A DNA stretch of 63,663 nucleotides, the filler included, from Actinomycetota bacterium (GTDB lineage Bacteria; Actinomycetota; Actinomycetes; JAKEEW01), in the NCBI GenBank assembly GCA_046725875.1. It is 8 parts of 8 records of this genome, joined end to end, with 100 filler letters (N's around TTAATTAATTAA, not from the genome) between each part and the next. Parts side by side here need not be neighbours in the genome. Positions count along the whole stretch, not along the records: positions 7,203 to 15,930 come from JBKOZJ010000031.1; 7 more parts are not named here. One strand, given 5' to 3'. Shown here in pieces: positions 1 to 63,663 of this stretch. Within the stretch, counting starts at the first letter, position 1; every line of letters begins with the position of its first letter. The notes beneath the pieces were generated by a model that was not told where the DNA came from, did no database searches, and was given only the letters and a program-made list of their open reading frames with translations. The position numbers and the translations under genes were made by a program.

Positions 1-127
1 GTTCCTCCTGGATATCGACCAGCGCGACGTGTGCGCCGTCGGCCGCCAGCAGACGTGCCGCAGCCTCACCGATCCCAGAGGAACCACCAGTTACGAAAGC
101 CACCTTCCCGTCGAACTTTCCGGGCAT
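1..127 (-). CDS. Short-chain dehydrogenase/reductase (SDR), N-terminal part, runs off window start
   Basis: Manual translation MPGKFDGKVAFVTGGSSGIGEAAARLLAADGAHVALVDIQEE has the TGxxxGIG motif; AAAGG RBS upstream. Not in the ORF track. Confidence 0.9.
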   Translation of the reverse strand, partial: MPGKFDGKVAFVTGGSSGIGEAAARLLAADGAHVALVDIQEE

Positions 128-618
128 GTAGTCCGCCTTTCATACGGAGTAGGAGGTGGATCGCTCTTTTCGCAAGAGCACAGAGTCCCTGGGATTCACT
201 GCACTCCACGCTGTAGCACTTGCTTGGTGGCGTTGACCATCTCCGACAGACGCGGCGCACAACAGGTCTGCGCCGCGACCGAAGCCGGAGACGTCCATAT
301 CCAATCCCCTGACGATGAGCACGGCGAGTGGTCATTCAGGTTGGAAAACCCACTTGAGTCCGTCATCCGGTATGGCGAGCATGTCCCGAGTCGCGTGGAA
401 CCTAGGTGCCGATCCACGGTGAACTCTAGGCGGCAGCGCCGACAGTTTCGGTGTCGGTGAGCTCGGGATAGGCGGATCGGCCCGGCGGGGGTCGGCGTTC
501 CCTTCCACGATTACAAGCCACGCGCCTTCAGTGACGACCACCATCTGGCAGCCCGGAAAGGGGCTTTACGGATGGCGCGAGGGAGGATTGGCGGCGTGCG
601 ATCAAAGGCGACGGGGCA

Positions 619-1413
619 GTGCTGGGCATCGGTAGCTTGAGCCCGCGCCGGCGCATGCTATTCGTAGCCTGTCTCGCCGTCGTGGCAGCCATCGGTGGCG
701 GCTTGGTGGTCGGCACGGTCCATCGTGGTGCCCCGAACCTAGCCGACCGTGGTGTCCCGAGCCAAAGCGTCGCAGGTCCCGTTTTCCTGGTTCCGGGTTA
801 CGGCGGTGAGACTGGAGCGTTGACGCAGATGGCTTCCGGACTCCGGGCGACAGGTCGCCCCGTGACGGTCGTCCGACTGCCCGAAGGCGGCGTCGGCGAC
901 CTCGCCGGTCAGGCGGCCACGCTCGACCGCTACGTGTCCGATGCCCTTCGGCACGGGGCACCGTCCGTAGACCTGGTTGGCTACTCCGCCGGTGGCATCG
1001 TCGCGCGGCTGTGGGCGCAGCAGGAGGACGGTGCCCACAAGGCGCGCCGGATCATCACCATCGGCTCGCCACACCATGGCACCACGCTCGCGGCGGCCGG
1101 TGTGACGGCGCTGCCCGGCGCGTGCCCCCTCGCGTGTCAGCAACTTGTCCCTGGAAGCAGGCTGCTGTCCGGCCTCATGAGGCCGGTGGCGAACCCGCCG
1201 GCCTGGCTGTCCGTGTGGACCGAGCAGGACCAAACCGTCACGCCGCCGGACTCGGCGCGGCTCGAGGGCGCGATCAGCATCTCCGTCCAGTCGCTCTGCC
1301 CGTCGGTTCGGCTCGCCCACTCGCAGCTGCCGACCAGCCCGGTCGTGCTCCAGATCGTCCAGGAGGCGCTCGGCTCGGGCCCGCTCACACCGCCAACAGG
1401 CAACGTCTGCTAG
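619..1413 (+). CDS. Secreted or membrane-anchored lipase-like alpha/beta hydrolase
   Basis: N-terminal hydrophobic segment, LVPGYG oxyanion motif, GYSAGG nucleophile elbow, GSPHHG, DQTV, AHSQL. Start could be ATG 655. Confidence 0.85.
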   Translation: MLGIGSLSPRRRMLFVACLAVVAAIGGGLVVGTVHRGAPNLADRGVPSQSVAGPVFLVPGYGGETGALTQMASGLRATGRPVTVVRLPEGGVGDLAGQAATLDRYVSDALRHGAPSVDLVGYSAGGIVARLWAQQEDGAHKARRIITIGSPHHGTTLAAAGVTALPGACPLACQQLVPGSRLLSGLMRPVANPPAWLSVWTEQDQTVTPPDSARLEGAISISVQSLCPSVRLAHSQLPTSPVVLQIVQEALGSGPLTPPTGNVC

Positions 1414-1424
1414 CGGCCCTCGTC

Positions 1425-1507
1425 GGTAGAAGGGACCTTCCTCCAATCCTGTTTGGGGCAAGAGCGCTCCCTACTGGCGCCGGTTTGGAGCAAGGGCACC
1501 TTCTACC
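1425..1507. repeat. REP-like imperfect palindrome (GGTAGAAGGGACC family)
   Basis: GGTAGAAGGGACCTTCCTCCAA (1425-1446) and TTGGAGCAAGGGCACCTTCTACC (1485-1507) are near-inverted; related copies at 46508 and 58192. Confidence 0.7.
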
Positions 1508-1569
1508 CAACGCAAGTTTGAGCGCGTGCGCGCCTCGGGCGAGGCAGGAGGCGCCGGCTGACGCCCGAT

Positions 1570-2382
1570 TCAGGTTGTCACGTCCTTGGTCGCGAAGTTT
1601 GCCCAGGAGGCGGCGAGGAAGACCGCCACGTAGACGCCTTGCAGCGCGAGACCGCGTTCGATGTCCCGCCAGAGGATCGGATCCCGGAAGAAGTCGATCC
1701 AGGCCAGCCAGTAGCGGGTCGGCAGGTAAGGCTGGACCGCCGCGGCCGCGTCGAGGGTGACGAGGGCGGTGCTCGTGACCAAGGCAGCCAGCGCCCCGAG
1801 CGCGGCACCCAGCGATGAGTCCGTGATCGTTGACAGGAAGAGCGCGATCGCGGCGACGCCGAGCATCGAGACTGCGACATACACCAGGGCGGCCAATGTA
1901 CGCAGGAGTAGCTCGGCCGGGGTCAAGGAGACGCCCGAGACGGTCGTGACCGACGTTCCCGGCTGCGCCTCGAACAGCGAGATACCGATGACGTAGGCCG
2001 TCACGGCGACCGACACCACAGCGAGGAAGACGTACACGACGATCGTGACCAGCTTGGCGACGAGGAGCCTGGTGCGGCCGACAGGTCGGGCCAGGAGGTA
2101 GCGCAGCATGCCGCTCGATGCCTCGCCGGCGACCGAGTCGCCCGCGACCACGGCGACGGCCACCGGCAGGAAGATGGGCAGGACGATCGCGAGTGCGGCG
2201 GCCGGGAAGAGCGAGCCGTTGGCGAGGACCGCGGCGAGGAAGGTCGGCTCCTCCCCAGGGGCCGGGCCGACCTTGGTCACGGCCAGGAAGATCGCGACGG
2301 TGGCCGGCAGGGCGCATAGCAGGAACAGGCTCACCCAGGTGCGCGGGCGGCGGCACAGCTTGACCAGCTCCACCGTGATCAC
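1570..2382 (-). CDS. ABC transporter permease (ABC-2 type)
   Basis: Multiple TM segments, motif AGEASSGMLRYLLARPVGR; GTGA overlap with the ATPase gene. Confidence 0.9.
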   Translation of the reverse strand: MITVELVKLCRRPRTWVSLFLLCALPATVAIFLAVTKVGPAPGEEPTFLAAVLANGSLFPAAALAIVLPIFLPVAVAVVAGDSVAGEASSGMLRYLLARPVGRTRLLVAKLVTIVVYVFLAVVSVAVTAYVIGISLFEAQPGTSVTTVSGVSLTPAELLLRTLAALVYVAVSMLGVAAIALFLSTITDSSLGAALGALAALVTSTALVTLDAAAAVQPYLPTRYWLAWIDFFRDPILWRDIERGLALQGVYVAVFLAASWANFATKDVTT

Positions 2383-3350
2383 GTCGCGTCCTCCGAGCCG
2401 GTCGCACTGACGATGTCGCTGGACGTGCCAGGCATCCGATCGGACCCGGGAGTTGTCACCTCGAGCACCACGTCCTCGAGCGACCGGCGCTCCGCCGCGA
2501 TCTCGGTCACTCTTAGCCCGGCGGCCACCAGCCGGGTGTTGAGCTCGGCCGGATCGACCTGGCCCACCACCAGCCGATCTCCGGACCGTGACACGATTCG
2601 CCCGTCGAGAAGCGCGGCTGCCCGATCAGCATCCAGGGTGCGCACGATCGTCCGACCGGTGGGTGCTCTGAGGCTTGCTACCGACTCCTGCAGCACGAGC
2701 CGGCCGCGGTCGATCACGCCGACCCTCGTACACAACTGCTCGACCTCGGCGAGGAGGTGGCTGGATAGGAACAACGTCGTGCCGGCGGCGTTCAGCTCGT
2801 GCAACAAATTCCGCACTTCGCGGATCCCTTGTGGGTCGAGGCCGTTGGTTGGCTCGTCCAGGATCAGCACACGCGGCGAGCGCAGCAGCGCGGCCGCGAG
2901 GCCAAGCCGCTGGCGCATGCCGAGGGAGTACGCCTTCACGGGGCGGTTGTCCAACCCGCCCAGACCGACACGATCGAGTGCCTCGTCAATGCGGGCGCGG
3001 CGCTCACGGCGACCGCTGCCGGATGCGCCCTGCGGGCCGGCGCGGTCGAGCAGGGCGAGGTTGGTCCGGCCAGACAGGTGGGGGTATGCCGCCGGTCCCT
3101 CGACCAGCGAGCCCACCTCCGCGAGGGCCCTCGTGACCTGGCGCGGCACCGGTGCGCCAAGCAGTTCGATCTCGCCGCTCGTCGCGTACACGAGACCCAG
3201 GACGAGCCGCAGCAAGGTCGTCTTGCCTGACCCGTTCGGGCCTAGCAGCCCGTAGCGGTCGCCCTCGTTGACGTCAAGATCAACCGAGTTGACCGCGAGG
3301 ATCCGGCCGAAGCGCTTGGTCAGGCCCCGTGTCCTGATCACCTCGGTCAT
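2379..3350 (-). CDS. ABC transporter ATP-binding protein
   Basis: Start MTEVIRT at 3350; Walker A GPNGSGKT, YSLGMRQR signature, Walker B LILDEPT, SSH switch. Confidence 0.95.
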   Translation of the reverse strand: MTEVIRTRGLTKRFGRILAVNSVDLDVNEGDRYGLLGPNGSGKTTLLRLVLGLVYATSGEIELLGAPVPRQVTRALAEVGSLVEGPAAYPHLSGRTNLALLDRAGPQGASGSGRRERRARIDEALDRVGLGGLDNRPVKAYSLGMRQRLGLAAALLRSPRVLILDEPTNGLDPQGIREVRNLLHELNAAGTTLFLSSHLLAEVEQLCTRVGVIDRGRLVLQESVASLRAPTGRTIVRTLDADRAAALLDGRIVSRSGDRLVVGQVDPAELNTRLVAAGLRVTEIAAERRSLEDVVLEVTTPGSDRMPGTSSDIVSATGSEDAT

Positions 3351-4492
3351 CGGAATGCCTCGGCACTCAATGCACTGCGGGGTTGCAGCAGCTCTGCGCC
3401 GGCGGCACGGAGCAGGTCGGGTGCGACGAACCCGGCGAGGAGGAAGGCCTGCCGCTCCGGCTGCTCCCCCACCCAGGCGACCAGACAGGTGAGGATCGAG
3501 GTGCGCATCTCCAGCCCCTGTCCAAGCTGGAACTCCACGGGTACCGCGTTGGCGCGTTCTGCGGCTTCGATCGCCCGGCCACCGAGCCGTCCCGGCAGCG
3601 GTAGGGCGACGAAGGTGGAGAGGCCGGTCCCGTAGGTGCCCACGCCGGCGATGGGGCTCGCCGTGCCGGCCCGGGTGCGCCCGGCAAGCCACGGCGGGAG
3701 TGGAAGGGTCGCGATGGAGTTGAGCGCGGCGGCCATGTCGGGCGCGTCGGTGCTCGCAACCGCTGCGGTGGGGGGATGCCGTGGCGTTATGACCTCGCGC
3801 GTGGGCGGCTCCTGACGAAGGTCGAGGAAGTGGGTCGTGAACACCGGCCTGGCCGCGCCCCGGCCGCCGACCTCGACCTGAAGTGGCAGACCTGTCTTCG
3901 CGTCGGCCCATATGTCAACCCGGGCAATGGTCGACGCGCTGTCCTGCGGAGCAACCCGGAAGCCCGCGGCGGTCGTGCCCGCGATGCGGCGCGCGGGCAG
4001 GAGGCTGACCGGGTCGCTGCGCGCGGCGGACAGCAGCCGGCGGGCGAGCTCTGGCGGCGTGAGGTCGGCCGCCCAGGGCAGCCGGATCGGCAGCTCGCCG
4101 ACGATGCCAGTCAGCAGGTTCCGCTCGTAGTCCCAGATGAAGGTGCCGTCCTTGGTCTGGTAGGTGTCCTGCTCCCCAGTCGGCGTGAGTACGGCCACCC
4201 GCCAGGCGTTCGGGCCGGTGTACCAGGTGCGGATCCTGGTCGTCCCGCCGAGCAGCTTCGTGACGTCCCCGATCTGGGGGAGGTCGGGCAGGTCGAAATG
4301 TCCGGTGCTCTCGACGTACCCCTGGTAAGGCCGGAGCTGCGACGCCGCCACCAGGTCTCGCAGGATCGCTGGGTCAATGCCGGGATCGGTCACCGGCCAT
4401 GCGCTGACCACGACCGGCGATAGGCACAGGAAAGCCACGCCGACGGCGACCAGCGACCAACGGCGCTGCGCGTCGCGGCGTACGACACTCAC
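3347..4492 (-). CDS. Secreted LolA-like protein associated with the ABC transporter
   Basis: N-terminal TM/signal; 'IAGTTAAGFRVAP..STIARVDIWADAKTGLPLQVEV' resembles actinobacterial LolA-like proteins; ATGA overlap with the ATPase. Confidence 0.65.
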   Translation of the reverse strand: MSVVRRDAQRRWSLVAVGVAFLCLSPVVVSAWPVTDPGIDPAILRDLVAASQLRPYQGYVESTGHFDLPDLPQIGDVTKLLGGTTRIRTWYTGPNAWRVAVLTPTGEQDTYQTKDGTFIWDYERNLLTGIVGELPIRLPWAADLTPPELARRLLSAARSDPVSLLPARRIAGTTAAGFRVAPQDSASTIARVDIWADAKTGLPLQVEVGGRGAARPVFTTHFLDLRQEPPTREVITPRHPPTAAVASTDAPDMAAALNSIATLPLPPWLAGRTRAGTASPIAGVGTYGTGLSTFVALPLPGRLGGRAIEAAERANAVPVEFQLGQGLEMRTSILTCLVAWVGEQPERQAFLLAGFVAPDLLRAAGAELLQPRSALSAEAFR

Positions 4493-4877
4493 GCAACCCA
4501 CGGTATGGCGGCTCCTGACATGATCTGCACCGTTAGCGTCTTCTCGACCATTTCGTAAGAATCTGCGGTCAATGCCAACCCGGCGGTACCGTCCGGATCG
4601 TGACGGATCCGGGCCGTGGAGCTCGTGAATGCGGTACGGGATGGCCTTCGGAGCGCCACCGAGCCGACCCGGCTGCGCGTCCCTGCCGCTGGCACCCGGG
4701 CATCACTGCGGCGAACCTCGCCGACCAGCCGGGCCGCCGCATCCGCGTACGTGGCGGAGGCGGGGCTGGACGTGTGTCGGTCCGGGCACTCCGGCGGCGC
4801 CTGCGTCGTTAGACCGCTCGCCAGACGGCAGAGTCGATGCGCCGGGGCGACGGGGGAACCCGGACCGGAGGTCCCAG

Positions 4878-5069
4878 ATGTCAAGAGGCACCAAGTATGT
4901 GATCGGCGGCGTTGGGATCACGCTGATTGCGCTGTGGCTGCTCCCCGGCTGGCTGGTTGTGCTGATCATCGTGGCGCTCGTAGCTCTGCCGGTCGCCGCC
5001 TATCTGATGCTCGACCCGTCGCAACGGCGCCGGCTCCGGCGGGCGGGCCGCAAGCAGATCGGCCGCTGA
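4878..5069 (+). CDS. Small membrane protein (63 aa)
   Basis: GGAGG RBS; MSRGTKYVIGG...AAYLMLDPSQRRRLRRAGRKQIGR, long hydrophobic stretch with a basic tail. Confidence 0.8.
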   Translation: MSRGTKYVIGGVGITLIALWLLPGWLVVLIIVALVALPVAAYLMLDPSQRRRLRRAGRKQIGR

Positions 5070-5081
5070 CCGACCCGGCCG

Positions 5082-5167
5082 GCTGACGGCCGAGTCCGCT
5101 GACGTCCGAGTCCGCTGACGTCCGAGTCCGCTGACGTCCGAGTCCGCTGACGTCCGAGTCCGCTGAC
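5082..5167. repeat. 16-bp tandem repeat CCGAGTCCGCTGACGT, about 5 copies
   Basis: Perfect units at 5090, 5106, 5122 and 5138; 14-nt partial unit at 5154; partial unit at 5082. Confidence 0.95.
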
Positions 5168-5315
5168 CGGCGGATGCACCGCGGCTAACCGGCCGCGTCG
5201 CAGGCCAGTCCAGCACCTGCTCGTCGACGTCCGCCCTGCTGGTGAGCCCAGAAAGTCACTTCGCCGAGCCGGTTTCCGGCCGTCCTCGCCACCCTGCGCT
5301 ATCCGGTGGGCTGGC

Positions 5316-5855
5316 TTACGGGTTTGAGTTGGCGCGATCGAGGAGCCGCTGTGCGTCCTTCCAGGATCGGATGCGCACGAACGTCAGGTGGCGCCACGCT
5401 GGATCCGTCGCGGCGGCTGCGTACCGGGCCTGGTAGACCGCGTGACGCTGCCAAGCCCACACGATGATTGACTGGTCGGGGTCGCGGCGGAACAGGTTGC
5501 GCCATCGTTCCCGGTTGCCGTTCCACAGGTCGGCTCGGAGCGCGGTCCGGTGGAGGGTGCGCCAGATGACCTGGCGCATGACGGTGCGCCGGGGCAGGTC
5601 GAGCCACACGACTGTATCCGCCCGCGCCCATACAAGGTCTCGAACAGCAGAGTAGTTGCCGTCCACCACCCAGCCACCGGCGGCGGTCGCGGCGTCCACG
5701 CGCGCCCGGAAGTCCACAGCTGGTAGGGGCTGCCATCCGGGCTGGTGGAAGATCGCGTCGAGTTCGATGTGCGGGACGCCGAGTCCGGTGGCCAGTGCGC
5801 GGGCCAGGGTCGACTTACCCGAACCCGAGTTGCCGACCACCGATACCCGCAGCAC
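5316..5855 (-). CDS. Adenylate-kinase-like P-loop protein (FlaR/topology-modulation type)
   Basis: VVGNSGSGKSTLA, IELDAIFHQPGW, WVVDGNY, ADTVVWLDLP. Confidence 0.85.
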   Translation of the reverse strand: MLRVSVVGNSGSGKSTLARALATGLGVPHIELDAIFHQPGWQPLPAVDFRARVDAATAAGGWVVDGNYSAVRDLVWARADTVVWLDLPRRTVMRQVIWRTLHRTALRADLWNGNRERWRNLFRRDPDQSIIVWAWQRHAVYQARYAAAATDPAWRHLTFVRIRSWKDAQRLLDRANSNP

Positions 5856-6009
5856 AGCGAGTCACGGTAGCCGACAGGGCCTCGACTGCCGCAACTTCGG
5901 CCACGGATGCCGATCCAGTGCGATGCACGCTGCCTGTCACCGCCTGGGCAACGGTTCGACGACCGCACCCTCGCCGGGAAGGCCGGTCACGATCTTCCCG
6001 ATCACCGAA

Positions 6010-6680
<671 letters not shown>

Positions 6681-6739
6681 CTGTCGGCCGCTCCTGATCA
6701 CGATCGCGCTGATCGTTCTTCCTCCGCCACGACGACCAC

Positions 6740-7102
6740 TGGCTGTGAGAGTCCGGCATTTGTGTCCCTCTCGTCTCCGCGGACCGGGACGAGTGGACGC
6801 GCGTGCAGTCGAGACGGCATCGCATCGCAGCGACGGCGCCGCTGCGCCTCCCAGCCCCAGGCTCCCGGCTCCCCGGACGAGTAACCGTGACCAGCATCCC
6901 CAACTCCGCCCAGCCTGCCCACGGCGACTCCGATGGGGAGATGGTCCTCGGGGTGGACACACACGCTGATGAGCAGGTCGCGGCGGTGTCCGCGGTGCGC
7001 GGCGTGGTGGCCACCGCGTCGTGCGTCGCCACCCCGGCCGGCTATCGGGCGCAGCTGGTGTGGGCGCGCGGCCACGGGCCGGTGCGCCGGCCGGGGTGGC
7101 GG
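6740..7102 (+). mobile_element. IS110-family element, non-coding end plus degenerate transposase N-terminus (CDS from GTG 6887), cut by contig end
   Basis: VLGVDTHADEQVAAV..TPAGYRAQLVWARGHG matches the IS110 DEDD N-terminus; strong hairpin at 6764-6798. Left boundary approximate. Confidence 0.75.
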
Positions 7103-7202
7103 NNNNNNNNNNNNNNNNNNNNNNNNNNNNNNNNNNNNNNNNNNNNTTAATTAATTAANNNNNNNNNNNNNNNNNNNNNNNNNNNNNNNNNNNNNNNNNN
7201 NN
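7103..7202. other. Artificial contig spacer (N44-TTAATTAATTAA-N44); identical spacers at 15931-16030, 23679-23778, 31218-31317, 48592-48691, 55696-55795, 58403-58502
   Basis: Same 100-bp structure seven times with a six-frame stop linker; genes are cut at these positions. Confidence 0.99.
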
Positions 7203-7273
7203 CTTCCGTCCGGCACGAGCGCCGGCCCGGCCACGTCGAACCACAGTCGTGTCCCGTTCACGTCGATGTGCAT
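7203..7273 (-). CDS. Alpha/beta hydrolase N-terminus (partial)
   Basis: GGAGG RBS then MHIDVNGTRLWFDVAGPALVPDG, cut by contig end. Confidence 0.7.
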
Positions 7274-7442
7274 CGTGCTGTTCCTCCAGTCATCCCGGCC
7301 CTGGCCGCCGACGTACCCGATTCGGCGGCTGGCGTCTGAACGCGTTCATCGCTGCGCCCGCTGATCGTGGAGCCCAGCAGAGCGACGGTGACTCCTGTCC
7401 GCCCATTGGGCCGGCCGGCTCGCCCCGTGGAACCCGACCCGC

Positions 7443-7482
7443 CTTCGGCAGGCTTTCGGGCAGGCTTCGGGCAGGCTTCGGG
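7443..7482. repeat. Imperfect 11-bp tandem repeat CTTCGGGCAGG, about 3.5 copies
   Basis: cttcggcagg-ctttcgggcagg-cttcgggcagg-cttcggg. Confidence 0.8.
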
Positions 7483-7529
7483 TCACTGCGGGTCGTCCGC
7501 GCAGTCTGTTCGGTGTCGTCCTGTGGGCA

Positions 7530-8350
7530 TCAGGCGCGGACGCGTCGGGTCAGTTCGGCCAGTTCGTGGTTGAAGCGGTCGGGCAGGTCGCCAGGACGTG
7601 CTCGGCCATCGCCGGTAGCACGACCGTGTCCGCGCGGCCGTGGGAGACCAGCAGCGGCACCTCGAGAGCACGCAGCACGTCGTCGCCGTCGATCTCGCGT
7701 GCCCCGAGATTGGCCCGGATATGCGCCGGCACGGTCATGCTGGAGCACAGCAGTGTCTCGACGTCGTCGGGCGGCAGCGGCTTGGCCGAGAAGGCCCGGA
7801 CCATCCCGCGCATGGCCCGGATGTTGCTCGGCAGGTCGTCGGCGGTCGCATCGGGGAAATGGTCGACAAAGCCGGGGCCGATCAGGGTGCCGAACGCGGC
7901 CCCACCCAATGTGGTGACGCCTCCGACGAAGTCGATCGCCGCGATCCGGTCCTGGTCGTGTGCGCGCACGTAGTCGCAAATGATGAAGCCGCCGTAGGAC
8001 CAGCCGACCAGCACCGGCCGGTCCAGGCGCAGTTGGTCAATGATGGCTGCCACGTCGTCGGCCCACAGCCTGCCGTCGGTGTAGTGCTCGAGCTCAAGGG
8101 GCGCCTCGGACATGCCGTGGCCACGCAGATCGTAGGCCACGAGCCGGAAGTCGTCGGCCAGTCCGCTGTCGTACTGGTGGCGCCAGCACAGATGGTTCTG
8201 CGACAGGCCATGGATGAACAGGATGGGCGGCCCGTCGGTGTTGCCCCATTCGCGTGCATGCAGCCGCAGACCGCCGCCACCGTAGACCGTGTGAGTCTTC
8301 ATCAACCGGGTCGGCTCTAGCGCCGCCGCGGGCCGTTCGACGACTGTCAT
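7530..8350 (-). pseudogene. Alpha/beta hydrolase (non-heme haloperoxidase-like) with C-terminal deletion and frameshift
   Basis: FIHGLS, YDLRGHGMS, GWSYGG, HGRADTVV present; catalytic-His segment absent; terminal helix PDRFNHELAELTRRVRA is in another frame. Confidence 0.8.
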
Positions 8351-8513
8351 CTCTTCCCCCTCGCGTTGGTATGTCGACACGATCGTGGCGTGGGCGGGGC
8401 ATCGGGGCATCGGGCGGAGAGCCTTATGTGTGGCCGGCAGCCGGCTTATCTTGTGGCCGGGCGTGCTTACCCGGCACCTTCTCGGCCGGTGGGGACGGCG
8501 CGATACTGCCTGG

Positions 8514-11353
8514 ATGGAGGCGCGCGTGGGCGGGGCGTTCGTGGGTCGCGTACGGGAGCTTGGGGAGCTGGAGCACGCGCTGACCGCGACCCGGTCGGGC
8601 AGGGGTACGGCCGTCCTGGTCGCCGGCGAGGCGGGCATCGGCAAGACGAGGCTCGCATCCGAGTTCGCCGCACGCGCCGGCGACGCGGGCTTCGAGGTTC
8701 TCCTGGGGCACTCGATCGACCTGGTCGGGACCGAACTGCCTTACCAGCCCTTCGTCGAGGCGCTGCGCCCGCTCGGACCGCCTCCACCGGTCGATGGCCG
8801 GCCGGTGGGCTCCCAGCTCGCGGTGTTTGAGGAGACGCTCGCACTGCTCACCGACCGTGCCGCCGCGGCGCCGGTGCTGCTCGTGCTCGAAGACCTGCAC
8901 TGGGCCGACGCGTCGACGCTCGACCTGGTCGTCTTCCTCGCGCACAACCTCGACCACCGGCGGGTCCTGCTGCTCGCCACCTACCGCGCCGACGAGCCCT
9001 CGTCGTCCCAGCGTGTACGCCGGCTCGCCGACGGCGTGATGCGTTCGGGCTCGGGGTTTGTGCTCGAGCTCGGCCCGCTCGAGCCGGGGGAGCTGATGGC
9101 GCTCCTCGCGGCCCAGGCCGACACGCCATTGTCGGCGGCGCTGAGTGACGCAATCGTGGCCCGCGCCGAGGGCAACCCCTTCTTCGCCGAAGAGGTCCTC
9201 GCCGCCGCGGCCGACCGAAACGTCGAGGTCCCGCGCGGCCTGCGTGACCTGTTGCTGCAGCGCGTGGCCCGGCTCGACCGTCAGACGCAGAGCCTGCTAC
9301 GGCTGGCCGCGGCCGCCGGGCGCGACGTTGGATACCGTCTGCTGCGCGCCACCGCGGCGCGCCCGGAGTCCGATGTGCGTGAGTCGCTGCGCCAGGCGGT
9401 CGAGCACGGGGTGCTCGTCGCGGAACCGGCCAGCGGCACCTTCCGCTTCCGCCACGCCCTGCTGGCGGAGGCGATCTACGCGACGAGCCTGCCCGGTGAG
9501 CGCGAGGAGCTGCATGCGCAGATCGCCGAGGAGCTCGCGCGCAACGCCACCGCGTCACCAGCGGAACTTGCGCCGCATTGGGCGGCAGCCGGTCGAGCCA
9601 GAGAGGCACTGGTCGCCTCGGTCGAAGCGGCACACCAGGCGGAAGCCGTCTTCGGCCTTGCGGAGGCGCTCGCGCACCTCGAACGGGTACTCGCGCTGTG
9701 GTACGCCGTGCCTGACGCAGCCGAGCTGGTACGGGTCGAGCTGGTCGATCTGTTGTTCTGGGCAGCCGAGCTCGCCAGCCAGACCGGCAAGGCGCCGCGG
9801 GCGGTCGAGCTGGCGCGAGGGGCGATCGAGCTGCAGGACGACCGGCACCGGGCGGCGCTTCTTTACGTCCGCCTTGGTGAGTACCTCCTCGAGATCGGCA
9901 GGAACCACGATGCACTCGCCGCGCTCCGGCGCGCGGTCGAGATCCTGCCGGAACAGCCGCCGTCGCCGGAGCGCGCGTACGCGTTGGGATCGCTCGCAGG
10001 CGGGGTGATGGTGGCCTGGCGCCATGCGGAGTCGTTGCCGACGGGCGAGCAGGCGCTCGCGCTCGCCCGGCAGGTCGGCGCACGTGAGGCAGAGGTCCGA
10101 GCGCTCACCGTGCTCGGCGGCGACCTCGCCTACCTCGGCCACGGCGAGGAGGGCCTCACCCATTTTCGTCAGGCCCTGCGGCTCGCCGAGGAGATCGACG
10201 ATCGCTGGGGCCTGGACCGCGCGTACACCAATCTCACCGACGCGCTGACCATGCTGGGCCGGCCCGTGGAGTCGGCGCGGCTAGCGCAGACGGGCCTCAA
10301 GGTGCTCCGCAGGTACGGCATTCACAGCACGCTGCTCATCGCCAACACCATCGAAGCGCAGTTCGTAATCGGCGAATGGGACGAAGCCGACACCCTCAGC
10401 GCGGCCGCCCTGCGCGGCAACACCGCCAACTACCCATACGTGCTCCTCATGCTCCGCGCCGACCTCGAGGTCGGCCGCGGCGACTTCGACGCCGCCAGAG
10501 CACACTTCGACGCCGCGCTCGCCACCCTGCGCGAGGACCGCAGACTGGGAATCTACGACGTCTCCCTCGCAGAGCTCGCTTTGTGGGAACGCCGCTGGAC
10601 CGACGCGACCAGGCGGTGGGGGACAGCCTGGTCCTGGCGCGCTCATCCGCGGCCGCCCAACTCCGCGTGTGGTTCTGCGCGAAGGGGCTGCGTGCTCAAG
10701 CGGAGCTGGCAGCGCTCGCCCGCGCCCGCCGCGACGCCGACGCCGTCCGTGCCCGGCTCGCCCGGGCACGCAGGATCATCGCGGTCGCTCGACACGCCGC
10801 AGCCCAGGCCTCAGCGATCACGCCGAACACCGGTGGCTGGCTCGCGCTTGCCGAGGCCGAGTATCAGCGCGCCCGGGGCGTCGTCCGGCCCGAGTCATGG
10901 TCGCAGGCAGCCGAGGCCTGGGAGCGGCTCGAGCGACCGCCCGTTGTGGCGTACTGTCGCTGGCGTCAGGCCGAGGCGTTCGTCGTCGCGGGTGCGTCCC
11001 GCGTCGAGGCGAGCGTGCCGCTACGAGAGGCCCATGCCGTCGCGGCTCGCATCGGAGCAGCGCCGCTGCGCCGCGAGCTCGAGCTGCTTGCCGAACGCGC
11101 GCGGCTCGATCTCGCCTCACCGCAAGCGGAGCCGCCCGACCAACAGCAGCGCCTGGAGGACATCCTCGGCCTCACGCCCCGCGAGACCGAGGTCCTCAGC
11201 CTCGCCGCCCGCGGCTACACCAACCGCGAGATCGCCACGACCCTCGTCATCAGCGTCAAGACGGCCGGCGTCCACGTCTCCCACATTCTGCGCAAGCTCG
11301 GCGTGCCGAACCGGCACGAGGCGGCCGCAATCCTGCACCGCATCTCCCCGTGA
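8514..11353 (+). pseudogene. Large ATP-binding LuxR-family regulator (LAL), 1-nt frameshift near 10607
   Basis: FVGRVREL, GEAGIGKTRL, LEDLHWAD, EGNPFF, FRHALL in the first frame; LuxR HTH LTPRETEVL..GYTNREIA..KTAGVHVSHILRKL in the second frame ending 11353. Confidence 0.85.
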
Positions 11354-11573
11354 GGTGGACCAACTCGATCCCAGTGAGCGGCCCGCGCGCTTCGCCGACC
11401 AGGCTCCCAAGAATCGACGACGATCCGCGAACACTGGCCGCCACACTGCGGCCAGGGCGGTCGGTGCCGGCGCGGATAGTCAGTAGAGCTCGGGTTGACG
11501 GCGGGGAGATACCGCTCATCGATACCAGTCAGCTCTTCTTGCGTGAACCGCTCTCACTTCTTGTGTTGCTGCC

Positions 11574-12277
11574 TCACCGCCCTGTCGGCAGAAAGATCAG
11601 CCGGTCAGCGATTCCATCGAGCAAGTACGGGGGCAGGTCGAGAGCGATGGAGAGCTCCGCCACGGACTGGACCGGACCGACCGTGGTCCGCGTGCTGACG
11701 ATGCGGGCGCAGATCTCCGGTGGCAACCCCGTCGCGGCCACCAACGCGTCGGCGGGGACGTTGTTGATATCCACGAGCCCTCCGTCGGGATAAGCGCGAT
11801 CGGGCATGTCCACCCGGCCGATCCGGAGGGCCAGCGCCCGGCTGGGGTTATCTTCGGCGATGCGCCGTGCTCGTTCGCGTGCGCGTTGGTGCTCGTTTTG
11901 AGTGGCGAGCGCGGCCTGTTGCTGGTCTGCGATGCTTCGATGGCCGGGCTCGGCATGAGCCGGCGGTGGCAGGTCGAACACCCAGCGCCGGATCGCCAGG
12001 GCATGGCTGCCACCGACCAGCCACTGGCCGGTGAGCGCGATACTGTACACGGCCTCGTAGATGGCCGTGTCATTCGGGTACGAGATTGAGAATGCGTGGC
12101 GGTGGCCACTAAGTAGAGGACGGCCACCGCGCCCAGCGCAAAGCTCCGTCTGCGGATCGCTGCAAAGATCATGCACGGCGCGGTGGCAAATCCGAGAGTG
12201 GCCAGAGGAAGCAGAGCCCAGACCCAACTTCCGGCGACCTGGCCGAGGTAGCCAGGGCGGCGCAGATGCCCGGTCAT
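11574..12277 (-). pseudogene. Membrane protein with C-terminal ComEA-like helix-hairpin-helix domain, frameshift near 12095
   Basis: TM N-terminus (WALLPLATLGFATAP..) in one frame; 'LRIGRVD..YPDGGLVDINNVPADAL..GLPPEICARIV' in another. Confidence 0.7.
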
Positions 12278-12299
12278 GACGCTGATCGTAGGCCGTCAC

Positions 12300-12650
12300 T
12301 CACGGGACGAGGCCGTCGTGGTTCGGGACCGACGGCGTGGAGATGAGGGACAGGTGCCCGGCATTGACGTCGGTGATATGGGCGCGCCCGCGCGCTGGGC
12401 CATGAACGTCAACTCCGCGGGCCGGGATGACCTGGTCCACCGTCCCGATCACGGCCCAGGACGGGATGGTCTTCCAGGCCGGCGGCCCGGACGGCTCGTC
12501 GAACGTGCTGGCCGCGAGCGGCCGTTGGGTGGCCGCGATGACCGCCGCCTGGCTGGCGGGCAGGCCGCTGGCAAAGCATGCGGGGACCAGGTTGGGCTTG
12601 ATGTAGAGGTCGACGTCACCGGGCGGCCCACCGGGGCAGGCCACGAGGCG
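12300..12650 (-). pseudogene. C-terminal fragment of an alpha/beta hydrolase
   Basis: AATQRPLA..PAWKTIPSWAVIGTVDQVIP..AHITDVNAGHLSLIS; N-terminus missing and internal frame disruption. Confidence 0.7.
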
Positions 12651-12951
12651 CATATAGCCGGTCGGAAATGGTGATGCCGGATCCGCCGGCGAGGGTCATG
12701 AGGTGGTGTCGGTCGACGAGCCGGCGCCGGCTCAAATCGCGTTCGGACACCTCGCTCGTCTGATACGGAAGAGGTCATATCAATGCGCCCGAGGGTGCAG
12801 CACTTCGAGCAGCAACAGTCTCTCCTTTGCCCAGCCGTTGGCGGTCGGTTCGGGGTTTGCCCAAGCGTGCATGGCGGTCAGGACATTGCCCTCCCGAAAT
12901 TCGGGACGAAGAGGCGGTGTGGCTTGGTCATAGGCGCCAGCCCAGCTCTGA

Positions 12952-13443
12952 TCAGCCGGATACGTCGGAGGTGTACCCCCTGGTCGGGTCCAGAACTACC
13001 ATGTTCGCCCGAAGCGCGATCGCAGCTACCATCTCCGCGGAAACGGGGCCGGTCCGGAGCGCCTCGTCCATTTCTTCAAAGTAAGTCTCCATCGCGCCGG
13101 GCACAAAGATCATCAACTTCCTGGCTTTCTTCGCGCCCACGGTGAAGCCGTGGGGAACACCCCGGGGGATAAAGATGAACGAGCCGGGGCCACACGAAAA
13201 CGCCTCGCGGTCTAGGACAACCTGGTATTCGCCCTCGAGGACGTAGAACGACTCGGCGGTATCGGTGTGAAAGTGAGGCGGCGGTGAGAAACCCGGCATG
13301 TCCTCTGTCTCAAACAGGGACAAGATGCCCTGCGTCTGTTGTGCGGACGCCTTTAAGGACATCTGCATATCGCCGAGGTCAAGCGACTTGCCCTCACCGG
13401 GCTGGGCAACGAAACCGCCTGAGCCGGGTCGCGATTCATCCAT
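12952..13443 (-). CDS. Cupin domain protein (quercetinase-like)
   Basis: PPPHFHTDTAESFYVLEG and FIPRGVPHGF cupin motifs; GAAGGGGA RBS. Confidence 0.85.
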   Translation of the reverse strand: MDESRPGSGGFVAQPGEGKSLDLGDMQMSLKASAQQTQGILSLFETEDMPGFSPPPHFHTDTAESFYVLEGEYQVVLDREAFSCGPGSFIFIPRGVPHGFTVGAKKARKLMIFVPGAMETYFEEMDEALRTGPVSAEMVAAIALRANMVVLDPTRGYTSDVSG

Positions 13444-13630
13444 GATGTTCCCCTTCGGCCACCGGCCAGGATCCTACGCCTGTCGAGGGGACTGGATTCT
13501 TGAGATGCCCCGCAGTGCCCTCCCGGGCTCGCCTCATCGTCTTTGAGTTCCTGGCCTGGTTGCGTGTCGGCGACCAGTTGCCGGTAGACCACGTCGGACA
13601 GTCGTCGTTTGAGTCCCCTAAGTCAGCTGT

Positions 13631-14336
13631 TCAGGCGATGAGTCGTTGCGTGTGTTGTTGCTGCATCGGGTCGTAGGGGGTTGCGTTTCGCCAGCAGGCC
13701 CAGATCACGCGTAGCCAGGCGCGGGCGAGGATGCGGGTGGCGTGGGGATTGCGTTTGCCGCGGGCTCGTGCTCTGGCGTAGTGGTCGGCGGCCCAGCCTG
13801 ATTGCATGCGCGAGTTGTGGGCGAAGGATGTCACCGCCTTGCGGGCGCGGGTGTTGGCCGCCCACCGGAAGTAGACGCCGGTGGTCTTGCCGGAGGCTTT
13901 GGTGACGGGCGCGGCGCCGGCTTCGGCTGCGGCCTGTTCGGCGGTGTCGACTCGGTCGAGGATGGGTCCGACCTCGGCGAGCAGTTGGGCCAGGTTGATA
14001 GTGCCAACGCCAGGTAATGCGGCGAGTAACCGTACCCGTGGATGGGCCTGGACGCGGTCGCGGATGAGCCGCTGGATGTTGCTGATGGCCTGCTGGAGGC
14101 CGCGCAGCAGCTGAACCTGGGCGGCGATCATCGCGGCGAGGGTGTCCGGCGGCAGGCTCTCGCTCGATGATCACCGGAAGGTCTGACGGCCGCCCGTGTC
14201 CGGCCAACCGCTGCAGGGCCGACAGCAATCCCTGCTCGGTGTGGCTGAACGCCCACCGATCCACCACGCTGCCGTCCGTGTCGAGCACGGTGACGTCGTG
14301 GGTGCGGCTTGCCCAGTCCCAGCCGACGAACTTCAT
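13631..14336 (-). pseudogene. IS110 recombinase of the nested element, internal deletion/frameshift near 14160
   Basis: MKFVGWDWA..VIIE (DEDD start) fused out of frame to LPGVG..AGAAPVTKASGK..ARARGK..RILARAWLRVIWACW (Tnp domain); GGGAGG RBS. Confidence 0.9.
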
Positions 14337-14344
14337 TGCTGGCC

Positions 14345-14560
14345 TCCCGTTGGAGTCGGTGGTTGACTCCGCGGTGTCGAGGCCCTCGCCGGTTCCTCAT
14401 TGTTCGGCCCTCGGTCGGGCATGTCCCTAACGCCGGTCGCGGGCCTCGGCGCATCGAGGGTGGCAGGACTCAAACTGGCCGGCAGCGCGGCGCGGCAGCG
14501 AGGCCATCCCCCGACACGACGAGGAGCCACGGCCAGGCGCCGAGCCCAGCCGCGGACCCG
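14345..14560 (-). ncRNA. Predicted IS110 bridge RNA (5' hairpin, target-binding loop, donor-binding loop)
   Basis: Guides: CGCTGCC 14500-14494, GTTTGAG 14475-14469, TTAGGGAC 14430-14423, CAATGAG 14402-14396; they match the reconstructed target and donor, each pair flanking a 4-bp inner hairpin. Ends approximate. Confidence 0.8.
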
Positions 14561-14957
14561 ATACTCCACCAATGAGGCAGCGCAGCGCCTCCATGGGGCT
14601 CTTCCCGGCGGCGAGTTTGCGGCAGTAATAAGCGCGGCCTTCGGTGTCGTGGCGGATCTGCACGATAGCGGCGATGTGCAGGACGTGGTTGATCCGGCGG
14701 TTTCCGCCCAGGACAGCCGGTGGCGGACGTTCTCACCCGAGGATGCCTCGATGGGTGCGGTGCCGGTCCAGGAGGCGAACCGGTTGCGGTCGGCGAACCG
14801 AGCGATGTCGCCGACGTCGGTGAGGATCCGGGCAGCGCCAGCCGGCACCCACGCTGGCCCGTTCGGTCTTGACTGGTTGCGTTCTGATGGGAAGCTGAGA
14901 GCGCTGACAGCCTAAGACCCCAAACCCCGGCCCTGGCCGTGTCGAGAGGTGGTCTCG

Positions 14958-15930
14958 ATGCCCGCCGTGACCCAGTACCTTCGTCGCCGCGGCCTGGCCC
15001 GGCTCACGCCCTACCTGATCGCCGTGATCCTGCCAGGCGCGGCGTTCGCCGCGGCCGATGGTGGGTCCCCCGCACCGGGCCCAGCGCCTCTGCGCGTCAA
15101 CCTGGCCATCGGTGCGGATGCGAGCGCGACCTCGGCGGCGGCCGACAGCCCGGCTGCCAACGCGGTGGACGGGAGCGCCACCACGACGTGGTGTGCCACC
15201 CAGTGGACCGGCAGCGTCACCATCGACTTCGGCGCGCAACGTGCACTTAGCGGCGCCGGCATCACGTTGGGAGCGACCGCCTCGCCATCGGCGGCATCAC
15301 TGGCGCTGGCGACGCGGCTCGACGCGTGGCAGCCGGTGCCCTCGGCACGCAATATCGCGTTGAACGTCAACACGCCGTCCTATATCGCGCTTTCCGCTCA
15401 GCGCGCCCGGTACGCACGGCCGACCGTAACGACCGGGGACGGCACGCCGGCCTGCGTCGGCGAGCTGCGGCTGTTCGGCGACGACGCGGCAACGGACGCG
15501 ATGATGCTCGGCGCCGACCTGTCCTTCACCCAGCAGGAACTGGCCGCGGGCACACAGTTCACCGATGCCGGTGAGACGTCCACGCCGGTGCAGATCCTGC
15601 GCGCCCATGGCGGCAACTACGTCCGGATGCGCCTGTGGCTGAACCCGCCGGCCGGCTACAGCGACCTCACAAATGACCTGGCGCTGGCCCGCGAGGTTGG
15701 GGCGGCCGGCATGAAGATCTACCTTGACATCCACTACTCGGACTTCTGGGCCGACCCGCAGCACCAGGACACGCCCGCCGCATGGCAGGGCCAGGACCTG
15801 CCCACGCTCGCGCGCACCGTCCAGGACTACACCCGCGAGGTGATTGCCGCCTTCGCCAAGCAGGGCACACCGGTGGACATGGTGTCGATCGGCAACGAGA
15901 TCCGCAACGGCATGCTCTGGCCCGTCGGCC
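14958..15930 (+). CDS. GH53 endo-beta-1,4-galactanase with N-terminal discoidin/F5-8-like domain (3' truncated)
   Basis: Signal peptide; NAVDGSATTTW..VTIDFG; YVRMRLWLNP, LDIHYSDFWADP, MVSIGNEI. Confidence 0.9.
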
Positions 15931-16030
15931 NNNNNNNNNNNNNNNNNNNNNNNNNNNNNNNNNNNNNNNNNNNNTTAATTAATTAANNNNNNNNNNNNNN
16001 NNNNNNNNNNNNNNNNNNNNNNNNNNNNNN

Positions 16031-16460
16031 CGTCGCCCGTCGGGCCGATGGTCGTCCCTGGCGGCCCGAGGCGGTCCTTGAGCTCGAGGACGATTCGCTG
16101 CGCGCCTTTCTTCCCGATGCCGGGCACGAGCGTGAGGGCACTCAGGTCCTCGGTCGCGACGGCGCGGCGCAGCGCCTCGGGCGAGTGAACCGCGAGCATC
16201 GCCTGAGCGAGTCGGGGCCCCACGCCGCTGGCGGTCTGTACGAGATCGAATACCGTCCGCTCGTCATCGTCGGCGAAGCCGTAGAGCGTCAGCGAGTCCT
16301 CCCGTACAACCAATGACGTGGCAAGGCGCGCCTGCTCCCCCACCCGCAGCCCGGCAAGCGTCGTCGGGGTGCACTGGACGGCGATGCCGACGCCACCGAC
16401 CTCGACCACTGCGCCGTCCGGTCCGACGGCGGCGACCCGCCCGGCAACGAACGCGATCAC
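16031..16460 (-). CDS. ruvA: Holliday junction branch migration protein RuvA (3' truncated)
   Basis: [55 protein letters not shown]. Confidence 0.97.
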
Positions 16461-17080
16461 TGACTTGTCCTCCCGGCATGCGCAGAACCCGCCGCCCACC
16501 CGGCGGCCATATCTCGCTGGTGCAACCTTCGCGCCGGTGCGGCCCGACCTGACCGAACCGCTCCGGCAGATGGCAAGCGAACCCGAGCCCCATCGATCCG
16601 ACGCTGGGCACTCCCGCGCCAGATGTGGCAGATCGCGAGCGCGAGCGCGTCGGCGGCGTCGGGGGGTTTCGGCGGCTCGGCGAGCCCGAGCAAGCGCACG
16701 ACCATGTTCTCCACTTGGCGCTTTGCGGCACTTCCGGTCCCGGTGACCGCGGCTTTGATCTCGCTCGGGGTGTGAGTGGCGACCGGGAGCCCGCGCCGGG
16801 CCGCGGAGACCATGACGACCGCCCCCGACTGGGCGGTGCCCATGACGGTGCGCACGTTTCGTTGGCTGAAGACCTCTTCGACCGCGACCGCATCCGGCTG
16901 GAGTCGGTCGAGCCAGCCCTCCACCTCCGCCTCGATCGCGAGCAGCCGGGCCGCCGCGTCGTCGCCAACCGACGTCCGCACGACGCCGACAGCCACGAGT
17001 CGAAGCGGTTTGCCGGGTGACCCGGCGACTGCACCGAAACCGCACCTGGTCAGCCCGGGATCAACGCCGAGCACCAACAC
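16457..17080 (-). CDS. ruvC: Crossover junction endodeoxyribonuclease RuvC
   Basis: [52 protein letters not shown]; overlaps the ruvA start. Confidence 0.97.
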
Positions 17081-17120
17081 CGGACCCACCACCTCCAGGA
17101 ACCTCGCCGGCGCAGCGACA

Positions 17121-17136
17121 CCGAACAGGTGTTCGG
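17121..17136. promoter_or_regulatory. LexA (SOS) box upstream of ruvC
   Basis: CCGAAC-AGGT-GTTCGG fits the actinobacterial CGAAC-N4-GTTCG consensus; a TAGTTT -10 lies at 17146-17141 on the - strand. Confidence 0.85.
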
Positions 17137-17327
17137 ATCGAAACTAGCGATCCCAGGCGACAGAACCGCTCGCGACGCGCCGAGGCTCGACGAACGGTCC
17201 GGGATCGGCCGCGACTGGACCATGCGAGACGGATTCGGCACACGCGCATTCGGTAGGCCATGCGAGCGGCGCATGGGTGCGATGAGAATGAGTCACTCGT
17301 CATAGCAGCCGGGCACGCATAGCGTTG

Positions 17328-18569
17328 GTGCCTGTGATCGCATTTCTTGGGCTTGGGCGGATGGGCGCCCGGATGGCCGAGCGTCTCGTCAATACCGGTC
17401 AGGAGGTGACCGTCTGGAACCGCACACCGCGACCGGATGCCGTGCTCGGTGCCCACGTGGCGGACTCCGCCGCTGCTGCCGTGGCGGAGGCAGACCTGGT
17501 AATCACAATGCTGGCCGATGCGGCCGCGGTCAGCGACGTACTGTTCGGCGCGCAGCGGGCGGCCGCGGCGATGCGGCCGGAAGCGCTCCTTATTGACATG
17601 TCGACCATCGGTCCACATGCGGTGGCGGACATCCGGCGGCGGCTGCCGGAAAACGTCGGCCTGGTCGACGCACCGGTGCTGGGCAGCATCGAGCCGGCCG
17701 CGGCCGGCAAGCTTCTGGTCCTCGCCGGGGGATCCGAAGCGGATCTGGCCCGGTGCCAGAAGGTGCTCGAGACGTTCGGGGAGGTGCGCCGGGCCGGCCA
17801 GCTCGGCGCCGGCGCGGCGCTCAAGGTGGCCGTGATGGGTGCGCTCGTACCCGTTCGCGTCCTGCTCGCCGAGGTGCTCGACGCCGCCGAGGCGAGCGGC
17901 GTCGGCCGGGATGCGGTCGCGCAGATTCTCGACTCCCGCGGATTCGGTGCGGTCGCCGGCAGGCCGGAACCGGCGCCACAACCGCGATACTCACTCGCCC
18001 ACGCGGCCAAGGACCTCGGGCTCGCCATCGATGCGGTAGGCAAGGATAGCGTCGACCTCACCATCGTCGCCGCCGCGCTCGATCGGCTCGATGAGGCGAA
18101 GCAAGCGGGCCTCGGCGATCGCGACCTCTCGGCCATTTATGCCTACGACATGGCGCACGGCCGGTCGACGGCCGCGGAGCGGCGGCTTGAGAGGCGGAAC
18201 CCGCCGTCTGTGCCGGCGCCGATCGGGGCATACTCCCACGCCGTCCGCACCGGCAACCTCCTCTTCGTATCCGGGCAGGTCGCCATTGACAACGACGGGC
18301 AGATCGTGGGCGCCGGCGACATCGAGGCGCAGACCGACTTCGTCTTCGACAGCCTGGAGCGGATCCTCGCCGACCAGGGCGCAACCTTCGACGATGTCGT
18401 CAGCCTCCGGACCTACCTTCTCGACATGGACTCCACACTGGCCGGCTATCGCGCAGTCCGGATCCGGCGCGTTACCGGTGACCCGCCGTCGAGCACCACC
18501 GTCGAGGTGACCCGCCTCGTACACCCCGACCTGCTCGTCGAGATCGACCTAGTGGCTGCACTCCGCTAA
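17328..18569 (+). CDS. Fusion: NAD(P)-dependent beta-hydroxyacid dehydrogenase-like domain plus Rid (YjgF/YER057c) domain
   Basis: GLGRMG, VWNRT, IDMST, VDAPVLG, GAALK, KDL; then YSHAV..LFVSGQ..ATFDDVV..LLVEID in one frame. Confidence 0.85.
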   Translation: MPVIAFLGLGRMGARMAERLVNTGQEVTVWNRTPRPDAVLGAHVADSAAAAVAEADLVITMLADAAAVSDVLFGAQRAAAAMRPEALLIDMSTIGPHAVADIRRRLPENVGLVDAPVLGSIEPAAAGKLLVLAGGSEADLARCQKVLETFGEVRRAGQLGAGAALKVAVMGALVPVRVLLAEVLDAAEASGVGRDAVAQILDSRGFGAVAGRPEPAPQPRYSLAHAAKDLGLAIDAVGKDSVDLTIVAAALDRLDEAKQAGLGDRDLSAIYAYDMAHGRSTAAERRLERRNPPSVPAPIGAYSHAVRTGNLLFVSGQVAIDNDGQIVGAGDIEAQTDFVFDSLERILADQGATFDDVVSLRTYLLDMDSTLAGYRAVRIRRVTGDPPSSTTVEVTRLVHPDLLVEIDLVAALR

Positions 18570-18573
18570 CGGC

Positions 18574-18954
18574 CTACTTGGCCCGGTTCCGGCCGCCGAT
18601 GACGGGCAGCAGTGCGAGAGCGACGGCGCCGGCTGCGGCGGCCATGCCGATAAGGGCCAGCAAGAGCGCCGCGCTCGGCTCCCGTACCGAGAACGCCACC
18701 GCGGCGAGAACCCCGGCAAGCAGCGAGGTCCCGGCAACCAGCGCCGGCACCGCGAGCCGAGCAGCATGTGCTCGCCACGCTGCCCCCGGCGATTGGGCTC
18801 GATCCCAGGCGAAGAGATAGCCGAGCAGGGCAGCCGTCACCAGCACCGTGCCGATGGGACTGGTGGCCACGGTTCCGAGCAGGATGACGCAAGCCAGCGC
18901 GGGCACGATCGCGCTAACTGGCCTAGCGGCACGTCTCAGCAAGGGCCACTCCAC
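18574..18954 (-). CDS. Membrane protein at the end of the MoxR operon
   Basis: About 4 hydrophobic segments downstream of DUF58; start uncertain. Confidence 0.65.
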   Translation of the reverse strand: MEWPLLRRAARPVSAIVPALACVILLGTVATSPIGTVLVTAALLGYLFAWDRAQSPGAAWRAHAARLAVPALVAGTSLLAGVLAAVAFSVREPSAALLLALIGMAAAAGAVALALLPVIGGRNRAK

Positions 18955-18973
18955 ACCCGGCTCGGTGGCGGTC

Positions 18974-20314
18974 TCACGACGACCTCGCGGCGAGCGGAAT
19001 GCGGGCGAGCGGCGTGAGAACGGCATCGAGCGGCGTCACCCCGTCCCAGCGGACGCAGGCGATGCCGGCGGCACTCAGCTCGCGGTGCAAGGCCATCCGG
19101 TCCAGTCGCCATAGCCGCAGCGCGGGAGCGCCAAGGCGGTTGCCCCGGGCCGGCCGCGGCTCCACCGTGAGGACATCGATGACGACGACTGGGTGGCCGC
19201 GCTCGCGCAGCTCGCGGGCGGATTCCGCGGCCCGCCGGTCCAGCAGCGGCGAAAAGAGTACGACCAGTGCACCCGGCGGTAGTGCGCTGCGCGGCACCCG
19301 GCCGAGGTCGGGGTCGACGAAGGTCGCGTCCAGCCGTACCCACAGCAACTGCTCGGCGATTCGGTAAAGCTGCCGCTCCCCCACATCCGGCGCGAGCCAG
19401 CGCATGGTGCCACCGATCGCCACGACGCCCACCCGATCATGGCGTCGTAGATAGGACTGGGCGAGGCCTACCGCGCCTCGAAGTGTGACGTCGAGGCTGC
19501 TGTGGCCGTACTCGCCGACGTCAGAGAACGCGTCCAGAGCGAGCACCAGATCGAGAGCCCGCTCCGTAGCGAACCGATTGACGTGCAGCTGCCCGCGCCG
19601 CGTACTGACCGGCCAGTTGACTCGCCGCTGGGACAGGCCGGCGACATGCTCGGTGATGCCCTCGAACTCGATCCCCTCCCCCAGAGCTCGGCTGGCGTGG
19701 TCACCAGCGCGGTTGGGGAGCCGCCCGACGCTGAGCACGGCGCTGTGTGCACCCGCACTTGGGTAGACCGCCAGCTCACCGACCGACCGCGCGACTCGCG
19801 CCTGTAGAACCCCACCACCGGTCCGCACCAGCAGTTCGGTCGGGCCGACGGTCCACCGCCCCCACCGTCCGGCGGACAGCTCGACGACGTCGTCGAGACG
19901 CTGCTCGCCCGCAACTGCGGTGCTCACCGACGGGGTCGGCTTGTCCTCGCCGAGCGCGGGACGCAGCCCGGGCGAGAGCGGGACGGTCAGAGCGAGCAGG
20001 TCGACCGGTTCGCCGGTGACGGCGGTGGCGTGCAGCTCCACCTTTTCACCCTCGACCGTCCGCTCAGGTGGCGTGAGGCGTACGTCAACCGCGATGGTGT
20101 CCGGCCGGCGCGCAGCTAGTCCGTACGCCAGAAGCACAACAAACGGTGTCCCCGCCGCGACGAGCAGCGGCCGACCAAGCGCAACCCCGGTGGCGAGAAG
20201 CACCACGGCGGTCGTTGCGAGCCGCCGGGCGTGTCCGGTCAGCTGCCAGCGCAGCTCCTCGATCTCGTGAACACCGGCCCAGCGGCTGGCCGTGCTGCTC
20301 TCCGCACCGGTCAT
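18974..20314 (-). CDS. DUF58 domain protein
   Basis: GEGIEFEGI..RRVNWPVS..LHVN..LALD..HDRVGVV; ATGA overlap with MoxR. Confidence 0.9.
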   Translation of the reverse strand: MTGAESSTASRWAGVHEIEELRWQLTGHARRLATTAVVLLATGVALGRPLLVAAGTPFVVLLAYGLAARRPDTIAVDVRLTPPERTVEGEKVELHATAVTGEPVDLLALTVPLSPGLRPALGEDKPTPSVSTAVAGEQRLDDVVELSAGRWGRWTVGPTELLVRTGGGVLQARVARSVGELAVYPSAGAHSAVLSVGRLPNRAGDHASRALGEGIEFEGITEHVAGLSQRRVNWPVSTRRGQLHVNRFATERALDLVLALDAFSDVGEYGHSSLDVTLRGAVGLAQSYLRRHDRVGVVAIGGTMRWLAPDVGERQLYRIAEQLLWVRLDATFVDPDLGRVPRSALPPGALVVLFSPLLDRRAAESARELRERGHPVVVIDVLTVEPRPARGNRLGAPALRLWRLDRMALHRELSAAGIACVRWDGVTPLDAVLTPLARIPLAARSS

Positions 20315-21318
20315 GGCCGGGTGAGCTGGGTACCGGCCGGCGATGGGGCGCCGGATCGACCGCTCCAGGTCGCCGGCGTCGGGACCGTGCGGAGGATCTC
20401 CTCGACGACCTCGTCGCCCTTAACCCGGCGAACCCAAAGCTCAGGACGAAGCCCAAGGCGGTGACCGAGCGCCGGACCGGCGACCGCCTTCACGTCTTCC
20501 GGGATCACGTAGTCGCGGCCCGTGAGGACCGCTCGGCCGCGCGCGAGCTGGACGAGGGTGAGACCGGCCCGCGGGCTCGCGCCCACCGTAACCTGCGGAT
20601 GAGTACGGGTCGCCGCGAGGAGTGCCACCACGTAGTCGAGCACGTCCGGATGCACCTCGACCGACTCCAGCGACTCCCGCATGGCGAGCAGCTCGGTCGC
20701 CGAGACGACAGTGCGAAGCTCGGGCGGCGCCGAACCGCGGTCGACCCGCCGCTGCAACATCTCGATCTCGCCGGCAGCGGACAGGTAGCCGATCCGCACC
20801 CGGAGCGCGAACCGGTCCAGCTGCGCCTCGGGCAGGGGGTAGGTGCCTTCGTACTCGATCGGGTTATCGGTCGCGAGCACCACGAACGGCGACGGCAGGA
20901 GCCGTGTCTCACCGTCCGCGCTCACTTGCAGCTCGGCCATCGCCTCGAGCAGCGCCGCCTGCGTCTTTGGCGGAGTCCGGTTGATCTCGTCGGCGAGCAG
21001 CAGGTTGGTAAACACGGGGCCGGGGCGGAAGACCATCTCGCCGGTGCGCTGGTCGTAGTAGGTCGCGCCGGTCAGGTCGGCCGGCAGCAGATCCGGCGTG
21101 AACTGGACCCGGGTGAAGCGCAGGCCGAGCGTGGTTGCGAACGAGCGGGCGATCAGCGTCTTGCCCAGGCCCGGCAAATCCTCGATCAGGACATGGCCGC
21201 TGGCGAGGATCCCGGTGAGTACGAGCTCCAGCGCCTCCCGCTTGCCCACGACAGCGCGCTCGATCTCGGTGATAACACGTCGCGCCAGTCGGGTCGTCTC
21301 CGCCGGATCGCCGTTCAA
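20311..21318 (-). CDS. MoxR-family AAA+ ATPase
   Basis: HVLIEDLPGLGKT, FTPDLLPAD, ADEINRTPPKTQAALLEAM, YPLPEAQLDRF; TTG start with GGAGGAG RBS. Confidence 0.95.
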   Translation of the reverse strand: MNGDPAETTRLARRVITEIERAVVGKREALELVLTGILASGHVLIEDLPGLGKTLIARSFATTLGLRFTRVQFTPDLLPADLTGATYYDQRTGEMVFRPGPVFTNLLLADEINRTPPKTQAALLEAMAELQVSADGETRLLPSPFVVLATDNPIEYEGTYPLPEAQLDRFALRVRIGYLSAAGEIEMLQRRVDRGSAPPELRTVVSATELLAMRESLESVEVHPDVLDYVVALLAATRTHPQVTVGASPRAGLTLVQLARGRAVLTGRDYVIPEDVKAVAGPALGHRLGLRPELWVRRVKGDEVVEEILRTVPTPATWSGRSGAPSPAGTQLTRP

Positions 21319-21344
21319 GGCTCCTCCTCGTCCCGCCGTGGGTC

Positions 21345-22028
21345 TCACCGCCCACTCCACGCCGGCCCGCTCCATGCCCGGTCGGCCAGCTTCTCGAGAC
21401 GGTCGAGGAAGCTGAGTACGACCGGCAGGGGAACGCCGGGCGCCCCGGTGTCGTCAGACGCCGGCCGGTCCGGGTCGACAAGCGGCCAGAGATCATCTCC
21501 GATCGCGGCTCGGGCCGCCGCCGGATTCGTGGCCATATCCACGCCATGCCGCTCGGCGAGAACCGTCGCGAGCAGCCGGCTCAGGAGCGGCCGCACCGCG
21601 TGGTCGAAGTGCCGAGCGCTCACCGGCGCCCAGAAGAGCGTGTCCTCGATCCTCCGGTAGGCGGGGAAGTCGGCGTTGAGGAAAGGCACCGCCCGCCGCT
21701 GCCGCTTTGGTGGCCGAGGTCCACGCGGAAGCTGCGCGCGCAGCAGGAGGAGTCCGACAACCAACGCGGCCGAGACAACGATGAAGATGCCGAGGGTACC
21801 CGCGAGCAGCCACCCGACGATGCCGGCGGCAAGACCCGCGCCGGCGACGATCAGCCGGACCCGTGCACCGGGCTCTGATCGGTCGTGTCCGTCGTCCTGC
21901 TCCGACCAGCCGACCGCGGCCGTCCGCCGTCGTCCTGTTCGATCGCCGGCAACCCCCGGTTGGCCGGCGCGATGCTGCCGTCCGCCGAGCTCGAAGACCG
22001 GCTCGTATCCCCCGGGTGCGTCAGTCAC
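21345..22028 (-). CDS. Hypothetical membrane protein in the MoxR operon
   Basis: Two TM helices then FDHAVRPLL..ERHGVD..LWPLVDP; GTG overlaps the upstream stop. Confidence 0.75.
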   Translation of the reverse strand: MTDAPGGYEPVFELGGRQHRAGQPGVAGDRTGRRRTAAVGWSEQDDGHDRSEPGARVRLIVAGAGLAAGIVGWLLAGTLGIFIVVSAALVVGLLLLRAQLPRGPRPPKRQRRAVPFLNADFPAYRRIEDTLFWAPVSARHFDHAVRPLLSRLLATVLAERHGVDMATNPAAARAAIGDDLWPLVDPDRPASDDTGAPGVPLPVVLSFLDRLEKLADRAWSGPAWSGR

Positions 22029-23055
22029 GTGCCGCTCCGGTGGCGCCGTCGCCGGACCCATGCAGGCCGTCCTGTGGTGGGACGGCAATCGAATTTGCTC
22101 GTGCTTCCGGCATCAGCCGGCTGATCTCGGCGCGGATATGGCCGAGTGCGATGAACGCGGCCCGCCGATCCTGCTGGTCGAGCGCGTGGCCGCTGAACCT
22201 TGCTTCCTCGAAGAGTTCGGTTAGGCGGGCCGCCGCCGGCGATCGGACGGTTCCGGTGGCCGCCGCTCGGTGCAGCAACTCGGTCGGCGTGTCCCAGGCG
22301 TTGCGAGGCGATCCCTGCTCGGCGAGCGCTTGCTCCATCGCGTCGTAACAGGCGATGATCGCCGTCCGCGGATCGCTGGACGCCTCCAGCGCCGTGGCGC
22401 CGGCGCGGGCCGCCGACTCCAACGCTTCGAGGTCACCGTCGGCCGACTCGTCCACGTACTCCTCGTCCGCGGTGGGGGCTTCGAGTGGCCTGCGTATGCC
22501 AGGTTTCATGCGGCGCAGCAGCACGAGAACCCAAACCACGAGCACCGCCACGGCCAGCCACACGAGCGTCCACAAGGCGGCCCGGGAGACGGCTTCCGAC
22601 GTGTTCAATGCCGGCAGGTTCACGGTCGAGTCGGTGCTCTCTCTCCGCGGGTCCAGCGGCCGCAGCGCCACCACGAGCAACAGCAGCGGCAGGAGCAGGG
22701 CCAACGCCACCGCGGCCGTCTGGACGAGGCGCAGCCACCGGACGTCGGGATCGATCGGCTCCTGGAACCGATGGATGTCATCCGGCGGCCGTCGCGGCCG
22801 CCGGCGACGGCGCAGGATCCCATGGATTGCGGCGATCGCGACCACGTCGACGAGGAAGAGGAGAACCCCGAAGCCGAGAATCGGACCACGCTCCCCGGCC
22901 AGCGGACCGCGGTCGCTCAGCCGCAGCCCACCATGCGCCCCTGCGCCGATGACCGCGAGGATCGCCATCCCGGCGACGGCAAACGGCAGCAACGGCCCGG
23001 CTCCCAGGCCGGCCGGCCGCCGCCGCCCGTTCTCGGTGCGCGGAACGTCGCCCAC
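22021..23055 (-). CDS. DUF4129 domain membrane protein
   Basis: TM segments plus DPRTAIIACYDAMEQAL..DTPTELL..LTELFEEARFS; start uncertain. Confidence 0.85.
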   Translation of the reverse strand: MGDVPRTENGRRRPAGLGAGPLLPFAVAGMAILAVIGAGAHGGLRLSDRGPLAGERGPILGFGVLLFLVDVVAIAAIHGILRRRRRPRRPPDDIHRFQEPIDPDVRWLRLVQTAAVALALLLPLLLLVVALRPLDPRRESTDSTVNLPALNTSEAVSRAALWTLVWLAVAVLVVWVLVLLRRMKPGIRRPLEAPTADEEYVDESADGDLEALESAARAGATALEASSDPRTAIIACYDAMEQALAEQGSPRNAWDTPTELLHRAAATGTVRSPAAARLTELFEEARFSGHALDQQDRRAAFIALGHIRAEISRLMPEARANSIAVPPQDGLHGSGDGATGAARD

Positions 23056-23301
23056 GGGCTCACTGTGCCCGCATTGCGCCGGTGCAGACAGCCACGGCTC
23101 GGTAACAGTTCCCCTATGCCGCAATTCTTTGCCGCCCCTTTACCACTCTCGCTCCATTGGTGCTCCGCTCGCGGGGACTACCCAGGCTCCTCGCCGATGC
23201 AGCGCACGATCGCCAGAATCCTGTGCAAGATCGGAGAGCTGTCAGTCGGCCGTGTCGTTATAGCGACCTGGCCATCTGACACCTGGTTTGGAAGCAGCGC
23301 T

Positions 23302-23366
23302 TAAGAGAGGCTTGTCAGACTGCTGGGTCGTTCACACGCGGGCCATCTTCTGACAAGCCGCTCTTA
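23302..23366. repeat. 65-bp element with 18-bp inverted repeats (MITE-like)
   Basis: TAAGAGAGGCTTGTCAGA (23302-23319) vs TCTGACAAGCCGCTCTTA (23349-23366), 17/18 complementary. Confidence 0.75.
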
Positions 23367-23527
23367 CCCGCCCGACTGATAGGTCCTATCAGACGCTCAC
23401 CTCATGACGACCACGATTGCTGACAACAAAGCGATCTAGACGCCAACTTCTGACAGTCCCATGATCATCGCCGGTAAAGGAAGCGGCGGCGCCGAATGAT
23501 CGTGCGGTATCGTTTAGCACTGCGTTC

Positions 23528-23599
23528 GGGCGATTAGCTCAGCGGGAGAGCGCTTCGTTCACACCGAAGAGGTCACTGGTTCGATCCCAGTATCGCCCA
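23528..23599 (+). tRNA. tRNA-Val(CAC)
   Basis: GGGCGAT/ATCGCCC acceptor stem, CTTCG-TTCACAC-CGAAG anticodon arm, GGTTCGATCCC T-arm; CCA not encoded. Confidence 0.97.
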
Positions 23600-23778
23600 C
23601 CCAGCTCACGACCAATTCCGATCTTGCCAGATACCCTCTCGCGCCCGCGTACCCCAATCCGTCCACTCGTTCCCGGGGNNNNNNNNNNNNNNNNNNNNNN
23701 NNNNNNNNNNNNNNNNNNNNNNTTAATTAATTAANNNNNNNNNNNNNNNNNNNNNNNNNNNNNNNNNNNNNNNNNNNN

Positions 23779-24204
23779 GTGGTTGGCGACTCGGCGCTGT
23801 ACTGGATCGCCCGGGTCGGCGGCAGGCGGTTCAGGCCACGGCTGGACGCTGCAACGCAACATGAGACGGTCCGCGCTGCGCTCCGCTTCATCGGCTCGAG
23901 AGCCTCGCTGCTGCTGGTCTTCGGTCGCTATGTCCCGGGCCTCCGGTTCGTCGTCAATGCGACCTTCGGACTGTCCGCGTACCGCTATTCGAACTTCCTG
24001 ATGTGGTCGGCCATCGGCGGAACGATTTGGTCGATATACACCTGCGGCCTTGCCTACCTTGTTGGCACGGCGCTGGCGGATTTCCCGCTCGGGTCCGTCG
24101 TCATATCGGGCGCTATCACCACCGCCGCGATAGCGGCGATCTTCCTGGTAGGGCGGCGGAGCCGGAGGGGAGCCGACGTGCCGACGGGTGCCCCCGCCTC
24201 GTGA
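23779..24204 (+). CDS. DedA family membrane protein (5' truncated)
   Basis: GDSALYWI and FGRYVPGLR DedA motifs. Confidence 0.85.
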   Translation: MVGDSALYWIARVGGRRFRPRLDAATQHETVRAALRFIGSRASLLLVFGRYVPGLRFVVNATFGLSAYRYSNFLMWSAIGGTIWSIYTCGLAYLVGTALADFPLGSVVISGAITTAAIAAIFLVGRRSRRGADVPTGAPAS

Positions 24205-24276
24205 TTGCAGGCTCGCCAGTGCGGCATCTTGCAGCAGCTCGGTCCACATGCCATCTGACCGGAGGAGGAACAGACG

Positions 24277-25116
24277 ATGTGCCGCTGGCTTGCCTACTCG
24301 GGATCCCCGATCCTGCTCGAAGAATTGCTCTACCGGCCTCAGCATTCACTCATCGACCAGAGTCGTCACGCCAAGATGGGAGTGGAGACGGCGAATGGTG
24401 ACGGCTTCGGTGTCGGGTGGTATGTGGATGATGCGGCCGAGCCAACTCCGGCTCTCTTCCGCAGCGTCAGCCCCGCCTGGAGCGATCGCAACTTGCGCGA
24501 GCTTGCCTCCCATGTACGGTCGCCGTTGTTCTTCGCTCACGTACGAGCGTCGACGGGCACGGCGGTTCAGGAGACCAACTCCCACCCGTTTCGCTACAGC
24601 AAGTGGCTGTGGATGCACAACGGCAGCGTCGCCGAGTTTCGGCGGGTGAAGCGGGACCTCATCCTCGACGTTGACCCTGAGCTCTACCCCTCCATCGAGG
24701 GATCGACGGACTCAGAGGTGATGTTCTATCTTGCGCTGACCTTCGGGCTCGACCAGGACGCCCCGGCCGCAGTCGCGCGGATGGTCGAACGGGTGGAAGC
24801 CGTCGGACGGAAGCACGACGTGGAGTATCCGATCCAAATGACCGTGGCGACGAGTGACGGTCAGCGCCTGTGGGCCTTCCGCTACTCCAGCGAGCGGCGG
24901 TCACGATCCTTGTTCTACAGCACAGTCATGCCAACGCTGCGTGAGCTACATCCAGAGGTGCCCGCGTTTTGGGAGCTTTCGGAAGAGACCCGGCTGGTCG
25001 TTTCCGAGCCGCTCGGCGATCTGCGCGGTGCGTGGAACGAGGTCCCAGAGTCGAGCTGGGGGGTCATTCAGGAGGGCGCCGACGAGATGCACCCCTTCGT
25101 CCCGAGCACGGCATAG
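24277..25116 (+). CDS. Class II glutamine amidotransferase (EgtC-like Ntn hydrolase)
   Basis: MCRWLAY, NGDGFGVGWY, AHVRAST, NSHPF, MHNG, GSTDSE, SEPL; GGAGG RBS. Confidence 0.92.
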   Translation: MCRWLAYSGSPILLEELLYRPQHSLIDQSRHAKMGVETANGDGFGVGWYVDDAAEPTPALFRSVSPAWSDRNLRELASHVRSPLFFAHVRASTGTAVQETNSHPFRYSKWLWMHNGSVAEFRRVKRDLILDVDPELYPSIEGSTDSEVMFYLALTFGLDQDAPAAVARMVERVEAVGRKHDVEYPIQMTVATSDGQRLWAFRYSSERRSRSLFYSTVMPTLRELHPEVPAFWELSEETRLVVSEPLGDLRGAWNEVPESSWGVIQEGADEMHPFVPSTA

Positions 25117-25141
25117 GACCGGCACAGGCTCCGGGCGCGGC

Positions 25142-25645
25142 TCACACCGGCGGTCGACCGCCCCGGCGTACCTCCGGGCCAGGCTCGACGGTGCCGACGA
25201 ACAGCCGCCTCCCGCCGTATGCGCTGAGCCCGTACAGAGCAACGACATCGGCCGCGACCACCACTACAGCCCAGATCGGATAAGACGGCATGAACGCGAG
25301 GTGAACGAGCGCGTTGACCGCGAGCACGACGATCGCGAACCAGCGGGCCCACGGCCGTCCCCTCCCCAGCGCACCGACGGCGACGAGCTGAAGTATCCCG
25401 AAGGCGAGCACCACCCAGCCCCAAGCTCGCAGGTTCCCGAAGACATAGTCGGCGCCGGACGTGTACACGTGCGACTTGGCGATGGCCGCGATGCCGCTCA
25501 CAATGTCGAAGACCCCGAACGTGGCAATGAGGATGCCGGCGAATTCGACGAGTCCGGCGCCTCGTGGATCGACGTCGACGGCGTCGGTCGCTCGTGGCCC
25601 AGGCTGCGTTGCTGATGGTGTGGGCGCCGCTGGTGTGGATGTCAT
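25142..25645 (-). CDS. Conserved 4-TM actinobacterial membrane protein
   Basis: FAGILI..GIAAI..AWGWV..WARW..PSYPIWAVV; AAGGAG RBS. Confidence 0.8.
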   Translation of the reverse strand: MTSTPAAPTPSATQPGPRATDAVDVDPRGAGLVEFAGILIATFGVFDIVSGIAAIAKSHVYTSGADYVFGNLRAWGWVVLAFGILQLVAVGALGRGRPWARWFAIVVLAVNALVHLAFMPSYPIWAVVVVAADVVALYGLSAYGGRRLFVGTVEPGPEVRRGGRPPV

Positions 25646-25816
25646 GGCGGATCTCCTTGCCGCTTGGCCGATCTCCGTCATGGTGGGTGATCACACGCGT
25701 CCCGGTCGTCATCCGCGTCGGGTGAGGCTTGCAGGGGCGGGCGCCCGTGGATGCGCCCGCTCGCACCGGGTATGACCGCCCACGCCCTACCGGTCAGAGC
25801 GGATCTTCGAGGTGCC

Positions 25817-26886
25817 ATGCGGATCGTGGTCACTGGGGCGAGCGGCAATCTGGGTACGGCCCTGCTGAGGCTGCTCTCTGAACAGCGGCAGGTCGGGTCG
25901 GTTCTCGGACTGGTCAGGAGGCCGCCGGCCGAGCCGCGGGCGGAGCCGTACTCTCGGGCCGACTGGCTGGCGTGCGACCTCGGCGCCGACAGCGCGGAGG
26001 ATGTGCTGACGGGTGCCTTCCGAGGCGCCGACGTCGTTGTGCACCTAGCGTGGACGATCCAGCCCGCCCGGCAGGAGCCGCCCGCGGCGGAGAGCAACAT
26101 CCTGGGCAGCCGGCAGGTCGCCAAGGCCGTCGTCGCGGCCGGAGTGCCACACCTCGTCGTCCTGTCGTCGGTGGCAGCCTATGCGCCCGCGTCGAGGCAC
26201 GGCAGAGTCGACGAGACATGGCCGATCGGCGGTTTCCCCGGTTCGGCCTATAGCCGCCAGAAGGTCGCCCTCGAGCATCTCCTCGACGGTCTCGAGATCA
26301 TGGGTGCTACGACCCTCACCCGGCTGCGACCTGCCTCGGTGGTCGGCTGGGATGCCGCGTCCGAGGTCACCCGCTACGTGTTCGGTCCGCTTTACCCGCC
26401 ACGGCTGGTCGCCCATGCATTCCCCGTACTGCCACTAGACGCGCGGTTGCGAATGCAGATCGTCCACTCGGCCGACGTGGCGCAAGCGATCTGGGCGGCG
26501 ATCAGGGCTCAGGCGGGCGGTGCATTCAACCTGGTGGCCGAACCCGTTATCGGCCCGTCGGAACTCGCCCAGGCGGCGGGAACGCGCTGGTTGCCGGTGC
26601 GGGTCGCTGGTGTTCGGCCGCTCGCCTGGGTGCTGTGGCGAACCGGTCTCCAACCGGCGCACCCCGGCTGGCTTGCCCTGCTGACGGACGTCCCGCTCGT
26701 CGACGCCCGGCGCGCCGTCGAGATTCTCGGCTGGCTGCCGCAGCGGGATGCCGTTGCAACGCTTGACGAGCTGTTCGCCGGGATGCGGGACGGTGCTGGC
26801 ACATCAAGTCCGCCGTTGCGTCCGCGGGCTGGATTTTCCGTACGGGTAAAGAGCTCTTCACTGGTCGCACCGCGACCCAAGGATGA
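25817..26886 (+). CDS. NAD-dependent epimerase/dehydratase, probable 1-nt frameshift near 26849
   Basis: VTGASGNLG, VVHLAW, SSVAAY, YSRQK; restoring one A gives ..VKELFTGRTATQG* at 26886 instead of a 360-nt overlap with the next gene. Confidence 0.8.
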
Positions 26887-26942
26887 CGCCTCACGGAGGA
26901 ACGCGCAGAGCTTTCGGAGGATCGAGCGAGAGGCGGACAAAA

Positions 26943-28535
26943 GTGACCGAAACCGCCGATGCCGTTGTCATCGGAGCCGGGCACAATGGCTTGGTAGCGG
27001 GGAACATCCTCGCCGACGCCGGGTGGGACGTCGTAGTACTCGAGGCAGAGACCGAGCCGGGCGGAGCGCTGCGCAGCGCCGAGGTAACAGCACCTGGATT
27101 CGTCAACGACCTGTTCAGCGCGTTCTACCCGCTCGCTGTGGCGTCGCCCGTCATCGGCTCGTTGCACCTCGAGGATCACGGCCTTCAGTGGTCGCACGCA
27201 CCACTCGTGATCGCTCACCCGCTGGGAAACGGGCAGGCCGCACTGCTGTCCCGCGACATCGAGGAGACGGCCGCGAGCCTGGACGAGTTCGGCTCGGGTG
27301 ACGGCGATGCATGGCGGCACCTTTACGGAGAGTGGAGGCAGGTGGGCCGCCATGTGATCGACGCACTGCTCCGGCCGTTCCCACCGGTCCGGCCGGCCGT
27401 CCGCCTCGCGCGTGCGCTGGGCCTCGCCGGCGGGCTGCGGTTCGCCAGGTTCGCGCTGCTGCCAGCCCGCCGGTTCGGTGCCGAGCTGTTTGCTGGGAAT
27501 GGAGCGCCCGCACTGATCACCGGTTGTGCCATGCATACCGACCTCGCTCCCTACGACCCCGTCAGCGGGTTCTTCGGCTGGCTCCTGACAATGCTTGGCC
27601 AGGAGCACGGCTTTCCGGCGCCGGTGGGCGGCGCCGGCCAGCTCGCCGCCGCCATGGTCGGCCGGCTCGGCACCCGCGGCGGCGTCGTCATATGTAACAG
27701 CCCAGTGAGGCGGATCGTGGTTCGAGGCGGCACCGCGTTGGGCGCCGTGGTGGAGGACGGCAAGGCCTATCGGGCTCGGCGGGCGGTGCTGGCCGACCTC
27801 CCGGCACCGGTCCTCTACGGCCAGGTGCTCGACGACATCGCGGTCCCAGCTCGGCTCCGGGAGGATCTCGCGCGGTTCCAGTGGGATCAGCCCACACTCA
27901 AGGTCGACTTCGCGTTGTCCAGTCCGGTGCCGTGGACAGAGGCGTCGGCCGGACAGGCGGGCACTGTCCATCTCGGCGGTGACGTGAACCGGCTGAGCGA
28001 TTACACGATCTCGCTGCTCGAAGGCCGGCTGCCCGATCGAATGTATGCGGTGGTCGGCCAGATGACGACGGCCGACAAGACCAGATCCCCCTCGGGAACC
28101 GAGGCTTTCTGGGCGTATACCCACCTTCCAGCAGGCTGGACGGACCCGTCACCCGACCTCCTCGAGCAATGCGTCGAACGGCTCATCGAGACGATCGAAC
28201 GATCGGCACCCGGGTTCCGTGACCTCATCCTCGGGCAGCACGTGCAGTCACCGGCCGACTTGCAGCGGGCTGACGCGAGCCTCGTCGGCGGCACCGTGAA
28301 CGGCGGAACGGCTAGCCTGCATCAGCAGCTGGTCCTGCGGCCGACACCAGGCCTAGGACGTGCCGAGACGGTGGTCGACCGGCTCTACCTTGCCGGGTCG
28401 TCGGCCCACCCCGGTGGCGGGGTGCACGGCGCCTGCGGGGCAAATGCGGCCGCAGCCGCGCTTCTGCGTGACGGGCTGGTCGGCCGCGCCGGGTCCGCGG
28501 TAATGCGGCGCCTGCTGAAACGGGTGCAAAACTAA
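26943..28535 (+). CDS. Phytoene-dehydrogenase-like FAD oxidoreductase
   Basis: DAVVIGAGHNGL, PGGALRS, PVGGAG, LYLAGSSAHPGGGVHGACG. Confidence 0.9.
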   Translation: MTETADAVVIGAGHNGLVAGNILADAGWDVVVLEAETEPGGALRSAEVTAPGFVNDLFSAFYPLAVASPVIGSLHLEDHGLQWSHAPLVIAHPLGNGQAALLSRDIEETAASLDEFGSGDGDAWRHLYGEWRQVGRHVIDALLRPFPPVRPAVRLARALGLAGGLRFARFALLPARRFGAELFAGNGAPALITGCAMHTDLAPYDPVSGFFGWLLTMLGQEHGFPAPVGGAGQLAAAMVGRLGTRGGVVICNSPVRRIVVRGGTALGAVVEDGKAYRARRAVLADLPAPVLYGQVLDDIAVPARLREDLARFQWDQPTLKVDFALSSPVPWTEASAGQAGTVHLGGDVNRLSDYTISLLEGRLPDRMYAVVGQMTTADKTRSPSGTEAFWAYTHLPAGWTDPSPDLLEQCVERLIETIERSAPGFRDLILGQHVQSPADLQRADASLVGGTVNGGTASLHQQLVLRPTPGLGRAETVVDRLYLAGSSAHPGGGVHGACGANAAAAALLRDGLVGRAGSAVMRRLLKRVQN

Positions 28536-28597
28536 TGGCCCGCCCACCGATGTATGCCGAGGTATCGGTCGACGCCTTGCTATGCTCCGGGCTCCGG

Positions 28598-29740
28598 TCA
28601 GGGCCTGAGTACGACCTTCCGTACGCCCGGACGTTTGTCGCGAAAGGCTTCGTACCATTGCGGAGCCTCCGCGAGCGGAACTTCATGCGTGACGAGATCA
28701 CCCGCTGAGATCGGGTCACCGGTAGTCAAGAGCTCGAGCAGCTCCGTCGTCCACGCACGGACGTTGGCTTGTCCCCAGCGGAGTGTCACCTGCTTGTCGA
28801 AGAGGTCCCCGATCGGGAAGTTGGGCATCCAGCCGGCGTAGACGCCGATGACGGAGACCGTGCCGCCGCGCCGGACGGAGCCAAGCGCCTGGTGCAGGGC
28901 CAACATCCGGTCGGGCTGAATCTTCAGCCGCTGAAGCCACGTGTCGGCGAATGAACCGTCGGCGTCCATGCCAACGGCGTCGATCACCGAGTCGGCACCG
29001 CGGCCGTCGGTCCGCTCCTTCACAGCGGCGACGACATCGTCGGTCTTGGAGTAGTCAATGACCTCGGCGCCATGCTCGCTCGCCTCGGCCAGGCGGTCGG
29101 GAACCATGTCGATGCCGATCACCCAGTCGGCACCCTCCTGTCCGGCAATCCGGCAGCACATCTGGCCGATCGGGCCCAATCCGAAGACCACCACCTTGCC
29201 GCCAACCGGAATCGCGGCCCGCCGGACGGCCTCCCAAGCGGTCGGCAGCACATCGGCGAGGAGGACCGCGGTCCGGTCCGGGATTTCATCTGGCACGATC
29301 AGCGGACCGAAATGTGCCTGGGGCACTCGCAGGTATTCGGCCTGGGCGCCGGGCACGCCGCCGTAAAGGTGGGTGTAGCCGAACAGCGCCCCGCCCTTGC
29401 GGCCATGCGTGGTCTGGGTCGTCTCGCACTCCGCATACAGATGCCGGGTGCACATGAAGCACGAACCGCACGAGATGTTGAAGGGTACGACGACCCGGTC
29501 TCCGGGCGAGATGTGATTGACCTCGGACCCGACTTCCTCGACCACGCCGAGCGGCTCATGTCCGAGGATGTCCCCTAGTTTCATGGCCATCGTCAAGCCA
29601 TGATCATAGAGGTGCAGATCAGAGCCGCAGATCCCGGTTGCCGTGATCCGGACGATCGCATCGGTCGGCTCTTCGATCTTGGGCTCGACAACGTCTTGCA
29701 CGGAAACACGCTTGGGTCCGCGCCACACGACCGCCTTCAT
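28598..29740 (-). CDS. Zn-dependent alcohol/formaldehyde dehydrogenase family
   Basis: ICGSDLH, GHE, CGSCFMC..C, GLGPIG, DAVG. Confidence 0.93.
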   Translation of the reverse strand: MKAVVWRGPKRVSVQDVVEPKIEEPTDAIVRITATGICGSDLHLYDHGLTMAMKLGDILGHEPLGVVEEVGSEVNHISPGDRVVVPFNISCGSCFMCTRHLYAECETTQTTHGRKGGALFGYTHLYGGVPGAQAEYLRVPQAHFGPLIVPDEIPDRTAVLLADVLPTAWEAVRRAAIPVGGKVVVFGLGPIGQMCCRIAGQEGADWVIGIDMVPDRLAEASEHGAEVIDYSKTDDVVAAVKERTDGRGADSVIDAVGMDADGSFADTWLQRLKIQPDRMLALHQALGSVRRGGTVSVIGVYAGWMPNFPIGDLFDKQVTLRWGQANVRAWTTELLELLTTGDPISAGDLVTHEVPLAEAPQWYEAFRDKRPGVRKVVLRP

Positions 29741-29898
29741 GACAACCCCGCTTCCCGCCTCGGCCGGCTCTATGCGCCTTCCGTAACGCGCTCCTCATCG
29801 GTCCACTTACGGGCGCGGCAGTGGACTATGGGCGGCCTGCAGCGGTCGCGCGGGGATCCGCTCCACCGCGGCGTCGAGTTCCTTCTACTCCCCGGTCA

Positions 29899-30321
29899 TC
29901 AGTCCGGCATGGCCAGTTCGTCGAGGTCGTGGATCCCGACCTTGCGCAGCCGGGTCGCGATCCAGCGGACGCGCTCGATCCGTTCAGTCTTCAGGACCGT
30001 CGACAGGTTGGTGCCGGGCCGCGACGCCCAGCTCGGCCCGAGCTGGTCGGCGAGCCAAAGCTTCGCGTGCCCCCGCGCGCCCTCCTCGATCAGCTCATGG
30101 AAGGTCAGGTCGAGCAGCGAGCGCGGCGCCCGTAGCATGCCGGCCTCGCGGAGGTGGGCGACCGCGCGTTCGCGCAGCACTCGGGCGGTCGCCAACAGCT
30201 CGTCGGCGGTAGCCTGGCCCATCAGCTCCTGCTGCTCGCCCGAGACGTCGCCGAACCCGTAGTCGCGGCGCAAGACCTCGACGATGCGGGCGACGAGCTC
30301 GGGCCGGACCGGGCCGATCAT
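29899..30321 (-). CDS. Hypothetical protein (140 aa)
   Basis: GGGGAG RBS, ATGA overlap with the upstream ORF, helical protein-like composition. Confidence 0.65.
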   Translation of the reverse strand: MIGPVRPELVARIVEVLRRDYGFGDVSGEQQELMGQATADELLATARVLRERAVAHLREAGMLRAPRSLLDLTFHELIEEGARGHAKLWLADQLGPSWASRPGTNLSTVLKTERIERVRWIATRLRKVGIHDLDELAMPD

Positions 30322-30485
30322 GCCGCGTCTCCCCGCTTGGTCGCGGCGGCGACCCGTCGCGGCCGGTCGCATCTGGTACACCAAACCTTGGCACCGACCT
30401 TGGGCGGCACGTTCGGGTACAGCACCTTGTGGCCACATTCCAGCGTCCGCCGGCCGGAGTCTGGCAATGTGCGCTGATTTCCCAC
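30318..30485 (-). CDS. Small putative zinc-ribbon protein (55 aa)
   Basis: GAAGGGA RBS, LECGH..WCTRC, coupled to the next ORF. Confidence 0.55.
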   Translation of the reverse strand: MGNQRTLPDSGRRTLECGHKVLYPNVPPKVGAKVWCTRCDRPRRVAAATKRGDAA

Positions 30486-30529
30486 GTCGCGTCCCTTCCC
30501 ACTCAGGGCAACGACGAACTTGACGACGA

Positions 30530-31217
30530 CGACGCTCACCCCGCGCGGTCCACGTTCGTCGGCCAGTTCATCGACCACGACATCACCTTTGACCAGACGT
30601 CTCAGCTCGGCGTCGGCCAGAACCCGTTGACCTCACCTAACGCCCGGACGCCCGCGCTGGACCTCGACTCGGGTTTCGGCGGCGGGCCGGGCATCCGCCC
30701 GGATCTGTATGTCTCCAACCCCGATGGGACGGTCGGCCCGCAGCTGCGGATCGGTTCCGACGGGGTGCACGAGGATGTGCCCGAGGACCGGCAACGGTGA
30801 CGGCACCTACTCGGCGATCATCGGCGACCCGCGCAACGACGAGAATGTCATGGTCGCGGGCCTGCACTGCGCCCACATCCTGTTCTACAACCGGGTCCTG
30901 AGCGAGCTGGGCAGCATCAATCTGAGCCCTTATCCGGCGGCCCAGGGCGGACCTGTCCAACATCTACGACCTGTTCGGCATCGCCCACCAGATCACGCTC
31001 TGGCATTACCAGTGGCTGCCGGTCAATGAGCACCTGCCGCAGATTGCCGGGCAGGCCATGGTCAGCGACGTGCTCACTAACGGCAACAGGTTCTATAAAC
31101 CGCTGACCGGGAATGCGTTCATGCCGATCGAGTTCGCCGCAACCTACTCCGCGAGCTCACCTGGGGCCTGCCCTCGGCCCAGCAGGTCGCGAAGGCCATG
31201 GGCATCCCGCCTCTCAA
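30530..31217 (+). pseudogene. Animal-type heme peroxidase remnant
   Basis: GQFIDHDITFD, RTPALDLDS, IGDPRNDEN, WHYQW, MPIEFA and LPSAQQVAKAMG spread over several frames; no start, large internal deletion. Confidence 0.85.
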
Positions 31218-31317
31218 NNNNNNNNNNNNNNNNNNNNNNNNNNNNNNNNNNNNNNNNNNNNTTAATTAATTAANNNNNNNNNNNNNNNNNNNNNNNNNNN
31301 NNNNNNNNNNNNNNNNN

Positions 31318-31450
31318 CCTCACCGATCTTGTAGTTGATGCCGGTGTAGAACAGGATCCGCTCGGTCGTCGTGGTTTTGCCCGCGTCGATATGAGCCATG
31401 ATCCCGATGTTGCGGACCTTGGCCAGCTCAAGAGTGGTGTTGTCAGCCAC
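31318..31450 (-). CDS. fusA: Elongation factor G, N-terminus
   Basis: [27 protein letters not shown]; follows rpsG. Confidence 0.97.
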
Positions 31451-31568
31451 GACGGCTCTTCCTGTTGCTCTCTTTGTCTCTATGTCTCGATGTCTCGATG
31501 TCTCGGCGTCTTCTGTCTGCCTCGGTTGGTCTTGTTTACTTATTCGGACCTCCGCCACCGGGGTGGGT

Positions 31569-32039
31569 CTACCACCGGTAGTGGGCGAAGGCCTTGTTGG
31601 ACTCGGCCATCTTGTGGGTGTCCTCGCGCCGCTTGACGCTGGCTCCGAGACCGTTACTCGCGTCGAGCAGCTCGTTCATGAGTCGTTCGGTCATCGTCTT
31701 CTCGCGGCGCTGCGTGGAGTAGTTCACCAGCCAGCGCAGGCCGAGCGTGGTTGCCCGCGGTGCCCGCACCTCCACCGGCACCTGGTAGGTCGCGCCGCCG
31801 ACTCGCCGGCTGCGGACCTCGAGGGTCGGCTTTACGTTGTCCAGCGCGCGCTTGAGCGTGATGACCGGGTCGGTGCCGGTCTTCTCCCGGCATCCCTCGA
31901 GCGCGCCGTAGACGATGTGCTCGGCAACTGAGCGCTTTCCCGAGTGCAGCACCTTGTTCACGAGCTGGGTGACCAGCGGCGAACCATAGACGGGGTCCAC
32001 GTGGACCGGCCGACGCGGAGCTGGGCCCTTGCGAGGCAT
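31569..32039 (-). CDS. rpsG: 30S ribosomal protein S7
   Basis: [27 protein letters not shown]. Confidence 0.99.
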
Positions 32040-32413
32040 TAGCTCTTCTCCTTCTTCGCGCCGTAGCGGCTGCGCGCCTGCTTACGGTTCTTTACGCCCT
32101 GCGTGTCCAGCGTGCCACGGATGATCTTGTACCGGACGCCGGGTAGATCCTTCACCCGACCCCCGCGCACCAGCACGATGGAGTGCTCCTGCAGGTTGTG
32201 ACCGATGCCCGGGATGTAGGCCGTGACCTCGATCTGGCTGCTAAGTCGGACCCGAGCCACCTTGCGGAGCGCGGAGTTCGGCTTCTTTGGGGTCGTCGTG
32301 TAGACGCGCATGCAGACGCCCCGGCGCTGTGGGCTTCCCTTCAGCGCGGGTGTCTTGGTCTTGGCGACCTTGTCCTTGCGACCCTTGCGGACCAGCTGCT
32401 GGATCGTGGGCAC
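32039..32413 (-). CDS. rpsL: 30S ribosomal protein S12
   Basis: [34 protein letters not shown]. Confidence 0.99.
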
Positions 32414-32750
32414 CGCGTCTCCGTCTTCGTAAGTCGTCGGGTTGGCTTCCACCGCAGTGGCTGCGCATGCCCGCCGTGCTGCGGCGACCGCGGTCCCGTT
32501 TGCACCCGGATGGACCACATTTCTTTCGCTATGATCCGCTTGCCGTATGCCGAGAAGCCGCGGTTTGCGCCTGTTTCGCCCCAGTCATCCGGCCCACGCG
32601 GTCGGGCGTGTCGCCGGATCGGGCCGTACCTCAGGCCCTCAAAATTCGGGAGGGTTGAGGCTCGATCCGTCACGGTGGCATCGCGCTTGCTGCACACAGC
32701 TGGCTGTGACGCGCACTCGAACGCCTGGGGCCGCCCAGGCACGAGGTTAG

Positions 32751-32779
32751 AGAGTACCCGCTGACCCTCCCGAGGTCAA
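32751..32779 (-). promoter_or_regulatory. Housekeeping-sigma promoter for the rpsL operon
   Basis: TTGACC-N17-TACTCT. Confidence 0.75.
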
Positions 32780-32986
32780 AATCGCCAACTCCCGATCGCA
32801 TAAGGGTGCCGTCCCTCGCTAGGTCCAGGTGAGGGCTCCTTCTCGTGCTGCCAAATCGAGGGGGCCCGCAGTCGGGTGCCGCGCCAGCCCGGGGATCCTC
32901 CTCGCCGCCGACCACACCGATCTTTGCAGGCGGCTCGACCTCGCTATCCGCGAGACAAAGGCCGAACGCGCTGTAGCGTGCCGGAT

Positions 32987-33301
32987 ATGACGTACGCCTT
33001 GATCAACAAGCTCGCGGCAAAGCCGGGCCAGCGCGATCGGGTCATCGAGATCTTGCTGGAGTCGATGAAGCTGTTCGGCGACAACCCGGCATGCCTTTAC
33101 TCGATCGTCCACGAGGCGATCGCTGATCCGAACGAGCTCTGGGTTGCCGACCTCTGGACGAGCAAGGAGGAACACGAGGCGGCGCTGCAGGTCCCCGAGC
33201 TACGGCCGTTCGTGGAGGCGGCGATCCCGCTCCTCGAGGGCATGCCGCAACAGACCGAACTCCGCCCGGTCGGCGGCAAGGGCCTCCCACCTGGTTCCTA
33301 G
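32987..33301 (+). CDS. Antibiotic biosynthesis monooxygenase (ABM) family protein
   Basis: AKPGQRDRV..LWVADLWTSKEEHEAAL; TAGCGT 7 nt before the ATG suggests a leaderless mRNA. Confidence 0.85.
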   Translation: MTYALINKLAAKPGQRDRVIEILLESMKLFGDNPACLYSIVHEAIADPNELWVADLWTSKEEHEAALQVPELRPFVEAAIPLLEGMPQQTELRPVGGKGLPPGS

Positions 33302-33322
33302 CGTCAGCTACCTCCGGCAGCT

Positions 33323-33356
33323 ACCGTGGGCCGCCCCCTTGGGGGCGGCCCACGGT
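33323..33356. terminator. Hairpin between convergent ABM and rpoC
   Basis: Perfect 16-bp IR ACCGTGGGCCGCCCCC / GGGGGCGGCCCACGGT. Confidence 0.8.
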
Positions 33357-33429
33357 CACTAGCTCAGCCACAAGGGCTGGGTCCCCGCGAAGTTTTGGAG
33401 CGAAGCGGTCAAAACCTCGTCAGGTGCCC

Positions 33430-36400
33430 TTAGCGGTAACCGCCCAGGTCGTATTCCTCGAGCGGAACCGCCTGGCCAGAACCCCCACCGAAGGTCGGGT
33501 AGGCGGTGTACTCCGTGTCGTACGGCGTCATCGTGTACATGGCCGCCTTCGCCTCCTCGGTCGGCTCCACCCGGATGTTCCGGTAGCGCGGCAGGCCGGT
33601 GCCGGCCGGGATGAGCTTTCCGATGATGACGTTCTCCTTCAGGCCGACCAGCGGGTCGGACTTGCCGTGCATGGCGGCCTCGGTCAGCACCCTGGTGGTC
33701 TCCTGGAAGGAGGCGGCCGACAGCCACGACTCGGTGGCCAGCGACGCCTTCGTGATGCCCATGAGCACCGGGCGTCCCGAGGCCGGCTGCCCGCCATCGG
33801 CGACCACCCGGCGGTTTTCCTCCTCGAAGCGGGCACGCTCGACGAGCTCGCCGGGCAGCAGCTCCGCGTCGCCCGACTCGATGACGGTCACCCGGCGTAG
33901 CATCTGCCGGATGATGATCTCGATGTGCTTGTCGTGGATTGACACGCCCTGCGAGCGGTAGACCTGCTGCACCTCGTCGACGAGGTGCTGCTGCACCGCG
34001 CGCTGGCCGAGCACCCGGAGCACGTCGTGCGGGTTGACCGCACCGGCGATCAGCTGCGCACCAACGTTGATGTGGTCTCCGTCGTGGACAAGCAGCCTGG
34101 CTCGCTTGGAGACCGGGTAGGAGACCTCGTCCGACCCGTCGTCCGGGGTGACCATGGCGCGCCGCGTCTTCTCCGTGTCCTCGATCCGGACCCGGCCGGT
34201 GACCTCCGAGATCGGGGCGACACCCTTGGGCTGGCGGGCTTCGAAGAGCTCGACGACCCGGGGCAGGCCGTGGGTGATGTCCTCACCTGCGACACCGCCG
34301 GTGTGGAAGGTCCGCATCGTCAGCTGCGTGCCCGGCTCACCGATGGACTGGGCGGCGATGATGCCGACGGCCTCGCCGACGTCGACGAGCTTGCCGGTGG
34401 CGAGGGAACGGCCGTAGCACGCTGCGCACGTACCGACCTTGCTCTCACAGGTGAGCACGGACCTGACCCGTACCTCCTCAATGCCCTTCTCGATGAGCCG
34501 GTCGAGGAGGATGTTGGTCATGTCGGCACCGCCGATGGCCACGGTCTCGCCCTCGACGACGATGTCCTCGGCGAGGTTACGGGCGACCACTCCGGTGTCG
34601 ACGTTCTCGTCCTTGCGCAGCTGGCCGCCGGCGGTACGAACCACGATAGGGAGCCGGACCGCGCGGTCGGTGCCACAGTCCTCTTCGCGGATGATGACGT
34701 CCTGCGAGACGTCGACCAACCGCCGGGTGAGGTAGCCGGAGTCGGCAGTACGCAGGGCGGTGTCGGCCAGGCCCTTCCGCGCGCCATGGGTCGAGATGAA
34801 GTACTCGACCACGGACAGGCCCTCGCGGAAGTTCGACTTGATCGGCCGCGGGATGATCTCGCCCTTCGGGTTGGCGACCAAACCACGCATACCGGCAAGC
34901 TGCTTGACCTGCATCATGTTGCCGCGGGCGCCCGAGTTGACCATCGCGAAGACCGAGTTGGTCTTCGGGAAGTTCTCCTCCATCTTCTTGGAGACTTCAT
35001 TGGTCGCGTGGGTCCAAATCTGGATGAGCTCCTGCCGGCGCTCCTCGTCGGTGATCAAACCCTTCTCATACTGCGCCTGGACCCGGTCGGCCTTGGCCTC
35101 ATACGACTCCAGGATCTGCGCCTTCTCCGCCGGCTGGATGACGTCGCCGATGGCCATCGTGACGCCGGACCTGGTCGCCCAGTGGAATCCGACCTCCTTC
35201 AGGCCGTCGAGGGTGACCGCAACTTGGACCTTCGGGTAACGCTCGGCCAGGTCGTTGACGATCGCGGACAGCCGCTTCTTGTCGACCTCGACGTTCACGT
35301 ACGGGTAGTCCGCCGGGAGCACCTCGTTGAAGAGGGCACGGCCAAGCGTGGTCTTGAGGGTGAAGGACCGGCCCCGCTCCCGGTCCTCCGGCGCCGTCCA
35401 AGAGCGAGGCGGCACCACGTCCGTGAAGCGGACCAGGATCTCAGACTGCAGATCGATCTCACCCGCGTCCAACGCCATGAGCGCCTCACTCACCGAGGCG
35501 TAGGCGTGGCCGTTGCCGTCCTTCCGGTCCTCGCGCGAGCTGGTGAGGAAGTAGATGCCGATGACCATGTCCTGGGTCGGCATCGTCACCGGACGCCCGT
35601 CAGCCGGCTTCAGGATGTTGTTCGACGACAGCATCAGGATCCGGGCCTCGGCCTGCGCCTCGGCGGACAGCGGCAGGTGGACCGCCATCTGGTCGCCGTC
35701 GAAGTCCGCGTTGAACGCGGTGCAGACCAGCGGGTGGATCTGGATTGCCTTGCCCTCGATCAGCTGTGGCTCGAAGGCCTGGATGCCGAGCCGGTGCAGC
35801 GTCGGCGCCCGGTTGAGCAGGACCGGGTGCTCGGCGATGACCTCCTCGAGCACGTCCCAGACCACCGGCCGGGCCCGCTCGACCATGCGCTTGGCCGACT
35901 TGATGTTCTGCGCGTGGTTCAGGTCGACCAGCCGCTTCATCACGAACGGCTTGAACAGCTCGAGCGCCATCGCCTTGGGCAGGCCGCACTGGTGCAGCTT
36001 GAGCTGCGGGCCCACGACGATCACCGAGCGGCCCGAGTAGTCCACCCGCTTGCCGAGCAGATTCTGCCGGAATCGGCCCTGCTTGCCCTTGAGCATGTCG
36101 GAGATCGACTTGAGCGGGCGGTTGCCCGGTCCGGTGACCGGGCGGCCGCGGCGCCCGTTGTCGAACAACGCGTCGACGGCCTCCTGGAGCATCCGCTTCT
36201 CGTTGTTGACGATGATCTCCGGCGCGCCCAGGTCGAGCAGCCGCTTCAACCGGTTGTTCCGGTTGATGACCCGGCGATAGAGGTCGTTCAGGTCCGAGGT
36301 GGCGAACCGGCCACCGTCGAGCTGAACCATCGGCCGAAGGTCCGGCGGGATCACCGGCACGCAGTCGAGGACCATGCCCAGCGGCGAGTTGCGAGTGGTG

Positions 36401-37308
36401 AGGAAGGCCGAGACGACCTTGAGCCGCTTGAGCGCGCGGGTCTTCTTCTGGCCCCTACCGGTCCGGATGACCTCGCGCAGCCGCTCGGCCTCCCCCTCGA
36501 GGTCGAAGGACTCCAGCCGCGACTTGATCGCGGCGGCGCCCATGCCGCCCTCGAAATACTGGCCGAAGCGGTCCCGCATCTCGCGGTAGAGCATCTCGTC
36601 GCCCTCGAGGTCTTGGACCTTGAGGTTCTTGAACCGGCTCCACACCTCATCGAGGCGGTCGAGCTCCCGCTGAGCGCGGTCACGTATCTGCTTCATCTCG
36701 CGCTCGCCGCCCTCGCGGACCTTGCGGCGTACATCGCTCTTGGCGCCCTCGGCCTCGAGCTCGGCCAGGTCGGCCTCGAGCTTCTTCTGCCGGGCCTCGA
36801 CATCGACGTCGCGGCGCTGCTCGATCCGCTGGCGCTGGACCTGGATCTGTGCCTCCAGGGTGGGCAGGTCGCGGTGGCGCGCCTCCTCGTCCACCCAGGT
36901 GATCATGTACGCGGCGAAGTAGATGACCTTCTCCAGGTCCTTCGGAGCGAGGTCGAGCAGGTAGCCGAGGCGTGACGGAACACCCTTGAAGTACCAGATG
37001 TGTGTCACGGGTGCGGCGAGCTCGATGTGACCCATCCGCTCCCGCCGCACCTTGGCCCGGGTGACCTCGACCCCGCAGCGCTCGCAGATGATGCCCTTGA
37101 ACCGGACCCGCTTGTACTTGCCGCAGTAGCACTCCCAGTCGCGGGTCGGACCGAAGATCTTCTCGCAGAAGAGCCCGTCCTTCTCCGGCTTAAGGGTGCG
37201 GTAGTTGATCGTTTCTGGCTTCTTTACCTCGCCGTGCGACCACTGACGAATGTCGTCGGCGGTCGCCAGGCCGATTCGTAGCTCGTCGAAGAAGTTGACG
37301 TCGAGCAC
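33430..37308 (-). CDS. rpoC: RNA polymerase beta' subunit
   Basis: [20 protein letters not shown], 1292 aa. Confidence 0.99.
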
Positions 37309-37351
37309 TTAATTCCTCTTCTCAGATTCTTTGTCTCACCAAGGCCGCTGA

Positions 37352-40813
<3,462 letters not shown>

Positions 40814-40901
40814 AAGAGGTCCTTCCGAGAGCTCGCGGACTCACTGCGCGCATGCCACAGCGCCCCGTGTCAAGGGATAGATGTGGGCAGCGCAAATTAG
40901 C

Positions 40902-40930
40902 AGTGTAGCCCGTAGGCCCACCGCTGTCCA
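40902..40930 (-). promoter_or_regulatory. rpoBC promoter
   Basis: TGGACA-N17-TACACT. Confidence 0.75.
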
Positions 40931-41230
40931 GCGGGGTCTCCAACGTCTGGCGAGATCCCGAGCCTCACGCATTCGCACAGCGTGTGGGCAGCATGTCTCG
41001 CTAGAACGCCCCACGTCAAGGCCTACCCGCCAGGAACTTGGCCGAGCAGGACTCCCGCAGAGTGGATCAGATCGACAGAAGAAGAAGAAGTGGATCTCGC
41101 TGGCGTGGTGGCTGCTTGCCATTTGCCAGCTTTAACAGAGCCTTCTTCCTTTTTGTTCCCGGACCCGTCGGCGGGCGAGGGAGGCGGCCAACCCGCACGG
41201 TTGGCCGCCTCTGCGGGTGCGGTGTCGGCC

Positions 41231-41626
41231 TTACCTGAGGGTCACGGTGGCGCCGGCGCCCTCGAGCGCCGCCTTGGCCTTGTCCGCCGCCTCCCTGTTG
41301 ACCTTCTCCAGGACCGGCTTCGGGGTGCTCTCCACCAGGTCCTTGGCCTCTTTGAGGCCGAGGCTGGTGAGAGTACGGACTTCCTTGATGACCTGGATCT
41401 TCTTGTCACCCGCGGCCTCGAGGACGACGTCGAACTCGTCCTGCTCCTCCTCGGGCTCAGCCGCGACCGGCGCACCCGGCGCGGCCGCGCCCGGAGCAGC
41501 GACCGCGACCGGAGCGGCAGCGGTCACGCCGAAGGTGTCCTCGAACTGCTTGACGAACTCAGAGAGCTCAATCAGCGACATCTCCTTGAACGCGTCAAGA
41601 AGGTCGTCGGTGCTCAGCTTCGCCAT
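41231..41626 (-). CDS. rplL: 50S ribosomal protein L7/L12
   Basis: [27 protein letters not shown]. Confidence 0.99.
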
Positions 41627-41700
41627 GATTGGCGGTTCCTTCCTAGCTTGCCGGCGCCCTGCCGCCGGACGTCTGTCTTGATCGTTGTGGTGCTGGCTCG

Positions 41701-42228
41701 TCAGGCTTCGGCCTGCTCGGCTTTCTGCTGGCGCAACGCCTCGATCAGGCGAGCCATCTGTGCGAGGGGCGCGGCGAGCAACGACGCCGCCTGCTGCGGC
41801 CCGGCTTTCAGCACGCCCGCGAGCCTTGCGAGGAGCACCTCGCGCGACTCGAGATCGGCCAGCCTCCTGATCTCGTCGGCGCTCAACGGTTTGCCGTCGA
41901 GCACCCCACCTTTGATGACGAGAAATGGGTGTGTCCGGGCAAAGTCACGAAGTCCCTTGGCCGCCTCCACCGGGTCGCCCTTGACGAACGCGATCGCGGA
42001 CGGCCCGACGAGCAGCTCTGCCAGTTGCTCGACGCCGGCCTCCTGCGCCGCGATCTTGGTCAGCGTGTTCTTCACCACGGCATACTTCGCGGAGTCACCG
42101 AGCGCGCGCCGGAGCTCCTTGAGCTCGGCGACGCTGAGGCCGCGATATTCCGTCAGCACGGCTGCGTTCGAGCTGCGGAGTTCTTCCGCAAGCTCGCCGA
42201 CCGCGGCCGTCTTGTCAGGCCTCGCCAT
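41701..42228 (-). CDS. rplJ: 50S ribosomal protein L10
   Basis: [36 protein letters not shown]. Confidence 0.98.
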
Positions 42229-42297
42229 GGGCCTCCCTTTCCGTGGGTACGTACACCCGCTTTGAGACCGTTCGCCGGCGGTCGGATGCCCCCGTAC

Positions 42298-42495
42298 AAA
42301 CGGAAAACGCCCCGGCGCAGGCACGGGGCGAAAGCCGGCCACATCGGGCCGCCACGATCGGGTCGCGTTCGCCGATGGTCTGGACGAGCCAGGATCCTTG
42401 CTACGCGATCATCGTGCTTCGTCACGCCTGCGCTGGCCGCCCGTTTGTAACGGGACCTTCGGTCGCCCGTGCGAGGCGACAACCGGCGGTCTCTG
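42298..42495 (-). promoter_or_regulatory. L10 leader (autoregulatory RNA)
   Basis: AGACCGCCGG..ACCGAAGG..GCGCAGGC..CCTGCGC followed by a U-rich tract upstream of rplJ. Boundaries approximate. Confidence 0.65.
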
Positions 42496-42558
42496 GCAGG
42501 TACTAACCGTACGTGACCGCCCGTCGCCGCAGCAAATCTCGGCCTGCGGTGCTGGTGA

Positions 42559-42652
42559 CCGGATTGATCCGCCAAGCGCAGGAAACCTGACCGATGCGCC
42601 TCTCACGCGAGACGCCAAGCCCTGGTTTTCAGCGCTTGGCGGATCAATCCGG
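42559..42652. repeat. 94-bp element with perfect 21-bp terminal inverted repeats
   Basis: CCGGATTGATCCGCCAAGCGC (42559-42579) / GCGCTTGGCGGATCAATCCGG (42632-42652). Confidence 0.9.
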
Positions 42653-42727
42653 AAGTCGGCGGCCCTGACCCGCAGCCCAGCGACTGGTGGCCTGCCCCCG
42701 GACACCCAAGAGCGGTTGGTGCGAGTC

Positions 42728-43561
42728 CTAACTGGTGGTGCTGCCGGGGAAGTTGGCAACCTGATCGGCCGGCGGCGTCGCAAGGTCTACGGGCTTATTG
42801 ATGTCGGCAATGTTCATCGTCACGGTCACGTCGCCGGCGGACGAGGGCGCGAGGGCGACCAACTTGCGCGGCTGGAACTTATCATCGACCCACACGGTGT
42901 AGTTGATCTTCTCGATGCCGAGCTCGTCGTACGACTTCTTCAGCGCCTCGCGCTGGCTCGGCTCCAAGCCAGCCAGGTTGGCCACATCGGTCGCGTCGAG
43001 CTCGGCCACGTACTTGGTGGTCTGGACGCCGTCGATCTCCTCGGCGCCCGCGGCGGTGACATCGCTGGAGCTGACGAACGCCTTCATCTGAGTGGCGGGG
43101 TCGATCTGCGCGAACTGGTTGAGCAGGTCTCCGAGACCCATCTCCTCGCCGCCGAGCGTGACCCAATACTTGCCGCCGAGCGCCGACGACAGCTCGCCCA
43201 GATGCAGGTAGAAGGCGTTGTCTACGAACAGGACCTCAGCGCCGCTGAGTGACTGGCCGGCTGCCTCGAGGTTCTGCAGCTTGAGATGCATGGCGAGCGA
43301 CGGCTCACGCTGGTATTCGCCGGTGCCCTTCATCTTGATCGCCGCGTCACCGGTGCCCGTCATGTCCAGCGTGAACGTCCACGACTTCATCGCGTCGAGC
43401 TGCTGGCTGACCTTGGCCATCGCCGCTTCGGCGGTAATGGTCTGCGGCCCCCCCGCGGTTGTGTCGCCGCTGTCGTCATCGCCGCTGCACGCCGTGACCA
43501 CGAGGGCAAGGGCCGCCAGACCGGCGACGGCGGCCGGGCGGAGTGAACGCAGGATGCGCAC
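42728..43561 (-). CDS. LppX/LprAFG-like lipoprotein
   Basis: Lipobox LVVTA-C; EEIDGVQTTKY, VWVDD, DINKPV..PPADQV. Confidence 0.8.
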   Translation of the reverse strand: MRILRSLRPAAVAGLAALALVVTACSGDDDSGDTTAGGPQTITAEAAMAKVSQQLDAMKSWTFTLDMTGTGDAAIKMKGTGEYQREPSLAMHLKLQNLEAAGQSLSGAEVLFVDNAFYLHLGELSSALGGKYWVTLGGEEMGLGDLLNQFAQIDPATQMKAFVSSSDVTAAGAEEIDGVQTTKYVAELDATDVANLAGLEPSQREALKKSYDELGIEKINYTVWVDDKFQPRKLVALAPSSAGDVTVTMNIADINKPVDLATPPADQVANFPGSTTS

Positions 43562-43678
43562 GAGCTTCCCCAATCGCTTCCGGTATTCGCTCGATCTTAC
43601 GTATGTACAGATGTGCGAGTAGGCCAGATCGTTCCTACCCGCACATCTGTTATCGCACCGTGGTGTTGCCGTCCCCGA

Positions 43679-43706
43679 CTAGCGGCGGCCCGCTCGCCGC
43701 CGCTAG
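43679..43706. terminator. Hairpin at the end of rplA
   Basis: CTAGCGGCGGC-N6-GCCGCCGCTAG. Confidence 0.6.
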
Positions 43707-44422
43707 CGGGCAGCGGCCTCCTCGGTCAAGAGGTTGCGCGTCTTGCTGGTGTCGACCGGGATGCCGGGGCCCATGGTCGTCGTGAGGGTGGCCTTCTTGA
43801 GGTAGCGGCCCTTCGCCGCGGACGGCTTCAGCCGCAGCACCTCGTCGAGCGCGGCGGCGTAATTCTCCACCAGATCCCGTTCGGTGAACGACGTCTTGCC
43901 GATAACGACGTGCAGGTTGGCGTGGCGGTCCACCCGGAACTCGATCTTGCCACCCTTGATGTCCGACACGGCCTTGGCGACGTCGTTGGTGACGGTCCCG
44001 GTCCTTGGGTTCGGCATCAGGCCGCGCGGTCCGAGCACCCGGCCGAGCCGGCCGACCTTGCCCATCATGTCGGGAGTGGCGACGCTGGCATCGAAGTCGA
44101 GAAAACCGCCCTGGACCCGCTCGATCAGCTCGTCCCCGCCGACGAAGTCCGCGCCGGCCGCCCTGGCCTCCTCGGCCCGCTCACCGGTCGCGAAGACAAG
44201 AACCCGGGCGGTCTTGCCGGTCCCGTGCGGCAGGTTGACCGTGCCGCGCACCATTTGGTCCGCCTTGCGCGGGTCGACGCCGAGCCGCAGCGCGACCTCT
44301 ACGGTCCCGTCGTACTTCGTGGTGGAGGTCTGCTTGGCGAGCCGCACCGCATCGAGCGGCGAATAGAGCTCAGTGCGATCCACCGTCTCGGCGGCCTTAC
44401 GGTATGCCTTGCTGCGCTTCAT
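43703..44422 (-). CDS. rplA: 50S ribosomal protein L1
   Basis: [31 protein letters not shown]. Confidence 0.99.
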
Positions 44423-44444
44423 GTTGCTGCTCCTTTGTGACTGG

Positions 44445-44482
44445 AGGTCGTGGTCGCGGGCCAGCGCCTGGCCCTCCCACTC
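44445..44482 (-). promoter_or_regulatory. Putative L1-binding mRNA structure between rplK and rplA
   Basis: GTGG-GAG-GGCCAG-GCG-CTGGCC-CGCGA-CCAC hairpin with an asymmetric internal loop just before the rplA RBS. Confidence 0.55.
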
Positions 44483-44519
44483 CGCACCCGCCGACTCGGG
44501 CGGGGTCATTGGCGGGCTT

Positions 44520-44948
44520 CTACTCGATAGTGATCCCCATTTGCTGGGCGGTACCGGCAATGATCTTCTCGGCGGCGTCCAGGTCGTTCGCATTCAGGTC
44601 GGGCATCTTGGTCTGCGCGATCTCGCGGACCTGCTCCCGACTGAGTTTGCCGACCTTCACCCGGTGCGGCTCACCGCTGCCCTTCTCCAGCCCGGCGGCC
44701 TTGAGAATGAGCTTCGCGGCAGGCGGCGTCTTCGTGACGAAGGTGAACGACCGATCCTCATAGATCGTGATCTCCACCGGGATCACGTTGCCGCGCTGCG
44801 ACTCCGTGGCCGCGTTGTAGGCCCTGGTGAACTCCATGATGTTGACGCCATGCTGCCCGAGCGCCGGGCCGACCGGCGGCGCCGGCGTGGCCTGGCCGGC
44901 TTGGATCTGCAGCTTGACGACCGCTGCAACCTTCTTCTTGGGAGGCAT
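44520..44948 (-). CDS. rplK: 50S ribosomal protein L11
   Basis: [22 protein letters not shown]. Confidence 0.99.
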
Positions 44949-45059
44949 TCCGGCTTCCTCAATCGTGCGGCGCCTGGTCGGCGCTCACTGTCCAATATCG
45001 TGCCGCGCCTGATCGGCGCGGCACTGACTTCTTGAGACCAACCGCCACGCGGTTGCGGT

Positions 45060-45833
45060 CTAATTCTTCTGTATCTGGGAGAACGACAGCTCGACCGGTG
45101 TCTCCCGGCCGAAGATTTCCACCAGGCCCTTGACCTTCTGGGCGTCCGGGTTGATCTCGTGGATCGTCGCCTGGAGCGTCGCGAAGGGACCATCGATGAC
45201 CGTGACCGAGTCACCAACCTCGAAGTCGAGCACCTTGACCTGCGCAGGCGCCTTCTCCTTGCGCTCCACCTGCGGCGCGAGCGCCTCGAACACCTCGTTG
45301 AAGGTCAGCGGCACCGGCGAGTGGCTGTGGCCCACGAAGCCCGTCACTCCGGGCGTGTGCCGCACGGCGGACCACGACTCGTCGGTCAGATCCATCCGGA
45401 CCAGCACGTAGCCGGGCATCTTGACCCGCTTGATGTTCTTGCGCTGGCCACTCTTGATCTCGACGACCTCCTCCTGCGGCACCTCAACCTGGAAGATGTA
45501 GTCCTCCATGTTGAGCGACGCGATCCGGTTCTCGAGATTTGCCTTGACCCGGTTCTCGTAGCCTGCGTAGGAGTGGACGACGAACCAATCCCCGGGCGCC
45601 GCCTCGAGCTGCTTGCGGAACTGGGCGACCTCGGGCGGGTCAGCCTCATCTCCGGCCTCGCCCTCGTCGCCGGGCGCCGGCGATGGTTGCGGCTCCCCCT
45701 GCTCCAGCGTCTCGGGGGTGGGTGACCTCTGCTCCACAAGGTCGGCGTCGGTCTCTGCGGACTCGGCGAGCTCAGCCTGCGCCGAGGCGAGGGCCGCCCG
45801 GGCCTGGTCGGTGTAGTCCTGGGTTTCGGACAC
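45060..45833 (-). CDS. nusG: Transcription factor NusG
   Basis: [33 protein letters not shown]; acidic N-terminal extension typical of actinobacteria. Confidence 0.98.
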
Positions 45834-45873
45834 GATGGTGCTCTCTATCTGTAATGAGCGGTGGCGTCGGCGC

Positions 45874-46122
45874 TCAGCCGAACACCTCGAGGACCGCCTG
45901 GCTGAACAGGTAGTCGAGGCCGGACACGTAGGCGAGCATGATCAGCACGAACACGATGACGACGCTGGTGTAGGTGATCAGCTCGCGCCGGGTTGGGCGG
46001 ACCACCTTGCGTAGCTCGGCGAGCACCTGACGGTAGAAGCGGCGGGGTGTCGTGCGGGGTCGCGTTGGGGTGCGCGTCGGTGGGCGCAAGGGCGCCTGGG
46101 TCGAGCCGCGCGTGTCGGTCAC
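45874..46122 (-). CDS. secE: Preprotein translocase SecE
   Basis: [13 protein letters not shown] plus one TM helix; lies between tRNA-Trp and nusG. Confidence 0.95.
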
Positions 46123-46216
46123 GTGATCCTCACTTGATCGGGATGCCGGCCCGGGATTCAGGGCAGCCGGGCACGGGTCTTTGGGTGGCGCGCCCGCCAA
46201 GCTGGCAGGCGCTCCG

Positions 46217-46289
46217 CAGGGCCGGAGGGACTCGAACCCCCAACCACCGGTTTTGGAGACCGGGACTCTACCAATTGAGCTACGACCCT
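46217..46289 (-). tRNA. tRNA-Trp(CCA)
   Basis: AGGGTCG..CCGGT-CTCCAAA-ACCGG..GGTTCGAGTCC..CGGCCCTG; canonical position before secE. Confidence 0.97.
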
Positions 46290-46572
46290 TGATCATGGTC
46301 GCCGCAACAACATGCAGGCATGCTGACGCCGACCACCAACGCCCGAGTGTACGTGGAAGACCGGCCCCGATGCGAACCAGAGCCGGCAAGCCTCCAGGGC
46401 GGCCCCCAGCCGTCGGGAGGCAAGGAACATCGGCTGCCGCGGATCCCGTAATCGCGACCCGAGGGCCAATCTCAGCCGGGGTTGAAGGACGCCTAGCCCC
46501 AAACTCATTGGAGCAAAGGGGACCCTTCTACCTGACAAGCGAGGGGGTAGACGGGGTGCCAAGATTGGTGCC

Positions 46573-47778
46573 ATGCCCGCTGCAAACCGCATATCTGCCC
46601 GGGCCGCCTCGATCACCGAGTCGGCAACGCTCGCCGTCGATGCCAAGGCAAAGGCCATGAAGGCGGCCGGCCGCCCGGTGATCGGGTTTGGTGCCGGTGA
46701 GCCGGACTTTCCGACGCCCGACTACATCGTTGAGGCAGCGGCCAAGGCTTGCCGCGATCCCCGCAACCACCGCTACACCCCAACGGCTGGCCTGCCCGAA
46801 TTGCGGGAGGCGATTGCGGCCAAAACCGAGCGAGACTCCGGACTGGCGGTCGATCCGGCGCAGGTGCTCGTTACCAACGGCGGGAAACACGCGGTGTACG
46901 CGGCCTTTGCCACGCTGCTCGACCCGGGCGACGAGGTGCTGCTGCCGACGCCGTACTGGACGAGCTATCCAGAGGTGATCAAGCTTGCCGGCGGCGTTCC
47001 GGTGCAGGTCCTCGCCGACGAGTCGCAGGGCTACCTGGCGACCGTCGACCAGCTCGACGCCACGCTGACGGAGCGGACCAAGGTCCTCCTGTTCTGCTCG
47101 CCGTCGAACCCAACCGGCGCGGTCTACTCCCCGGCGCAGGTGACGGAGATCGGCCGCTGGGCGGCATCCCGCCGGCTGTGGGTCGTGACCGACGAGATCT
47201 ACGAGCATCTCGTCTATGGCGACGCGCGGTTCGCGTCCATCGCCGTCGAGGCTCCGGAGCTCACCGACCGTTGCATCGTGCTTAACGGCGTCGCGAAGAC
47301 GTACGCGATGACCGGCTGGCGAGTCGGCTGGATGGTCGGTCCAGTCGATGTGATCTCGGCGGCCACCAACCTGCAGTCGCATATGACCTCGAACGTGGCC
47401 AACGTCTCGCAGCGCGCGGCGCTCGCCGCCGTCAGCGGCGATCTTTCGGCCGCCGCTGAGATGCGCCGCGCCTTCGACCGCCGGCGGCAGACGATTGTGA
47501 GCATGCTCAACGAGGTACCGGGGGTGACATGTCCGGAACCACACGGCGCCTTCTACGCGTACCCCTCGGTTCGGCAACTTGTCGGACGGGAGATCAATGG
47601 CCGCAGGGCTCACTCGTCCACCGAACTGGCCGGGGTCATCCTGGACGAGGCTGAGGTCGCGGTGGTACCGGGTGAGGCATTCGGGACGCCAGGCTACCTA
47701 CGACTCTCCTATGCTTTGTCGGACCCGGACCTGGTGGAGGGCATTACCAGGCTGCAGAAGCTATTCGCCCCGAGCTGA
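46573..47778 (+). CDS. PLP-dependent class I (aspartate-type) aminotransferase
   Basis: [34 protein letters not shown]. Confidence 0.95.
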
Positions 47779-47859
47779 CGGTTGGGTGCTTGGGGAGGCC
47801 GCCGACTTGCCTACCTGGATGCGCGCTTTCGTAAGCCTGCTCGGCAAAGTTCTCCCAAC

Positions 47860-48591
47860 GTGAGCCGCCTGGACCTGCGGGCGCTGCCCAAGGCTCATCT
47901 GCATCTGCATTTCACCGGGGCGATGCGGCACTCGACGCTGCTCGAGCTGGCCGACCTGCACGGGATCCGGTTGCCCGACGCCCTGCTCAGCCCGCAGCCG
48001 CCCCAACTTCATGCGACCGACGAGCGGGGGTGGTTCCGCTTCCAGCGTCTGTACGACGCCGCGCGCTCGGTGATCCGTACAACTGCTGATGTGCACCGGT
48101 TGTTGCACGAAGCGGCGGCGGACGAGCGGGCGGACGGGTCGGGCTGGCTGGAGATCCAGGTTGACCCGACCACATATGCGCAACGGCTCGGCGGGCTTAC
48201 CAAGACCGTCGAGCTGATCTTGACTGCAGCACGGGAGGCGGCTGCGGCTTCCGGCATCGGAGTCGGAGTGATCATCGCGGCGAACCGCACTCGGCATCCG
48301 CTCGACGCGCGGACGCTCGCCCGGCTCGCGGCGCAGTACGCCGACCGCGGGATCGTCGGCTTTGGTCTCTCGAACGACGAGCGGCGTGGGGAGGCAGCGG
48401 ACTTCGAGCGCGCCTTCGCGATCGCCCACCGGGCCGGCCTTGCCGCCGTGCCCCATGGTGGCGAGCTTGCCGGTCCGGCCAGCGTACGCGACTGCCTCGA
48501 CCTGCTAGGCGCGCAGCGGATCGGGCACGGTGTCCGGGTGGTCGAGGAACCCGCGCTCCTCGAGCGGATCGCCCAGGCCGGCGTCGTGCTC
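47860..48591 (+). CDS. Adenosine deaminase family (3' truncated)
   Basis: LPKAHLHLH, PHGGE, RIGHG. Confidence 0.92.
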
Positions 48592-48691
48592 NNNNNNNNN
48601 NNNNNNNNNNNNNNNNNNNNNNNNNNNNNNNNNNNTTAATTAATTAANNNNNNNNNNNNNNNNNNNNNNNNNNNNNNNNNNNNNNNNNNNN

Positions 48692-48866
48692 GGCCACCGG
48701 CACCCAACCGGCCGCAGCGCTCACCGACGGCTTCCAGGCGGCATTCTGGGCCGGTGCGCTCATCGCCACCGCCGGCATCCTCGTCTCGATCTTCCTCATC
48801 CGCGGTCGCGACCTGCGGCCACGCCCGGCGCCCGTGCCCGAGCCCGTGTTCGAGGCGACCGGCTAA
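48692..48866 (+). CDS. MFS transporter C-terminus (partial)
   Basis: ALTDGFQAAFWAGALIATAGILVSIFLIR..ATG*. Confidence 0.75.
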
Positions 48867-48891
48867 CCGCCGGCTTCAACCGCTGTACGCG

Positions 48892-48923
48892 CCGAGGACC
48901 GGTCCCGTGGGGCCGGTCCTCGG
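48892..48923. terminator. Hairpin between convergent genes
   Basis: CCGAGGACCGGTCCC / GGGGCCGGTCCTCGG. Confidence 0.75.
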
Positions 48924-48941
48924 GCTCGATCAGCCGATGGC

Positions 48942-49133
48942 CTAGGACCTGACGACGGTGACACCGGGCGTGCTCACGCCGGCCAACAGGATGGACACGA
49001 GGATGCCGAGCGGGAGGGTGCCCCAGTAGGACAGCTCCAGGCCGACGTTTCCGGCGAAGAGCATCAGCAGCCAGGTCGCCGGAAAGGTGGCGAGGAGAAA
49101 GAAGAAGAAACCGAACACGAGTGACCTGATCAT
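48942..49133 (-). CDS. Small 2-TM protein (63 aa)
   Basis: GGGAGA RBS; FPATWLLMLFAGN..LSYWGTLPLGILVS; ends at the terminator. Confidence 0.75.
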   Translation of the reverse strand: MIRSLVFGFFFFLLATFPATWLLMLFAGNVGLELSYWGTLPLGILVSILLAGVSTPGVTVVRS

Positions 49134-49309
49134 TGCGTCTCCCTAGACGGGCGTGCGGTCCTCCCGCATCAGCGACCCCGCGCGATCTTGATCGCAAATT
49201 GTATGGGAAGAACGGCATCTTGACCCTGCGGCTGGCGTCGTGTTGCGGAAGATGCTTGGCTGGCTAGCCGCGGCCCGGCAGTCCGGATCGCGTTCGGCGG
49301 GCCAACCCG

Positions 49310-49771
49310 TCAGGCATGGCCAACGGGCAGGTCGAGCAGTCGCATCCGGGCGAACTGCATCCGCTCGACGACGACCTGCATGAAGCGACGGGTCAGCTCG
49401 TAACCCAGCTGCGGGTCGCGCTCACACAGCTGCCTAACTTCGGCCCCATCCGCCTCGACTGTGAGGGTGGTCTCGACTGCGACGGCGCCGAAGTGCCAGC
49501 GGTACGGTGGGAACATCCACGACCAGCCGAGGACTGCCCCCGCGCCCAGCGTCTCCACCACGACGTCGCCGCGGTCGGGTAGCTCGAGGTCAAGGTTGAC
49601 TTGACCGTCCTGGATCAGCCAAAACCTGTCGGCGTACTCGCGTTCCCGGAAGATGCGATTGCCAGCATGAAAGAACGATCTCTGTGAGCACATCGAGAGG
49701 CGCTCCAGCTGCCAATCAGTAAGGCCGGCAAGGAACGGATGAGCGGCCAGCAGGTCGTAGGCGGTGGTCAT
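49310..49771 (-). CDS. Stand-alone cyclic-nucleotide-binding domain protein
   Basis: HPFLAGL, IFRE..ADRFWLI, VLGWSW. Confidence 0.88.
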   Translation of the reverse strand: MTTAYDLLAAHPFLAGLTDWQLERLSMCSQRSFFHAGNRIFREREYADRFWLIQDGQVNLDLELPDRGDVVVETLGAGAVLGWSWMFPPYRWHFGAVAVETTLTVEADGAEVRQLCERDPQLGYELTRRFMQVVVERMQFARMRLLDLPVGHA

Positions 49772-50147
49772 GAAGAGCTCCAGACTGCATCGGTCGGTCG
49801 TCCTGACGGCCGAGGGTGAGGCTCTGTTCTGCGTGAGCGCGGTTCCGCAGCGTCACTCTGTCAGGCTGCGAGTCGCACGGTAATAGGTCCAAAGACCCCG
49901 CCGCCGGGCCGTTCGTCCTCATGGCTCCGATATGCGGGGGTTCGCGCCCAGTCAGTGCATGTGTGGATCGTCGTTCCCCACGCCATACAGTCCAGGAAGA
50001 CTCAATCGCTGTCGGTCGACGCCGGAAGTGGCCCAGCTTTCCGACCCAGGATTGGACCTTACGATGGTCCAGCTTGGGTCCGTAGGTTGCCGGAACGACC
50101 AGCTCGACCCAAGGACATGACCAGTGATCGTGATCGCCCACCTGCGG

Positions 50148-50981
50148 TCAGGAGCGAAGCGGGAGGCTCGTGAGGCCGCCGGGTATCGGTCTGCCATGCT
50201 CGTCGAGCAGGGTCACGTCAGCCTGGGTGGCGTCCGCGGGCAGGGTGGCCGCCGCATACCGAGGGCCGTTTAGGTGATCGGGCCGCGGAACTGTTGCGAC
50301 GCTTCGGGCCGGACCTCCAGGCGTCGTGATGCGCAGCATTCTGACGTCGGGGTGGACGGCGGCAAGCAAGACCCAGTCGCCGTGCGGATCGAGGCGGGTG
50401 GTTCCTAGGCTGGCCAGGCTCGGATCATCGAGCCAGGCCCGCTCGTCCGGACGCATGCAGTCGTGAGTCGGGTCGACACGCGGCACGCTGCGCCCTATCA
50501 GCGGACTCCCGGTTGCCGAGACGCTGGGGTAGTCCCAGGGAGGGGTGATCTCGCCGTACAAGACCCCGAGAGTGTTCCAATACTCGCCGATGCGATTCTC
50601 CGGCTCGGACACAAGCTCCACGCCGGGCCTCGGCCCGCACGCGTCGGTGTGGAACGCGGGGACGAGCCAGTACCGGTGGGCCCCTGCGGTGCCTTCAAGC
50701 AGCACGTGCCGGGGCGGCAGCTGGTCGACGAATTCGGGTCCCAGCTGGCCGTAGGCGAACGCAGCGACCGGCGCGGCGACCAGCGCCAGACCAATTGCCG
50801 TCGCCCTGCGCCGCCAGCGGCGCGCCCGCCGTTGGTCCGCCAGCGCCCGTACTTCCCGCGACGGTGCCACGACCAGCGGCGTACCTGGATCGTCGATCGT
50901 GGCGGCAACTTGGGAAAGTGTCCGTCGTAGTCGGGCCTCCAGCTCGGGCTCGACGGGCAGTTCCAGGTAATTGACCTTCAT
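50148..50981 (-). CDS. Putative anti-sigma factor-like single-TM protein
   Basis: ATGA-coupled to the ECF sigma; LEARLRRTL..RRWRRR + TM + extracytoplasmic domain. Confidence 0.65.
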   Translation of the reverse strand: MKVNYLELPVEPELEARLRRTLSQVAATIDDPGTPLVVAPSREVRALADQRRARRWRRRATAIGLALVAAPVAAFAYGQLGPEFVDQLPPRHVLLEGTAGAHRYWLVPAFHTDACGPRPGVELVSEPENRIGEYWNTLGVLYGEITPPWDYPSVSATGSPLIGRSVPRVDPTHDCMRPDERAWLDDPSLASLGTTRLDPHGDWVLLAAVHPDVRMLRITTPGGPARSVATVPRPDHLNGPRYAAATLPADATQADVTLLDEHGRPIPGGLTSLPLRS

Positions 50982-51439
50982 CTGAGTGCCTTCCTGAGCC
51001 GGTCGAGGGCGCGTTTGAGATCGGAGCGCACGGTCGCGGGTGGGCGGGAGACCAGGCGGGCGATCTCGATCATCGGCAGGTCCTCGTAGAAGCGCAGTAC
51101 TACGGCAATCCGCTGCCAATGGGGCAGTCGCTGGATGTGCGCCCAGGTCTCATCGACCTCGGGGATCTCGGTAATGGCGTCTGTCATGGGCCGGCCACGC
51201 TCCCGTGCCCGGCGCCGGTACAAGTCGTTGGCCCGGTTGACCACCGCCCGCTTCAGGTACGGAAGTGGCTGTTCGATCTCCTCCCAGCGCTCACAAGCTG
51301 TGGTGAAAGCTGCCTGCACCAGGTCCTCGCTGTGTTCCCGCGACCCGGTAAGCAGGAATGCGAGTCGCGCCAGGGGCAGCCGATGCTCCCGATATATCCG
51401 CTCAAGTTCCGGACGACCGGTCGCCTGTAGCTCCGCCAT
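50978..51439 (-). CDS. ECF RNA polymerase sigma factor (SigE-like)
   Basis: LARLAFLLTG..EDLVQ..YLKRAVVN..VVLRFYEDL..EIA. Confidence 0.92.
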   Translation of the reverse strand: MAELQATGRPELERIYREHRLPLARLAFLLTGSREHSEDLVQAAFTTACERWEEIEQPLPYLKRAVVNRANDLYRRRARERGRPMTDAITEIPEVDETWAHIQRLPHWQRIAVVLRFYEDLPMIEIARLVSRPPATVRSDLKRALDRLRKALR

Positions 51440-51523
51440 ACCCCTCAGTCCCGCCGGCACCCCGCAGCGTTGCACCTTGGTACCAGGTTGGCCCATCCCG
51501 ACCTGACGAAGAGGAGGCGGCAC

Positions 51524-51829
51524 TCAGATTTGGACGGCGACGTCGAAGTGCAGCGCGCGGGTGTCGAACCGAACGAGCAGCCGGCGGGCCGCATTGGCTA
51601 GGACGGCCGCCTCGTAGTCCTCTCCTGCGAAGGCACGGACTGCGTCAAGATCGTCGAAGAATGTCAGAGAGACGAACTCGGTCTCATCGTCGATAGCGCG
51701 TCGCAGAAGGTGGGCGCCGCGGAAGCCAGCAATTTGCCGGAGGACCGGAAGCACATCGGCTTGGTAATGCCGTTCGTACAGGCTCGCATCGTTGGAATCG
51801 CTCCAACCCCTCCACATCCGCACGATCAC
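51524..51829 (-). CDS. ABM-like protein
   Basis: MIVRMWRG..GFRGA..AVRAFAGEDYEAAV. Confidence 0.85.
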   Translation of the reverse strand: MIVRMWRGWSDSNDASLYERHYQADVLPVLRQIAGFRGAHLLRRAIDDETEFVSLTFFDDLDAVRAFAGEDYEAAVLANAARRLLVRFDTRALHFDVAVQI

Positions 51830-51931
51830 CTAATCACACCCCATCACACCCCGGCTCGGGCGCCTCGGCGGTCTGCGTGGGCGTACCAGAGGGCGATCCG
51901 CTGACGCGAATGGGGCAGGTTCCGCCGAACT

Positions 51932-53341
51932 TCACCGCTCCACTACGACGTCATCGTGCTTACCACGCGCTTGGACACGGCTCAGCCGAATGCCGGCGTT
52001 TGCGGTCAGCCTGATCGCGGCGGCTTCGTTCGCGGTGACCTCGGTGTCGCGCAGGCCGAGGGTGCCGCCCTCAACACGGACCGCGTCAGCCCCTGCGCCG
52101 GCGGCCCGGATACCGCCGCCGACACGCATCCTGCCGACCTCGCCTTTGACATCGACTGCCGCGACGTCCGGGCCGTCGCTGGCTAGTGCGCCGGCGACCT
52201 CCACGGCCTCGATCCGGCCGCCAGGCTGGATGCTCAACGCGTGCGCGGACAACCGCGTGATCACCCCTCGTACTAGTGAGTCGCCAGCGCCGCCTTCGGT
52301 GTGGACTCCGCGGCGGAGAGTCAGCCGCCCGATGGGCTGACCGATCTGGATTCCGACCGCCGCATCGCCGTGGGTAGTGATCTGGTCGAACTCCACCGTG
52401 TCGACCGTGGGGCCGGCAAACCCGTCAAGGCGATAGACGTTGAAGCCCCGAGCGCCGACACCATAGGTCTCGATCGGCGCCTGAATGCGCAACGTAGTTA
52501 TAGTGCCGAAGTTGACGAAGCCGACGCCGCTACGGCCGTACGAGCTGAGTGGGGCGTGAGCCGTCCAGTGGTCCACGATCCCCCAGTTGTCGAGAACCAT
52601 GTCGTTAACGCCGTACGTCGTGACGGGTGCGTTGTTGATCACCTCGCGGACGTGGGCTCCGTAGACGACGAAGACCCCACCGCTGATCCGGTCGTGGGAG
52701 CCTTCGGCGATGCCTCCGTCGGTGAAGATCGTACCGGTCTCGAGGACGCTCACATCAAGCCGACCGCCGTTGCCGCCCGAGCTGGCACCAGCCAGGAAGA
52801 CTCCACTGCCGCGCGCCGGTCCTTCGGCCCGACCGGCGGAGAGGCCGCGCAGCTCGGCCGTTATCACGACCGAGTCGTCGAGTTGCTGGTTCCACAGGGT
52901 GAACGCGCCTTGCAAGGCGCCGACGCCGAGCAGCGCCGGACGGTCGGTCCGACCGCGTACGTCGGCCGCCTCAACGTCCAGCCCCTCGACCACAACACGG
53001 CCGCCGCGCACCCGGTCACGGGCGAGAAGCTGCACCTGGCCGGTGGCGGTTAGGGACGCCAGTCGGACCGTTCCGAGCGCGTCGCTACCTGTGTCGTTGA
53101 AGACCGCCAGGCGATCAGGGTCCACCTGGATGCGCAGTCCGACCACCTCGTTGTCCCGGCTGAGTCGCACGCCATCCACGTCGGGAGCGAAGACCAGCGT
53201 GGCGTCGGGTCCGCTGCCGGCCAGCTGCTGCCCGGCCCGAAGCGGTAGCGATCGAGCGAGACTTATCTTGCCCTGCACCACGATCCGGTCCGCGTCTGCA
53301 GCCGCCGTTACCAGTTCCTCTTCAGTCGAGACCGTCCTCAT
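51932..53341 (-). CDS. Hypothetical protein, probable beta-solenoid (469 aa)
   Basis: Recurrent 'I.T.G..[AS].G' units (IFTDGG, VTTYG, LSSYG, IETYG, ITTHG, VHTEG); Gly/Val rich; no signal peptide. Confidence 0.8.
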   Translation of the reverse strand: MRTVSTEEELVTAAADADRIVVQGKISLARSLPLRAGQQLAGSGPDATLVFAPDVDGVRLSRDNEVVGLRIQVDPDRLAVFNDTGSDALGTVRLASLTATGQVQLLARDRVRGGRVVVEGLDVEAADVRGRTDRPALLGVGALQGAFTLWNQQLDDSVVITAELRGLSAGRAEGPARGSGVFLAGASSGGNGGRLDVSVLETGTIFTDGGIAEGSHDRISGGVFVVYGAHVREVINNAPVTTYGVNDMVLDNWGIVDHWTAHAPLSSYGRSGVGFVNFGTITTLRIQAPIETYGVGARGFNVYRLDGFAGPTVDTVEFDQITTHGDAAVGIQIGQPIGRLTLRRGVHTEGGAGDSLVRGVITRLSAHALSIQPGGRIEAVEVAGALASDGPDVAAVDVKGEVGRMRVGGGIRAAGAGADAVRVEGGTLGLRDTEVTANEAAAIRLTANAGIRLSRVQARGKHDDVVVER

Positions 53342-53413
53342 GAGGTCCAGTCTTGGTTGACTTCGAGAATCAGTTCCAGTTCAAATTTCCGACGTTCAGC
53401 GTAAGTTGAGCTT

Positions 53414-54313
53414 ATGCTCGACCTTCACCGGCTGAGGTTGCTGCGAGAGCTGGCTTATCGCAAAACGATCGCGGCCGTCGCACAAGCACTGGCCTACACG
53501 CCGTCGGCAGTGTCGCAACAACTGGCAGTGCTCGAACGCGAGGCCGGGGTGCCGCTGCTGGAACGCACGGGACGCCGGGTGACGCTCACGCCCGCGGCCC
53601 GGGCCCTGGTCGCAAACGCAGAGGACGTGCTGGCACAGATGGAGCGCGCGGAGGCCGCGCTCGCAACAGCACGAACGACGGTGACCGGAACGCTCCGAAT
53701 CGGCGCCTTCCCGTCGGCGGCCCGGGTGATCCTGCCGACGGCGCTGGTCGAACTCGGGCGCGACTGTCCCGACCTGGAACTAATGATCGAAGAGTTCGAC
53801 CCGGCGCTGGCCGCTGAGGCGCTGCGGACGGGCAAGCTCGATGCCGCATTGACCCACGATTACGACCTTGTTCCTGTGCCGGACCAGCCCGCTCTGGAAT
53901 CCAAGGTGGTGCTCACCGAGCACATGTATGTCGCGTCTCGCACCAGCCCGGCCGACCCCGATGATCCAGTGGGATCATTCCGGGACGACTGGTGGATCAT
54001 GGGAAGTCCGGGCAGCGTGTGCCGTCTTGCCGCCGAACGCATCTGTCAGGCCGCCGGATTCCAGCCGCATATCCGCCATCAGAGCGACGACTTCCCTACC
54101 GTGCTCGCCCTCGTCGCCGCCGGGCAGGGCGAAGCCGTTATGCCACGCTTGGGCGCTGTGAACGCACCGGCGACCGTCATACTGACGCCACTGCCGACTA
54201 CGGCACGGGTAGCGGTCACCCATCGCCGTGGCAGCGGGACGCACCCGGCGATCGCCGCGTTCCGCCGTTCCATCGAATACGCCGTGCGTCAATACCGGGA
54301 TCGAATCACCTAA
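53414..54313 (+). CDS. LysR-family transcriptional regulator
   Basis: YTPSAVSQQLAVLEREAG..LLERTGR; divergent from the solenoid gene. Confidence 0.95.
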   Translation: MLDLHRLRLLRELAYRKTIAAVAQALAYTPSAVSQQLAVLEREAGVPLLERTGRRVTLTPAARALVANAEDVLAQMERAEAALATARTTVTGTLRIGAFPSAARVILPTALVELGRDCPDLELMIEEFDPALAAEALRTGKLDAALTHDYDLVPVPDQPALESKVVLTEHMYVASRTSPADPDDPVGSFRDDWWIMGSPGSVCRLAAERICQAAGFQPHIRHQSDDFPTVLALVAAGQGEAVMPRLGAVNAPATVILTPLPTTARVAVTHRRGSGTHPAIAAFRRSIEYAVRQYRDRIT

Positions 54314-54612
54314 CTGTCCAAGGGCGGTCAGCGAGCTGGAGACCCGAAGTCAGCGTTTCGCGCCTCGAGGTCGGCCACCGGGCGAACCACTTCGGGACGG
54401 AGTCTGGTAGCTGGGCGACCGCTGGCCGTTGATGAAGCCGTCGTACAGGCCGCCCTCAGTGGCGGCCATTGACAGAATTCCGGCCGCGTCCCGGAGTATC
54501 CAAACGGGGCGCTCGTGGATTTCCTCTTGGGTTGCCATGCGCTTGCTCATGCTGCCCCCACGGCGGTGGGGTCGGGGCGCGAGGCGGGGGTGGGCTGCCG
54601 CGCCGCTGACCA

Positions 54613-55695
54613 TCAGTGCGCTCCGGTGGGCGTGGTGACGTTCGCCTGGTCGGCATCCCGATCCAGCGCCGGCCGGTCCGCCGTCGCCTGTGTCCGCCCG
54701 GACAACAGACGCACTACGACGAAGGCGGTCGCGAGGCTAAGGCCGGCAGCCAGGCCGAGCCCGATGCCCATTGCCGACGTGAACGCGTCCCCAGCGGCGG
54801 TGATCAGATCGGCCGCGGCCGCGGGTGGCAGCTGGCCGGCGACCGCGTTCGCGGCGCCCACCGACTCCTCCGCCGTCTGCTGAGCGGACGGCGGCAGCGC
54901 AACGAGCGATTCACCGATGCGGTCCGCATACAGCGAGGACACCAGCGAGCCGACGACCGCCACGCCGAGGGCTCCGGCGACCGTACGGGCGACGCTGTTC
55001 ATCGCCGAGGCCACGCCCGATCGCGCGGCCGGCACCGCCGCGACCACGGCGTCCGTGGCCGGCGCCATGATCCAGCCCATCGACAGGGCGATTCCGAAGA
55101 ACCACGCGAGCAGCCACCAGACGGAGGTGCGCGGATTCCACAGCAGCGTGGTGGCGAGCACAGTAGAGAGACCGAGCAGGCCGGCGGCGACCACGCGGCC
55201 GACCCCGATCCGGGTGACGGCCCGGTGCGAGGAACCCGCGCCCGCGATCAGGCCGAGCGTGAGCGGGCTCATGATGGCGCCGGCTTCGATCGCGCTGTAG
55301 CCGTGCACGACCTGCAGGTACTGGGTGAGGGCGAAGATCGCACCAAGCAAAGCGAAAAACGCGACGCTGACCGCGGTCGTGCCGACGCTGAAGCGTGCGC
55401 TGCGGAAGAACTTCAGATCGAGCATCGGATCAGGTGTGCGGTGCTCCCACCACACGAATGCGACGAGCAGTATCCCGGACGCCGCGAGCAGGCCGAGGGT
55501 GAGTGCGCTCAGCCAGCCCTGCTCGGGAGCCTCGATGATGGCGTACACGAGCGTGCCGAATCCGGCCGTCGACAGCATGGCGCCGGTGAGGTCGAAGGAC
55601 CCGGGGTGCGGATCCCGGCTGTCCGGCACATAGCGAATGCCCAGCAGCGCTGCCGCGAACGCGAACGGCACGTTGACCAGGAACACCGACCACCA
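54613..55695 (-). CDS. DHA2-type MFS efflux transporter (5' truncated)
   Basis: WWSVFLVNVP, FDLTG, PMLDL.FF, SGVASAMN. Confidence 0.92.
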   Translation of the reverse strand, partial: WWSVFLVNVPFAFAAALLGIRYVPDSRDPHPGSFDLTGAMLSTAGFGTLVYAIIEAPEQGWLSALTLGLLAASGILLVAFVWWEHRTPDPMLDLKFFRSARFSVGTTAVSVAFFALLGAIFALTQYLQVVHGYSAIEAGAIMSPLTLGLIAGAGSSHRAVTRIGVGRVVAAGLLGLSTVLATTLLWNPRTSVWWLLAWFFGIALSMGWIMAPATDAVVAAVPAARSGVASAMNSVARTVAGALGVAVVGSLVSSLYADRIGESLVALPPSAQQTAEESVGAANAVAGQLPPAAAADLITAAGDAFTSAMGIGLGLAAGLSLATAFVVVRLLSGRTQATADRPALDRDADQANVTTPTGAH

Positions 55696-55795
55696 NNNNN
55701 NNNNNNNNNNNNNNNNNNNNNNNNNNNNNNNNNNNNNNNTTAATTAATTAANNNNNNNNNNNNNNNNNNNNNNNNNNNNNNNNNNNNNNNNNNNN

Positions 55796-57231
55796 CCGGT
55801 CTCGCCGAGCCACCGCGACGGCGCCAGCCCGCACATCTCCGTGTACGTCGAGATGCCGATGCCGACCTGCACCGTGTCGCTCCGCTGCCGCCGCTCGGCC
55901 TGCTCGGCGCGCAGCTTGTCGTACTCGAGCAGCGCCAGAGCACGCTCGGTGGCCGCCTCATAGTCACCGCTGTCGTACTCGAGCCCGCTGACCGTCCGGT
56001 ATGGGAACTCCTCCCTCTTGATCCAGTTTCGCCGGCGGAACTCCATCGGTTCCATACCGAGCTCGGCGGCAGCATCGTCCATGATCCGCTCAATCACGAA
56101 CGTGGCCTCCGGCCGGCCCGCGCCTCGATAGGCGTCCGTCGGCGTTTTGTTGGTGAAGATCCCCTGGCACGTGAGCGTGTGGGCCTCGAACTTGTAGATG
56201 CCCGGGTACATGTAGCGGCCGAGCAGCGGGATGGCCGGCGTGAGGAGCTGGAGATACGCGCCCATGTCGACAGTGAGGTCGACCTTGAGCCCCTTGACGA
56301 TGCCGTCGCGGGAAACTGTCATCTCGACGTCTTGGATCAGATCCCTACCGTGAATGGTCGCGAGGTAGCCCTCGCTCCGGGACTCCGTCCACTTCACCGG
56401 CCTACCCAGCTTCTGGGCGAGGACCGGAACGATGACCTCCTCGGCGTACACGTCGAGCTTGGACCCGAAGCCGCCGCCCACATCCGGCGCGATGATCCGG
56501 ATCTTCTGCTCCGGCCAGCCGGTGTTGAGCGCGAGGAAAACGCGGACGAAATGCGGGACCTGCGTGGAACTCCATACGGTGACCTCACCGGTCGCCGGAA
56601 TCGCCGTCGCGACCACCGCGCGCGGCTCCAGGGCGTTCGGCACCAGCCGCTGGTTGATATACCGGCGCTTGATCGTGACAACTTCGCCTTGTTTGGTGGA
56701 CTCGTAATCGCCCCAGTCCTCGCGGTACGTGAAGCACCGGTTGTTGGGCACGTCGTCGTGTACGAGCGGGGAGCCGTCCCGCTGTGCGGCCGTCATGTCG
56801 ATGACGGCCGGGAGCGGCTCGTAGTCGACCTCGATGGCATCCAACGCGTCAGCCGCGGCGTACCGGTCGGTGGCGAGCACGACGGCGACACCGTCGCCCG
56901 TGTAGCGGACCTTGTCGGTCGCCAGCGGCAGGTGGGGTGGAGACTTCATGTCGGCGGAGACCACCCACGCCGTCGGCAGCGACGACCAGGAGTCGGCGAG
57001 GTCGGCACCGCTGAACGCGGCCACGACCCCCGGCCGATCCTTCGCCGCGGAGACATTCACCCGGTTGATCCGGGCGTGTCCCATCGGACTGCGCAGGATC
57101 GCGCAGTAGAGCATGCCGGGTAGCTGGATGTTGTCCGTCCAGCTCGTCTGACCGGTGAGGAGCCGGGCGTCTTCCTTGCGAAGGATCGGCTGCCCGACAA
57201 TCCCGGCCGAGCGTTCGGCGACGTCGGTCAT
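55796..57231 (-). CDS. Molybdenum hydroxylase large subunit, CoxL form II/xanthine dehydrogenase-like (3' truncated)
   Basis: RKEDARLLTG, DVGGGFGSK, AYRGAGRPEA. Confidence 0.93.
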
Positions 57232-57743
57232 GCCGGCACCCCCTCTCCGGCCCGGGCGGTGGCCTCGCCGTCGCCGCCGGCCCGCATGGCCGCGCCCGCG
57301 GTCCGGATCGCGCTGACGATGTTCTGATAACCGGTGCACCGGCAGAGGTTGCCTTCCAGCCCGTCCCTGATCTGCTCGTCGCTGGGGTCGCGATTCCGGC
57401 TGAGCAGGTCGATCGAGGCCATGATCATTCCTGGCGTGCAGTAGCCGCACTGCAGGGCGTGGGCCTCGTGGAACGCCTGCTGGAGGGGGTGCCACTCCCC
57501 GTCACGGGCAAGCCCCTCGATCGTCGTGATCGCGGCACCGTCGGCCTGCGCGGCGAGCAGGGTACAACTCTTCACGCTCGACCCGTCCATCAAGACCGTG
57601 CAGGCGCCGCAGTTGGACGTATCACACCCAATCGGCGTGCCGGCCTTGCCCAGCCGGTCACGCAGGTAGTGCACGAGAAGCAGGCGAGGCTCGACGTCGT
57701 CGTCGTGCACGACGCCATCGACCGTAACGCTGATATGGACCAT
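57228..57743 (-). CDS. (2Fe-2S) subunit, CoxS-like
   Basis: GCDTSNCGACTV..KSC; QCGYCTPG..NLCRCTGY. Confidence 0.95.
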   Translation of the reverse strand: MVHISVTVDGVVHDDDVEPRLLLVHYLRDRLGKAGTPIGCDTSNCGACTVLMDGSSVKSCTLLAAQADGAAITTIEGLARDGEWHPLQQAFHEAHALQCGYCTPGMIMASIDLLSRNRDPSDEQIRDGLEGNLCRCTGYQNIVSAIRTAGAAMRAGGDGEATARAGEGVPA

Positions 57744-58191
57744 GCGACCTCCCGGCGAGCGGCTGCGAAGGAGTCAGCGGAGATGCCACCCCTGCTGCCC
57801 ACGCCACGCCGCGCGCTTGCGGATCTCGCATGGTGACGTGCGCTGTATCAATAAGGGAAAGCACCACCGAACGGACCCATACGGGACTCAACCTATGCTG
57901 CCCGGCGCCCTTCGTTAAGTGATCCAGGCAGGATTCCTCGATCTCGCAGCGGGTGGCCAAAATCGCCGTTGAGCGGGAAGCGTCAGTGCCAAGGCCCCGA
58001 GCAGGCAGGACGGGCGAACGCTGGACCCTGACCTGGAAAATCCGCGCGGATTCGAAGATAAATGGACCGTCACCTTGACGAATCGACTCCTAACTTCGAT
58101 GTGGCGGTCCATTGATCTTCGAGAAGGGTGATCGTCTTCGAGCTCACGGTCCACTGTTCCGGATCAGCCCGGACGGGATCCCGTGGCTACA

Positions 58192-58240
58192 GTAGAAGGG
58201 ACCCCTGCGCCGAACTTGTCGGAAGAAGGGTCCCTTCTAC
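58192..58240. repeat. REP-like palindrome / terminator after clpB
   Basis: Perfect 13-bp IR GTAGAAGGGACCC / GGGTCCCTTCTAC. Confidence 0.75.
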
Positions 58241-58294
58241 CGGTCGTGCGGACGTCGACCCGGACCGCAATGGGAGTCGGCCGGCGCCCCCGTA

Positions 58295-58402
58295 CTAGGC
58301 GCGGCGTACCTCTAGCGAGTCCTTGGCCGGGTTGAGGTCCACGGTCACGGTGTTGCCGTCTCGGATGTCGCCGCTGAGCAGGCCACGGGCGAGCTGGTCG
58401 CC
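58295..58402 (-). CDS. clpB: ClpB-like chaperone C-terminus (partial)
   Basis: GDQLARGLLSGDIRDGNTVTVDLNPAKDSLEVRRA*. Confidence 0.7.
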   Translation of the reverse strand, partial: GDQLARGLLSGDIRDGNTVTVDLNPAKDSLEVRRA

Positions 58403-58502
58403 NNNNNNNNNNNNNNNNNNNNNNNNNNNNNNNNNNNNNNNNNNNNTTAATTAATTAANNNNNNNNNNNNNNNNNNNNNNNNNNNNNNNNNNNNNNNNNN
58501 NN

Positions 58503-58830
58503 TCAGTGGGGAACCTGCCCGACCCGAGGACGTTCTCGCACCGGTCGATGACCTCGATCGTGGCCGACAGTTTGTGGGGATCAACCCCGATGACGACACT
58601 CTCCATGTGATGCCCTCGCGCTCTGCCGCTTGGCGGATGGGAAGCGAGGTGGGCGCCGCTACTACGAGCAGGGCAGTCCCCTCTTGAGCCACGCCTCGCA
58701 ACGGCGCCCGACGGTCCGCAAACCGGAATAGACGCCACACCAGTGATCGGGTGGGCAGCCCAGAATAGAGCGTCCCGCCGAGCGCCTGGACCGAGTCTGG
58801 CCGGACACCGGTCCTACCGGAATCCTCTAG
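58503..58830 (-). mobile_element. IS110-family element: left end plus transposase N-terminus (CDS 58606-58503), cut by contig end
   Basis: MESVVIGVDPHKLSATIEV..GSGRFPT; the end is defined by guide matches at TCTGGG-CTA-CTAGAGG. Confidence 0.88.
58640..58820 (-). ncRNA. Predicted bridge RNA of this IS110
   Basis: TCTGGGCT (58764-58757) repeats the flank at 58839-58832; TAGTAGC (58664-58658) complements the junction GCTACTA; stems GGCGCTCGGCGG/CCGTCGGGCGCC and GCGAGG/CCTCGC. Confidence 0.7.
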
Positions 58831-58918
58831 TAGCCCAGATTGACGCTGCAGTTGAAACGAATGCAGCGCCGTCCTTGAATCGAACGCCCCTGCACTACTT
58901 TCTGGATCGGAGGCAGGC

Positions 58919-59590
58919 ATGAGCGAGCAGGGCTGGCAGAAGTTCCTCGCCGCGGAAGGCGTTGAGGACTGGGTGGTGTTACACGGCGGTGCGACTGCTG
59001 TGTTCCGCGTCCCGTCGCTCGGAGAAGCGGCGAAGCTCGCCGAGGCGGTCGCGCACGTCCCCGGCCTCGGGGGGTCAGGAGCTATGTTGACGATCGCCGA
59101 CCACCATCTCAGCGTCCGGCTGAGCCGCGCTGTCTTTCGGCTGGAGGAGCCGCACATCGATCTTGCGCGGGCAGTCTCGGCGACTGCGCGGACGCAGGGG
59201 GCCGTCGCCGACCGCACAGGTGTGCACGAGGTCCAGGTCGCGATCGCCGCGCAGCCGGACGCCGTCGATGTCGACTTCTGGCGCGCCGTCCTCGGGTACG
59301 CAAGGCTGGCCGACGACAACGCCGTCGACCCGCTCGGCCACGGCTCGACGGTTTGGATGCAGGAGCTCGACGCTGACAAGCCACTCCGGCACGCAATGCA
59401 CGTCGACGTCTCCGTCGCTCGTGAGCACGTCGAGGCGCGCGTGGCGGCCGCGCTTGCCGCAGGAGGCCGCATCGTCGACGACGCCGGGGCCCCCGCGGCT
59501 TGGATCCTCGCCGACCGCGCCGGCAACCGAGTGTGCGTCGCCGCTTGGCCCGACGGGTCCGTCCCGACTGCTCCTGCTGATCCGCCGTAG
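58919..59590 (+). CDS. Pterin-carbinolamine-dehydratase-like / VOC domain protein
   Basis: GGAGG RBS; FWRAVLGY, VWMQE, MHVDV, LAAGGRIV, LADRAGNRVC. Confidence 0.85.
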   Translation: MSEQGWQKFLAAEGVEDWVVLHGGATAVFRVPSLGEAAKLAEAVAHVPGLGGSGAMLTIADHHLSVRLSRAVFRLEEPHIDLARAVSATARTQGAVADRTGVHEVQVAIAAQPDAVDVDFWRAVLGYARLADDNAVDPLGHGSTVWMQELDADKPLRHAMHVDVSVAREHVEARVAAALAAGGRIVDDAGAPAAWILADRAGNRVCVAAWPDGSVPTAPADPP

Positions 59591-59708
59591 CACTGCAATC
59601 GTTCCGCCGCCAGTCGGCCACGCTCAACGCCGCTGCCGTCCGTGCGTGTTGCCTCCAGTGGTGGAGCTTCTGTCCGCTGGCCGACAAGGATGATGACGAT
59701 CTGTCTCC

Positions 59709-60196
59709 CTAGCCCAGCTGCAGGATCGTCTCCTCGATCTCGGCTCCGCGTGCCGGTGCGAACGACACTTCGGTGCCGATGATTCGGAACCCGGTCTTCT
59801 CAAGCACCCGGAGTGAGCCGGCGTTGTCGCTTGCAGCCCGGGCATAGAGGGGCCGCACCCGAACTACCTCGAGAAACAAGGCAAGAGCCTGGCTGGCGAT
59901 CCCCCGCCCCCATGCGGCACGGTCGATCCAGTACGTGACCTCGGTCTGCCCCTCGACGACGAAGCTGCCGATACTGCCGACCAAATCGCCTTTCCAGATG
60001 ATTGCCGCAGCGTCATCTCGGGCGACTCCATCACCCTGACCATGTGTGCGTCGAACCGCTGCCGAGCAGCCGGATCTTCGGGCGTGAATGCCGCCATCCT
60101 CACCGACTCTGGATCACTCATCTGGCGAAACAATCCGTCCAGATCAGACTCGTGCACCGGCCGTAGTGCCACCGCCGGCTCTCCACTGCTGTTCAT
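59709..60196 (-). pseudogene. GNAT (RimJ-like) acetyltransferase, 1-nt frameshift near 60005
   Basis: ALRPVHESDL..MAAFT in one frame; VTYWIDRAAWGRGIA..DNAGSLRVLEKTGF in another. Confidence 0.85.
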
Positions 60197-60944
60197 GATT
60201 CGGACCCTACCGAGCAGGGCCGACAGCTTAGGAGGCTCCAGCGGGCTGATGCTCACGTCGTCTACCGAGACCCCTTGCCTCCTCACAGAACGTCAGTCGT
60301 CAGGGCAGAAAGGGTCACTACCCGCCCGTCGGACGGGCTGTCATCGGCATGATCGGCCGCATCCGCCGGCCCTCGGCAGATTCGGGCGTTGCCGAGGCCC
60401 ATGAGACGGCGCCCCAAGGGTTGGGTCTTAGCCGGGAGTCCGCACATCGTCCCGTCCCGCGTCGTTTCGCCGCAAGAATCCGCATCTGCTTGATGAGCGG
60501 AAGTCCCCGATCATCGACACGGATGCCTTCGTCGGCGATGATCAAGCAGTGGGTATCCCGCCAGCTCTACCCGAGGCACTCCACGACCCGGTGTTCCGGG
60601 CAAAGTACACATTCGCCCATGAGGACGGTCCCGGGGCCGACCGGATCGGCGACATCGAGGACATGCTGGACGAACAGCTCGACGACGAGAACGAGGATGT
60701 GGTCAGGGCGCTCGATGTGGAGTTCGATGTCGGCGGCGGCTGCCGCATGCTGCTGACTGGTGACCACCACGGACCAGCGGAGACACCCGCGGGCGTCCTC
60801 GACCAGATCCACCAGTGACACATCTAGGTCAACGCACTGTCATTCCGCCGAGGGTTTATCGGGGTTGCCATCGCACGCATTTGTCGAGAACTACGCCGTC
60901 GCTAGCGAACCAGCAGGCCGATCCTGCTCAACACCCGTGGAGCC

Positions 60945-61204
60945 CGGATGGACCGGCACGCCCCCATCCGACGCTTGCGCGCATTGGCCCGGATCGTCGG
61001 AGTGCGGCTGCTGCGAATGCCCCCTCATATGCTGCGGCACACTTCGTCACCACCATGCTCGACGCCGGCGTCGACCTGCGCGAGGTGCAGATCGCCGCCC
61101 GGCACTCCGACCCAGGCACCACCATGCGCCACGACTGAGACCGCAAGAACCTCGACCCGCAGCCCAACTAAATCCTCACCGCCTACATGGCCAGCCGAAT
61201 CTAG
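60945..61204 (+). pseudogene. Tyrosine recombinase/integrase C-terminal remnant
   Basis: PHMLRH / FVTTMLDAGVDLREVQIAARHSDPGTTMRHD; frameshift, in-frame stops, catalytic Tyr position reads His. Confidence 0.85.
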
Positions 61205-61330
61205 CCGCCGAGCGGGGCGGGCAGCCCAGACCGTCTTGCCGATGTGCGGATGTCGCCCGTACTGCATATGTAGGGACTCGGCGAGGTGCATGGAGACTGT
61301 CATGACGGATCCTGTTTGAATCCGGGCAGG

Positions 61331-61912
61331 TCAATGGAGGGTGGGTCGGTAGATGAGCTCTTGGATGTGACCGTCGAGTGTCCGGCTCTCGACCAGCTCC
61401 AGGTCGAAGTCCGCCGCACCCTGGAAGATCGGGTCCACCCCGGTTTGACCGGTGATGACAGGGAAGAGCGTCACCTGCACCCGGTCGACCAGGCCGGCGG
61501 CCATCAGCGCCCGGTTCATCGACAGGCTGCCGTGCGAGCGCAACGGCACCGCAGACTCCTCCTTGAGCCGGGCGACGACGTCGACGGCGTCACCGCTCAC
61601 AAGGGTCGCGTTCGGCCAGTCGAGGGGTTCTTCCAGCGTCGACGACACCACGGTTGCCGGCATGCTCCTCATCCGCGTGACCCATGGGTCACGCACTTCG
61701 GACTCCTCGGTGCTCGCGGCCAGCATCCGCGCGAACGCCCGATAGGTGTTGGCCCCGAAGACCATCCGCTGCTCCACGCCGTACAAGGCAAGGCGGTGGT
61801 CGAGCAACTCGGGGCCTTGCTTACCCCAGTAGCCGCCCCAGTTGGCGCCGGGAACGACGGAGCCGTAGCCATCGAGGCTGGAAAAGACGTCGAAGGTGTA
61901 GGTAGCGGTCAT
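61331..61912 (-). CDS. Dihydrofolate reductase-like (RibD C-terminal) family protein
   Basis: SSLDGY, MVFGANTY, VVSSTL, HGSLS..GLVD..FPVITG; GAAGGA RBS. Confidence 0.92.
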   Translation of the reverse strand: MTATYTFDVFSSLDGYGSVVPGANWGGYWGKQGPELLDHRLALYGVEQRMVFGANTYRAFARMLAASTEESEVRDPWVTRMRSMPATVVSSTLEEPLDWPNATLVSGDAVDVVARLKEESAVPLRSHGSLSMNRALMAAGLVDRVQVTLFPVITGQTGVDPIFQGAADFDLELVESRTLDGHIQELIYRPTLH

Positions 61913-61948
61913 GTCCTTCTCCTCGAGTGCGGTTTGGTCGGTATTGGG

Positions 61949-61979
61949 TACTGACTGGGACCACCTGCGAAACTCATCG
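61949..61979 (-). promoter_or_regulatory. SigG/ECF56-type promoter
   Basis: CGATGA-N18-GTCAGTA matches the mycobacterial SigG consensus as I recall it (CGATGA-N18-GTCNNTA). Confidence 0.65.
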
Positions 61980-62222
61980 CCATCGGACTGGCGACAGCGT
62001 TGTGCTGGCGCTTCCACTTCGTCACGCCAGATGACCTCGCGCGGTGCCCATCCGACCGACCTAGAGGATGCCCCTGCCAAGGGGGGATCGGGCAGCGAAA
62101 TAGCACCCGACGAACATCCGGATCTGCCGCGACGCATGCTTAGCTGCCGATCAGCGAGCGGAGGATCAGCCTTGCCGCCGCTCCGCGGAACCTGAACAGT
62201 CTGCGCTCCTTGCTCGCGGGGC

Positions 62223-62254
62223 TTGACCTTGACGCAGCGTCAACCCTGCACGCT
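62223..62254 (+). promoter_or_regulatory. MerR/TipA-type promoter-operator
   Basis: TTGACC -35, palindrome TTGACGC-A-GCGTCAA (62229-62243) in a long spacer, CACGCT -10, ATG 6 nt later. Confidence 0.65.
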
Positions 62255-62260
62255 GGGGCC

Positions 62261-63097
62261 ATGTCCATAGATATTCAGATGACAACCAATCAGGTTCGGG
62301 GGCCCGCGATCCGCGTGCAGGGCCTAGAGAAGTCTTACAAGGAGCTGCACGTGCTGCGCGGCGTGGACTTCGACGTGGCGCGGGGCAGCATCTTCGCGCT
62401 GCTCGGCTCCAACGGCGCGGGCAAGACCACGGTCGTGAGAATCCTGTCCACGCTGCTTACGCCCGACGCGGGGACGACCAGCGTCAACGGCTTCGACGTC
62501 GCCACTCAAGCGGCGAGCGTGCGAGAGTCCATCAGTCTGACGGGGCAGTTCGCGGCCGTCGACGAGATCCTCAGTGGGCGGGAGAACCTGGTGTTGGTCG
62601 CCCGGTTGCGGCATCTGAAGGATCCGGGCCGGATCGCGGATGACCTGCTGGCGTGCTTCTCACTGACTGACGCGGCCACGCGGAAGGTGTCGACGTACTC
62701 GGGTGGCATGCGTCGCCGCCTCGACATCGCGATGAGCCTCATCGGGAACCCGCCTGTGATCTTCCCCGACGAGCCGACGACCGGGCTCGACCCACAGGCG
62801 CGTCTCGAGGTGTGGCAGGCCGTCAAGGAGCTCGCTGAGGGCGGCACGACGGTGCTGCTCACCACGCAGTATCTGGACGAGGCCGAACAGCTCGCCGACC
62901 GGATCGCGATCCTCCACGAGGGGCGCATCATCGCGAACGGCATCCTCGCCGAGCTGAAACAGCTGCTCCCGCCCGCCAAGGTCGAGTACGTCGAGAAGCA
63001 GCCGACCCTCGAGGACGTCTTCCTCGCCATCGTCGGTGACGACGGCACTGACGGCAAGGTAGGCGCGGCCACCGCCGCCGACGGCACGAACCATTAA
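62261..63097 (+). CDS. DrrA-like ABC transporter ATP-binding protein
   Basis: GSNGAGKT, YSGGMRRR, DEPTTGLD, TTQY. Confidence 0.93.
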   Translation: MSIDIQMTTNQVRGPAIRVQGLEKSYKELHVLRGVDFDVARGSIFALLGSNGAGKTTVVRILSTLLTPDAGTTSVNGFDVATQAASVRESISLTGQFAAVDEILSGRENLVLVARLRHLKDPGRIADDLLACFSLTDAATRKVSTYSGGMRRRLDIAMSLIGNPPVIFPDEPTTGLDPQARLEVWQAVKELAEGGTTVLLTTQYLDEAEQLADRIAILHEGRIIANGILAELKQLLPPAKVEYVEKQPTLEDVFLAIVGDDGTDGKVGAATAADGTNH

Positions 63098-63106
63098 GGA
63101 CCCACC

Positions 63107-63663
63107 ATGACCAAGCACTTCCTCGGCGACACCGCCGTCCTGCTGGGGCGGTCCCTGCGCCACATCAGCCGCAGCCCGGACACCATCATCACGACCGTGA
63201 TCATGCCGATCGCGTTCATGCTGCTGTTCGTCTACGTGTTCGGCGGCGCGATCCAGACCGGGTCGGACACGTACGTGAACTACCTGCTGCCCGGCATCCT
63301 GCTCATCACGGTCGCCTCGGGTATCTCTTACACCGCGTACCGGCTCTTCCTGGACATGAAGGGCGGCATCTTCGAGCGGTTCCAGTCCATGCCGATCGCA
63401 CGCTCGTCCGCGCTGTGGGCGCACGTGCTGACCTCGCTGGTCGCCAATCTGATCTCCCTCGTGGTCGTTGTGCTAGCCGCCCTCCTCATGGGCTTCCGCT
63501 CCGGGGCCAGCGCGCTGGCCTGGCTCGCGGTCGCCGGCATCCTGATCCTGTTCACCCTGGCCCTGACCTGGCTCGCGGTGATCCCCGGCCTGACCGCGAC
63601 GTCGGTGGACGGCGCGAGCGCCTTCTCCTACCCGCTCATCTTCCTGCCGTTCATCAGCTCGGC
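63107..63663 (+). CDS. DrrB-like ABC-2 permease (runs off window)
   Basis: AAGGA RBS; MTKHFLGDTAVLLGRSLRH..MPIAFMLLFVYVFGGAI..YVNYLLPGI. Confidence 0.92.
   Translation, partial: MTKHFLGDTAVLLGRSLRHISRSPDTIITTVIMPIAFMLLFVYVFGGAIQTGSDTYVNYLLPGILLITVASGISYTAYRLFLDMKGGIFERFQSMPIARSSALWAHVLTSLVANLISLVVVVLAALLMGFRSGASALAWLAVAGILILFTLALTWLAVIPGLTATSVDGASAFSYPLIFLPFISS

Follow-up and report, generated by a model that had tools for sequence, protein, structure and literature searches.

The window, a 63,663-nt stretch of DNA from an Actinomycetota bacterium, carries an IS110-family element on its minus strand. The element interrupts the 3' end of another IS110 transposase gene, decayed and distantly related, where it splits the codons RCL|KR. 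The parts of this locus, from upstream to downstream on the minus strand, are as follows.

14577-14848, minus strand: upstream part of the host relic, the C-terminal half of another IS110 transposase, ending ...GKSPMEALRC (Pfam Transposase_20, E 1.5e-10, at 14700-14848)
14575-14576, minus strand: left CT of the core, which supplies the first two bases of the Leu codon in the host gene (across all relatives, target and donor have no other stretch in common)
13612-14574, minus strand: inner element, IS110-family, internally deleted and non-autonomous, 963 bp including the right-hand CT copy (junctions read)
14337-14574, minus strand: left end (leader), encoding a putative bridge RNA with a 5' hairpin, a target-binding loop and then a donor-binding loop (consensus structure of 21 leaders)
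14494-14500, minus strand: left target guide CGCUGCC, in the same sense as target positions 2-8 and pairing with the bottom strand
14468-14475, minus strand: right target guide GUUUGAG (14475-14469), which pairs with top-strand CTCAAAC, plus a U at 14468
14423-14430, minus strand: left donor guide UUAGGGAC, which matches the right end TTAGGGGAC at 8/9 positions with a one-base bulge
14395-14402, minus strand: right donor guide CAAUGAG (14402-14396), which pairs 7/7 with CTCATTG (core plus left end), plus a G at 14395
14153-14336, minus strand: what is left of the recombinase N-terminus, 61 aa reading MKFVGWDWA... (Pfam DEDD_Tnp_IS110 at E 1.3e-7, covering positions 1-44 of a 155-position profile)
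14144-14163, minus strand: approximate junction of an internal deletion of ~510 bp (blastn against full-length relatives)
13631-14131, minus strand: C-terminal part of the recombinase, 166 aa and stop (Pfam Transposase_20, PF02371, E 1.2e-12)
13614-13630, minus strand: right end of the element, with CTGACT at 13626-13621 (compared with the right ends of relatives)
13612-13613, minus strand: right copy of the CT core (from the junctions of the window copy and of relatives)
13353-13611, minus strand: downstream part of the host relic, (L)KRRLSDVVYRQLVAD..., with read-on to the next stop (from the reading frames and the tail shared with uninterrupted genes)

Along the minus strand, the host frame (...ATG GAG GCG CTG CGC TGC CT) is broken at 14575/14574, where the element begins CATTGGTGG. 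The element ends ...TTAGGGGA at 13614 and is followed by CT (13613-13612) and then by C AAA CGA CGA CTG. Excision of the 963 bp rejoins the host frame as MEALRCLKRRL, as an earlier note on this DNA had claimed. That note also placed CTCA at both junctions; CTCA is indeed present at both, but the shared core is CT only. The base after CT is C, G or A across 32 right junctions (31 relatives and the window) and is part of the Leu codon of the target, so CTCA was rejected as the core. Every left junction found reads CT|CATTGG, and in the window and its relatives only CT is common to all junction pairs, with no target duplication beyond the core.

Comparison by blastn shows that the 963-bp element corresponds to positions 1-416 and 929-1461 of full-length relatives of 1461 bp, and the ~510-bp deletion takes out most of the RuvC-like domain and the linker. 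All four full-length relatives tested contain a complete DEDD_Tnp_IS110 domain (PF01548, positions 1-155 of 155, E 3e-27 to 4e-30) as well as Transposase_20 (PF02371). The ...ASGK... stretch of the window recombinase is presumably the kind of place where the conserved serine is expected, as in IS621. In the right end, TTGACT is found in 28 of 31 relatives whose right end is readable, with CTGACT in the window copy, and an A-x-TAT motif lies in the left end, 17 nt beyond TTGACT (consensus of 22 elements). By analogy with other IS110 elements, in whose circular form a promoter arises (PMC11208160), TTGACT/CTGACT may serve as the -35 box of a promoter that only the joined ends of the circle create.

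The host gene is itself a relic. Its upstream part is 5'-truncated, with a frameshift near 14700-14720 (seen from the ORFs and frames), and its tail after RCL is the same as that after RCL in uninterrupted IS110 genes. The RCLKR motif lies ~20 residues from the C-terminus of host IS110 transposases, so that the insertion cuts the host transposase short by ~20 residues and may harm or inactivate the host element, which the earlier note took to be a competitor. RCLKR had been described as recurrent in actinobacterial IS110 transposases, and indeed, when an intact host is compared with its homologues, 116 of the best 120 clusters contain it. Host and inner transposases are 28-29% identical over ~125-135 aa. 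In a protein alignment, the recombinase of the element reads ...HATRILARAW... where the host reads ...EALRCLKRRL, and its own gene differs from the target at 5 of 13 positions. Because its gene has diverged to RILAR at the homologous place, the element very probably does not target itself.

The 238-nt leader is non-coding and lies upstream of the recombinase gene. A consensus structure of 21 leaders contains 54 pairs, in which 97.7% of cells are paired, versus 34-46% when the partners are slid. Compensatory changes are found in 18 of the 54 pairs versus 1-6 when slid, and 0/500 shuffles match the observed values; in the stem of the target loop, 8 of 14 pairs show such changes. Folded as a single sequence, the leader is not distinctive (z -1.22, with the guides paired with each other), and an Rfam scan of 12500-15500 at E up to 1 matched no family. 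The two target guides cover the empty site CGCTGCCTCAAAC at 13/13 positions, which upholds the perfect match read in the earlier note, and mononucleotide shuffling of the leader produced this pair of 7-mers, 8-45 nt apart, 7 times in 200,000. Another CGCTGCC, at 14487-14481, was considered as a guide and rejected, as it is not conserved in relatives. The second base of the left donor guide covaries with the right end: copies with C in the guide have C in the end (7/7), and those with U have T (11/14) or, by wobble, C (3/14). Following the placement rule of PMC11208158, the U at 14468 sits where a target loop has its handshake guide, with the invariant A ahead of the donor core as its possible partner, and the G at 14395 sits at the equivalent place of a donor loop, where it could base-pair with the C at target position 7. 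For the window copy, a handshake match of three bases (GGA) was rejected, as its first base alone is conserved. The covariation of the two loops, together with guides that match the site, supports the proposal that the element inserted where its own guides direct it.

To see where relatives sit, we collected a genome set from isolate genomes and MAGs (36 loci, 2 further loci and the window copy). When the flanks of same-guide relatives are tabulated, 23 of 26 left junctions (window included) lie directly behind ...RC of a different IS110 transposase gene, and a further one lies behind an IS110 tail that has decayed; the exceptions are L036 and L047. Right junctions read CT-NAARCG in 32/32 cases, and 28 of the 30 with enough flank go on as KR(Y/R/Q).... 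Among upstream host ORFs of at least 100 aa in this set, 12 of 14 match Transposase_20, and 8 of those 12 also contain the DEDD domain. Same-guide relatives occupy the same codons in many different IS110 genes of Streptomyces, Nocardia, Mycobacterium, Geodermatophilaceae and other Actinomycetota, in which the clade is widespread, and many of them come from soil bacteria. In the MAG of the window, blastn found no second copy of the element and no free 13-mer, and tblastn detected IS110 genes as scraps at contig ends only. A search of the element DNA against 61 related genomes gave close leader matches only in two genomes of the same family (G003 and G005).

A metagenome set (80 loci fetched out of at least 120 stretches) gives a similar picture. 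Among the matches listed, 36 of 53 left junctions are in IS110 genes, 25 of these being Pfam-confirmed from 26 ORFs tested; 10/53 are in IS3-family OrfA genes, and the exceptions are 5 unclassified and 2 IS1634-like junctions. Several of the rarer targets are also IS genes (IS3 OrfA, IstB, IS630 and IS1634-like). The proportions in the two sets (23/26 and 36/53, the latter among the matches listed), with the recurrence of RCLKR, support the idea that IS110 genes are the evolved target.

Near-identical inner copies in unrelated hosts show that these insertions occurred repeatedly and independently. L013 and L014 are intact Streptomyces copies with a 400-aa recombinase and both ends; their inner copies are 99.86% identical, and their 300-nt host flanks have no blastn match; those of L035, L038 and L040 are ~98% identical, in flanks that are unrelated or 73% identical over 78 nt. 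With wobble allowed, the guides fit the junctions with at most one mismatch in 7 positions at 60 of 74 left and 41 of 43 right junctions (among the matches listed). In the main lineage, the second core base is left unpaired by the left guide at 46/74 junctions, again among the matches listed. U or G stands in the guides where they face the synonymous third position of an Arg, Leu or Lys codon (in the sister lineage, of a Cys codon too), and each of these bases tolerates two alternatives via wobble pairing. The guides and targets vary together: with the right guide GUUUGAG the Leu codon is CTC in 13/13 cases, and with GUUUUAG or GCUUUAG it is CTG in 4/9. In one outgroup relative the right guide is different, and so is the site, CT-CATGC, which matches that guide and lies outside an IS110 gene. 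Matches in a plasmid collection at 64-68% identity are outgroups with other guides at other sites, read from PLSDB gene tables that are incomplete.

The sister lineage carries the guide CGAUGUCU, with three bases changed in the left target guide, and is the only lineage found in IS3 OrfA genes (10/24 of its IS110-or-IS3 junctions versus 0/21 in the other lineage, among the matches listed). The Fisher p of 7e-4 for guide lineage versus IS3 occupancy (among the matches listed) overstates the support, as the copies are kin and the two lineages came to differ in their guides only once on the tree. The IS3 sites fit the sister guide only in a register shifted by one base. The target loop of this lineage may read two IS families in two registers, IS110 RC|LKR and IS3 OrfA DV|LKR. 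On the tree, the target switched between IS110 and IS3 at least 5 times.

Other explanations of this pattern have to be weighed. The guides specify a short motif of 13-14 nt that is chance-frequent in high-GC genomes, and it could be that insertions into cellular genes are purged, leaving visible only the copies in dispensable IS genes. Sampling of free CGNTGYCTNAARCG sites in 201 genomes of the class points this way, with 18 of 30 outside IS110 genes and 12 inside (8 Pfam-confirmed), and a reversed-pattern control is about as frequent, judged by eye from unsummed counts. The earlier note took the target to be a multicopy site; the one complete genome checked, from Streptomyces, has 2 occupied sites and 1 free IS110 site, and the other 2 of its 3 free motif sites are chance sites. 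Against this, the guides are near-constant across a deep clade with long branches (CGUUGCC in 21/22 genome-set relatives), coincide codon for codon with the motif in the 116 of 120 host clusters, and have their mismatches and wobbles concentrated at synonymous positions, and several of the rarer targets, from IS3 OrfA and IstB to IS630 and IS1634-like genes, are IS genes as well. We therefore consider survivorship unlikely as the explanation. Since the short motif is not unique to IS110 genes, part of the enrichment of occupied sites may still reflect survival and not choice, and selection and targeting are not mutually exclusive.

Recurrence would also arise by descent if one ancient nesting had occurred and an IS110 element with its insert had spread as a composite. 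Nested copies would be co-inherited if the host element still moved, and the host ORFs are full length up to the junction in 8/14 cases in the genome set and 14/26 in the metagenome set (among the matches listed). This reading is scarcely credible, however, given inner copies of 98-99.9% identity in host flanks with no or low DNA similarity, hosts of visibly different subfamilies (...REIIRCLKRYVAREIY versus ...EAMRCLKRRLSDVVY) and the presence of the same inner lineage in IS3 OrfA genes. It is likewise highly improbable that the site is chosen by protein or DNA structure, with the complementarity of the leader incidental. The second core base that the left guide of the main lineage leaves unpaired would fit such a choice, but the two-loop architecture of the leader shows covariation, guides covary with both target and donor, and bases at target and donor position 7 are able to pair across like the handshake guides of IS621. 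RNA guidance has moreover been shown experimentally for IS621 and ISEc21, according to the available parts of PMC11208160 and PMC11187229.

The explanation we favor, which we hold to be very probable as a whole, is that the window copy is a dead, internally deleted copy of a ~1.46-kb bridge-RNA-guided IS110-family element, belonging to a clade that targets the RCLKR codons of other IS110 transposases. By analogy with IS621 and ISEc21, on which the mechanism is modelled, RNA guidance would be the cause of site choice in the clade. The target-binding loop is complementary to the Arg-Cys-Leu-Lys codons (CGN TGY CTN AAR C) of RCLKR; the donor loop would pair with the excised circle and the target loop with the host IS110 gene, and the recombinase would swap strands at the CT of the Leu codon. 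Strand exchange at this CT would give the constant orientation and the split RCL|KR. As judged from sequence comparison, the repeated insertion at RCLKR codons supports a lineage that lives as a parasite of other insertion sequences. It is possible, though somewhat doubtful, that the clade is a specialised hunter of IS genes, with guide loops adapted to a protein motif and not to one DNA word. On this reading, since the element always enters transposase genes in sense orientation, the guide RNA of an integrated copy could be made by read-through from the promoter of the host element; if so, the parasite would be switched on whenever the host IS is.

Insertion of one IS at a specific target inside another has a likeness in IS1383, which reportedly targets the inverted repeats of IS1384 (Muller, Lauf and Hermann are said to have described this in 2001). 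In that case the target is the terminal inverted repeats and not a coding motif, and the host IS is differently named. Durrant et al. cite the IS1383/IS1384 work in the context of IS110-family elements (PMC11208160). IS4321/IS5075 go to the inverted repeats of the Tn21 family, and integron attC sites are the target of the IS1111-attC group (PMC11187229). These elements likewise have a DEDD transposase and are guided to sequences conserved in other mobile elements, but they belong to the IS1111 family, have the guide RNA downstream of the gene, and target non-coding recombination or terminal sites.

Closer to the window clade is ISEc21, an IS110-family element of Enterobacteria whose target lies in conserved IS3 transposase codons (Siddiquee et al. 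2024, PMC11187229). Its relative ISMch6, whose transposase is 72% identical, was naturally redirected via changed guide bases (PMC11187229). According to the available parts of that paper, ISEc21 shares with the window clade the IS110 family, a guide RNA encoded in the upstream non-coding region, and a natural target in conserved codons of another IS's transposase gene. The target of ISEc21 is in the IS3 catalytic domain, whereas that of the window clade is the C-terminal RCLKR codons of IS110 or, in the sister lineage, the end of IS3 OrfA; the hosts are Enterobacteria in the one and Actinomycetota in the other; and the recombinase of the window clade has 399-403 aa, within an IS110 subgroup of 395-455 aa, compared with 345-385 aa in the ISEc21 cluster (PMC11187229).

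IS621, as far as the available parts of the papers describe it (Durrant et al. 2024, PMC11208160; Hiraizumi et al. 2024, PMC11208158), resembles the window clade in the DEDD and Tnp domains of the recombinase, a leader RNA with target-binding and donor-binding loops, a CT core, left guides that read as the top strand and right guides as the bottom strand, handshake-placed bases able to pair across at position 7, and a -35-like box in the right end facing the left end. It differs in targeting REP sequences and not a protein-coding motif of another IS, in its recombinase of 326 aa (versus 399-403 aa), and in a right target guide of 4 bases (versus 7). All four guides of IS621 include the core (PMC11208160), whereas the left guide of the main lineage pairs with the first core base only, and the left donor guide of the window clade, unlike that of IS621, requires a one-base bulge.

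The earlier note could not confirm that this arrangement was undescribed. Its principle has been published for ISEc21 on IS3 codons (PMC11187229), and the available portions of the literature yielded no report of IS110 on IS110. Three short guide and target strings were searched in the PMC11208160 supplements, where the 16 matches listed are IS621 screen oligos, bridge-RNA alignment rows or target lists, none identified as this clade, although the target motif of the clade may be listed there as well. What appears to be new is the targeting of IS110 genes by an IS110 element, since the targeting of IS codons by IS110 elements is already known from ISEc21.

These observations indicate that other insertion sequences, members of their own family included, have repeatedly come to serve RNA-guided IS110 elements as safe landing sites. 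The clade provides a natural data set of more than 100 copies, in which two lineages of guides, several alleles of the target and one clear case of natural retargeting are represented. Bridge-recombinase engineering can draw on it for natural evidence on the tolerance of wobbles and mismatches, on an unpaired second core base and on a possible slipped-register target. Nested insertions of this kind explain a class of 'split' IS110 transposase annotations, and they suggest that IS110 and IS3 elements in Actinomycetota are subject to a layer of parasitism, which may limit or mark them.

The insertion sits on an 8.7-kb contig of the source MAG (G000:C31, window 7203-15930). The window consists of eight MAG contigs and not of one molecule, with paired 44-N linkers at 7103-7202, 15931-16030, and five further places, so neighbourhood across the linkers is meaningless. 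The nested locus and the guide words of the inner element are as follows:

14576-14575, minus strand: CT of a Leu codon, following the outer frame ...GKSPMEALRC
14574 to 13614, minus strand: foreign stretch, from CATTGGTGG (14574) to ...TTAGGGGA (13614)
13613-13612, minus strand: second CT, then C AAA CGA CGA CTG, where the outer frame is regained as (L)KRRLSDVVY
14500-14494, minus strand: left target guide, CGCUGCC
14475-14469, minus strand: right target guide, GUUUGAG
14430-14423, minus strand: left donor guide, UUAGGGAC
14402-14396, minus strand: right donor guide, CAAUGAG

The outer gene piece matches Transposase_20 and represents the C-terminal half of an IS110 transposase. Its 5′ side is missing, with a truncation near 14860 adjoined by a plus-strand gene starting at 14949, and it carries a frameshift of one base at 14700-14720, inside ...RHRLS/GGNRRINHV.... 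The inner stretch contains the beginning of a DEDD_Tnp_IS110 domain, together with a Transposase_20 domain. It aligns only to positions 1-416 and 929-1461 of full-length 1461-bp relatives and therefore lacks ~510 bp and most of the catalytic domain; the window copy itself is a dead copy. The earlier note had observed an IS110 element inserted in the frame of an IS110 transposase, and this observation is real. Neither a second copy of the element nor a free target site was found in the source MAG.

The leader is 238 nt long and contains all four guide words. Passages of the IS621 report describe a scheme with left guides complementary to the bottom strand, right guides complementary to the top strand, and the core included in all of them (PMC11208160). 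The two target guides together cover target positions 2-14, which bears out the 13/13 match to the site claimed earlier, and the two donor guides cover the joined element ends. The target-guide pair arose in 7 of 200,000 shuffled leaders. We note that a second exact CGCTGCC lies at 14481-14487 in the apical target loop, 6 nt past the left target guide, and is missing in all 20 aligned relatives. An alignment of 21 leaders (the window copy, G003 from the same family, and 19 other loci; 79% mean identity) gave a consensus structure with a 5′ hairpin, one stem around the target loop, and two around the donor loop. For the 54 pairs of this consensus, 97.7% of cells are paired, compared with 34-46% when the partners are slid, and 18 pairs show compensatory change, compared with 1-6; none of 500 shuffles matched the observed values. 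The right target guide is followed by U, a possible partner of the invariant A that precedes the donor core, and the right donor guide by G, a possible partner of C at target position 7; these pairs correspond to the cross-pairing at position 7 that passages of PMC11208158 describe for the handshake guides of IS621. An Rfam scan of window 12500-15500 found no family matching the leader.

Relatives were collected by a protein-pattern scan with one genome per species, which gave 36 loci in Streptomyces, Nocardia, Mycobacterium, Parafrankia, Actinomadura, Geodermatophilaceae, and other Actinomycetota, with C-terminal domains 54-80% identical to that of the window copy. The source MAG's own family, in a search that took in the unpublished genome G012 (used nowhere else), yielded two further loci. 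All 32 right junctions (31 relatives and the window) read CT, then C, G, or A, then AA(A/G)CG, and every left junction found reads CT|CATTGG. Because the third base varies on the right while the left is constant, the core is CT, and the base after it is part of the host's Leu codon. Where the right flank is long enough (30 junctions), 28 continue with KR(Y/R/Q)..., as is typical of IS110 tails, and ...(E/D)x(x)RC precedes 23 of the 26 left junctions with at least 15 nt of flank; one other (L015) lies after a decayed IS110 tail, and two (L036 and L047) do not fit the pattern. Of the 14 upstream host ORFs that reach 100 aa, 12 match Transposase_20, and 8 of those 12 also match the DEDD domain, so these eight hosts run at full length to the junction. 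Full-length inner recombinases have 399-403 aa, and both domains are complete in the four tested. A subgroup (L022, L031, L035, L037, L038, L040, L043, L045, and L047) is ~125 bp longer (1586-1589 bp), with an inverted repeat (GCGCGGTCAAG ... CTTGACCGCGC) in the extra 3′ stretch and a longer recombinase tail (424-425 aa in intact copies).

As an independent sample, metagenome contigs were scanned with a 19-nt degenerate donor-loop word, which gave at least 120 stretches; 80 loci were fetched, with 53 left junctions having at least 15 nt of flank among the matches listed. IS110 genes hold 36 of these 53 (Pfam matches in 25 of 26 tested; 11 by tail motif only), and L105 is an additional IS110 junction. 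The flanks of same-guide relatives, which the earlier note had proposed to tabulate, are mostly IS110 genes in both sets. IS3-family OrfA genes hold 10 of the 53, at the site ...ELRMERDV|LKRSVV (HTH_Tnp_1 match in 8 of 9 tested hosts), two lie in IS1634-like genes with weak NCBIfam matches below the curated cut-off, and five are unclassified. L102 and L103, which represent both guide lineages, are inserted after ...RVTFMRC in a gene that weakly resembles an IS1634-family transposase N-terminus (E 8e-5 and 4e-6). Directly after the core, two copies among L033 (1585-1700), L113, and L085 have an IstB (IS21 helper) gene (L|KR(E/D)..HL.TLDF) and one has an IS630-type DDE_3 gene; L033, with an IS110 tail on the left and IstB on the right, resembles a recombination between two copies.

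The insertions are independent events. Two copies on one Streptomyces chromosome (L013 and L014) are 99.86% identical over 1460 nt, and blastn found no match between their left host flanks of 300 nt. Similarly, L035, L038, and L040 are ~98% identical, with host flanks unrelated or weakly related. The host tails belong to visibly different subfamilies, and inner and host recombinases share just 28-29% identity over ~125-135 residues.

Guide-target pairing was scored with wobble allowed at guide positions 2-8 for left junctions and 8-14 for right junctions.

Mismatches between target guides and occupied sites
Left junctions: 74 scored; 0 mismatches, 33; 1 mismatch, 27
Right junctions: 43 scored; 0 mismatches, 29; 1 mismatch, 12

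Non-Watson-Crick pairs cluster at third codon positions (Arg, Cys, Leu, and Lys). Copies with the right guide GUUUGAG are found at the Leu codon CTC in 13 of 13 cases, and those with GUUUUAG or GCUUUAG at CTG in 4 of 9. Opposite the third base of the Arg codon, the guide has C in the window copy and a few others and U in most, and the sites of the C-bearing copies have C. The right end covaries with the left donor guide. Among more distant outgroups from actinobacterial plasmids (64-68% identity), one whose right guide is the complement of CT-CATGC is inserted at exactly such a site, outside any annotated IS110 gene.

A tree of 74 leaders, excluding L047 and short or N-containing rows, contains two clades with 100/100 support. 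The window copy falls in the main clade, nearest to a Mycobacterium MAG copy (85% identity). The sister clade differs by three bases in the left target guide (CGAUGUCU versus CGUUGCCG in the main clade). Among the matches listed, the sister clade holds all 10 IS3-OrfA junctions and 14 IS110 junctions, compared with none and 21 in the main clade. At the IS110 site the sister guide keeps the usual register and pairs with both core bases; at the IS3 site, where GATGTC precedes the core, it pairs only after a one-base shift. IS3- and IS110-sited copies are intermixed within the sister clade, where well-supported branches force at least five switches and some pairs have leaders 99.6% identical. Since the two lineages split once, the association between guide and IS3 occupancy is a single evolutionary event. 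The IS3-OrfA loci (...ELRMERDV|LKRS) are L057, L067, L069, L075, L080, L095, L117, L120, L122, and L127; L122 lies three codons earlier, perhaps because 9 bp were lost at the junction.

A search with an intact, unoccupied host gene of a Streptomyces genome retrieved, at an E-value of 1e-10 or below, at least 7,993 homologue clusters among 8,000 scored candidates. Of the 120 best, 116 contain RCLKR, in most cases 19-20 residues before the C-terminus. Two homologues (P0010 and P0038) have unrelated residues instead of KR after RCL at their C-terminal end and may be gene calls that continue into inserted DNA at this codon. At the homologous position, the element's own gene encodes ...HATRILARAW..., and 5 of the 13 target positions are different in its DNA. 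A degenerate 14-mer of the target was found at 228 places across 201 genomes of the class, including the unpublished G029, which enters no other result, and a reversed-pattern control is, by eye, about as frequent. Among 30 free sites examined, IS110 genes account for 12 (eight identified by Pfam and four by context), and the other 18 lie elsewhere; the Streptomyces genome with two occupied sites has three free matches, only one of them an IS110 gene (L050). This free site has the Leu codon CTG, a mismatch to the right guide of the resident element, and both occupied sites on the chromosome have CTC, which fits. As free matches lie largely outside IS110 genes, the marked excess of IS genes at occupied sites is probably due to targeting together with the loss of harmful insertions elsewhere.

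Passages of Siddiquee et al. report that ISEc21, also of the IS110 family, has conserved codons of IS3 transposases as its target and that its upstream RNA is needed for movement, and they describe natural redirection in ISMch6 (PMC11187229). No IS110 element targeting IS110 transposase genes or IS3 OrfA in Actinomycetota was found in searches of the openly available full-text literature. IS1383 is said to target the inverted repeats of IS1384 and IS4321/IS5075 the ends of Tn21, and the IS1111-attC group is reportedly a further case of targeting. The reading of the earlier note, an on-target insertion by a lineage whose guides would direct it into IS110 genes, holds. Behind the dead window copy stands a well-supported lineage that is apparently an undescribed variant of a type of system already published.

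What the first reader, a model, noticed from the sequence alone, without database searches (positions are those of the whole stretch)
14345..14560. Fully readable bridge RNA with four guides and handshake bases
Seen on the - strand, in order. (1) 5' hairpin CCGCGGCTGGGC/GCCTGGCCGTGG. (2) Target loop closed by TCGGGGGATGGC/GCCACCCTCGA, holding CGCTGCC, inner stem GCCG/CGGC and GTTTGAG (complement of CTCAAAC). (3) Donor loop closed by GAGGCCC..CCGG/CCGG..GGGCCTC, holding TTAGGGAC (right end is TTAGGGGAC, one G more), inner stem GCCC/GGGC and CAATGAG (complement of CTCATTG). The extensions GTTTGAG-TCC and CAATGAG-G pair with the product junctions GGACTCAAAC and CCTCATTG, as described for IS621 handshake pairing. 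Here the left guides stop at the C of a 4-nt shared core and the right guides are 7 nt, which may differ from the IS621 register.
Basis: partly seen in the sequence, partly recalled or inferred. Interest (0 to 1): 0.8.

Follow-up and report, generated by a model that had tools for sequence, protein, structure and literature searches.

The report
Bridge RNA of a broken IS110 element
This stretch encodes a genuine guide ("bridge") RNA of an IS110-type jumping gene, readable base by base, but this copy of the element has lost most of its recombinase gene and sits as a fossil inside another jumping gene of the same family.

Summary

**What is there.** On the minus strand, window 14576-13614 is a 963-bp IS110-group element. 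Its left end carries a 177-nt bridge RNA (14555-14379) with a 5' hairpin, a target-binding loop and a donor-binding loop.

**Evidence for the RNA**
- A covariance model built only from 43 relatives finds it at 124 bits (E 2e-22).
- Its seven helices covary across 44 sequences.
- All four guides covary with insertion-site flanks or element ends in the 75 of 81 loci that could be parsed.
- The first handshake base of each loop pairs with the non-cognate DNA (38 of 40 and 33 of 37 pairs) and never with the cognate one.
- The "one extra G" at the right end is not a mutation. Every relative has 9 end bases facing an 8-nt guide.

**This copy is defective**
- A 491-bp frameshifting deletion removes recombinase residues 60-222.
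- The -35 box is mutated.
- Two near-invariant RNA positions differ from the family.
- This 89%-complete genome holds no intact recombinase of the family.

**Where it sits.** The element and its 27 closest relatives lie in the RCL|KR codons of other IS110-type transposase genes.

**Verdict.** Known kind (IS621-type), new member, with modest variant features.

The parts
13614..14576 (-). Whole IS110-group element, counting one copy of the CT core; 963 bp. About 1454 bp before its internal deletion.
   Evidence: Junctions read. A soil contig joins 13609 to 14573, skipping 963 letters with 4 letters shared, which is an empty site.
14577..14582 (-). Left target half CGCTGC. Together with C 14576 it is the 7 nt matched by the left target guide.
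14575..14576 (-). CT core at the left junction. The second copy is at 13613-13612.
14561..14566 (-). -10 box GAGTAT of the promoter that only a right-end/left-end circle junction completes.
   Evidence: Pattern xAxxAT in all 34 distinct junction types, with a 17-nt spacer to the -35 in the right end. A12, A15 and T16 are invariant in alignment A3.
14527..14555 (-). 5' hairpin, 12 pairs.
   Evidence: Fold. Helix 1 has 5 of 6 pairs changed on both sides.
14454..14514 (-). Target-binding loop module: outer stem 14514-14503 / 14464-14454, inner hairpin 14491-14478.
   Evidence: Helices 3 and 4 are 99.7% and 99.2% paired; 6 of 8 outer pairs change on both sides.
14494..14500 (-). Left target guide CGCUGCC, same sense as the target top strand at positions 2-8.
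   Evidence: 7 of 7 match to the left flank. Family covariation is 307 of 448 against 190 in shuffles, with signal in columns 2-8 only.
14469..14475 (-). Right target guide GUUUGAG, complementary to CTCAAAC at target positions 8-14.
   Evidence: In the family, 68 of 78 variable cells pair against 28.2 in shuffles; 13 of 15 distinct guides have a perfectly complementary flank.
14466..14468 (-). Target-loop handshake bases UCC, complementary to GGA, the last 3 nt of the right end before the core.
   Evidence: The first base pairs with donor position 7 in 38 of 40 and with cognate target position 7 in 0 of 40.
14379..14447 (-). Donor-binding loop module: outer stem in two steps, inner hairpin 14420-14407.
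   Evidence: Helices 5-7 are 97-100% paired, with GC-to-CG swaps in 18 and 8 sequences.
14423..14430 (-). Left donor guide UUAGGGAC, 8 nt, facing the 9-nt right end TTAGGGGAC.
   Evidence: Contiguous registers give 112 or 136 of 184; leaving out one end base at r4-r8 gives 155-163.
14396..14402 (-). Right donor guide CAAUGAG, complementary to the left-end start CTCATTG.
   Evidence: 8 distinct pairs, 52 of 56 Watson-Crick; CAATGAG, TAATGAG, TAGTGAG and CAGTGAG each track their own left end.
14395..14395 (-). Donor-loop handshake base G, which pairs with C at target position 7.
   Evidence: 33 of 37 pair with target position 7 (G with C in the close group, C with G in the far group). 0 of 32 pair with the cognate donor position 7.
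14343..14370 (-). Hairpin GGAGTC/GACTCC and ribosome-binding site GGGAGG ahead of the recombinase ATG (14336).
   Evidence: Not analysed further.
14160..14336 (-). Recombinase N-terminal fragment, residues 1-59 (PF01548 DEDD domain start).
13631..14159 (-). Recombinase C-terminal fragment, from residue ~223 to the stop (PF02371), out of frame with the N-terminal fragment. The deletion joint is 14160|14159.
   Evidence: Soil contigs about 95% alike run on with other letters exactly at 14159/14160.
13613..13626 (-). Right end: -35 box CTGACT (13626-13621; TTGACT in relatives) and the 9-nt donor left half TTAGGGGAC (13621-13613).
   Evidence: All laid contigs read the consensus letter at 13626.
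13607..13611 (-). Right target half CAAAC.
14577..14887 (-). Host gene, upstream part: 5'-truncated, frameshifted remnant of another IS110-type transposase gene ending ...EALRCL.
   Evidence: PF02371 hit. Two frames are needed to read it.
13500..13613 (-). Host gene, downstream part: LKRRLSDVVYRQLVAD...

Best explanation
The region is the bridge-RNA gene in the left end of an IS110-group insertion sequence.

**Mechanism, inferred by analogy with IS621; nothing was measured here.**
1. After excision, the circular form joins the right end to the left end. This places a -35 box (TTGACT in relatives) 17 nt from a -10 box (GAGTAT), and transcription starts near the 5' hairpin.
2. The roughly 177-nt RNA binds the recombinase.
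3. Its target loop reads the insertion site on both strands. CGCUGCC pairs with the bottom strand left of the core. GUUUGAG pairs with the top strand, covering the core and 5 nt to its right.
4. Its donor loop reads the circle junction. UUAGGGAC pairs with the right end with one DNA base looped out. CAAUGAG pairs with the left-end start.
5. After cleavage behind CT, the bases 3' of each right guide (UCC, G) pair with the other DNA's position 7 (5-7 for UCC) and help strand exchange.

**Shown here:** the fold, the guide-flank covariation, the handshake pattern, the element's borders and an empty site.

**State of this copy:** it is a fossil. The recombinase gene has a 491-bp frameshifting deletion, the -35 is mutated, and the RNA departs from the family at two near-invariant positions. 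The lineage homes into the RCL|KR codons of other IS110-type transposase genes.
For: **Context**
- PF01548 and PF02371 fragments lie directly downstream.
- Full-length relatives are 399 aa.
- The only solved structure matched is the IS621 transposase (E 5e-7). The D, E, D..D and SG motifs align in relative P0001.

**Fold**
- Searches give the fold.
- 34 pairs, 97.0% paired against 88.2% in shuffles, 0 of 500 shuffles reaching any of the five measures; slid controls 29-53%.

**Membership**
- A model built from 43 relatives without the window scores the window at 124.4 bits, E 2e-22, full length.
- It gives a single hit in the genome.

**Guides (distinct pairs, 5000 shuffles)**
- Right target guide: 167 of 182 against 122.6; variable cells 68 of 78 against 28.2.
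- Left target guide: 307 of 448 against 190. Shifted registers give 80-125 Watson-Crick cells of 424-464 counted.
- Right donor guide: 52 of 56.
- Left donor guide: 155 of 184 against 135.4 with one end base skipped.

**Handshake**
- 38 of 40 and 33 of 37 pair with the non-cognate DNA; 0 of 40 and 0 of 32 with the cognate DNA.
- This is the pattern that PMC11208158 reports as necessary for strand exchange (passages read).

**Borders and promoter**
- An empty-site contig skips 963 letters with 4 shared.
- Junction promoter: TTGACT in 30 of 34 junction types, xAxxAT in 34 of 34.
- No promoter-like site in the integrated state.

**Decay**
-.
Against: - No RNA evidence. The one metatranscriptome laid carried nothing on the RNA region.
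- Rfam has no family that reaches E 1 here.
- The single-sequence fold is not significantly better than shuffles (z -1.93).
- The guide and end strings were pulled out with regular expressions. These fix CTCA at the left end, a -35-like anchor plus [AT]C-T at the right end, and nt 4-7 of the right target guide. Counts for the core, the -35 box and those guide columns are therefore conditioned by the parse.
- Six of 81 loci were dropped: L017, L028, L030, L034 and L067 had no usable left end, and L044 had an unparsed target loop.
- Shuffles do not preserve relatedness.
- The left donor guide needs a 1-nt skip that IS621 does not show in the passages I read.
- Seven of 10 close-group relatives whose right target guide has U at nt 5 face a C at target position 10, a mismatch.
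Confidence: 0.9

Rival explanations
1. The structured region is only the leader of the recombinase mRNA, controlling translation or stability. Its matches to the flanks are a by-product of site-specific insertion by a protein that reads the DNA itself.
For: A hairpin and ribosome-binding site lie between the donor loop and the ATG. The RNA would be co-transcribed with the gene. Nothing here shows RNA-DNA pairing directly.
Against: - Guides change together with the flanks across 15 distinct right target guides and 56 distinct left guide/flank pairs.
- The signal disappears when the register is shifted.
- The handshake bases avoid the cognate DNA in 0 of 40 and 0 of 32 cases. A protein-only reader would not produce that.
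- The homologous IS621 system is shown to be RNA-guided (PMC11208160 and PMC11208158, passages read).
Confidence: 0.03
2. The stretch is protein-coding. Open frames cross it: 14333..14848 on the minus strand (171 aa) and 14309..14575 on the plus strand (88 aa).
For: Open frames of 88-171 aa overlap it.
Against: - In DNA with 72% G+C, such frames are expected.
- The alignment of 44 relatives has 1- and 2-nt indels and compensatory pair changes.
- The minus-strand frame is just the broken host gene running on into the element.
- No Pfam domain falls in the region (one search covers the neighbouring pieces only).
Confidence: 0.01
3. The RNA of this copy is still made and used, with a recombinase supplied in trans by another element. 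The copy would then be a non-autonomous but mobile element.
For: Both ends, all four guides and all seven helices are intact in this copy. The genome is only 89% complete and repeats are often unassembled.
Against: - In this genome, no intact recombinase of the family was found. Only the two fragments and a 26%-identical broken paralogue appear.
- There is a single copy of the element and of the RNA.
- The -35 is CTGACT where 30 of 34 junction types, and all laid contigs, have T.
- A G is missing from the basal helix, and C replaces a near-invariant A at 14482.
Confidence: 0.08

Closest known systems
IS621 bridge RNA (Durrant et al. 2024, PMC11208160; Hiraizumi et al. 2024, PMC11208158; passages read)
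   Same: - It lies in the left end of an IS110-group element.
[quoted passage not shown]
- Left guides have the sense of the top strand and right guides are complementary to it.
- The core is CT.
- An 8-nt left donor guide.
- Handshake bases sit 3' of each right guide and pair with position 7 of the non-cognate DNA.
- The promoter is split between the right end and the left end.
- The recombinase is homologous.
   Different: - Recombinase similarity to IS621 is low: E 5e-7, with only the C-terminal domain aligned with confidence.
- The left target guide gives signal over 7 nt and stops on the C of the core; the next base is G opposite T9. IS621's guide is 9 nt.
- The natural right target guide is 7 nt (positions 8-14) against 4 nt in IS621, where extension to position 14 had to be engineered.
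- The right donor guide is an unbroken 7 nt, whereas IS621 flips out two U.
- The left donor duplex needs one DNA base looped out.
- Positions 10-11 (CA) are shared by donor and target in most members.
seekRNA of IS110-type ISEc21 (Siddiquee et al. 2024, PMC11187229; passages read)
   Same: The non-coding region upstream of the transposase gene gives an RNA with short matches to both strands of the target, and that RNA is essential for movement.
   Different: That work stresses a processed 70-100-nt form carrying the target-recognition part. Whether the RNA here is processed cannot be told from sequence.
[quoted passage not shown] Cited in the reference list of PMC11208160; the paper itself was not read.
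   Same: A DEDD-recombinase element whose natural target lies in another mobile element.
   Different: These belong to the IS1111 group, with the RNA in the right end. Their target is a transposon end, not a conserved coding motif of a transposase gene of their own family.
IS900/IS116-type actinobacterial IS110 elements. Recalled from memory, not from any call: reported to insert next to start codons and ribosome-binding sites in one orientation.
   Same: The more distant relatives found here (55-62% identity) lie at ...CT|CA(T/C)... sites that read ATG/GTG-AG on the other strand. Eighteen of 37 have a Shine-Dalgarno-like motif upstream.
   Different: The window's own lineage has a different target, the RCL|KR codons. 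No named ISfinder entry could be checked with these tools.

Membership tests
IS110-group (IS621-type) bridge RNA | Encoded in the non-coding left end, upstream of a DEDD (RuvC-like) plus Tnp-domain recombinase gene. | tested here: met
   PF01548 and PF02371 fragments lie downstream of the RNA. The layout is the same in 75 parsed loci.
IS110-group (IS621-type) bridge RNA | [quoted passage not shown] | tested here: met
   7 helices, 97.0% of cells paired, 19 pairs changed on both sides.
IS110-group (IS621-type) bridge RNA | The first internal loop carries a left and a right guide that covary with the two sides of the insertion site. | tested here: met
   0 of 5000 shuffles reach the observed matches. 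In the window, 7 of 7 and 7 of 7.
IS110-group (IS621-type) bridge RNA | The second internal loop carries guides that match the element's own right and left ends. | tested here: met
   The right donor guide is 7 of 7 in the window. The left donor guide is 8 of 8 only if one of the 9 end bases is skipped, as in all 23 distinct pairs.
IS110-group (IS621-type) bridge RNA | A CT core dinucleotide is present at both junctions. | tested here: met
   Read directly at 14576-14575 and 13613-13612. Counts in relatives are conditioned by the parsing patterns.
IS110-group (IS621-type) bridge RNA | Handshake bases 3' of each right guide pair with position 7 of the non-cognate DNA and not with the cognate DNA. 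| tested here: met
   38 of 40 and 33 of 37 against 0 of 40 and 0 of 32.
IS110-group (IS621-type) bridge RNA | [quoted passage not shown] | tested here: inconclusive
   Relatives have TTGACT, 17 nt, then xAxxAT, but the right ends were located with a -35-like anchor. The window has CTGACT. No transcription data.
IS110-group (IS621-type) bridge RNA | The RNA is made, binds the recombinase and is required for recombination. | not testable with these tools
   Only assembled contigs of public runs were available.
IS110-group (IS621-type) bridge RNA | Match to a curated RNA family. | tested here: not met
   No Rfam 15 family up to E 1 in 13000-15500. This shows only that no curated model reaches this sequence.
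Autonomous (intact) IS110 element | Complete recombinase with the D-E-D-D residues and the catalytic serine in one frame. | tested here: not met
   Residues 60-222 are missing and the rest is out of frame. The missing part holds the DPGD motif that aligns with the IS621 motif holding D102 and D105 (residue numbers from PMC11208158).

The most novel reading that the evidence does not exclude
The window's element belongs to a lineage of IS110 elements that parasitises other IS110 elements. Its target loop is set to the conserved ...CGN TGC CT|N AAR CG... (R-C-L-K-R) codons near the 3' end of other IS110-type recombinase genes.

Its guides carry U opposite two synonymous third-codon positions. 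One guide therefore tolerates CGC/CGT and AAA/AAG through U:G wobble.

In addition, the left donor duplex of the whole clade would work with one DNA base looped out, a geometry not described for IS621.

If both are real design features, they show how natural bridge RNAs cope with degenerate multi-copy targets and with non-contiguous guide-DNA pairing.
Probability: 0.45. Interest if true: 0.55.

Novelty: new member of a known kind. Interest (0 to 1): 0.38.

Why it matters
Bridge RNAs have been known since 2024 and are predicted in most IS110 elements, so finding one is not surprising. The value here is in the detail.

- This actinobacterial clade gives an unusually clean natural example: 7 + 7 nt target guides, a natural long right guide of the kind that had to be engineered into IS621, and a clear handshake signature.
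- It suggests two things worth a bench test. The first is a constant one-base bulge in the left donor pairing. The second is homing into a conserved coding motif of other IS110 recombinase genes, with wobble-tolerant guide positions.
- For annotating this genome, the locus should be recorded as a nested pair of dead insertion sequences.

Tried and rejected
- **Rfam scan of 13000-15500:** no match up to E 1.
- **Promoter scan of the integrated locus:** no sigma-70-like site on either strand. One terminator-like site on the plus strand, at chance level.
- **First locus search:** Repeated with the 10 full-length proteins.
- **First two guide-parsing patterns:** the first was too strict and the second mis-picked some right ends. 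Refined.
- **Pfam on the 100-codon left flanks:** Repeated with the stop-free ends of 24 of 27 close-group loci. Nine of the 24 gave no hit; seven of those are 22-49 residues long or decayed, and L003 (110 aa) and L012 (98 aa) are long but decayed upstream.
- **Public runs:** no run held more than 0.20 of the sampled words. The RNA run X15 laid only short pieces on conserved coding parts and nothing on 14379-14555, so nothing can be said about expression.
- **Fixed position for the looped-out right-end base:** rejected. Skipping r4 to r8 gives 155-163 of 184, too close to choose between.
- **A bulge in the left target pairing:** rejected. Matches fall steadily as the skip moves inward, from 313 to 101 of 456.
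- **A pairing RNAalifold proposed between the first three bases of the left donor guide and UGA of the right donor guide:** left out of the tested structure as unproven.
- **Literature:** four searches and the passages read did not show a report of IS110 elements targeting other IS110 recombinase genes, or of a bulged left donor duplex. This does not show that neither is in print. Supplementary tables of the 2024 papers, which list thousands of reconstructed targets, were not opened.

Full report
**1. What is at the coordinates**

Exact positions are in the parts list.

The left junction reads CGCTGCC|TCATTG at 14582-14570. The right junction reads TTAGGGGAC|TCAAAC at 13621-13607. The complement of GGACTCAAAC recurs at 14466-14475 on the plus strand. 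That is the right target guide plus three further bases.

The minimum-energy fold of 14582-14337 reproduces the 12-pair 5' hairpin and both stem/internal-loop arms. In this 72% G+C sequence the energy is not remarkable: z = -1.93, and 4 of 200 shuffles fold as well. No Rfam family matches.

**2. Context**

- Directly downstream lies a gene start with a PF01548 (DEDD) match, 14336-14155. In another frame there is a PF02371 match, 14131-13631.
- Upstream, 14848-14573 also hits PF02371.
- Translation shows that the flanks belong to one gene of another IS110-type transposase...EALRCL (ending at 14574), then the element, then LKRRLSDVVYRQLVAD (from 13613).
- That host gene is itself 5'-truncated and needs two frames to be read.
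- The feature is therefore an IS110-group element on the minus strand, 14576-13614, nested in the remains of another. The reconstructed target is CGCTGC-CT-CAAAC.

**3. This copy is broken**

- Full-length relatives are 399 aa; the best is 91% identical over the C-terminal fragment.
- The window keeps residues 1-59 and about 223-399, in different frames.
- Soil-metagenome contigs about 95% alike cover 13774-14159 and 14160-14582, and run on with other letters exactly at 14159/14160. Read by eye, those loose ends translate to ..RLRAAPTAPL and TSGLIVDRLL, the sequence relatives have on either side of the missing part.
- The deletion is 491 bp and frameshifting. It removes the DPGD motif, which aligns with the corresponding IS621 motif; that motif holds D102 and D105.
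- The same contigs carry the family consensus at three places where the window differs:
  - the first base of the -35 box (13626);
  - a G missing from the basal helix (behind 14519 on the plus strand);
  - 14482, where 40 of 43 relatives have A and the window has C.
- The genome has 197 contigs and is 89% complete. It holds one copy of the element, one match to the RNA model and no intact recombinase of the family.
- A copy in a sister genus (L082) is also truncated.

**4. Relatives**

A scan of one genome per species returned 80 loci. They fall into two groups: a close group at about 70-84% protein identity and a far group at 54-63%.

The 5' untranslated regions align over their whole length. 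I parsed the four guides, the flanks and the ends from 75 of 81 sequences, the window included.
- Dropped: L017, L028, L030, L034 and L067 for lack of a usable left end, and L044 for an unparsed target loop.
- Sixty-five had a right end.
- The parsing patterns fix some letters, as listed in the Against line. I therefore report the free columns separately.

**5. Structure**

On 44 sequences less than 93% alike (43 of the 74 parsed relatives plus the window), the tested structure has 34 pairs in 7 helices.

| Measure | Observed | Shuffles |
|---|---|---|
| Cells paired | 97.0% | 88.2% |
| Pairs changed on both sides | 19 | 9.2 |
| Cells changed on both sides | 131 | 38.5 |

For every measure, 0 of 500 shuffles reach the observed value. 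Sliding the partners by 1-3 columns gives 29-53% paired.

A covariance model built from the 43 relatives alone (target and donor modules, 149 positions) scores the window at 124.4 bits, E 2.1e-22. The next hit in the window scores 15.3 bits.

**6. Guides**

All counts are on distinct guide/flank pairs, with 5000 shuffles.

- **Right target guide against target positions 8-14.**
  - 167 of 182 Watson-Crick cells against 122.6 expected.
  - The three free columns give 68 of 78 against 28.2, and no shuffle reaches either value.
  - Thirteen of 15 distinct guides have a perfectly complementary flank.
- **Left target guide.**
  - 307 of 448 against 190.
  - Signal lies in columns 2-8 and none in column 1 (5 of 56).
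  - Shifted registers give 80-125 Watson-Crick cells of 424-464.
The following base cannot pair with T9.
  - No internal skip helps.
- **Right donor guide.** Eight distinct pairs, 52 of 56, with CAATGAG, TAATGAG, TAGTGAG and CAGTGAG tracking CTCATTG, CTCATTA, CTCACTA and CTCACTG.
- **Left donor guide.**
  - All 23 distinct pairs have 9 end bases (between the -35 box and T9) facing 8 guide bases.
  - The two contiguous registers give 112 and 136 of 184.
  - Leaving out one end base at positions 4-8 gives 155-163, or 170-177 with wobble.
Its exact place cannot be fixed.

**7. Handshake**

| Base | Pairs with non-cognate DNA | Pairs with cognate DNA |
|---|---|---|
| First base 3' of the right target guide | Donor position 7: 38 of 40. 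Includes a switch to A where the end has T (L038, L041). | Target position 7: 0 of 40 by Watson-Crick pairing |
| First base 3' of the right donor guide | Target position 7: 33 of 37. G with C in the close group, C with G in the far group. | Donor position 7: 0 of 32 |

The second and third bases after the right target guide pair in 20 of 40 and 14 of 40. The window's three-base match (UCC with GGA) is therefore longer than the family norm.

Pairing with the non-cognate DNA and avoidance of the cognate DNA is what PMC11208158 reports for IS621 (passages read).

**8. Promoter**

The right end carries TTGACT in 30 of 34 distinct junction types. The window alone has CTGACT. The left end carries xAxxAT at a fixed place in all 34, and the junction would give a 17-nt spacer. 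The right ends were located with a -35-like anchor, so the -35 count is conditioned by the parse.

The integrated locus has no promoter-like site. This fits the split promoter described for IS621, but it remains an inference.

**9. Target of the lineage**

- All 24 testable left flanks of the close group end in ..RCL, and 15 of 24 hit PF02371. The other nine are mostly short or decayed.
- The right flanks begin LKR(Y/R).
- The facing guide bases are U in 23 of 26 close-group loci at the third base of the Arg codon. The targets there are C 16, T 2, A 4, G 1.
- They are U in 24 of 25 at the third base of the Lys codon, where the targets are A 14 and G 10.
- This fits wobble tolerance but is not proof. 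At the Leu third base, 7 of 10 U-type guides face C, a mismatch.
- The element's own recombinase lacks the RCLKR motif.
- Far-group members lie at sites that read ATG/GTG-AG on the other strand. Eighteen of 37 have a Shine-Dalgarno-like motif.

**10. Comparison and verdict**

The only solved structure matched by a full-length relative is the IS621 transposase (E 5e-7). Against IS621 the layout and logic are the same. The differences are listed under Closest known systems. PMC11208160 predicts bridge RNAs in 85.7% of catalogued IS110 elements, so this is a new member of a known kind.

My four literature searches and the passages I read showed no report of the RCLKR homing or of the bulged donor pairing. 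Supplementary tables were not opened.

Noticed in passing
window 15964-16033: A run of N with TTAATTAATTAA in the middle, giving stops in all six frames. This is an artificial spacer between contigs. The window is a concatenation of contigs of a draft genome; searches place 31318-48591 on a different contig (C34) from the finding (C31).
   Followed up: partly
window 14577-14887 and 13500-13613 (minus strand): The host of the element is itself a dead IS110-type transposase gene. It lacks its N-terminal two thirds, has a frameshift between ..RHRLS and GGNRRINH.. (about 14705-14715), and is split by the insertion at RCL|KR.
   Followed up: yes
loci L033-L081 (far group), right flanks: Relatives at 55-62% identity are inserted at CT|CA(T/C)NN sites that read ATG-AG or GTG-AG on the opposite strand. 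Eighteen of 37 have GGAG/GAGG/AGGA 5-20 nt upstream, which places them at gene starts. This recalls (from memory) the start-codon/ribosome-binding-site targets reported for IS900-type elements.
   Followed up: partly
window 14343-14370 (minus strand): A hairpin GGAGTC..GACTCC lies between the donor loop and the ribosome-binding site GGGAGG of the recombinase gene. It is present in many close relatives and may couple RNA structure to translation.
   Followed up: no
alignment A3 columns 178-180 with 217-219 (window 14430-14428 with 14399-14397): RNAalifold pairs the first three bases of the left donor guide (UUA/UCA) with UGA inside the right donor guide. The counts are 42 UA; 26 UG plus 17 CG; and 39 AU plus 5 GU. 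This could be an intra-loop contact or a by-product of the ends' sequences.
   Followed up: no
locus L082 (sister-genus genome G003), about 352-760: Another copy of the same element type, again in ..IRCL codons, whose recombinase frame breaks after 52 residues. Decayed copies seem common in this bacterial family.
   Followed up: partly
window 12952-13443 (minus strand): The 163-aa open frame just downstream of the host remnant reads like a cupin-fold protein (..FYVLEGEY..FIFIPRGVPHGF..). This was judged by eye only.
   Followed up: no
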